A DNA stretch of 32,000 nt from Acaryochloris marina MBIC11017. Lineage in GTDB: Bacteria > Cyanobacteriota > Cyanobacteriia > Thermosynechococcales > Thermosynechococcaceae. The stretch lies in assembly GCF_000018105.1 (NCBI RefSeq), contig NC_009932.1, forward strand, positions 123,111 through 155,110, given 5' to 3'. Below the pieces are notes generated by a model, which was not told the origin of the DNA, did not search any database, and worked only from the letters and a program-made list of their open reading frames with translations. Positions 1-32,000 of this stretch are shown here, piece by piece. Both the position numbers and the translations under genes were made by a program. Every line of letters starts with the position of its first letter. The first letter of the stretch is position 1.

Positions 1-14
1 ACATCTCAAGCTGA

Positions 15-245
15 TCACTTTTCAACGTTGGTTAGCCTTGACCGGAGGGCATTAGATCTGAAATGGTGTAACTTCATAGGAGAGGTTTGATAACGCCTAG
101 ATTTTAGATGTTTTTGGGTGGATTGATGATAGCGAGTGGTTAACTCAAGAGGGAACCGTTCGCGGCAACGATCACAATACCAATACAACTGGTTTTTATG
201 AATGTGCAACAAAAGATCGCCTGAGCAAAGAATGCAGTCAGACAT
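15..245 (-). CDS. small Cys-rich zinc-ribbon-like protein, function unknown
   Basis: 76-aa ORF. The N-terminus MSDCILCSGDLLLHIHKNQLYWYCDRCRERFP carries two CxxC pairs. It is a clear paralog of the ORF at 9461..9670 (MFDCPICSHELLPHISHGQICWFCHYCWQDFP). The sequence just upstream of the two start codons is also similar. Confidence 0.5.
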   Translation of the reverse strand: MSDCILCSGDLLLHIHKNQLYWYCDRCRERFPLELTTRYHQSTQKHLKSRRYQTSPMKLHHFRSNALRSRLTNVEK

Positions 246-501
246 TGTGAAGACCTGAGTGGGGAAATGTGAGTCAGAGTCTAACCTAACAAACCCTAAT
301 TTTGTCTCCTTAAAAAATAAATCCTAGGTGAGTGTAGTTTACAAGGCGAAATCTCCAGCAAGTTCTCTCAGGTCTGCCGTTTGTTGAGATTGCTGTGGGA
401 GAATTCATGGTTTTAATTGCTATCAAACGTATTCCCCAAAACAAAAAAATTGATAAAAATCACCATAATAAAAGGAATGAATCACTCTTTTATAAACTCC
501 C

Positions 502-1095
502 ATGAAATCTACCTCCGAACGCTATAACAGCCTTGCCAGTTCCTATATAAAACTCTCTGACGAATTTCATCAGCTCGACGTGGCCCACATGGACCTTAAG
601 CAAAAACTGCTACCCGCCATTAAAGCTATCAAAAACTATCAATCCTTAACCCATCAGCTTCAGCAAGACAACACCAAACTCGAACAAACCATTCAAACCC
701 TCACAGATCAACAGCAACGCCTAGAGGAAGACCAGCGCACCCTAAAAGCAAAGGAGGTAGAACAGTCGATAATAATCAATGCGCTAACCGATGAGAAAAC
801 TAACCTCCAAGCTGCCCTAGAAGAGTTTCAAGCCAAGTATGATGCCTTGGCCGATTTTGAATCCTTGCTACAGTCTGGACCTCAAGCTGTTCTGGCAGAG
901 GCTGAACAGCAGATGCTACTGGTAGAAGAAACCTTACAAGAGATAGCCCTCAACAGCGATCCTGACCTGAGTGAAAATGAGCAGCAGCTCATAGAGGCTT
1001 ATCAGGATGAGGATGAAAGCTTATTCATCTCAACGGAAATCTCAAAGGATAGCAGCAGTCTAAAAATTCCAAACATCTTATCCTTCGTTGCTTAG
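502..1095 (+). CDS. hypothetical coiled-coil protein (Q/E/L-rich)
   Basis: 197-aa ORF with heptad-like Q/E/L/K-rich composition. It is followed by a strong hairpin terminator at 1133..1167. Confidence 0.6.
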   Translation: MKSTSERYNSLASSYIKLSDEFHQLDVAHMDLKQKLLPAIKAIKNYQSLTHQLQQDNTKLEQTIQTLTDQQQRLEEDQRTLKAKEVEQSIIINALTDEKTNLQAALEEFQAKYDALADFESLLQSGPQAVLAEAEQQMLLVEETLQEIALNSDPDLSENEQQLIEAYQDEDESLFISTEISKDSSSLKIPNILSFVA

Positions 1096-1132
1096 ACAAC
1101 TATTAAACTGGGGCTTTCATGAGAATCTGACA

Positions 1133-1167
1133 ACTCCCCTGAAGTTGAATCTTCCAGGGGAGTTTTT
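1133..1167. terminator. rho-independent-type hairpin between convergent genes
   Basis: Perfect 9-bp stem, actcccctg (1133-1141) pairing with caggggagt (1155-1163), and a 13-nt loop. A T-run follows at 1163-1167. It sits between the 3' ends of 502..1095 (+) and 1187..1414 (-). Confidence 0.6.
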
Positions 1168-1186
1168 ATGTCTTAGGTTTAATAAC

Positions 1187-1414
1187 TCAAGCAACTTTGC
1201 TCAAATGAATATGCTTTCGCCCTAAGGAGATTTCGAACTCATCTCCTGGTTGCAGGTTCATTTTCTTGGTGTAGGCACTTCCCAACAATAGTTTGCCGTC
1301 AGTTTGTACGCTAATGCGATAGCTAGGATTGTGGCCTCTTAGTTGCTCGTTACTCTCACCTTTCGCATCCAGGTCCATCCCTTTTGCTGCCAATACTGCA
1401 TTTAGAAAGGCCAT
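1187..1414 (-). CDS. AbrB/SpoVT-domain protein, cyAbrB-like paralog, possibly 5'-truncated
   Basis: The C-terminal ...SYRISVQTDGKLLLGSAYTKKMNLQPGDEFEISLGRKHIHLSKV aligns with the 25661..26038 product (...SYRIKVHQNGQMVIGSAYTEKMGLQTGDEFEIKVGRKHIHLTQL). The frame stays open upstream to 1552 and still encodes homologous sequence, but it has no ATG/GTG/TTG there. Confidence 0.7.
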   Translation of the reverse strand: MAFLNAVLAAKGMDLDAKGESNEQLRGHNPSYRISVQTDGKLLLGSAYTKKMNLQPGDEFEISLGRKHIHLSKVA

Positions 1415-1747
1415 GACATTAATGCGCTCAATTCCATTAAGAGTAACTTTGTAATACTCACAGGCTTTTGCTTTCTCTTCACAGGTGGCCTGCTTAAGTT
1501 GTTTGACTGTAGCAATAAGTGCATCCCAAATTAACGGTTTAGGGTTGATTGCTTATTTCTGAACATTGAATTGAATGTGGGTTGGTATATATCAAGATAT
1601 ATAAAATAACAAAGACAATCTCTTATCACTTTTATTTGAGATGTCAACGGAAATCACAAAAATTGAAATCTCGTAATTCTGCACTTTATTAAAATAAAAT
1701 TAAAGTAGTTATTTAGAAGTGAATTATGTTTTATAGGGGATCGAAGC

Positions 1748-2011
1748 ATGCTGTACGAAAAAACCATTTCCTTTGAAGATTATAAACAAGATAAACCCAA
1801 TATTTTGGGGAGACAACTAGGAATTAGCTTAAAATTCCACCACAGTAATATATTACAAAAACTCTCTCAAGAGGCTGCATTGCAAGCTATGGTAGAAGCC
1901 TGGCAGTCTTGCCATTCTAAGCAGACCTATGAGTGTTCTAGTAAAGATTTCACTATTACTGTGCCCAGTCAAGAAATGGCTAATATATTGGAATGCAGGA
2001 ATTTACTGTGA
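1748..2011 (+). CDS. hypothetical protein
   Basis: 87-aa ORF downstream of an AT-rich divergent intergenic region. No recognisable motif. Confidence 0.35.
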   Translation: MLYEKTISFEDYKQDKPNILGRQLGISLKFHHSNILQKLSQEAALQAMVEAWQSCHSKQTYECSSKDFTITVPSQEMANILECRNLL

Positions 2012-2155
2012 AGTTGAGTCAATTTTTCGGTGATAGGCTACTCTTTATATTTTGCACCACAGGTATCTAAATTGACACCCTTTGATATGTCTAGCCTAAA
2101 CAAAAAAGCAGCCAGATAATACAATATGAATGCTGAAATTAGATACAAGTTCACC

Positions 2156-2569
2156 TCATAGATTGCTAGGTTGCACCGCTTGCAGGCGAATCTCCCGGAT
2201 CCAAACCTTAGTAAATTGTCCTAATTCTTTCCCTGGCGTCATCAGTTGTTCAATTCCCTCTCCAAGTTGAGCGATAAATCTCTTCCGCCATCGGTCCCAA
2301 TCCGCCTGGGTGGGGTAATCCAGATCCTCACAAAATTCTGCCCAGCTTGATTGCTGAAATGCTGAAGCCAGCATAGACGTTTCTACCTCTCTAACCTGAA
2401 TTAGATGGAGATCAATCAGCTCTTGAATAAATGGAGGATGACCGTTCCTAAGCTCACTGCTATCAACCACTGGAAACTCATAGGAAAGCTGCAGTTCCTC
2501 TACAGAATGTTTTTTGGCTATTCTTAGGAGTTCTAACTGTTGTTGAGTCAGGTTTGGGATATGAACCAT
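2156..2569 (-). CDS. hypothetical protein
   Basis: 137-aa ORF, co-directional with the DUF29/XRE genes upstream of it. No recognisable motif. Confidence 0.5.
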   Translation of the reverse strand: MVHIPNLTQQQLELLRIAKKHSVEELQLSYEFPVVDSSELRNGHPPFIQELIDLHLIQVREVETSMLASAFQQSSWAEFCEDLDYPTQADWDRWRKRFIAQLGEGIEQLMTPGKELGQFTKVWIREIRLQAVQPSNL

Positions 2570-2646
2570 AACGGATCTGCATCGATCAGTCTAAAGTGGT
2601 TGATTTGAGTTTCACTGAAGAAATGACTCTAGGCCATCCATACCAT

Positions 2647-3093
2647 CTAGTCATCACTGTTGATTAACTCCCATGCTTTAACTCTGATACTCTCAGGGCA
2701 TTGCATAGGAAAAGTGGAAATATCTAGCCTTGTTTCATTGGCAGCATCTCGACGTGCCCGCTTATAGCAGAGATCAAAGGACTCTTCAAGGTGGCGGCGC
2801 AGGGAGGGGCGATCTTCAAATTCATCTTTTATCTGGTTCGCAGCATCAACGATGGTGATATCCCAGCTATCAGTGTGCTTAGAGGGCTGATATTTTATCT
2901 TCAGTAAGTGCCAAAGCATTCGTTTGAGCTGGCTTTTTACCTTGTCTCGATGGCGGTTACCCACATCCTCAACTTCCTCAATCAAGTTTTCTAGGTCGAG
3001 TAAGTCAAACCGACCATCTCGTAACAATTGAGCCTGTCGATCAGCCCACTCCACGACATCACGGTCATACAGAGTGCGTGTGTTAGTGGTCAT
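2647..3093 (-). CDS. DUF29 family protein
   Basis: LYDRDVVEWADRQAQLLRDGRFDLLDLENLIEEVEDVG...LLKIKYQP...SW..TI matches the characteristic DUF29 pattern that is abundant in cyanobacteria. Its start overlaps the XRE gene stop by 4 nt. Confidence 0.85.
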   Translation of the reverse strand: MTTNTRTLYDRDVVEWADRQAQLLRDGRFDLLDLENLIEEVEDVGNRHRDKVKSQLKRMLWHLLKIKYQPSKHTDSWDITIVDAANQIKDEFEDRPSLRRHLEESFDLCYKRARRDAANETRLDISTFPMQCPESIRVKAWELINSDD

Positions 3094-3347
3094 GGTTTGT
3101 CCTCTTTCTCACGAATCAAGAGATCTCCAGGGCTGCAATCTAAAAATTCGCATATTTTATCTAAGGTTTCATGAGTCAAACGGGGCATAACCTCTGACTT
3201 TCTGAGTCGATAGACAGAATTTTCATGAATCCCCATGAATTGCGCTAGATCACGACTTGTTTTTCTTTGAATAGATAAAAGCTCATGAAGCTTCCACTTA
3301 ATCACTGCTTGGTGCATAGTTTTCATCATTAAGATCCTAGCACTCAC
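3090..3347 (-). CDS. XRE/Cro-type helix-turn-helix transcriptional regulator
   Basis: RKTSRDLAQFMGIHENSVYRLRK is a typical HTH_XRE core. The track start is a GTG at 3347. ATG starts at 3329, 3326 and 3317 are equally plausible. The gene is divergent from the plus-strand operon that starts at 3487. Confidence 0.8.
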   Translation of the reverse strand: MSARILMMKTMHQAVIKWKLHELLSIQRKTSRDLAQFMGIHENSVYRLRKSEVMPRLTHETLDKICEFLDCSPGDLLIREKEDKP

Positions 3348-3378
3348 ATTTTAGCACCAATAATTCTACGTTAAAGTG

Positions 3379-3407
3379 TTGATTATCATAGTCTAGATGT
3401 GTATAAT
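3379..3407 (+). promoter_or_regulatory. candidate sigma70-type promoter for the plus-strand operon
   Basis: TTGATT (3379-3384), a 17-nt spacer, then TATAAT (3402-3407). It lies about 80 nt upstream of the 3487 start, in the divergent XRE/operon intergenic region. Confidence 0.3.
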
Positions 3408-3486
3408 AGGTACATAAGCAAAGGGCACCACCTCCGACCAAAGAAACGATGCCCTCGCTGAAAAAACCCTAGATAGGTTTAATCTT

Positions 3487-3861
3487 ATGTATTCTACAGT
3501 TCTTAAGCCTTTAACCACTCAGCAACAAACCCAGCCAGATATGTGGCTGGTTCAGACTGAAGCCGATGGAATAGCCTTCATTAACGAACACACTGAAGAT
3601 CCTCTTTGCCCTCCCTATACTCTGGCTTGCGTCCTACTCAAGGACTGCGGCCCCTTCGATTCGGATATCGATATTGATTTCGATGAGCATTGGGTGTTGA
3701 TGGTGACCCGCAAGCCGACCCCTGAGGAGCGCACGACTCAAACCCGGATCGAAAACTGGGTTCTTTATCACCATGAGCTTAAGGGTGCTCTCAGTGACTG
3801 GTACACCGTTCAGGCCGATCAGACGGTTCGAGCTGAGAACGATTACGACGACGAATTCTAA
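3487..3861 (+). CDS. hypothetical acidic protein
   Basis: 124-aa ORF and first gene of the plus-strand operon. A 7-bp-stem hairpin (aggggca/tgcccct, 3870-3887) follows it. Confidence 0.55.
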   Translation: MYSTVLKPLTTQQQTQPDMWLVQTEADGIAFINEHTEDPLCPPYTLACVLLKDCGPFDSDIDIDFDEHWVLMVTRKPTPEERTTQTRIENWVLYHHELKGALSDWYTVQADQTVRAENDYDDEF

Positions 3862-3931
3862 GAATTTCTAGGGGCACCTTTGCCCCTCCCACTTCACTTA
3901 CACCCACTCGCTACATAGGGGACTAAATATC

Positions 3932-4309
3932 ATGATCACCGCTGAAGACCTTCAGATCGAACTCGCGCATTGTCATTGCAGTGAATCTCACTATCAGCAT
4001 TGGCTGGGTATCCGTTACACAGAAGGCGTCAAAACACTCGCAGAGAAAGGGGAATGTTTCTGGCTCCTCGACGTGATCGCAAGTTATCAACGGGTGCGAC
4101 TCATCAAGTGCAATCCCAACCTCCAAGAATTCCAGCTTTGGTTGCTGACCGTAAACGACGACCATAGCGCTGTCTTAGCCTGCTACGAAGACAGCGCTAG
4201 TACTTGCAGCCCTGTCATTACCCAAGATATTCCCTTCACTGATTTCGTCCTGCCAGAAATCAAGCTGTATGTGGAATACGGCGTTGTGCTGCTGCCGTCT
4301 GAGCATTAA
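3932..4309 (+). CDS. hypothetical protein, DUF6876-like
   Basis: The N-terminal pattern ...SESHYQHWLGIRYTEGVKTLAEKGECFWLLDVIASYQ resembles the DUF6876 signature seen on plasmids and phages. This is recognition from memory only. Confidence 0.5.
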   Translation: MITAEDLQIELAHCHCSESHYQHWLGIRYTEGVKTLAEKGECFWLLDVIASYQRVRLIKCNPNLQEFQLWLLTVNDDHSAVLACYEDSASTCSPVITQDIPFTDFVLPEIKLYVEYGVVLLPSEH

Positions 4310-4374
4310 TCTCCCTGGCCTGGGTGGTGCCTAACCACCCGCCGCTACATTCCAACCTCAGCGAGATTTCAACA

Positions 4375-5358
4375 ATGAACCCTCAAGACTATGATCGGAC
4401 GATCATCATGTTCTCTGGTGGCAAAGATTCTTTGGCCTGCATCCTCTGGGCCATCGAGAACAACTGCCCCAAAATTGAGCTTTGGCATCACCTTGTAGAC
4501 GGGTTGCCCGTGCAAGGCCAGACCGCTTCCACCCTGATGGATTGGCCGATCACATCAACCTACTGCAAGGCTGTGGCCCAATTGCTTTCCATCCCCATCT
4601 ATTTTTCTTGGCTGGACGGTGGCTTTGAGCGTGAGATGAACCGCTCCAATCAAGCCAAAGCAAAAACTTGGTTTGAAGCGCCTGATGGACTGCGCTCTGC
4701 TGGTGGCAATGGTGGTAAGCAATCTACGCGCCAGAAATTTCCCCAAATCTCCGCTGATTTAAGCATCCGGTGGTGTTCGGCGTATCTCAAGGTGGATGTT
4801 TCTGCGATCGCAATTCGGAATCAACCCCGATTTAACGACTCCAAAACATTAGTGATTACTGGGGAACGGGCCGAGGAGTCTCCTTCACGGGCCAAGTATG
4901 CAGAGTTTGAGCCAGATCGGACTGACAACCGTAACGGCAAATCCAAGCGCCATGTGGATCGATTTCGCCCGATTCATGGCTGGAAGGAGTCGGAGGTCTG
5001 GGCCATCATTCAACGACATGGCATCATCCCCCATCCTGCCTATCATCTCGGCTGGGGTCGTTTGTCCTGCATGTCCTGTATCTTTGGCAGTGCTAACCAG
5101 TGGGCCACTATCCGTAAGATTGCGCCAGCTCATTTTGAGCGGATCGCTAACTATGAACAGCAATTCGATACCACAATTCAGCGTCAACGGTCAGTCCGTG
5201 AGATGGCCAACCTAGGAACACCCTACGCCGAAGCCAATAATAGTCAACTCGTGGAAATAGCTCTTTCCAGTGAGTGGGGGGATTATCCTATCTGGACCCA
5301 TCTCCAAGCCTGGGCCTTGCCTGCCGGGGCTTATGGCGAGAGCAATGGACCGACTTAG
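4375..5358 (+). CDS. phosphoadenosine phosphosulfate (PAPS) reductase family / PP-loop ATP-pyrophosphatase protein
   Basis: PP-loop motif IIMFSGGKDSLA, plus a C-terminal Cys cluster WGRLSCMSCIFGS. I prefer the ATG at 4375 (MNPQDYDRT...) to the track GTG at 4324. Confidence 0.85.
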   Translation: MNPQDYDRTIIMFSGGKDSLACILWAIENNCPKIELWHHLVDGLPVQGQTASTLMDWPITSTYCKAVAQLLSIPIYFSWLDGGFEREMNRSNQAKAKTWFEAPDGLRSAGGNGGKQSTRQKFPQISADLSIRWCSAYLKVDVSAIAIRNQPRFNDSKTLVITGERAEESPSRAKYAEFEPDRTDNRNGKSKRHVDRFRPIHGWKESEVWAIIQRHGIIPHPAYHLGWGRLSCMSCIFGSANQWATIRKIAPAHFERIANYEQQFDTTIQRQRSVREMANLGTPYAEANNSQLVEIALSSEWGDYPIWTHLQAWALPAGAYGESNGPT

Positions 5359-5465
5359 GGGGCAGTTATGAATGCTTACACAATTCTCTATTGCCTAATC
5401 TGGCAATCCATCTATTTTTCACTCTTTCTCTATTTCTTCATCCCCTTCGCTTCAGAGGATAAACA

Positions 5466-5738
5466 ATGAAACCCACAACAAGATACAAACTCATTCCACA
5501 AGTTCAGTTCACCACAACGATTGAACTCCATGACCAGCAGACGGCAATCCTTAACCGCCTGGTGCTGGGTAGCAAAGATTTGACCGACGACGAGGCTTTG
5601 GATCTTTGGTTGTCACTTAACCCCTATGTCCACACCTTCCAACATTCCACTCCCAGAGATATCTTTTCTTCGTTGAGATATGCAGCCCTAGCTGCTCTAC
5701 CAGATAATCCCAAGCCAGCTTACCCCTGGAGCTGCTAA
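5466..5738 (+). CDS. hypothetical protein
   Basis: 90-aa ORF in the same-strand operon. No motif recognised. Confidence 0.5.
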   Translation: MKPTTRYKLIPQVQFTTTIELHDQQTAILNRLVLGSKDLTDDEALDLWLSLNPYVHTFQHSTPRDIFSSLRYAALAALPDNPKPAYPWSC

Positions 5739-5852
5739 ATTCCGTGCACTCAGATATTGAAGCCGATGGTCAGGACTTCATTTGCTGCTGAGGATCATTC
5801 TGCCTACGTTTCTTATAACCACTCAAACCTCATTCGCTTTTTGGAGAAAATC

Positions 5853-5981
5853 ATGACTGCCACTCTAGACAACAACGCCACTCGCAACGCTCTAACCAAA
5901 GCGATCAAAGAGCATATCGATCCTGCTAAGCCTGAGAAGGTCAACATCAAAAAAATACATCGTCAAACAGTACAAACCTGA
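5853..5981 (+). CDS. short ORF, possibly the 5' part of a frameshifted gene continuing in 6082..6492
   Basis: ATG at 5853 is preceded by GGAGAAAATC. The track gives TTG at 5757. The ORF ends at 5979-5981. The +1 frame is open from 5896 through 6492. Confidence 0.4.
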   Translation: MTATLDNNATRNALTKAIKEHIDPAKPEKVNIKKIHRQTVQT

Positions 5982-6081
5982 TGACCCCACAGGACAAGAC
6001 AAGCTGGCTAAGTTTGCCTGGGAATTACACCATGGCAATCGTAATCTGCGGAACCGGGATCATGTCCTCGAACTCTTCGGA

Positions 6082-6492
6082 TTGCTAACCCTGGAAGCGA
6101 CGGGACTAGAACAGCGCAAAACCAATAAGGCCAAATGCTCTCCCCTAAAAGAGGCTGTATTCAAAGTGCTTAAGCAGGTAGCAGGCCAGGACATTTTGAT
6201 GGTGGTTGCGCTAAATGAGCTGATGGATCAACTCACGGTCACTCGCATCAATAGCTGGGAGACCTTTTTTAAGCAGCTTGCCATTAAGCGAACTGAACTC
6301 GAATCTCTGGCTGATACCGTGTATGAACTCTCGGGGGTTTCTCCTGGGGCGGTTGAAGATCTCGACGCTGTGATTGTGCCCCTCTACAACGAAGCAAAAG
6401 GCCAAGACATCAAAGCCATTAACTGGGAACGTCGCTCTTGGTGGGACTGGGCACACAACCATTTGCTTGAGCAGGTTAGCAAAGCGGCCTAA
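6082..6492 (+). CDS. hypothetical protein, 3' part of the possible frameshifted gene
   Basis: 136-aa ORF from a TTG. The same frame is stop-free back to 5896 with no ATG/GTG/TTG before 6082. Confidence 0.5.
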   Translation: MLTLEATGLEQRKTNKAKCSPLKEAVFKVLKQVAGQDILMVVALNELMDQLTVTRINSWETFFKQLAIKRTELESLADTVYELSGVSPGAVEDLDAVIVPLYNEAKGQDIKAINWERRSWWDWAHNHLLEQVSKAA

Positions 6493-6590
6493 CCCTCTCC
6501 CCCTGTCTGTACCTGGGTCAGCCCTGTGGCGATATCCCCCCAACCATCGGGGCTGGCCTTTCCTTATTCCTATTCCCTTGGAGAAATCCC

Positions 6591-6971
6591 ATGCAAGCCC
6601 ATCACCTTAATTTGGCAGAATTTCTGCTCAACCCGCCTACGGTTAACCTGGCCTATTCTCCGGTGGCTGTTATGACGGTAGCGACGGCTAAGAATTTAAT
6701 GCAATCCCAGGAATTATTACTCAGTGGTGCCCAGAAACTGTTTAATCCAGCGGTCTGGCCCCAGCTAGAACCAGAGATTGAGCGGATTCCCTTCGACCGA
6801 CAGAAGGCCCAATGCTTCCGTGATTGTGTTGCCTATCTAATGGCCGAGGCGACGACGCTGAGGTCGGAACGGCGACATGTCGATGCCCTCAAGCATATGG
6901 AGGCGGCGTTGATGCTGGAGGCACTGGTCCATGGCGGTTATGACGAGGGGCCATTCGTTTCAGAACAGTAA
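6591..6971 (+). CDS. hypothetical protein
   Basis: 126-aa ORF whose ATG is preceded by GGAGAAATCCC. A 10-bp inverted repeat follows it (aaaggcatcg 6971-6980 / cgatgccttt 7002-7011). Confidence 0.55.
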   Translation: MQAHHLNLAEFLLNPPTVNLAYSPVAVMTVATAKNLMQSQELLLSGAQKLFNPAVWPQLEPEIERIPFDRQKAQCFRDCVAYLMAEATTLRSERRHVDALKHMEAALMLEALVHGGYDEGPFVSEQ

Positions 6972-7044
6972 AAGGCATCGCCAAGTTCGGGACAAGTCAA
7001 ACGATGCCTTTCATTGAACGAACCATTCAACGAGGTTATTCAAC

Positions 7045-7377
7045 ATGAATCATACAACTCTTCCCCAACGAGTTATCGACAGTATTGATCTGCCTTCCTA
7101 CGAACTCCATACCAGACCGACTGGTGAGAACGACCGCAAGCTCAATGTCTTTTTCGGCAGTCGGTTGATCGGGTATGTCTACATCAACTTTATCCAGGGC
7201 CAATCCAATTACGTCGGCACCACGCTCAGATATCAGTCCTTCGGCCCTTACTCCCGGAGGACGGAAGCGGCTGAGGCTGTCTTAGAAGCATTCAATGCAG
7301 GACTCACGGATGAGCAACGGCTGAGGGTCGCTCTTGCTCATGAGATGGCCGAGAACATGACCGTCATTGCTTGCTAA
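7045..7377 (+). CDS. hypothetical protein
   Basis: 110-aa ORF with a GAGG upstream of the ATG. No motif recognised. Confidence 0.55.
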   Translation: MNHTTLPQRVIDSIDLPSYELHTRPTGENDRKLNVFFGSRLIGYVYINFIQGQSNYVGTTLRYQSFGPYSRRTEAAEAVLEAFNAGLTDEQRLRVALAHEMAENMTVIAC

Positions 7378-7409
7378 TCCCCAACAGCTAGAGATTTGGA
7401 GTATTCATC

Positions 7410-7820
7410 ATGCCCACTATCCACATTGCCAATCTGAGAAAGTCCCGGCAGCTTCAACCCGGTGTTCGATGTGATCGGGGGACTCCTTTAGGCAATCCTT
7501 TCCATATGTTCGCTGAATCAGAGCGAGATCGCTGCATTGCGGCTTTCCGGGTCTTCTTGTATGAGGTTGCCATTCTGGGAAATGAACCTAGCCAAGACTT
7601 GATTCGCAGAATTGCTGAGCAGCACAAGGTTATGCCCAGCGGTAGTTATAAACCATTCGGTCGAGGTGCAATGATGGCAGCGCTGGAGGCGCTGGGCCAG
7701 AAGTCTGAAGTAACGTTGCTGTGCTGGTGTCATCCCAAACCCTGTCACTGTGATGTGATCAAGGCTTTCCTTGAATGGAAGTGCCCAGCCCCCCAGCAGC
7801 AAACATTGGAGGTTTTGTGA
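7410..7820 (+). CDS. DUF4326 domain-containing protein
   Basis: RGTPLGNPF ... LLCWCHPKPCHCDVI matches the DUF4326 signature. The stop overlaps the next start (TGATG). Confidence 0.85.
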   Translation: MPTIHIANLRKSRQLQPGVRCDRGTPLGNPFHMFAESERDRCIAAFRVFLYEVAILGNEPSQDLIRRIAEQHKVMPSGSYKPFGRGAMMAALEALGQKSEVTLLCWCHPKPCHCDVIKAFLEWKCPAPQQQTLEVL

Positions 7821-8197
7821 TGCCGATGATCCGGGCAAGATACCCCGATAACTGGGACGAGATTGCAACACGGGTTAAGGATGCTGCTAACTGGCGTTGC
7901 ACTCAGTGCGGTAAACCCTGTCGAAAGCCGGGGGTCGAGTGGCCGCATTTCGCTTTCTGGCTGATGATTACGCACCCTGAATGGTTCCCAAACACTTCAG
8001 AGGGGGAGGAATAGAAGCCTCAGCGATTCACTCTCACAGTGGCCCACCTGGATCAGGATCCGCAGAATAATCACCCAGATAATCTCAAAGCGCTCTGTGC
8101 GCCCTGCCACTTGAAATTTGATGCGCCATTCCGAAAAGCCAATGCGTACACAAAGCAGGAATGGTTTGGACAGATGAAGTTGGAGGATTTGTCATGA
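7820..8197 (+). pseudogene. HNH endonuclease interrupted by an in-frame TAG (8012-8014)
   Basis: The N-terminal part is MPMIRARYPDNWDEIATRVKDAANWRCTQCGKPC... The same frame continues after the TAG as KPQRFTLTVAHLDQDPQNNHPDNLKALCAPCHLKFD, which is the HNH core (H..N..N..CxxCH). A GGAGG lies at 7808-7812. Confidence 0.8.
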
Positions 8198-8454
8198 ATA
8201 AACAAATGTGGAACTTCATTCAAAGAGGCCGAGGTGTCTTGCAACTAAAGCCACTGGGATGCCTGAGTAATCACAGCCCGTCCTTTTGCTCTGGATGTGA
8301 ACCTGGGCAGTACTACGAGTGCCAAGCCTGTGGCTATCTTCAGCCCTGGTGTAAAGGAGCTGATGATGACTACCCTGAAATTTGTGATGACTGCTGGGCT
8401 ATCGCTGAACAACTGCACAAAACCATTAAAACCCCAATGGAATCCGAGAAATGA
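8194..8454 (+). CDS. Cys-rich hypothetical protein
   Basis: The ATG at 8194 overlaps the HNH frame stop (ATGA). The product MNKQMWNF...CSGCEPGQYYECQACGYLQPWC...ICDDCW has several CxxC pairs. The track start at 8161 is less likely. Confidence 0.5.
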   Translation: MNKQMWNFIQRGRGVLQLKPLGCLSNHSPSFCSGCEPGQYYECQACGYLQPWCKGADDDYPEICDDCWAIAEQLHKTIKTPMESEK

Positions 8455-8756
8455 ACGCAGCCACAAACAAATTAACCCCATCAACACAGCCCAAAGCTGT
8501 ATTGCAACCCTTATCACAGCAATATCAATTCCAATCCCACGATCCTAGCCATGAAAGGGCACTGGGATTTGGTGATAGTCCATCGGCTTTGGCTTTATTC
8601 TGTGATCGTTCCAAAACAAGCACTTGGTATATCCTCGATAAAGACTCTGAACCTGTTGAGCTACTGAAGCCTGCTTTAACGGGTTACCTGATCAGCATCG
8701 AGTTCGTTCCCAAGGAATTCAGAGGAAAGCCTTCGGGTCGGTTCAAATCAGGGTAA
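8451..8756 (+). CDS. hypothetical protein
   Basis: 101-aa ORF whose ATG overlaps the previous stop (ATGA). It is the last gene of the operon. Confidence 0.5.
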   Translation: MNAATNKLTPSTQPKAVLQPLSQQYQFQSHDPSHERALGFGDSPSALALFCDRSKTSTWYILDKDSEPVELLKPALTGYLISIEFVPKEFRGKPSGRFKSG

Positions 8757-8831
8757 CGCTTTCACTTAATGGGAAAAAGGCTGCATCTGCTTCTGTACAA
8801 GAGCTTTAGGGTTTTTGGTTATATAAAAGTG

Positions 8832-9131
8832 TTACCCTGACATCCTAGAACTTGAACCATGCCGTTCTTTGTTTGGATCAGCACTTTCAGAATCAATCTG
8901 AGCAGATGGTTTGACCGCTGCTGTCGGCACTGGATCATATCCGCCAGGGTGAAAGGGGTGGCAACGACTAATTCGTTTCAACGCCAACCAGCTTCCCTTG
9001 AGGACTCCCCAAGTTGATATTGCTTCAATGGCGTAAGCTGAACAAGTCGGCTGAAAACGGCAAGACGGGAGAAATAAAGGCGAAATGAATCGCCGATAAA
9101 ACTGAATTAATCCAATTAATAGCGTTTTCAT
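8832..9131 (-). CDS. yidD: membrane protein insertion efficiency factor YidD
   Basis: [62 protein letters not shown] is the canonical YidD sequence pattern. Confidence 0.9.
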
Positions 9132-9460
9132 ACAACTAACTCAAACAGGGGTAGACCATAAGCCTATCCCTATTTAACAATGAAAATATTGAATATGGAG
9201 TGGGTCTATGATCCCTATTCTTCCAACCTGTAATTACCACAGGGCTTGAATGGGCTCAGACGGAATGGGATCAGGTCCTGCACCACCAATCCGAACATCC
9301 TGATCATCGATCATATCTATCGGTTGATTAGTTTTCATGGCGTTCTCCTGTCCCTTAGAAACAAGTACTTATCTAGGTTTCACCCTAACTTGAGACCTGA
9401 TGAGTTGACCTACCCAAATATCTACATCACTGATTAAGGTATCCACACCGGATAGATGAC

Positions 9461-9670
9461 TTATACAGCCAGTGGACCTAGCAACTCAGGCCGTTTCTGC
9501 AGTCGATGTGCATTAATGGGGTCTTGCAGTATCACCGCTTTTCGGGGTTGTTCCACTGATACTTCTTCTAGGTTGGGAAAGTCTTGCCAACAATAGTGGC
9601 AAAACCAGCAGATTTGCCCATGACTAATGTGAGGGAGGAGTTCATGGGAGCAAATGGGACAGTCAAACAT
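9461..9670 (-). CDS. small Cys-rich zinc-ribbon-like protein, paralog of 15..245
   Basis: The internal ATG at 9670 gives MFDCPICSHELLPHISHGQICWFCHYCWQDFP..., colinear with the 15..245 product. The 36 codons the track adds upstream (to 9778) have no counterpart in the paralog. Confidence 0.55.
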   Translation of the reverse strand: MFDCPICSHELLPHISHGQICWFCHYCWQDFPNLEEVSVEQPRKAVILQDPINAHRLQKRPELLGPLAV

Positions 9671-10223
9671 TGAGAAACCTCTGGCGTAGATTGTCTCACC
9701 CAGAATCATAGGTGAGTGCCCTGCGTTACGAAGGATAGTTGATAAAGTTGAGAATCCTATGAAGATGATTGAAAACAAACGACTTTCACTGGGCTAAAGG
9801 TTGCAGAGAAAGGCATTGTTCAAATTCTAGGATGCCAGGGGAAAACTTTTATACGGCCAAAAATCCCTGAAGTCCTTAAGCAGCAGTAGCGGCAGCCTCT
9901 ATCTCCCGAGTCATAGATTAGAATGAGCCATCAGCCTATCAGGCTGGCGGTGATCCCTCAATTTTGACTACTTTCTAACAAACGACAAACTAAAAGGCTG
10001 GAGTCATTTTAGTGCGTGTCGGTGGAATAATTTGCAGTGAAAGGGTTTAAGGCAATTTGACCCATGGAATGAAACCCAAAATATGTTGATCGCTATAGTC
10101 ACGTTGTTATCCGCTGAGTGAAAACGGTGGAGCTAAATGGTCAATGGGAACAGCTTTGGTTCCCTCAAATCGTTGCAGAGAAAGAAAACCTAGAAAAATT
10201 TACAGGTGGACAACTTCAATAAA

Positions 10224-10871
10224 TCAGCTCTTTGATGTCCGTCTTTGTTTAATAAAAAGAACTATGCATATTAGACAAAATATTACTCCAATCACAAAGG
10301 TGGTATATCCTAAAATTACAAGGAAGGTCACATCCATCCATAAGTAATGAGTATTGATGCTGTTGCTACTTTGGATATTTAGTTGAAACGAAAGATATTC
10401 GCTCAGACCTGCTTCATTTTTTACTGATAATCGATAAATATTATTCTTTGAGAAAGATATAGTATTAGAACTAAGTATTAAAATGTCATTGTATTTTTTA
10501 CAAGAAAACTTTTCTGATATTAACTTATTTTTAGTGCTTTTATTCTTTCCTTTTATTGAAGATAGTCTTGGCTTAATAAGCTCAATAATATTACAATCTA
10601 TTTCTAGTAACTCTGAATTATTAATTTTAAAGATGACATTATATCGATTTTCAGAAATATCATAATTCGTTTCAATATCAAAATATATACTATCATTAGA
10701 TTTTAAGAGTATATTTTTAGTTAAAGGTTTAATAGTATAAATCTTTTCTTCCCACTTATAATAGATAAAGATAGATAAGAAAATAAAGAATAGCCCTATT
10801 ATTCCTATTTTTTTATTTTTCATGAAGAATATACTAAAGACAGCAAAAACTAAGAGAACATGCCTACTCAT
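10224..10871 (-). CDS. hypothetical membrane protein in an AT-rich islet
   Basis: 215-aa ORF with hydrophobic segments at both ends (VLLVFAVFSIFF.., IGIIGLFFIFLSIFIYY, FLVILGYTTFVIGVIFCLICIVLFI) and an N/K/I/S-rich middle. Two 60-nt lines I counted had 20% and 32% G+C. Confidence 0.5.
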   Translation of the reverse strand: MSRHVLLVFAVFSIFFMKNKKIGIIGLFFIFLSIFIYYKWEEKIYTIKPLTKNILLKSNDSIYFDIETNYDISENRYNVIFKINNSELLEIDCNIIELIKPRLSSIKGKNKSTKNKLISEKFSCKKYNDILILSSNTISFSKNNIYRLSVKNEAGLSEYLSFQLNIQSSNSINTHYLWMDVTFLVILGYTTFVIGVIFCLICIVLFIKQRRTSKS

Positions 10872-10995
10872 AAAGAGCTGGTCGCACCTGGTGCTGCATT
10901 GGCAGATCTCGTGGTGTCGGGTGAGGGAGATGTAGAGGGAACTGTAGAGAAGATATTAGCGAGATTCTTGGATTTAGGGTCGGTTTAACCCCATA

Positions 10996-11412
10996 TCAAT
11001 CCTCACATAAGGGCACTCCATCACTGGGTTCATTCGTTGCAGATCCCACCCGTAATCGATGCCCATCAGGATCTTCAATATTCATTTCTCGCATTCCCCA
11101 AGAGAAATTAGTAGGTGCTTGCCGAATCTTGGCTCCTTTCGCTTTGTAATCAATGAATAACGCATCAACATCAGCCACGAATATTGATATCCATGTTCCA
11201 GGCTGCCCTTGTGCCCCCTGACATAAAAAGATGCAAACGTCATCTCTGGAAACAGATGCAAAAGTCGGTGGATCGCCCCAGTCCCAATCTTTTTGAAAGC
11301 CAAGAACATTGACATAGTAATCAATACTCGTAGGAATACTACTGACATTGAGTATGGGAGAAAGGCCCGAAAATTGGTTCTGAGCCATACTTTCTTTAGG
11401 TGTGCTAGTCAT
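10996..11412 (-). CDS. VOC (glyoxalase/bleomycin-resistance) family protein
   Basis: LSPILNVSSIPTSIDYYVNVLGFQKDWDWGDPPTFASVSRDD...APTNFSWGMREMNIEDPDGHRLRVGS is typical of the bleomycin-resistance/glyoxalase fold. Confidence 0.85.
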   Translation of the reverse strand: MTSTPKESMAQNQFSGLSPILNVSSIPTSIDYYVNVLGFQKDWDWGDPPTFASVSRDDVCIFLCQGAQGQPGTWISIFVADVDALFIDYKAKGAKIRQAPTNFSWGMREMNIEDPDGHRLRVGSATNEPSDGVPLCED

Positions 11413-11510
11413 ACTAATCCTCTGCTCATCAAAGATCTATCGGCTTTAAGTCTTGCCTAGAAAATAATCAGTACTGTAGAGAAAATAGTTCATTTGTGCT
11501 AAGTATAAAC

Positions 11511-11524
11511 AGTACATATGAACC
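11511..11524 (+). promoter_or_regulatory. candidate LexA (SOS) box upstream of umuDC
   Basis: AGTACATATGAACC versus the published cyanobacterial consensus RGTACNNNDGTWCB shows one mismatch (GAAC instead of GTWC). It lies 7 nt upstream of the umuD ATG. Confidence 0.25.
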
Positions 11525-11530
11525 ATAATA

Positions 11531-11962
11531 ATGCTTATTCGATCAGTTCATGCTGTTGAGTGGGCCGATCCTGTCTGCCTGCCTATATTTAGCGCTCCAG
11601 TTTCTGCTGGTTTCCCCAGCCCAGCCGACGACCATTTGCAGAAAAATCTGAATTTACAAGATGCCTTGATTCCTCGACCCGCCGCGACCTTTCTGATGCG
11701 AGTCGAGGGGGATTCGATGGAAGGCTGTGGGATATTCTCTGGGGATTTGTTGGTTGTGGATCGCTCCATTGATCCAGTGGATGGAGCTGTAGTGATAGCG
11801 GTTCTAGAAGGTGAGTTTACAGTGAAGCGGCTCCGTAAAACCCAAGGAAAAATTTTGCTGACTGCTGAGAACCCAGACTATCCTCCCATCACTGTGCAAA
11901 GGGGAATGGATTTCTCTGTCTGGGGGGTCGTTACATTTGTGGTTCACGGGTTAGAAGCTTGA
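11531..11962 (+). CDS. umuD: translesion polymerase V autoproteolytic subunit UmuD (S24 peptidase)
   Basis: Ala-Gly cleavage context (VSAGFPSPADD), catalytic Ser in EGDSMEG and Lys in FTVKRL. The gene overlaps umuC. Confidence 0.9.
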   Translation: MLIRSVHAVEWADPVCLPIFSAPVSAGFPSPADDHLQKNLNLQDALIPRPAATFLMRVEGDSMEGCGIFSGDLLVVDRSIDPVDGAVVIAVLEGEFTVKRLRKTQGKILLTAENPDYPPITVQRGMDFSVWGVVTFVVHGLEA

Positions 11963-13224
11963 AACGATATCTGATCGGGCTTTGTGACTGTAACTCTTTC
12001 TACGCAAGTTGTGAGTCAGCTCTGAACCCTCGCTTGCAGCATAAGCCCGTGGTCATCGCTTCTAACAATGATGGGGTTGTTGTGACAGCCAATGCAAAAG
12101 CTAAAGCCTTAGGTCTGGTTATGGGTGTGCCCTTGTTCAAAGTCCAAGAGCTGATCAAGAAACACGATGTTAGAGTTTTCAGCTCCAACTATGCGTTGTA
12201 TGGTGATTTGTCCTCACGAGTGATGACGATTCTGGAGACCTTTACACCAGAGCAAGAGATCTATTCCATTGATGAATGCTTTATGCGAATGCCGGAATTT
12301 GCTGAGGCTACGACATACTCTCATAAGGTGCGTAAAACGGTGTTGCAATGGACGGGGATTCCTGTGTCCATTGGCATTGCAACTTCCAAGACTCTCTCAA
12401 AGATTGCCAATCATGTAGCAAAAAAGCAAAAGCAGTATGGTGGGGTGTTTGATATTTCCACTGCCCGTAATGCTGAGGGGATTTTGGCTACCTTTCCAGT
12501 CGCAGATATCTGGGGGATTGGTCGCCAATACAATAAGTGGTTGTTAAGCCAAGGGATTGAGACAGCGAAGGAGCTGCGGGATGCTAACGAGGGGCTAATC
12601 CGCAAAAAAATGGGCGTGGTGGGGGTGAGGATGATCCATGAGTTGCGAGGTATTTCATGTTTGCCCCTGGAGCTGGTTGCTAAACCAAAGAAGGAAACTT
12701 GCGTCTCTCGCTCTTTCGGTCAGCCAGTGACGGAGTTAGCGGATTTGCAGGAAGCGATTGCGGCCTATGCATCTAGGGCAGCGGAGAAGCTACGCCATCA
12801 AGAACAAGTATCAGAGGCAATGGTTGTCTTCGTGCGGACAAGCCCTTTTAAGCCAGGATATTTTCGCCAATCTGCTACTGTGCAATTCCCCATAGCGACC
12901 AACTATACTCCAACAATTGTGGAATCTGCTCGTAATGCGATGAAGCGAATCTATGAACCGGGTCGAGAATTTCAAAAAGCGGGGGTGCTGATGGTGGGTT
13001 TGTGTCCTGAGACGACTATCCAAGGGCACCTCTGGGAGAAGGATGAGGGTTGGGAGAAACGGAAGCGCCTGATGTCGATCATGGATGAAGTGAATGATCG
13101 GTTTGGCCGTGGAACGCTGGAGATTGCTGCGTCGGGGCTAAGGCAGACCTGGCGAATGCAGTCGAAGTGGCGATCACCGAGGTATACGACGTGTTGGGCT
13201 GAGCTGCCAGTGGTGAGTTGTTGA
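11959..13224 (+). CDS. umuC: Y-family DNA polymerase V catalytic subunit UmuC
   Basis: LCDCNSFYASCE...VVIASNNDG..V....AKALG...G.P.F...SSNYALYGDLS..V......IYSIDECF is the canonical UmuC/ImpB N-terminus. The TTG start overlaps the umuD stop. Confidence 0.92.
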   Translation: MKRYLIGLCDCNSFYASCESALNPRLQHKPVVIASNNDGVVVTANAKAKALGLVMGVPLFKVQELIKKHDVRVFSSNYALYGDLSSRVMTILETFTPEQEIYSIDECFMRMPEFAEATTYSHKVRKTVLQWTGIPVSIGIATSKTLSKIANHVAKKQKQYGGVFDISTARNAEGILATFPVADIWGIGRQYNKWLLSQGIETAKELRDANEGLIRKKMGVVGVRMIHELRGISCLPLELVAKPKKETCVSRSFGQPVTELADLQEAIAAYASRAAEKLRHQEQVSEAMVVFVRTSPFKPGYFRQSATVQFPIATNYTPTIVESARNAMKRIYEPGREFQKAGVLMVGLCPETTIQGHLWEKDEGWEKRKRLMSIMDEVNDRFGRGTLEIAASGLRQTWRMQSKWRSPRYTTCWAELPVVSC

Positions 13225-13288
13225 GGGGAATTGCAGATAGGCAAATTGTAAGACTGATCCTGGTGATTTGATGTAGACCATCTTCTCG

Positions 13289-14404
13289 CTATCCGACATT
13301 CTGAAAGAGAATCGATAAACGAGTAATCAAAGCTCCAAGAAGAACATAGCCGATTAATACTTGAGACATGACTAGAAATTGACCAGTAATACTCAAAGGG
13401 TGTGCATGGATTTCACCAAAGCCCAGAGTCGTCATTGTAACAACGGAAAAATATAGCGACCTAAACCAAAGCTCAAACAAACAAATAAACCCCAAATTTT
13501 TCTTGCATAAACTTTGGTTCAAAATATCATCGCTAAAATCAACTAAAAATGGGTTAGCGAAAGGTGTAGGCCAAGAATCTCCATCAGGTGCTGGAGTTCC
13601 TATAAGATATGCAATTGAAAAAAATAGAGAACAGCCTACAAAAGTACAGATAATCTTTGTTGTAGAACTACCATAGTCAGATATCCACCAGAAAATTCTA
13701 ATTACTTGTGTATAAGCAGAAACAAAAATATTAATCGCAAAAACAAGAATTAAACTAAGCCCAGGAGTTTCTAGTATTAATGCGGGAATCTTCTGTAAAA
13801 TATTTATTCGCTTGTTGTTTCTTTTGAGCCAATGCAGATAGTGTTTTTTCCATTTGCGCCAATTCGCATATTGTTTGTTCCAGAATATCTTTCGAATATT
13901 TCGTTTCAGCTTTGATTTTATGTGTTCTTCAATTCTGGCACTGTCTAGTCCCACAGCAGAAAAATTAGTTTTGTCATCAATCCTACAATCTGTGATCCCA
14001 GTCTTGCCATCAACAAGTGAGAATTTTGCAATCGTTCCACACAGGTCCACATTGTCGAAAATAGTGCCTCTCAAATCAACACCAGATAAATTAGCTTCAC
14101 TAAGATCAACACACCAAAAATCAATTCCACTTAAATTAGCTAGTCTTAAATCAGCTTTCTTTAGTATGGCTCCAGCTAAATATGATCCAGTCAAGTTTGC
14201 TCCTTTCAAGCAAGCCTTAGTAAGAACTGTTCCACCAAGCAATGATTGACTAAGATTAGCTTCGCTTAATTTAACTCCACTCAAGTTTTTTTCACACAAG
14301 TCTATTTGTGATAAATCAGGTTTTACACCTGGGTGACTTTCCCTCCAGCGATTCCAAGAATCGACTCCGTTCTTTAACTCCACAACATGCTCAGGATTTG
14401 CCAT
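13289..14404 (-). CDS. pentapeptide-repeat / two-TM-pore potassium-channel-like (Ion_trans_2) fusion protein
   Basis: N-terminal A(D/N)LxX repeats (KLSEANLSQSLL..ANLTGSYLAGAILKKADLRLANLSG..DLSEANLSGVDLRG). The C-terminal part has TM helices and a pore signature VVTMTTLGFGE (13412-13435). The gene is AT-rich; one line I counted had 27% G+C. Confidence 0.8.
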   Translation of the reverse strand: MANPEHVVELKNGVDSWNRWRESHPGVKPDLSQIDLCEKNLSGVKLSEANLSQSLLGGTVLTKACLKGANLTGSYLAGAILKKADLRLANLSGIDFWCVDLSEANLSGVDLRGTIFDNVDLCGTIAKFSLVDGKTGITDCRIDDKTNFSAVGLDSARIEEHIKSKLKRNIRKIFWNKQYANWRKWKKHYLHWLKRNNKRINILQKIPALILETPGLSLILVFAINIFVSAYTQVIRIFWWISDYGSSTTKIICTFVGCSLFFSIAYLIGTPAPDGDSWPTPFANPFLVDFSDDILNQSLCKKNLGFICLFELWFRSLYFSVVTMTTLGFGEIHAHPLSITGQFLVMSQVLIGYVLLGALITRLSILFQNVG

Positions 14405-14523
14405 CCTTACCCCAAGAAAACAAAGATAAAATCAAGATAAGCTAAATCTTTTCAATCTATCAAACCCTTCCACCCTAAATGAATCAAAGACACATCCTAT
14501 GATTCATCACCAATAGCAAATCT

Positions 14524-14877
14524 TCACCCTTCCCGATCACCAAAAGAACACTCCACCGTGATTTTGAGATTGCATTCCCCGCTGCCCTTCGTGATGTAAG
14601 GCACTCCCCCCTCACCCGCGACTTTGACCCCGAATTCCAAAGTCACCTTATCTACATTGGCCGTTGCCACCTCTTTGAAAGCATTGAGGGTATAGGCCGT
14701 ATAGGTGCGAATCGTCCCCTGCATGGCCTGGAAGTTTTTCAAGGCCACATCACCCATGCCTTTCGAGGTGCGGGTGGTCCCTTCAGACTCAGGCTGTGGA
14801 TGTGCTGATACATCATCCTCCGCTTCGATATAGATCACGGTTCCATCATTGAGGTGGATCGGGGCTAATTGGGTCAT
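14524..14877 (-). CDS. trypco2-like (trypsin-co-occurring domain 2 / CU044_2847-family-like) small protein
   Basis: The N-terminal LAPIHLNDGTVIYIEAEDD and C-terminal VTLEFGVKVAGEGGVPYITKGSGECNLKITVECSF match the trypco2 pattern described in comparative-genomics work on NTPase-dependent conflict systems. The gene is divergent from the caspase-STAND gene across a 92-bp spacer. Confidence 0.65.
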   Translation of the reverse strand: MTQLAPIHLNDGTVIYIEAEDDVSAHPQPESEGTTRTSKGMGDVALKNFQAMQGTIRTYTAYTLNAFKEVATANVDKVTLEFGVKVAGEGGVPYITKGSGECNLKITVECSFGDREG

Positions 14878-14969
14878 GGATTGGCTCTCGCGGTAAGATA
14901 CGGCAATAGTGATACTGCATGGTCGAAAACATTCTATGGTGATATCAAATCCGCTGCTTATCTCAACTT

Positions 14970-17900
14970 ATGAGCCGAGATGCCCTCATTGTTGGAATTA
15001 ACCGCTATCAGTATCTCCCGGATCTGAAAGCCCCTGCCCTGGATGCAGAAGCCATTGCACAACGGTTGGAGGACGATGGAGAGTTCGATACTCTTTACCG
15101 ATTACCGGAGATAATAATCCAAGGGGAAACGAAAAAGCCTGAGATTGGTGAAAAGGGATCTGTTTTTATCACGAAATTAAAGCAAGCATTAACGCAACTC
15201 TTTTTACCTAAAAGCCAACAAATACCCAAAACAGCTCTGTTTTACTTTTCTGGACATGGCTTGCCAGATCAAGATTTAGTGGGGGTTGATAAAGGTTATT
15301 TGGCTGCAAGTGATACCAATAAAAACAACCCTAGTTCGGGTCTGTCCCTGCTTTGGCTGCAATCATTACTATCCAAAAGCCCTATCCAGCAACAAATTAT
15401 CTGGTTAGATTGCTGTCATAGTGGTTCGATCCTTGTCAATGTCGGGGCAGCCAACCCTGGACATGGAGAAAGTAAAGACCGCTGTTTTATTGCCTCATCA
15501 CGGGACTTTGAAGAGTCTTGGGAGGACTTGAATAGTCCCTATAGTGTGCTTACCAAGGCGTTACTGGATGGGTTAGATCCCAAGCCTTTACCAGGACGTT
15601 GGATCGATACTTTTTCCCTGGTGGATTATGTCAACCAAGCACTGAAAGGAGAACTGCAAACCCCCGTCTGTACCAACTTTGGGGAAGCCATTAATCTCAC
15701 CCGGAGCTGGCAAGTCCAAGAAGAATCAACCAGTGTAAGTCAAGTTGATAGCGGTATTTGCCCCTACAAAGGATTGGAGTTTTTTGACTGCAATGATGAA
15801 GACCCCAAATACTTCTATGGCCGGGAGCAGTTGGTGGGTCAGCTCCTCGATCAGGTGCGAACCTCTAACTTTCTGGCATTGGTAGGGGCTTCCGGGAATG
15901 GTAAATCTTCAGTTCTGCGAGCTGGGTTGCTGCACCAACTGAAGCTGGGGCGACGTATTTCAGGGAGTGAACAGTGGCGAATTCGGATTGCTCGACCGGA
16001 TCGCCAACCGATACAGAATCTAGCCCTGGCCTTTGTCGAAGAGGGATTGTCCGATGGAGATAGGGCAATTGCTTTGGATAAGGTGGTTGGATTATTGGAT
16101 AAAGGGACTGCGGGATTACAGCGATTAGTCCAGGCATCTGCTGCACCTCGAACGGTTCTGGTGATTGACCAATTTGAAGAGGTCTTTACCCGCTGCGAGA
16201 ACCCAGAGGAACGAGAGCATTTCTTTGCTTGTTTGATGGGAGCTTTGTTAGATGTAGACAACAAGCTTTGCCTGATCATCGCCATGCGGGCAGACTTTAT
16301 CGTCAAATGTATGGAGCAGGAATATAGTGGCTTGGCCCGACTGATTGATCAGCAAATGGTCAGTGTGTTGCCAATGAAGACCAATGAGTTAAGGGCTGCG
16401 ATTTGTAGACCAGCAGAACAGGTGGACCTACAAGTTGAATCTGCCCTGGTCACTGAAATACTAAACGATATCGAAGGGGCACCGGGTAGTCTACCGTTGT
16501 TGCAATACACCCTGAAAGAACTTTGGAATCAGCGACAGGACAATCAACTAACCTTCGCCTCCTATCAAATTTTAGGCGGAATCCAAGGCACGTTGGATCA
16601 ACGGGCGACGGCTATCTATAACAGCTTTGATAAAGCAGAACAGCAGACAGTTCAGCATATTTTTCAGCAATTGACTCAGTTGGGGGAAGGCACGGAAGAT
16701 ACTCGGCGGCGAGTATTTCAGGATGACTTGATAACGGAGCCAAAGCATCCAGCTCAGCGAGTACAGCAGGTCATTGAACGACTATCTAGCCCCGAGAATC
16801 GCCTGATCGTCACCAGTGAAGTGGTCAGCAAATCCGACCAATCCACCCGCATGTCGATTGTGGATGTGGCTCATGAAGCCCTGATCCGTCACTGGAAGCT
16901 ACTTCGGCAATGGATTGAGCTGAATCGAGACTTACTGAGGAAGCAACGCAGGATTGAGGCTAGTGCGATCTCATGGCGAAATCAGGGGCAAAAGTCTGGG
17001 TATCTATTGCAGGGACTACCACTGATTGAAGCCATTCAATTTAACAAGGATAAGTCTGTGACTTTTCCCTTGTCAGACAATAGCAAAGCTTTTATCCAGA
17101 AAAGTGTCAGAGAACGCCGATTGAATCAGCTTAAGGCTGGAGCATGGTTGATTGTCCCAGCATTACTGATTCTCATCGTTAGCGAGTATATTATTCGAGA
17201 AAGTGGTGTCAGTAGAAACTACGTTCAATTGGACGGGGCAAGATCCACTGGAGAGAAACAAGCAGTTGATAGCTTAGTGGGAGGATGCAATGCTCAAAAA
17301 GAGGTACAGTGGCTACCAAGTTATTTAGCAGAACGTTTATTTGGGAATTGTCGCCCTCTGATACAAGCTCAGTTGGAGCATGCCAAACTCCGCCATGCTG
17401 ACCTCCGCAGCGCCATTCTAATTCGTGCCAACCTTTTCGCGGCTGACCTCAACTTTACCGACTTTAGCGATGCCGACCTTCGCTACGCTGATCTCCGCCG
17501 AACCGACCTCAACTTCACTGATTTTAACCACGCCAATCTCAATTTCACCAAGTTGGGTAATGCCAACCTCAACGGTACGAACCTCAGTGATGCCAACCTC
17601 ATCGGCACCAACCTATACAGCGCTGATCTACGCAACGCCATTCTCATTCGCGCCAACCTATTCAGTACCAATCTTAGTAACGTCAATCTCTATAGCGCTG
17701 ACCTAAGTAGTACCGACATGAGCAGTGCCAACTTAAGTAACGCCGATCTTATCCGAGCTAACCTCAGTGGTGCTGACCTCCACAATACCGATCTTTTCTA
17801 CGCCAACCTTAGTAACGCCAACCTTAGTAACGCCAACCTCAGCAATGCTATATTATTGAGTTCAAATCTTCGAGAGACAAAAAATCTCACCCAAGCTCAG

Positions 17901-18083
17901 CTAGAGGGCGCGGAACATCCATTGATTTGTAATTCACCTCTTCCCCAGAACATCAGGATTGACCGCAACAGAGACTGTGACAAGGTAGCTGCTGTCTTAC
18001 ACGAAAGATATCCACAGTTGTTCAGAGATATAGAAGAAGCAGAAAAACACGTTGAAGAACAACGACAAAGTAAGTGGAACTAG
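14970..18083 (+). CDS. caspase-like (peptidase C14) - nSTAND-type P-loop NTPase - TM helix - pentapeptide-repeat protein
   Basis: Caspase dyad: FYFSGHG (His96, nt 15255-15257) and IWLDCCHSG (Cys148/149, nt 15411-15416). Linker: CPYKGLEFFDCNDEDPKYFYGRE. Walker A: GASGNGKSS (15885-15911, Lys312). Walker B-like: VLVIDQFEEVF. TM helix: AGAWLIVPALLILIVSEYII (17136-17195). About 35 pentapeptide repeats span roughly 17367-17900. Confidence 0.9.
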   Translation: MSRDALIVGINRYQYLPDLKAPALDAEAIAQRLEDDGEFDTLYRLPEIIIQGETKKPEIGEKGSVFITKLKQALTQLFLPKSQQIPKTALFYFSGHGLPDQDLVGVDKGYLAASDTNKNNPSSGLSLLWLQSLLSKSPIQQQIIWLDCCHSGSILVNVGAANPGHGESKDRCFIASSRDFEESWEDLNSPYSVLTKALLDGLDPKPLPGRWIDTFSLVDYVNQALKGELQTPVCTNFGEAINLTRSWQVQEESTSVSQVDSGICPYKGLEFFDCNDEDPKYFYGREQLVGQLLDQVRTSNFLALVGASGNGKSSVLRAGLLHQLKLGRRISGSEQWRIRIARPDRQPIQNLALAFVEEGLSDGDRAIALDKVVGLLDKGTAGLQRLVQASAAPRTVLVIDQFEEVFTRCENPEEREHFFACLMGALLDVDNKLCLIIAMRADFIVKCMEQEYSGLARLIDQQMVSVLPMKTNELRAAICRPAEQVDLQVESALVTEILNDIEGAPGSLPLLQYTLKELWNQRQDNQLTFASYQILGGIQGTLDQRATAIYNSFDKAEQQTVQHIFQQLTQLGEGTEDTRRRVFQDDLITEPKHPAQRVQQVIERLSSPENRLIVTSEVVSKSDQSTRMSIVDVAHEALIRHWKLLRQWIELNRDLLRKQRRIEASAISWRNQGQKSGYLLQGLPLIEAIQFNKDKSVTFPLSDNSKAFIQKSVRERRLNQLKAGAWLIVPALLILIVSEYIIRESGVSRNYVQLDGARSTGEKQAVDSLVGGCNAQKEVQWLPSYLAERLFGNCRPLIQAQLEHAKLRHADLRSAILIRANLFAADLNFTDFSDADLRYADLRRTDLNFTDFNHANLNFTKLGNANLNGTNLSDANLIGTNLYSADLRNAILIRANLFSTNLSNVNLYSADLSSTDMSSANLSNADLIRANLSGADLHNTDLFYANLSNANLSNANLSNAILLSSNLRETKNLTQAQLEGAEHPLICNSPLPQNIRIDRNRDCDKVAAVLHERYPQLFRDIEEAEKHVEEQRQSKWN

Positions 18084-18087
18084 TCAA

Positions 18088-18584
18088 TCAAAACACCAAC
18101 TTCGCAATCGCCCCCTCAACCTGCTCATCGGTGACCTCAAGATACCCCGACAATGCGGCCAGCGTCCGATGTCCCAATATTCGCTGAATGTGCTTCGTCG
18201 GCACTCCAGCGTTGTGCATCCGTGTCAGGGCCGTGCGTCTGAAACTATGATTACTAAAGCCTTCCAGTCCCACCCGAGCAAAAGCTTGTCTCAAGATTCG
18301 GTCTGCTGAACTGACCCGGATATAAGAACGGCCATGACGACCAGGGAAAAGATAAGTGCGAGTCAAGTCAGGGCATAAGCCACTAAATACTCATGCAACT
18401 GGGGATGCATCGTTACTTCTCGCGTATCCCGCTTACCCTTCGTCTGATGCCAGCGAAATAACACCGATGGCTTGGGTCCACTGACATTGACCACATCACT
18501 GGTGAGTAATATACAGGCTTCACCGATCCTGAATCCGGTATAGAGGCACACACCAAAGAGGGCCAGATCGCGGGACTTGATTTC
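18088..18584 (-). pseudogene. tyrosine recombinase (phage integrase family) remnant, 5'-truncated and frameshifted
   Basis: The catalytic C-terminal half is split across two frames, overlapping at 18363-18366. One part reads ..SRDLALFGVCLYTGFRIGEA..; the other reads ..YIRVSSADRILRQAFARVGLEGFSNHSFRRTALTRMHNAGVPTKHIQRILGHRTLAALSGYLEV (HxxR, GH, Y). An upstream stop lies at 18585-18587 and the N-terminal domain is missing. Confidence 0.85.
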
Positions 18585-18669
18585 TTATAAAGGTATAGCT
18601 AGAGAAAATTTGATTTCTATTTATTTTAATTCTGTCATTGTTTTAGCTATCCCCTGTCTAGGATCTAAA

Positions 18670-21600
18670 TTAGCCAAAGAGATCATCAACTGCACCTAGA
18701 GTAATCAAGGAACTTTTCTGAGCATCTGTCAGCCCAGTGGTTCTTGAAATATTCGTTTTTTCATAGGGCCTTGAAGGTCTGAAGGTTCTAATGCATTGCG
18801 CTGAATGCAAATCCCATAGCTTCACCGAGCCATCGTCACTTGCTGTGGCAATAGTTTGCCCGTCAGGGCTAAACTCAACCGAAATAACGCGAGCTGTATG
18901 GCCTTGAAAAATCTGTAGGCACTCACCCGTTTCCAAGGACCATAATCGTGCTGTTTGATCTTGGCTTGCACTTGCTAGACACTCCCCATCAGGACTGAAG
19001 GCCACTGACCAAATGAACTGTTTATGACCCGGTAACTCACGGATGCATTTTCTCATTTCAACTGACCAGAGTTGAATGGATTCGTAATCACTCCCACTAG
19101 CAAGGATTTGACCATCAGGAGAAAATGCCACCGACCGAACTCTAGTACCAACATCAATAACCAAAGATTCTTCTGACTCCAAATACCATAGGCGAACAGT
19201 TAGATCATCACTGCCACTAGCCATGATATGACCACTCGGACTAAACGCGAGTCCCCAAATTCGGTTTGTATGCCCTATAAGCTGTTTCAAGCATTCCCCA
19301 CTAGCTACCGACAAGAGTCTGACAAAGGAATCATCACATCCTGTTGCCAGCCATTTCCCATCAGGGCTAAACGCCAAAGGAAAGACTCGATTACCATGCT
19401 CAATGCTATGTAAACAATGACCATCAGGATATGACCAAACCTTAACCACCCCATCTTGGCAGGCTGATGCCAGAATTTGACCTTGGTGTGAGAAAGCAAC
19501 ACCCCACAACCAATTTTGGTGCCCTCGAAAAACTTGGCGGTTATGACCAGTATGAATATCCCACACCTGCAAGGTCCCATCTTCATGTCCATTTGCTAGA
19601 GTCTGCCCATTTGGATGAAAGGACACCGACCAAGTTCGATTGATGTATCCTTGCAGTGTTTGCTGACACACACCAGTGTCTACTCGCCATAGCTTAACCA
19701 TCGATTCACCGCCACTACTCACTAGAAGCTGACTATCCGGGCTAAAGGCAATACCCCAGATCACACTGGCATGTGCTTGAATTGTGCGAAAGCACTGATA
19801 ACTGGCAATCTTCCAGATGCGAATCACACCTTGGTGATCCGAGCTAGCTAACCACTTTCCATCAGGACTAAAAGCAGCATCCCAAATAATACTTTGATGC
19901 CCCTGCAATTTTGCCAAACATGACCTTGTCCTAATCGACCAAACCATGACAGCGTTATCCCAGGCTGCACTCGCCAGTAAATTTCCATCTGGACTAAAGG
20001 TCACTGAGTTGACCATATTGCTATGCCCAGTTCCAGTCCACAGACACTGACCGGACCGAATATCCCAGAGCTTAACAGTGCCATCCTCGCTCCCTGTGGC
20101 GAGGGTCTCTTCATGAGGACTAAAGCAAATAGACTTCGGAGAAGCACCATGAACATCATTGATGGTTCTAAGACATGCACCGCTGTCCAGAGACCACAGT
20201 TTAAGGGTGTTGTCATCACTAACGGTTGCTAAGGTTTGTCCATCTGGGCTAATGTCAAGCGACCACACACGATCGCGGTGTCCTGACAACACTCGTAGAC
20301 ATTCGCCGCTTTCAACAGACCAAACCCGCACTTTGGAATCATCACTGCCACTAACCAGATATTGAGCGTCTGGGGTGAATGTCACACACCAAACCCAATC
20401 CCCAGTCCCTTGAAGGATTTTGAGGGGTTGATAGGAATGCATATCCCAGATGGTGATCTGGCCATCATTCCCCCCCGTGACCATACTTTGACCATCAGAA
20501 CTAAAAGCAACGGAAAAGAAGGCCCCAAAAGATTGAGTAAAGGTACAGTTTCGGAAGTCTGATCCAGTAAGGTCAATTTGGTGAAGAGTCATGCCTTGAA
20601 AATCAGCTTGTCGAAATGTGAGCTGAGATAAGTTACACCCACTTAGGTCTGCTTGCAGCCAACGAAGGAGGTGCAGGCAATTGCTTGCAGCATAGCCCTG
20701 GGAAAATTGAGGATGTTCCCTGAAATATTGAAAGAACTGTAAAAGGGGACGTTGATCGGCAGCAAAGAGTTGAGCAATCGGCTCCAGAATTAATCGGGCT
20801 TGTGTCTTTCTCAGATAGTCTTTGGCTACGGGCTTACAAAGTGCAAAGCGGTTAAAGATATCTAATGCATTAGTTTCCAATTCTTGGATAACTTGTCGAA
20901 TGATGCGGTCAGTTAAATACTCAATCAGTACTGGTTGAAGCGTAAAGCCAACTGAACTCTTCTCAAGGGGAAGTCTTCGTTTTAAATTCTGTAGGGTTGA
21001 GGGCAAGTCCCACTTATCACCGACACGAAGCAGATCGGTCCTGAGTGTAGAAATAGAAACAGGCTCCCGATGTAAGGCTAACCAATAGACAACCTCTTGT
21101 TCTTTCCAGGATAATCGCTCAAAGTGCCAATCTAAGAGCTGTTTTAGATCGTCAAATATAGGTCGGCCTTCTCGAAGGAAGGCTGAAATGCTGCCATTGA
21201 AAACCTCATTGATATGATTTGCAGCCAGTTCAAGAGCAAGGGGGTTGCCATCGTAAAAGGATAGCAAGTGCTCCCAATCTTTATCAGTAGCAGTAAATTC
21301 TCCCAGTTGTGTTAAAAGTTGATGCGCTTCTTCAACCGAAAGCCCTTGCAACTCAAGGCACTGAATATGGTTTCCACCTCCTGTGACAGGACGAATATCC
21401 CGTGGCTTTTCACGACTGGTGAGTAAAAGGCAGCTTTGGTGGTTTACATCTCTAATCTTTTGGACAAGTTGTCCGTAGCCTTCAAAGCCTTGACGATAGT
21501 TCCCTGCCTGCTCACCACCCTGAAGAATAGATTCAAAATTATCCAGTATTAAAAGACAGCGACGTGATTGAAGGTAGTAGAGCAACCGTGATATTTGCTT

Positions 21601-22374
21601 ATCTTCAGATCCAGGTAGTTCAGTTTCCTGCTGATGGGACAAGAATTTAACCACCTCGGTTAGATAATCCCTCAGTGGTGGAGCGTTGAGCAGTTTCCCC
21701 CAAAAAACAAAGTCAAAATCCTCTTGAATCCCATTTGCCAATTTGAGAGAAAGATCGGTTTTGCCGACACCCCCATGCCCTAGCTTGACAGATAAATGTG
21801 TTTTTCCAGAACCTCGGATCCCTACTATAGCTACGAGGCGACAGTGATCATCTACTATCCATCGCTGAAGCATTGAGAGTTCGCGAGTACGACCGAAAAA
21901 AATAGAGACATCGGGTGCATCACCCCAGTTGCAACGAAACTCTCCGCATCTGGCATGTTTAATCCTAGTTTGAGTTTCGGACAGGGGCTCCAACAGGTTC
22001 AATTGATCATAAGGTTGACCCAGCAATAATCTACAGAGTCCATCGACCAGCCAATACTTGTAACTACTGTATTTGCTATTCAAGAAGTTATGTATGGTCT
22101 GATCTGAGGGTACTTTTTCGCTAATGGTTTGTTCCCAATCGTGCAGGAACTTCGATATTTGTAGGCGGCTATATTCAGACTTTCTATATTTTTCGTAAAA
22201 AGCTGTAATAATTTTTTGCTTTAGCTGAGGCGAAATTTCAGTTGAGAAATTAACTCTGCTCATTTGGAATAGGCCGAGGGATAAGTTTTTAGTACCACTA
22301 TTGAATACATAATTTAGTTTACATTGGGTTGTTATTGGTTTGAAATTGGCATCCACTTGGCATCCACTTGGCAT
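18670..22374 (-). CDS. STAND (NB-ARC-like) NTPase with 14 C-terminal WD40 repeats
   Basis: WGDAPDVSIFFGRTRELSMLQRWI..RLVAIVG is followed by two tandem P-loops (GIRGSGKT, GHGGVGKT). Walker B is CLLILDNFE. A short pentapeptide-like linker (LSGCNLSQLTFRQADFQGMTLHQIDLTGSDF) follows. I counted 14 WD40 units (..FSPDG..LASGS.D.T..LW..), about 18775-20545. An alternative start is the ATG at 22263 (MSRVNFS...). Confidence 0.9.
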   Translation of the reverse strand: MPSGCQVDANFKPITTQCKLNYVFNSGTKNLSLGLFQMSRVNFSTEISPQLKQKIITAFYEKYRKSEYSRLQISKFLHDWEQTISEKVPSDQTIHNFLNSKYSSYKYWLVDGLCRLLLGQPYDQLNLLEPLSETQTRIKHARCGEFRCNWGDAPDVSIFFGRTRELSMLQRWIVDDHCRLVAIVGIRGSGKTHLSVKLGHGGVGKTDLSLKLANGIQEDFDFVFWGKLLNAPPLRDYLTEVVKFLSHQQETELPGSEDKQISRLLYYLQSRRCLLILDNFESILQGGEQAGNYRQGFEGYGQLVQKIRDVNHQSCLLLTSREKPRDIRPVTGGGNHIQCLELQGLSVEEAHQLLTQLGEFTATDKDWEHLLSFYDGNPLALELAANHINEVFNGSISAFLREGRPIFDDLKQLLDWHFERLSWKEQEVVYWLALHREPVSISTLRTDLLRVGDKWDLPSTLQNLKRRLPLEKSSVGFTLQPVLIEYLTDRIIRQVIQELETNALDIFNRFALCKPVAKDYLRKTQARLILEPIAQLFAADQRPLLQFFQYFREHPQFSQGYAASNCLHLLRWLQADLSGCNLSQLTFRQADFQGMTLHQIDLTGSDFRNCTFTQSFGAFFSVAFSSDGQSMVTGGNDGQITIWDMHSYQPLKILQGTGDWVWCVTFTPDAQYLVSGSDDSKVRVWSVESGECLRVLSGHRDRVWSLDISPDGQTLATVSDDNTLKLWSLDSGACLRTINDVHGASPKSICFSPHEETLATGSEDGTVKLWDIRSGQCLWTGTGHSNMVNSVTFSPDGNLLASAAWDNAVMVWSIRTRSCLAKLQGHQSIIWDAAFSPDGKWLASSDHQGVIRIWKIASYQCFRTIQAHASVIWGIAFSPDSQLLVSSGGESMVKLWRVDTGVCQQTLQGYINRTWSVSFHPNGQTLANGHEDGTLQVWDIHTGHNRQVFRGHQNWLWGVAFSHQGQILASACQDGVVKVWSYPDGHCLHSIEHGNRVFPLAFSPDGKWLATGCDDSFVRLLSVASGECLKQLIGHTNRIWGLAFSPSGHIMASGSDDLTVRLWYLESEESLVIDVGTRVRSVAFSPDGQILASGSDYESIQLWSVEMRKCIRELPGHKQFIWSVAFSPDGECLASASQDQTARLWSLETGECLQIFQGHTARVISVEFSPDGQTIATASDDGSVKLWDLHSAQCIRTFRPSRPYEKTNISRTTGLTDAQKSSLITLGAVDDLFG

Positions 22375-22386
22375 CCACTTGGCATC
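22348..22386. repeat. 11-bp tandem repeat (ggcatccactt x3.5) at or upstream of the 5' end of the WD40-STAND gene
   Basis: Direct reading shows units at 22348-58, 22359-69 and 22370-80, plus a partial unit at 22381-86. On the coding strand each unit contains an ATG. Confidence 0.9.
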
Positions 22387-22840
22387 AATTCCATTTCAGA
22401 ATACAAAAAGCTATTGATAAAATTTAAATCACGATTTTCTCACTTACAATTGAGATATGATTATGACTACAAGAGTAAGTAACTTATTAAATTACTCAAA
22501 GCTAAGAACTTATTAGTAGCTTCTTCTAAGGATGAATCCATTAATCTCAATATTGCTTGATTCCATTCCTGCTTCAAGAGGTATCTATGTTGTCGAAGTA
22601 CATAATCTCTACCAAGCAATTACTACTTAAAGCAAATAAGTAGTTACGCTTTTCTCTATATATTGGATAAGACAATTTCACAGTAGATACATGAATAGTC
22701 ATACTTAAAGGATAAAATTCCTTATTCCCGTTAATATTTAATAATTAAAGCACCATCTTCTGCATTGATAACAACCCTTTTGATACTACCTCTTACAATC
22801 ATTTCTTAAGATTTAACACTCTAAATTATTGGAATAAATC

Positions 22841-23065
22841 ATGCCAAATTCAACTATTTTCCAAGAGATCAGAATCGGTCTTTCATTCGAGAATCTAAGT
22901 CCAAGTAGTTTCAATTCAGATTTTCTTAAAATTAGTGACATCACCGCTAGCCAAGTTATATGTGGAGCGCGAAGTATAGACATTAAAGCTATATATAGAA
23001 ACCACTTTAGCGAATTTATTTTAATATCGTCGAATTTGCCTTTTTTAGTCTCAATAATTCAATAA
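22841..23065 (+). CDS. hypothetical ORF, weak
   Basis: 74-aa ORF in very AT-rich DNA, where long ORFs are rarer. No motif or RBS recognised. Confidence 0.2.
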   Translation: MPNSTIFQEIRIGLSFENLSPSSFNSDFLKISDITASQVICGARSIDIKAIYRNHFSEFILISSNLPFLVSIIQ

Positions 23066-23411
23066 TGTAGATTTGCTAATAATAAAAATTCCTTGAAATA
23101 CTATCTAGGTTTAGTCTTAAGTGAGCTAAAAAAACAGAGTCTCTAGTAGGTATAGCTTTGAGGTATACTGCGTGATCTGTTCTAACGTTGATATGATTCG
23201 CAAATTTTCTCATTCAATATTTATAGCTTTGAAAACTATAGAAGAAAAAAACCTTAGCATTGGAATACCTTTTATGACAGTGCATTCAATGAATAGGAAT
23301 ACATACAGCTATTTGAAACTATCAAGAAACAAAGTTGAAATTTAAATATCATCTCTTACCAATAAAATAGTGGTTCGACGAATTTATAGCATTACTAGAC
23401 AGTGGAAGAAA

Positions 23412-24002
23412 ATGCTAAACATAAAAAATAAAGGTATTTCCCTTAATGGAGCATGTAAGCTTTCCTGGATAATATTCTTTTTCTTACTTACATCTTGCTC
23501 ATATAGCGACAAAAATAATATTCAAATCACAGATGAAGTCTTAGATGTACATATAAATTATGCAAAGTCATATATCACTGTCCAAAGATATAGGTATCCA
23601 GGAATACCCTGGCCTGAAAAAACGGATAATACAGATATATATATAACAATGTTAAATGGATTTATACAGAAATATGTATCTGCATTTAATGCTTCTAATT
23701 CTACCTTAAACTTCTCGGTTGACCAAAACTTTACTCTAGTAATTGGACAAGTAATCTATGCAGGAAATTGGTCTAATAAAAATGGGAAAATAAGTTTTAA
23801 TGGAAAATTGGATAAATTAGGTAATAATAGTATACCTAAAACCAGTGGTTGCAATGATTCACAAACAATAGAAGGTGAAAAAATTAAAGAAGACTTAGTA
23901 ATTATATCTTTTAAAGAAAATCATGAATGTGATAGTACTAGTAAAGAAGGAAGTAGCCTATATAAATCTTCTGTATCATACAAAATCAGACTTAAAAGTT
24001 AA
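23412..24002 (+). CDS. putative lipoprotein, function unknown
   Basis: From the ATG at 23412 the product is MLNIKNKGISLNGACKLSWIIFFFLLTSCSYSD, a signal peptide with a lipobox-like LTSC. The mature part is N/K/S-rich. The gene lies in the AT-rich islet. Confidence 0.5.
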   Translation: MLNIKNKGISLNGACKLSWIIFFFLLTSCSYSDKNNIQITDEVLDVHINYAKSYITVQRYRYPGIPWPEKTDNTDIYITMLNGFIQKYVSAFNASNSTLNFSVDQNFTLVIGQVIYAGNWSNKNGKISFNGKLDKLGNNSIPKTSGCNDSQTIEGEKIKEDLVIISFKENHECDSTSKEGSSLYKSSVSYKIRLKS

Positions 24003-24106
24003 TTCACTTAAACTATTGATTCCTTTATTTTATCTCAAGAAATAAAGGCGAAAATTGATCAAGTCTTGATCCAAGTTTTTTTAACTTATTTATTCAACAG
24101 AAAGCG

Positions 24107-25042
24107 ATGATGAATTTATCTAGAAGTACAGCATCTTTATTTGGATCTTTTATTGTAATTTTAATTGATGCTAGTATTACTTTGGGAAATGTTCCTAGCA
24201 ATAGGCAAACAGTACATTTTATAAAGTCTTCACCAATTGCCGATTCCAGGTTTTTATTGGATGGGTGTAAAATCTCTGTACTACGAGATACAAGAGATGA
24301 CTGCAAAAAAACCAATTCAACCGAATCACAGACAACTAACCCCAGCACTGATAGTAAAAAAGGTCAAAAACCAAGCAATGAAATAAAAAAATCATTGATA
24401 ATCTCTGATCACTCATTTTTTTCATGGAACTTACCTTTTTTTACATGGCCCATCGCTTCAAAATTAGCAACACATCCTCACATAGACTTAATAAAAACTA
24501 GCTCTTTAGAATCAACAGAGCCAATTAGAGACTGGTCAATGTACGATGAAATAGTTGTAATGGTACATGAAATTATTGGTCAACCCAATAAGATATCTTC
24601 TGGTGATACCCCACAGAGCCTCGCTGCCAAATTGAGAAAAAGAAGAATTAATAAGTATGCTTCAATAGAACTTGTCATTTGCAATGGAGGGACAGCCCAA
24701 TTAGGTTCAGATAAACAATCTTTTGCCAGTTTACTTGCTGCTTATCTTGACAGGCCGATTATTGCTTATACCCACCCGGTGAGAGTTGAAGCTTCTTATT
24801 GTTTCAAAGGATGTAATACATCCAGAATAGTGAGAAGCAATCGGCTAGAGCATAATAAAGAAGGTACTAAATATGAATATTTAATTAGTGATAAACCAAT
24901 AGATCGTCGTTTATATTATCCTAATAAATCTAGTAGTTCTATATCAGGTATACCCAATATTATACTTATAAATAATCTGAAGAAAGCTAATCAACCATCA
25001 GCACAGCCGCTTAAAATTCAACTTCCTCCTAGGAATGATTAG
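24107..25042 (+). CDS. hypothetical protein with an N-terminal hydrophobic segment
   Basis: 311-aa ORF in the AT-rich islet, with N-terminal LFGSFIVILIDASITLG. The C-terminal half has an H..G ... C.GG pattern weakly reminiscent of DUF4347. Confidence 0.5.
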   Translation: MMNLSRSTASLFGSFIVILIDASITLGNVPSNRQTVHFIKSSPIADSRFLLDGCKISVLRDTRDDCKKTNSTESQTTNPSTDSKKGQKPSNEIKKSLIISDHSFFSWNLPFFTWPIASKLATHPHIDLIKTSSLESTEPIRDWSMYDEIVVMVHEIIGQPNKISSGDTPQSLAAKLRKRRINKYASIELVICNGGTAQLGSDKQSFASLLAAYLDRPIIAYTHPVRVEASYCFKGCNTSRIVRSNRLEHNKEGTKYEYLISDKPIDRRLYYPNKSSSSISGIPNIILINNLKKANQPSAQPLKIQLPPRND

Positions 25043-25357
25043 TACTAGACCTCTTGCTTAATTGAACTGTTGATGTGTAGAGGACTAAAAATTCAAATCA
25101 AATTTCGGCATAAATTGAGTTGGATACCTAACAAAAATGAATATTGAAAAAAGGTCAAGTTCATTAAAAGTGTTAGTAAAAATCCAGAAATATTTTAGGT
25201 TATTAATAACAAAAGAATAGTAAAAGGAGAGCAATAATCACTATTTTAAGGAATTAGGCTAACCATTTCTGACAGATCCCAAAGAGTATTTGAATTCACG
25301 CTGAGGGAAATACCCCATTCTTACCGAATCGATCTTGTTTCACAATTTAGAATCTAT

Positions 25358-25391
25358 TCTAGGAGGTCTTTTGACACAAAGACCTCCTAGA
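25358..25391. repeat. perfect 14-bp inverted repeat (hairpin) in an intergenic region
   Basis: tctaggaggtcttt (25358-25371), a 6-nt loop tgacac, then aaagacctcctaga (25378-25391). There is no adjacent T-run on either strand. Confidence 0.8.
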
Positions 25392-25660
25392 GGGGTCAAA
25401 GCATTGGAAATTCGTGAAATGGAGGTCAAGGGGAGTAGAGAGATCGAGCTTATTGAGAATTTATTGAGTTATTGAGAATGAGGCGAAAGTGATTTTAGTG
25501 TACGTCAATGGTTCTTTCTATAAACTGGGTCTTGGCAGCTCAGACGACAGTATGTTTTTCTTATCTGGATTCAAGAATCACTGTTCTGAAGCTCTGAGAG
25601 ATTAATATGAGAAACCAGTAGCTCGATTCATTTTGAGTCATGGTTTTTGGCAAAATTGTT

Positions 25661-26038
25661 CTATTCATCTTCCGTCAATTGAGTTAAATGAATGTGCTTT
25701 CTGCCGACCTTGATTTCAAATTCATCGCCAGTTTGTAAACCCATCTTTTCGGTATAGGCAGACCCGATAACCATCTGCCCATTCTGATGAACTTTGATCC
25801 GATAGCTTGCTTCTCGACCTCTACCGTCGCTATTGGCATCACCATCTAGTGAAATGCCCTTGGCTTCCAAAATGGCATTCATAAAACCACTCAGGTTAAC
25901 TTTCTTGCCAACTACATAGCCACACTCTTTCGCTTTTTCCCGTTTCGAGAGGTGAGATAAGTCCTTGAGCTTATTGAGTAGTTCTTTCCCGACTAAGGGT
26001 TGTTTACCTTGTTTCTTCGCAGCTGCCTTTTTTGCCAT
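25661..26038 (-). CDS. cyanobacterial AbrB-like (cyAbrB) transcriptional regulator
   Basis: Lys-rich N-terminus, then ..LSKREKAKECGYVV.. and a C-terminal AbrB/SpoVT-type domain, ASYRIKVHQNGQMVIGSAYTEKMGLQTGDEFEIKVGRKHIHLTQL. This is the architecture typical of cyAbrB (CalA/Sll0359-type) proteins. Confidence 0.88.
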   Translation of the reverse strand: MAKKAAAKKQGKQPLVGKELLNKLKDLSHLSKREKAKECGYVVGKKVNLSGFMNAILEAKGISLDGDANSDGRGREASYRIKVHQNGQMVIGSAYTEKMGLQTGDEFEIKVGRKHIHLTQLTEDE

Positions 26039-26748
26039 TAATGCTGTACATCCCTGACTGAACTGAATTGCAAAGGACTTAGCCTACTACAACTTCCAAC
26101 TTTCCTGAGTTCTGACCTTATTGTCACCTAACACCTTATTGACGGCATAAAAACAACGGAAGCTGTGAAATAGAGCTATTTAGTGCATCTGTATTATAGT
26201 CTTACTTCTATGCCGCTTTAATGTAGAAACTGTTGCCCTCTTACCTCCCCCAGCAACCCTGAAAACACCCCATCACCTCTTCTTGAAGATCCTTCCAGTT
26301 ATCGTCGTACCACATCACCGTTTCTGGTTTCACTTGGCATGAGAGCTGCCCCACAAACCCCGTGGCGAGTTGTTGAGGGGGAGAGTAACGGTAAATATAG
26401 TTAACTTTTACATCAATATTTTAAGTTGGCCCAGTCTGTGCAATGGTTAAGCATATATACGGGTAGGGTCTCTATAGCTATCGCATCAAGTGTATTCCCC
26501 AGACTGAATCTTTAACGCAAAATCACCCATACTAACGGCGTCTTGCCAGAAATGCGGTCGGTTCCAAGCGTGTTCCCCCTCCGTTTTCTCCGGAACCTTC
26601 TGCTGAATTGAGTCTCAGTTCCGGCTCGGATATCGGGCCGCTTATCCGCAATTGTTCTTGTCGCAGGTCCATGAAGATGGCTGGCGGATTGGCCTGGGTT
26701 GACCTGTAGTGGTTTCGCTCTACTTGCTTATCTCTTCATCAATGACCT

Positions 26749-29700
26749 ATGAAATTTCAGTTTCCACCGCTTCTGTCAGTTGAGAATAGTCAACGTCTCG
26801 TCATCATTGATCCCACGATCGATGCACCGCAGCATTTGATCAATGGCGTTTTACCGGGGACAAGTGTCGTCGTGCTGGACCCCCAGCAAAAGAGTGTCCC
26901 CCAAATTACCAAGGCGTTGCAGGCTCATGCGCCGATTGTAGAACTGCATTTGGTGAGTCATGGGGCACCGGGACAGGTGCAGTGGGGCAATGGGCCGCTG
27001 ACACTAGCAAACTTGGGGGAATATGCGGCTGAGCTACAGCAGTGGCGGTCTCTGCTAGGGGAAGCAGCAGCGGTCTTTTTTTATGGGTGTCAGGTGGCTG
27101 CTGGGGAGCTGGGCCAACAATTTGTGCAACGGCTGAGTCAACTGCTGGGGACGGGGATTGCGGCCAATAAGAGTGTTACAGGCAGTGCTGCGATGGGGGG
27201 AAATTGGGATTTGTCCTATGAGCAGTCCCCTGCATGGTCATCCCATCGTTTATCCACTCTGTTGCCATTTACAGCTACAACGCTCTACACCTACCCTGCC
27301 CATCTCGCTGTGGACTTTAGCATTCAATCCACCTTTGCGGCGGGTACTAACCCTGCCTCCGTCAGCCTGGGAGACTTTAATGGCGATAGCCAACCCGACT
27401 TGGTAACGGCGAACATCTTGATCAACAACGTCTCGGTTCTCTTAGGGGATGGCTCAGGCGGATTCTCTAGCCAAACCACCTTTGCAGCAGGTACTTTCCC
27501 TAACTCCGTCAGTGTGGGCGACTTTAATGGCGATAGCCTAGCTGACCTGGCGGTGGCAAACCAAATTAGCAACAACGTCTCCGTACTCTTGGGGGATGGC
27601 TCAGGCGGATTCTCTAGCCAAACCACCTTTGCGGCAGGAAGTCGCCCTTTCTCCGTCAGCATAGGCGACTTTAATGGCGATAGCCTAGCCGACCTGGCGG
27701 TGGCAACCCCCGCTAGCAACAACGTCTCGGTTCTCTTAGGGGATGGCTCAGGCGGATTCTCTAGCCAAACCACCTTTGCGGTGGGTATTACCCCTTTCTC
27801 CGTCAGCGTAGGCGACTTTAATGGCGATAGCCAACCTGACTTAGTAACGGCAAACTTCGATAGCAACAACGTCTCGGTTCTCTTAGGGGATGGCTCCAGC
27901 GGATTCTCTAGCCAAACCACCTTTGCAGCGGGTACTAACCCTTCATCTGTCAGTGTGGGTGACTTTAATGGCGATAGCCAAGCCGACTTGGTGACGGCAA
28001 ACAACGGTAGCAACAACGTCTCGGTTCTCTTAGGGGATGGCTCAGGCGGATTCTCTAGCCAAACCACATTTGCGGTGGGCACTGACCCTTTCTCCGTCAG
28101 CGTAGGCGACTTTAATGGCGATAGCCAAGCTGACCTAGTAACGATGAACTTCGCTAGCAATAACGTCTCCGTGCTCTTAGGGAATGGTTCGGGTGGATTC
28201 TCTAGCCAAACCACCTTTGCAGCGGGTACTAACCCTGCCTCCATCAGCGTGGGCGACTTTAATGGTGACAGCCAGGCCGACCTGGCGGTGGCGAACAGCA
28301 GTAGCAACAATGTCTCTGTTCTTCTTAATACCACACCCATCGACCATGCAATTAGCGTGGATACCCCACAGATTATCGAGGGGGATAGCGGTAGTCAAAC
28401 CCTCACCTTTACTGTTACTCGCTCTAGATTTATCGGCAGTGTCAGCAGTGTTGACTTTACCATTGCCGGAACCGCCATCAACGGGAGCGACTTTACTAAC
28501 ATCGGCGGGACGAGTGGGGCAACCACAACTTCAGGCACTATTAACTTCGCCGCTGGAGAAACCAGTAAAACCATCACCCTTGATGTCTTGGGTGATACCA
28601 ACTTTGAGCCTCAAGAAACGATTGCCATTACCCTGAGCAATGCCACAGCGGCTGTCAACACCACGATTAGCACTGCCACCGCCACCAGTACTATTCTCAA
28701 CGATGAACTCTTTGCAGACTTTAGTGTTCAATCCACTTTTGCAGCAGGAATTCGCCCTAGCTCCGTCAGCGTGGGTGACTTTAATGGCGATAGCCTAGCT
28801 GACCTGGCGGTGGCGAACGACGGTAGCAACAACGTCTCCGTTTTCTTAGGGGATGGCTCGGGTGGATTCTCTAGCCAAACCACATTTGCAGCAGGAAGTC
28901 GTCCTTTCTCCGTCAGCGTGGGCGATTTTAATGGCGATAGCCAAGCTGACCTGGTGACAGCGAACTTAATTAGCAGCAACGTCTCCGTTCTTTTAGGGAA
29001 TGGCTCGGGTGGATTTTCCAGCCAAACCACTTTTGCAGTGGGTACTAACCCTCGCTCCGTCAGCGTGGGCGATTTTAATGGCGATAGCCAAGCTGACCTG
29101 GCGGTGGCGAACATCGGTAGCACCAACGTCTCGGTTCTCTTAGGGGATGGCTCGGGTGGATTTTCTAGCCAAACCACCTTTGCGACTGAAAATAGTCCTA
29201 TCTCCGTCAGCGTGGACGACTTTAATGGCGATAGCCAAGCTGACCTGGCGGTGGCGAACAATAGTAGTAACAACATCTCGGTCCTTTTAGGGGATGGCTC
29301 AGGCGGATTTTCTAGCCAAACCACTTTTGCGGTGGGTACTAACCCTCGCTCCGTCAGCGTGGGTGACTTTAATGGCGATAGCCAAGCCGACCTGGCGGTG
29401 GTGAACGGCAGTAACAACATCTCGGTTCTCTTAGGGGATGGCTCGGGTGGATTTTCTAGCCAAACCACTTTTGCGGTGGGTACTAACCCTCGCTCCGTCA
29501 GCGTGGACGACTTTAATGGCGATAGCCAAGCCGACCTGGCGGTGGTGAACTTCGTTAGCAACAACATCTCGGTTCTCTTAGGGGATGGCTCAGGCGGATT
29601 TTCTAGCCAAACCACCTTTGCGACTGGGATTGATCCTATCTCCGTCAGCGTGGGCGATTTTAATGGCGATGGCCAAGCCGAAATTGCAGTGGCGAACTAC

Positions 29701-31449
29701 AGTAGCAACAACGTCTCCATCCTCAGCTCAAATACTACCCTGGTGGCCTTGGATAGCTCCCGCAACCTGGTGATCACTGATCGCTCCAACGCCAAAGACG
29801 ACAATCTTACCCTCACCACGGATGGCACCAATTTCACCCTTACTGACCCCAACAATCTTCTCACCCATGTCATTTCTGGGGCCACGGGTAACGCCACAAA
29901 CAACATTACAGTTCCTACAACTTTAGTCACAGGTCCTCAACTTTTCATCAATACGGGCGGAGGCAACGATATCGTCTCCGGCAGCAGCCAATCAGAAACC
30001 ATCAATGGGGGGTTGGGAGCTGATCTCCTCAATGGCGGAGCTGGTGATGATGTCCTCACCGATGGAGCCAGTAATGGCACTGTCAATCCCAATGCCGCCG
30101 CTGTTGACCCCTCCCGGGTAGCGACCACCGCCTTTACCTCAACGAGTGGCTGGTCCAATGACACCCTATTTCCCCGTCAAATCGCCGATGTCAATGGCGA
30201 TAATCGGGCCGATATCATTGGCTTTGGCAATAGCTCCGTCGCTGTGGCTTTGGGACAAGCCGATGGTACTTTTGGCACCGCCTTTACCGCTACCACGGCC
30301 TTTGCTCGCACCACAGGCTGGACGAATGAAGACCAGTTTGCTCGACGCTTAGCGGATGTCAACAACGATGGATTTGCGGATATCATTGGCTTTGGCAATA
30401 GCTCCGTCGCGGTGGCTTTGGGACAAGCCGATGGCACCTTTGGCACCGCCTTTACCGCTACCACAGCCTTTACTCGCACCACAGGCTGGACGAATGAAGA
30501 CCAGTTCGCTCGACGCTTAGCGGATGTCAACAACGATGGATTTGCGGATATCATTGGCTTTGGCAATAGCTCCGTCGCGGTGGCTTTGGGACAAGCCGAT
30601 GGCACCTTTGGCACCGCCTTTACCGCTACCACAGCCTTTACTCGCACCAGTGGTTGGACCAGTGAAGACCTCTTTTCTCGTCATGTGGCCGATGTAAATG
30701 GCGATGGTCGAGCCGATATTATTGGCTTTGGCAATAGCTCCGTCGCGGTGGCTTTGGGACAAGCCGATGGTACCTTTGGCACCGCCTTTACCGCTACCAC
30801 GGCCTTTGCTCGCACCAGTGGTTGGACCAGTGAAGACCTCTATCCTCGACAAGTAGCCGATATAAACGGCGATGGTCAAGCCGATATTATTGGTTTTGGT
30901 CGTAGTGCTGTGGCGGTGGCCTTGGGACAAGCCGATGGCACCTTTTGGACAGCCACGGTGGTCAATCAAGGCTCAACAGCCAATCCCGATTTTACGGTGG
31001 CGGGTGGCTTTAACAGTGCAAATGCCAATCCTCGCTTTGTGGCGGATGTGGCAGGGAATGGTCAGGCCGATATTATTGGCTTTGGCAATAACCAAGTCAG
31101 AGTTGCCAATGTGGTAGCGGTCAATGACAGTCTGCTTGGGGGGGCAGGGAATGACCGTCTGGTCGGAGGAGCGGGCAATGATTTACTGACAGGAGGTGCG
31201 GATGCGGATAGGTTTGTGTTTGATGCCAATGCGGCGGTGAGTGGGATTAACCGGATTACAGACTTTAATGCAGTGGAGGGGGATCGACTGGAGATTACCC
31301 AAGCGGCCTTTGGGATTACGAATCTGAGTGAGATTACCTTCAATGCAACAACGGGGGAGCTATTCGTGGCAGGGACTTACAACAATACCTTGGCGATTTT
31401 CACGGGTCAGTCAGGGTTTGATGTGAATACCCACATCACGCTGGTGTAA
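26749..31449 (+). CDS. giant secreted repeat protein: DUF4347 - 7x FG-GAP/VCBS - Calx-beta - 7x FG-GAP/VCBS - RTX-like - 6x 56-aa FG-GAP-like - RTX nonapeptides
   Basis: DUF4347 signature: LVIIDPTID..VVVLDP..ELHLVSHGAPGQVQWG..FFYGCQVAAGELGQQFVQRLSQLLG..IAANKSVTGSAAMGGNWDL. 49-aa units: FAAGT.P.SVSVGDFNGDSQADL.VAN..SNNVSVLLGDGSGGFSSQTT. Calx-beta-like: IEGDSGSQTLTFTVTRS..GTAINGSDF..INFAAGETSKTITLDVLGD. RTX-like: GGLGADLLNGGAGDDVL and GGAGNDRLVGGAGNDLLTGGADADRFVF. Confidence 0.92.
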   Translation: MKFQFPPLLSVENSQRLVIIDPTIDAPQHLINGVLPGTSVVVLDPQQKSVPQITKALQAHAPIVELHLVSHGAPGQVQWGNGPLTLANLGEYAAELQQWRSLLGEAAAVFFYGCQVAAGELGQQFVQRLSQLLGTGIAANKSVTGSAAMGGNWDLSYEQSPAWSSHRLSTLLPFTATTLYTYPAHLAVDFSIQSTFAAGTNPASVSLGDFNGDSQPDLVTANILINNVSVLLGDGSGGFSSQTTFAAGTFPNSVSVGDFNGDSLADLAVANQISNNVSVLLGDGSGGFSSQTTFAAGSRPFSVSIGDFNGDSLADLAVATPASNNVSVLLGDGSGGFSSQTTFAVGITPFSVSVGDFNGDSQPDLVTANFDSNNVSVLLGDGSSGFSSQTTFAAGTNPSSVSVGDFNGDSQADLVTANNGSNNVSVLLGDGSGGFSSQTTFAVGTDPFSVSVGDFNGDSQADLVTMNFASNNVSVLLGNGSGGFSSQTTFAAGTNPASISVGDFNGDSQADLAVANSSSNNVSVLLNTTPIDHAISVDTPQIIEGDSGSQTLTFTVTRSRFIGSVSSVDFTIAGTAINGSDFTNIGGTSGATTTSGTINFAAGETSKTITLDVLGDTNFEPQETIAITLSNATAAVNTTISTATATSTILNDELFADFSVQSTFAAGIRPSSVSVGDFNGDSLADLAVANDGSNNVSVFLGDGSGGFSSQTTFAAGSRPFSVSVGDFNGDSQADLVTANLISSNVSVLLGNGSGGFSSQTTFAVGTNPRSVSVGDFNGDSQADLAVANIGSTNVSVLLGDGSGGFSSQTTFATENSPISVSVDDFNGDSQADLAVANNSSNNISVLLGDGSGGFSSQTTFAVGTNPRSVSVGDFNGDSQADLAVVNGSNNISVLLGDGSGGFSSQTTFAVGTNPRSVSVDDFNGDSQADLAVVNFVSNNISVLLGDGSGGFSSQTTFATGIDPISVSVGDFNGDGQAEIAVANYSSNNVSILSSNTTLVALDSSRNLVITDRSNAKDDNLTLTTDGTNFTLTDPNNLLTHVISGATGNATNNITVPTTLVTGPQLFINTGGGNDIVSGSSQSETINGGLGADLLNGGAGDDVLTDGASNGTVNPNAAAVDPSRVATTAFTSTSGWSNDTLFPRQIADVNGDNRADIIGFGNSSVAVALGQADGTFGTAFTATTAFARTTGWTNEDQFARRLADVNNDGFADIIGFGNSSVAVALGQADGTFGTAFTATTAFTRTTGWTNEDQFARRLADVNNDGFADIIGFGNSSVAVALGQADGTFGTAFTATTAFTRTSGWTSEDLFSRHVADVNGDGRADIIGFGNSSVAVALGQADGTFGTAFTATTAFARTSGWTSEDLYPRQVADINGDGQADIIGFGRSAVAVALGQADGTFWTATVVNQGSTANPDFTVAGGFNSANANPRFVADVAGNGQADIIGFGNNQVRVANVVAVNDSLLGGAGNDRLVGGAGNDLLTGGADADRFVFDANAAVSGINRITDFNAVEGDRLEITQAAFGITNLSEITFNATTGELFVAGTYNNTLAIFTGQSGFDVNTHITLV
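27334..28330 (+). repeat. 7 tandem 147-bp (49-aa) FG-GAP/VCBS coding repeats, block 1
   Basis: I counted seven successive units starting FA(A/V)G..P.S(V/I)S(V/L/I)GDFNGDS. Confidence 0.85.
28738..29730 (+). repeat. 7 tandem 147-bp (49-aa) FG-GAP/VCBS coding repeats, block 2
   Basis: Seven units with the same consensus as block 1, following the Calx-beta-like segment (about 28339-28706). Confidence 0.85.
30127..31110 (+). repeat. about 6 tandem 168-bp (56-aa) coding repeats (..ADVNGDG.ADIIGFGNSSVAVALGQADGTFGTAFTATTAF.RT.GW..ED.F..)
   Basis: The period was measured directly: gcctttgctcgcacc at 30298 and gcctttactcgcacc at 30466. Units 30298-30465 and 30466-30633 differ at only 2 of 168 nt by my alignment. 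Confidence 0.85.
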
Positions 31450-31530
31450 GCCTGGGGTTTGGCTGCGAAAAGCTGGGATTCATTCCCTGACTTGGTTTAA
31501 AGACTGGAGGGTTTTTGAAATCCTGTATAG

Positions 31531-31805
31531 TCAATCCTTTGCACTCCTGCCTAAAAATACCAGCTTCGCTATCGCCCCCTCAACCTGTTCATCGTTCACC
31601 TCTAATTGTCGCCTATCAGTGCTGCAAGCGTTCTATGCCCCGATATTCGCTGAATATGCTTCGTTGGCACACCAGCGTTATGCATCCGCGTCAGTGCTGT
31701 GCGTCTAAAACTGTGAGTACTAAACCCTTCCAGTCCCACCCCAGCAAAAGCTTGCCTCAAGATTCGGTCTGCTGAACTCACACGTATATAACCCTCTTTT
31801 ATCAC
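31531..31805 (-). pseudogene. second tyrosine-recombinase remnant (C-terminal ~80 aa only, frameshifted)
   Basis: ..YIRVSSADRILRQAFAGVGLEGFSTHSFRRTALTRMHNAGVPTKHIQRISGHRTLAAL.. is near-identical to the 18088..18366 product. The C-terminal LEVNDEQVEGAIAKLVF is readable only in a shifted frame. Homology stops abruptly near 31795. Confidence 0.8.
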
Positions 31806-31806
31806 T

Positions 31807-31998
31807 TTAGACAGAGAGAAAATCAGGATGCTTGAGCAATTTCCTCACCAGTGGACAGCAAAATGCCTCCATCTTTGATGTGAGTTGCTCAAACCCCTTT
31901 TTCAAAGCACGGCTGGGAAAGACTTCTAACCAGCGCTTTAGAAGATTCCAACTGATTAACGGTTGAATGATCAAGCGCACATTATTGAGCAGATTCTT
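31807..31998 (-). CDS. 3' end of an unidentified ORF running off the right edge of the window
   Basis: The minus-strand frame is open from the window edge to a TAA at 31807-31809 and encodes ..KNLLNNVRLIIQPLISWNLLKRWLEVFPSRALKKGFEQLTSKMEAFCCPLVRKLLKHPDFLSV. It abuts the truncation point of the integrase remnant. No family recognised. Confidence 0.25.
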   Translation of the reverse strand, partial: KNLLNNVRLIIQPLISWNLLKRWLEVFPSRALKKGFEQLTSKMEAFCCPLVRKLLKHPDFLSV

Positions 31999-32000
31999 CC

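Follow-up and report, generated by a model that had tools for sequence, protein, structure and literature searches.

The window analysed here, i.e., the whole 32,000-nt stretch of Acaryochloris marina MBIC11017 (NC_009932.1, positions 123,111 to 155,110 of the forward strand; GCF_000018105.1), contains a pair of divergent genes on a plasmid-like Acaryochloris replicon. This pair probably constitutes a self-contained conflict cassette of the abortive-infection type, in which a membrane STAND-caspase receptor would act through the small Trypco1 protein encoded beside it.

The gene pair and its products

The features of the locus are collected in Table 1. The ORF calls gave the genes and spacings of the original prediction: the small gene and the large gene diverge across 92 bp, and 119 bp separates the former from a co-directional channel-like gene. 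The residues H96, C148/C149, and K312, the one TM helix, the pentapeptide array, and the K+-channel pore were all found at the places it had assigned, and its figure of about 35 pentapeptide repeats is a fair one. The Pfam searches also returned the caspase, nSTAND, Pentapeptide, and Ion_trans_2 domains. Only the label of the small gene was wrong: the 117-aa product had been called trypco2, but it is Trypco1 (Pfam PF19493, E 1.4e-25; NCBIfam NF041216, the CU044_2847 family, E 1.7e-29), and the Trypco2 profile did not match it even at E ≤ 10.

Table 1. Positions of the features within the window
Feature	Position	Strand	Remarks
Channel-like gene	13289..14404	-	371 aa; pentapeptide + Ion_trans_2; adjoins the Trypco1 gene
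Trypco1 / CU044_2847-family gene	14524..14877	-	117 aa; predicted protease-activated effector
T35-R36-T37-S38-K39-G40 codons	14758..14775	-	Near-invariant basic motif closing the hypervariable acidic loop; candidate caspase cleavage site
Divergent intergenic region	14878..14969	.	92 bp; presumed site of divergent promoters
Caspase-nSTAND1-TM-pentapeptide gene	14970..18083	+	1037 aa; sensor plus protease
Peptidase_C14 (metacaspase/orthocaspase-like)	14982..15671	+	Residues 5-234; Pfam E 1.3e-12
Catalytic residues	H96 15255-15257; C149 15414-15416	+	S1 pocket D25, D147
nSTAND1 NTPase module	15762..16997	+	Residues 265-676; Pfam PF20703 E 2.2e-121
Walker A GASGNGKSS (K312)	15885-15911	+	Residues 306-314
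Single TM helix	17136..17204	+	Residues 723-745; Kyte-Doolittle mean ~2.0-2.2
Predicted extracytoplasmic sensor region	17205..18080	+	Residues 746-1037
Pentapeptide array	17358-17924	+	Residues ~797-985; ~38 pentads; Pentapeptide Pfam E 1.5e-38

In the caspase domain of the large protein, the FSGHG (residues 93–97, with H96) and DCCHSG (147–152, with C148/C149) motifs are intact, and H96, C148, C149, D25, and D147 are all invariant (alignment A4). Its best matches in the PDB are weak (metacaspase-1, MALT1, and AtMC4), and its score with the NCBIfam model "caspase, EACC1-associated type", 84 bits, falls below the cut-off of 140. The nSTAND1 module likewise has an intact Walker A motif and a Walker B motif, VLVIDQFEE (396–404, with D400). 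The TM helix occupies the same position in 8 orthologs and was found in 13 of 13 partners of the pentapeptide type. Beyond it are arranged, in order, an N-cap (C773/C794), the pentapeptide array, a C-cap (C987/C1003), and, at the C-terminus, a conserved domain some 50 aa long; the four cap cysteines are invariant among the orthologs, whereas the array can be as short as about 15 aa or exceed 350 aa. Since the basic cluster KSVRERRLNQLK lies N-terminal to the helix and the four invariant cysteines lie on its C-terminal side, this sensor region is predicted to be extracytoplasmic. The orthologs in loci L001, L002, L008, L009, and L097 show 64–73% identity.

Trypco1, which has 435 close homologs and whose relatives form 500 clusters at 50% identity, is composed of one or more N-terminal strands, an acidic disordered loop (about 20–43), a long helix (41–70), and strands at 77–87, 92–96, and 104–111. 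The strands at 77–87 and 103–112 are amphipathic (z 2.6 and 3.1), and no hydrophobic segment was found in the protein. The AF2 monomer is of moderate confidence (pLDDT 63.9), and no PDB neighbour was found for it.

Occurrence of the pair in other loci

The neighbourhoods of 91 Trypco1 genes at about 90 loci were surveyed, and 76 genes with adequate flanks were informative. A caspase-domain gene lies within 600 bp of Trypco1 in 64 of these 76: the short-gap divergent layout is seen again in 60, and Trypco1 is upstream in the other 4. The usual domain set of the partner is caspase-nSTAND1. When the Trypco1 sequences were clustered at 70% identity, 34 clusters were paired and 5 were orphan. At 64 of 76, the adjacency of Trypco1 and caspase-STAND genes is far above chance. 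The remaining 12 informative genes are orphans, and orphan Trypco1 genes adjoin amidase or PPDK-like genes. In L097 the large gene is solo, Trypco1 having gone while the intergenic stretch is still there; the pairing is therefore not obligate in cis. In L003 and L004, the large genes that lack Trypco1 are frameshifted.

The C-terminal sensor is exchanged between loci, being TM plus pentapeptide, WD40, FGE-sulfatase, or GUN4-like. Nucleotide homology with the sister Acaryochloris plasmids L008 and L009 extends from position 14526/14534 to 17159/17370 of the window; this block comprises Trypco1 and the constant part of the large gene, and is lost within the pentapeptide array. In L002, the pair stands by itself amid housekeeping genes.

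Proposed mechanism and competing readings

The large protein would be a single-pass membrane STAND receptor, with the metacaspase-like protease and nSTAND1 on the cytoplasmic side and the disulfide-capped pentapeptide beta-helix and small C-terminal domain on the periplasm or lumen side. A signal at the C-terminal sensor would cause NTP-dependent oligomerisation of the STAND module, by which the caspase domains would be gathered and activated; activation by oligomerisation would follow the general pattern of STAND and Avs proteins. The activated caspase would cut Trypco1, most likely after R36 or K39 at the end of the acidic loop. Trypco1 would then lose its N-terminal strand and loop, and the remaining core, an amphipathic helix and a beta-hairpin, may oligomerise and permeabilise the membrane, with death or arrest of the cell as the outcome.

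The sequences suggest that the cut occurs at the basic [K/R]-G of the acidic loop and not in the C-terminal tail, because this motif is near-invariant in almost all members of the Trypco1 clade and the metacaspase-type S1 aspartates are kept. In Trypco1, K39 is invariant and R36 and G40 are at least 90% conserved within the hypervariable loop (alignment A1); in the caspase, D25 and D147, both invariant, align to the metacaspase S1 aspartates, and these two acidic residues imply a probable Arg/Lys specificity. Against this, the orphan Trypco1 genes retain [K/R]-G too, so the motif does not follow the partner type.

The putative role of Trypco1 as caspase substrate and pore is based on Trypco2/SsPepco (Evans et al. 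2025, bioRxiv 10.1101/2025.11.14.688446). Because homology between Trypco1 and Trypco2, including SsPepco, is undetectable at the sequence level (hhalign probability 2.4% and 1.5%), the pore mechanism is carried over by genomic analogy and by the common layout of a helix plus three strands. The undetectable homology, together with the lack of a hydrophobic segment, would also suit a reading in which Trypco1 acts on the caspase as its regulator, adaptor, or pseudo-substrate inhibitor, while death or arrest results from the caspase cutting host or phage proteins broadly. Such broad cleavage is a known mode of other caspase-like bacterial defence proteases, and the intact solo large gene of L097 and the orphans beside amidase or PPDK-like genes point in the same direction. 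We nevertheless consider this reading rather unlikely. The pairing is very tight and ancient, with Trypco1 conserved at 58–92% identity against about 65–73% for the large protein, and the large genes without Trypco1 in L003 and L004 carry frameshifts. Moreover, the strongly amphipathic strands and the helix resemble those of SsPepco, and the analogous Trypco2 system is no longer toxic once SsPepco has been deleted (Evans et al. 2025).

The same machinery might serve a purpose other than phage defence. A cue from outside the cytoplasm (damage to the envelope, a toxin that is secreted or depends on contact, non-kin cells, or stress from the environment) could be sensed by the TM receptor, which would then set off programmed cell death or dormancy through the orthocaspase. 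STANDs that sense phage proteins do not typically have an extracytoplasmic sensor, and the predicted position of the sensor here is outside the cytoplasm; its Cys pairs are invariant. In addition, PADLOC gave no system-level match for the locus, and Kaur et al. tie such systems to multicellular or social bacteria and to broad 'conflict', not to phage alone. However, the constant module is elsewhere fused to cytoplasmic WD40 sensors, the surroundings of the pair are mobile, integrase-flanked, and STAND-rich, as is typical of defence islands, and Trypco2-Avs4 responds to phage portal proteins (Evans et al. 2025). A role unrelated to phage is thus unlikely.

The abortive-infection reading of the pair leaves the channel-like gene to be placed. 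Its product contains Pentapeptide (E 3.7e-25) and Ion_trans_2 (E 2.3e-10) domains and a filter-like TTLGFGE; the profile of its family matches the K+ channels GORK, NaK, and K2P in their pore regions (E ~3e-8), and the AF2 model (pLDDT 89.7) consists of a beta-solenoid and a helical membrane domain. Its 1381 homologs are spread over many phyla beyond cyanobacteria (e.g., Planctomycetota, Desulfobacterota, and Chloroflexota), and the closest homologs and paralogues have unrelated gene neighbourhoods. A pore-domain HMM was run over the other Trypco1 loci, about 90 in number and among them three similarly diverged sister Acaryochloris plasmids, and found no channel except in L006/L007, where the Trypco1-to-channel adjacency is kept with a 79-bp gap and the other half is disrupted by an ISL3 transposase; since the ancestral arrangement was the same as here, this co-occurrence represents one evolutionary event. 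The sister-plasmid homology ends precisely at the Trypco1 stop codon. The functional unit is therefore two genes, and we judge the channel gene to be a lineage-specific, independently distributed neighbour and no conserved third component. In the 119-bp spacer, no terminator-like site was found and there is weak evidence of a promoter-like site; the channel may be co-transcribed in this strain, though the module does not need it. A three-gene system, in which the channel is a caspase substrate or a depolarising executioner and the STAND protease gates it, whether directly or indirectly, is very improbable: the co-directional, terminator-free spacing, the adjacency that outlasted the IS disruption in L006/L007, and the defence precedent of the channel effector HalA of Hailong speak for it, but the blank survey, the unrelated contexts of this widespread family, the end of the homology block, the possible promoter, and the lack of a PADLOC match speak against it. 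Thus, of the originally proposed sensor, protease, and effector, the caspase-STAND protein with its conserved small Trypco partner stands, whereas the channel as executioner or third component does not.

Comparison with known systems

The cassette falls in the "Pepco-protease" effector class, which has already been described (Kaur et al. 2020; Evans et al. 2025, preprint). The novelty claimed earlier thus holds for the three-gene combination only, which is judged to be no functional unit. Trypco domains (Kaur et al., eLife 2020) and nSTAND1 (Kaur et al., eLife 2021) were defined within conflict systems. According to Evans et al. (2025), Trypco proteins are protease-activated death effectors; Pepco includes Trypco1, its partners include cysteine proteases, its hosts include cyanobacteria, and its sensors include 'transmembrane STAND ATPases'. 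Among Pepco members, only Trypco2 (SsPepco) has been experimentally characterised. The SsPepco system of Streptomyces subrutilus (Trypco2 plus a trypsin-like protease-Avs4) likewise has a protein of about 117 aa beside a protease-STAND fusion, and SsPepco shares the layout of a helix and amphipathic beta-strands. In contrast, the Trypco1 here has no detectable Trypco2 homology (hhalign probability at most 2.4%), possesses an additional N-terminal strand and the acidic loop, and has a C-terminal tail that is short to absent, whereas that of SsPepco measures 20 aa. A basic P1 is predicted for the protease here, which is caspase/metacaspase-like; the trypsin-like one cuts after Ile97. For sensing, a pentapeptide domain anchored by a TM helix takes the place of the cytoplasmic Avs4 portal sensor.

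The Trypco1/Trypco2-trypsin associations of the VMAP ternary systems and of related NTP-dependent conflict systems (Kaur, Burroughs, Iyer, and Aravind, eLife 2020; nSTAND1, eLife 2021) share the Trypco1 family, the nSTAND1 clade, the combination of a constant component with a variable sensor/effector, and cyanobacterial enrichment. However, in the vWA-MoxR ternary systems of Kaur et al. (2020), Trypco partners trypsin-like peptidases and caspases pair with alpha/beta-hydrolases; here, without vWA or MoxR, Trypco1 is paired directly with caspase-nSTAND1. The EACC1-caspase systems (System 4 of Kaur et al. 2020; EACC1-KrAvs12 of Evans et al. 2025), which are membrane-associated and consist of two genes, also place a small constant protein beside an N-terminal caspase with variable C-termini, sometimes with nSTAND1 and TM segments, but the partner here is Trypco1, a protein of another fold family that has no TM helix, and the genes are mostly divergent instead of 5′-EACC1 followed by 3′-caspase.

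The channel-like protein resembles HalA, the DNA-gated ion-channel effector of Hailong, in its tetrameric-channel-type membrane domain and large cytoplasmic domain, with a weak Foldseek match (E 1.4e-4; TM-score ~0.27, rmsd 16 Å) and no sequence-level match; unlike in Hailong, no HalB-like nucleotidyltransferase adjoins it, and its cytoplasmic domain is a pentapeptide beta-solenoid. Finally, the caspase domain shares with the cyanobacterial orthocaspases/metacaspases (C14B) the His-Cys dyad, the D-x-C-H-S-G motif, and the two acidic S1-pocket residues; its similarity to the solved metacaspases is marginal (E 0.016-0.4), and, in contrast to them, it forms part of a fusion with a STAND NTPase and a membrane sensor.

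The gene pair and the identity of its small partner

The positions of the three open reading frames in the original prediction were obtained again in our analysis (see the table), and so were the gaps between them: the Trypco1 gene and the large gene are divergent and 92 bp apart, and the channel gene lies 119 bp from the Trypco1 gene on the same strand.

Coordinates of the three genes and of surrounding features in the window
Feature	Position	Strand	Size	Remark
Region of low GC content	10001-11000			GC 0.29-0.33, against about 0.46 elsewhere
UmuD (Peptidase_S24) and UmuC (IMS/IMS_C/DUF4113) translesion-polymerase operon	11531-13224	+		Convergent with the channel gene
Channel gene	13289-14404	-	371 aa	ORF as originally predicted
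Trypco1 gene	14524-14877	-	117 aa	ORF as originally predicted
Large gene	14970-18083	+	1037 aa	ORF as originally predicted
Region of the large gene that holds the pentapeptide array	17205-18080			
Broken tyrosine recombinase/integrase look-alike	18088-18551	-	Two ORF fragments (92 and 62 aa)	Directly after the large gene
STAND-type NTPase gene, about 14 WD40 repeats	18670-22374	-	1234 aa	Matches PADLOC HEAT-ARM_XIII/WD40 models
Region of low GC content	22001-25000			GC 0.29-0.33, against about 0.46 elsewhere
ORF in the low-GC stretch	23370-24002			No Pfam match found
ORF in the low-GC stretch	24107-25042			No Pfam match found
Gene for a protein with DUF4347, 16 FG-GAP repeats, Calx-beta and RTX nonapeptide repeats	26749-31449	+	1566 aa	Large protein, probably secreted or exposed at the surface

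In the large protein, Pfam matches were found for Peptidase_C14 (PF00656; residues 5-234; E = 1.3e-12), for nSTAND1 (PF20703; residues 265-676; 406.5 bits, E = 2.2e-121), a domain defined by Kaur et al. 2021 (PMC8195603), and for pentapeptide repeats (E = 1.5e-38). All the motifs originally read from this protein are present: FSGHG with H96, DCCHSG with C148/C149, GASGNGKSS with K312, VLVIDQFEE, and a single TM helix. Both the Walker A (K312) and the Walker B (D400) motifs of nSTAND1 are intact. The protein thus has the tripartite layout of the Avs type, with the caspase as N-terminal effector, nSTAND1 in the middle, and the TM-pentapeptide part as C-terminal sensor. No Avs family model of PADLOC matched it, and PADLOC gave no system-level match, just a generic caspase match (6e-12) and a marginal mad8 match (2e-3).

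The small partner had been labeled trypco2, which proved to be wrong. The 117-aa protein matches Trypco1 (PF19493; 90.2 bits, cut-off 24.6, E = 1.4e-25) and the CU044_2847 family (NF041216; 102.3 bits, cut-off 23, E = 1.7e-29), and Trypco2 (PF19631) was unmatched even at E ≤ 10. The other family assignments (caspase, nSTAND, Pentapeptide, Ion_trans_2, and CU044_2847) all gave matches. Conversely, the sequence of the Streptomyces protein SsPepco (WP_069919158.1), the characterized Pepco protein, which is termed 'Trypco2' in the supplementary legends of Evans et al. (bioRxiv 10.1101/2025.11.14.688446), matches PF19631 only. Homology between the two families was not demonstrable by hhalign: against a Streptomyces Trypco2 profile of 27 sequences, the probability was 2.4% for a shallow Trypco1 profile of 47 close sequences and 1.5% for one of 59 diverse sequences (Neff 5.1).

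What the two families have in common is a layout of one helix plus three strands. In the AF2 monomer of the window Trypco1, which is of moderate confidence (pLDDT 63.9), a long helix (41-70) is followed by strands at 77-87, 92-96, and 104-111; Foldseek found no PDB neighbor of this model below E = 1. Strong amphipathicity marks the strands at 77-87 (z 2.6) and 103-112 (z 3.1), as it does the last strand of SsPepco (z 2.2), and an amphipathic helix is also present. Two further elements are found in Trypco1: a strand region at the N-terminus and, at residues about 20-43, an acidic, disordered loop whose length varies. As a separate observation, a 753-aa protein of the representative library (P0415) gave 12 separate matches to positions 84-113 of the Trypco1 profile, and it resembles a series of tandem copies of the Trypco1 C-terminal beta-hairpin.

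Distribution of the pair and of the channel gene

Comparison loci came from three sources: reference genomes searched with the large protein (L001-L005), homologs of Trypco1 and of the channel located by exact look-up (L006-L016), and a metagenome scan for which a Trypco1 alignment served as query (L017-L096). All six-frame segments of these loci were searched with purpose-built HMMs of the channel pore, Trypco1, nSTAND1, and the caspase domain. Among 91 Trypco1 genes, 60 are divergent from a caspase-domain gene, usually at less than 100 bp, and four lie directly upstream of one on the same strand; 12 are orphans, with no caspase within 600 bp and at least 1.5 kb of flank on both sides, and 15 are on contigs too short to judge. 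The pairing is therefore kept in 64 of the 76 informative loci, and clustering of Trypco1 at 70% identity gave 34 paired and 5 orphan clusters. The pair of a Limnothrix MAG (L002), wrongly scored as convergent in this count since the segments overlap there, stands alone among the housekeeping genes thiL, mannosidase, and holB.

The caspase gene continues into nSTAND1 in every locus with a long enough contig, and it is the C-terminus that differs: TM plus pentapeptide in the window and 13 other loci, WD40 propellers in seven loci, FGE-sulfatase/CLec in two (L011 and L058), and, in the remainder, a weak GUN4-like match or nothing recognizable. This pattern is a constant protease-effector pair with a variable sensor, as described for conflict systems, and the cyanobacterial Trypco1-caspase-nSTAND1 branch is abundant.

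Exceptions to the pairing occur on both sides. An intact paralog of the large gene with 71% amino acid identity is found on the A. marina MBIC10699 plasmid pREC2 (L097; 5083-8262), where no Trypco1 exists within 5 kb; its homology to the window begins 11 bp upstream of the expected position of the Trypco1 start codon. Two MAG loci (L003 and L004) carry a frameshifted large gene without Trypco1. Some orphan Trypco1 genes (L012, L070, L085, L028, L038, L041, and L033) recur in the same contexts, and none of these has a protease close by. An Amidase (PF01425) gene comes next in three loci, e.g., L012:12167-12550 followed by the amidase gene at 12730-14172, and in three or four loci the orphan is followed by a protein of about 240 aa of unknown nature and then by a PlsY/PPDK_N/PEP-utilizer fusion. 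In the Leptothoe locus L011, a 113-aa gene (9404-9745) of the separate Pfam family 'Pepco' (PF24393) was found about 1 kb from the Trypco1/caspase-nSTAND1-FGE pair, with genes for a TIR-FGE protein and a CHAT protease close by.

The original prediction joined the channel gene to the pair as a third component, and this part did not hold in the survey of gene neighborhoods, although the co-occurrence of Trypco1 with the caspase-STAND gene did. The reading of the channel protein itself is sound: it matches Pentapeptide (E = 3.7e-25) and Ion_trans_2 (PF07885; E = 2.3e-10, 40.6 bits, cut-off 22.5), it has the pore helix, selectivity-filter signature, and inner helix of the K+-channel superfamily, and among potassium channels its family profile hits GORK, NaK, and K2P in their pore regions (E about 3e-8). 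The confident AF2 model (pLDDT 89.7) consists of an N-terminal beta-solenoid and then a helical membrane domain. The filter residues T325-T326-L327-G328-F329-G330 are invariant in the family; since the filter reads TLGFGE and not TVGYGD, the K+ selectivity is putative. A weak full-length Foldseek match to HalA, a DNA-gated ion-channel effector in Hailong defense (9nyi_A; E = 1.4e-4, TM-score 0.26-0.28, rmsd 16 Å) was rejected, because the TM-score is about 0.27, HalA is absent from the sequence-profile matches, and the neighbors are Trypco1 and UmuC, with no HalB nucleotidyltransferase.

The pore HMM, built from 120 channel homologs, matched only loci that had been fetched via channel proteins; in the about 90 other Trypco1 loci it had no match, L006/L007 being the sole exception. 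In these two loci, an ISL3 transposase cut off the first 15 Trypco1 codons and the large gene was removed, and the Trypco1-channel block shows nucleotide identity to the window of 85% over Trypco1 and 79% over the membrane part of the channel. As this is the same arrangement by descent, they represent one evolutionary event and not replication, and were rejected as independent support. The sister Acaryochloris plasmid loci L008, L009, and L010 (identities to the window of 90-92% for Trypco1 and 70-73% for the large protein) keep the pair and have no channel; ParAB, small unknown genes, and IS are found beside Trypco1 instead. For L008/L009, the nucleotide homology to the window begins at the Trypco1 stop codon (14526/14534) and ends within the pentapeptide array (17159/17370). 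The closest Acaryochloris channel paralogs (L014 and L016) have unrelated neighbors with neither Trypco1 nor caspase, and over 1,300 members of the channel family are detectable, among them proteins from Planctomycetota, Desulfobacteraceae, Ktedonobacteraceae, and Omnitrophota.

A promoter/terminator scan of the 119-bp spacer gave little information: it found no terminator-like site and one weak promoter-like site (9/12), with region-wide counts no higher than in shuffles. The channel gene may be co-transcribed with Trypco1 in this strain. A functional link of the channel to the pair has no comparative support among the collected loci, and the three-gene reading carries little weight. Excluding the channel from the module prevents a large, widespread pentapeptide/K+-channel family from being misannotated as a defense effector.

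The pair sits in a mobile stretch rich in conflict genes. The replicon is A. marina-like: the channel protein shares 100% identity with one of A. marina, and the DNA relatives of the window in PLSDB are only four Acaryochloris plasmids, which are paralogous (80-84% identity), the exact replicon not being among them. Flanking integrases or ParAB are likewise seen at the pair in L008, L009, and L013, with integrase genes in all three. The STAND-WD40 gene is a second, independent NLR-like gene beside the module.

Predicted receptor topology, candidate cleavage site, and proposed mechanism

The TM helix of the large protein (723-745) is strongly hydrophobic, is preceded by a basic cluster, and is conserved in position in eight orthologs; 13 of 13 pentapeptide-type partners have a hydrophobic segment that follows nSTAND1 at a distance of about 45 residues. 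The protease and NTPase must be cytoplasmic. Beyond the helix, four cysteines (C773, C794, C987, and C1003) are invariant in the ortholog alignment and lie in the conserved caps 'GC...GNC' and 'ICNSPLP...NRDCD'. The pentapeptide array between the caps varies in length, with about 15 aa in L002 and more than 350 aa in L012, and a conserved C-terminal domain of about 50 aa follows. These features fit a predicted extracytoplasmic, disulfide-stabilized module, in which the beta-helix array may serve as a stalk of variable length rather than as a ligand-binding surface. The pentapeptide subtype could serve to test whether immune receptors of the STAND/NLR-like kind are able to perceive extracytoplasmic signals. 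The signal may also be of another kind than phage: a role in envelope or kin sensing is a rival reading of the system.

SsPepco, which accompanies a trypsin-like Avs4, is a pre-assembled, SDS-resistant beta-barrel of 9-10 subunits that requires an amphipathic basal helix; it is activated when a 2-kDa C-terminal tail, charged, proline-rich, and about 20 aa long, is removed after the conserved Ile (Ile97) (Evans et al., bioRxiv 10.1101/2025.11.14.688446). In Trypco1, the invariant NLKITVECSF is followed by a tail of 5 aa in the window and of 1 aa in several homologs ('ECSFN'); this tail is charged and variable where present. Judged from these sequences, Trypco1 cannot simply inherit the Trypco2 mechanism.

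A better candidate for cleavage than the C-terminal tail would be an internal [K/R]-G. Within the hypervariable loop of the close clade, K39 never varies and conservation of R36 and G40 reaches 90% or more, and nearly every member of the wider clade has [K/R]-G at this position. In the caspase domain, D25, D147, H96, and C149 are invariant across 11 diverse partners. Its profile gave weak best matches among solved structures to metacaspase-1, MALT1, and AtMC4 (E = 0.016-0.4), and phmmer gave no match of the domain to PDB sequences. In the HMMER alignment, D25 falls on the aspartate of 'G-C-x-N-D' and D147 two residues before the catalytic Cys, both aligning to metacaspase-1 positions. These are the positions of Asp95 and Asp211 of TbMC2, which confer basic-P1 specificity, and orthocaspases cut after positively charged residues (PMC6426788). 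From the conserved [K/R]-G and the S1 aspartates of metacaspase type, we infer that Trypco1 would be cut after R36 or K39, freeing the helix-plus-hairpin core; this offers a concrete and cheap cleavage hypothesis. A tracking of [K/R]-G with the caspase partner was rejected: orphan Trypco1 proteins, several of which stop right at 'ECSFN', keep the motif too, and hence the motif alone does not prove the link to the caspase. It was also found that the caspase partners in five loci (L050, L051, L056, L062, and L072) have DCCYSG at the active site instead of DCCHSG, so that this family does not require His directly after the Cys pair.

The sensor, protease, and small partner proposed originally as one unit can be kept for the two genes, the channel being left out as a third. 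By analogy with STAND/Avs knowledge and the Trypco2 precedent, from which every activity step is drawn, a signal at the C-terminal sensor would cause NTP-dependent oligomerization of nSTAND1, and the resulting proximity would activate the caspase domains. The activated caspase would then cleave Trypco1, and the processed oligomer would permeabilize the membrane, leading to death or arrest. In a rival scheme, Trypco1 is a regulator and the caspase itself is the killer.

A fuller reading, which we regard as tentative and rather doubtful, would be that Trypco1 forms an effector family evolutionarily distinct from the characterized Trypco2 pore, licensed not by C-terminal trimming but by a metacaspase-like cut after a conserved Lys/Arg that closes an acidic N-terminal pro-segment, and that the STAND protein of the pentapeptide subtype reads an extracytoplasmic signal by way of a beta-helical stalk that is disulfide-capped and variable in length. 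If true, this protein would be an NLR-like receptor of bacteria whose ligand-sensing domain is extracytoplasmic.

Relation to described conflict systems

The pair differs from the EACC1-caspase systems: its caspase domain scores 84.4 bits against the EACC1-associated model NF047832, below the cut-off of 140, and the partner is Trypco1 without a TM segment, not the small TM protein EACC1. It agrees with the Pepco-protease modules, as a small Trypco gene adjoins a sensor-fused protease in which H96 and C149 are intact. Trypco1 and Trypco2 were defined in NTP-dependent conflict systems, where either one or the other, never both, neighbors a trypsin-like peptidase (Kaur et al., eLife 2020, PMC7159879), and were later grouped as 'Pepco', with FGE domains and 'transmembrane STAND ATPases' among the protease-fused sensors (Evans et al., bioRxiv 10.1101/2025.11.14.688446). 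Within that class, the pair belongs to a sub-branch in which Trypco1 accompanies a metacaspase-like STAND whose pentapeptide sensor is predicted to face outward. The window locus reveals no new kind of system: because Evans et al. count both Trypco1 and transmembrane STANDs, its pair is a member of an already described class, predicted in 2020 and partly characterized in 2025.
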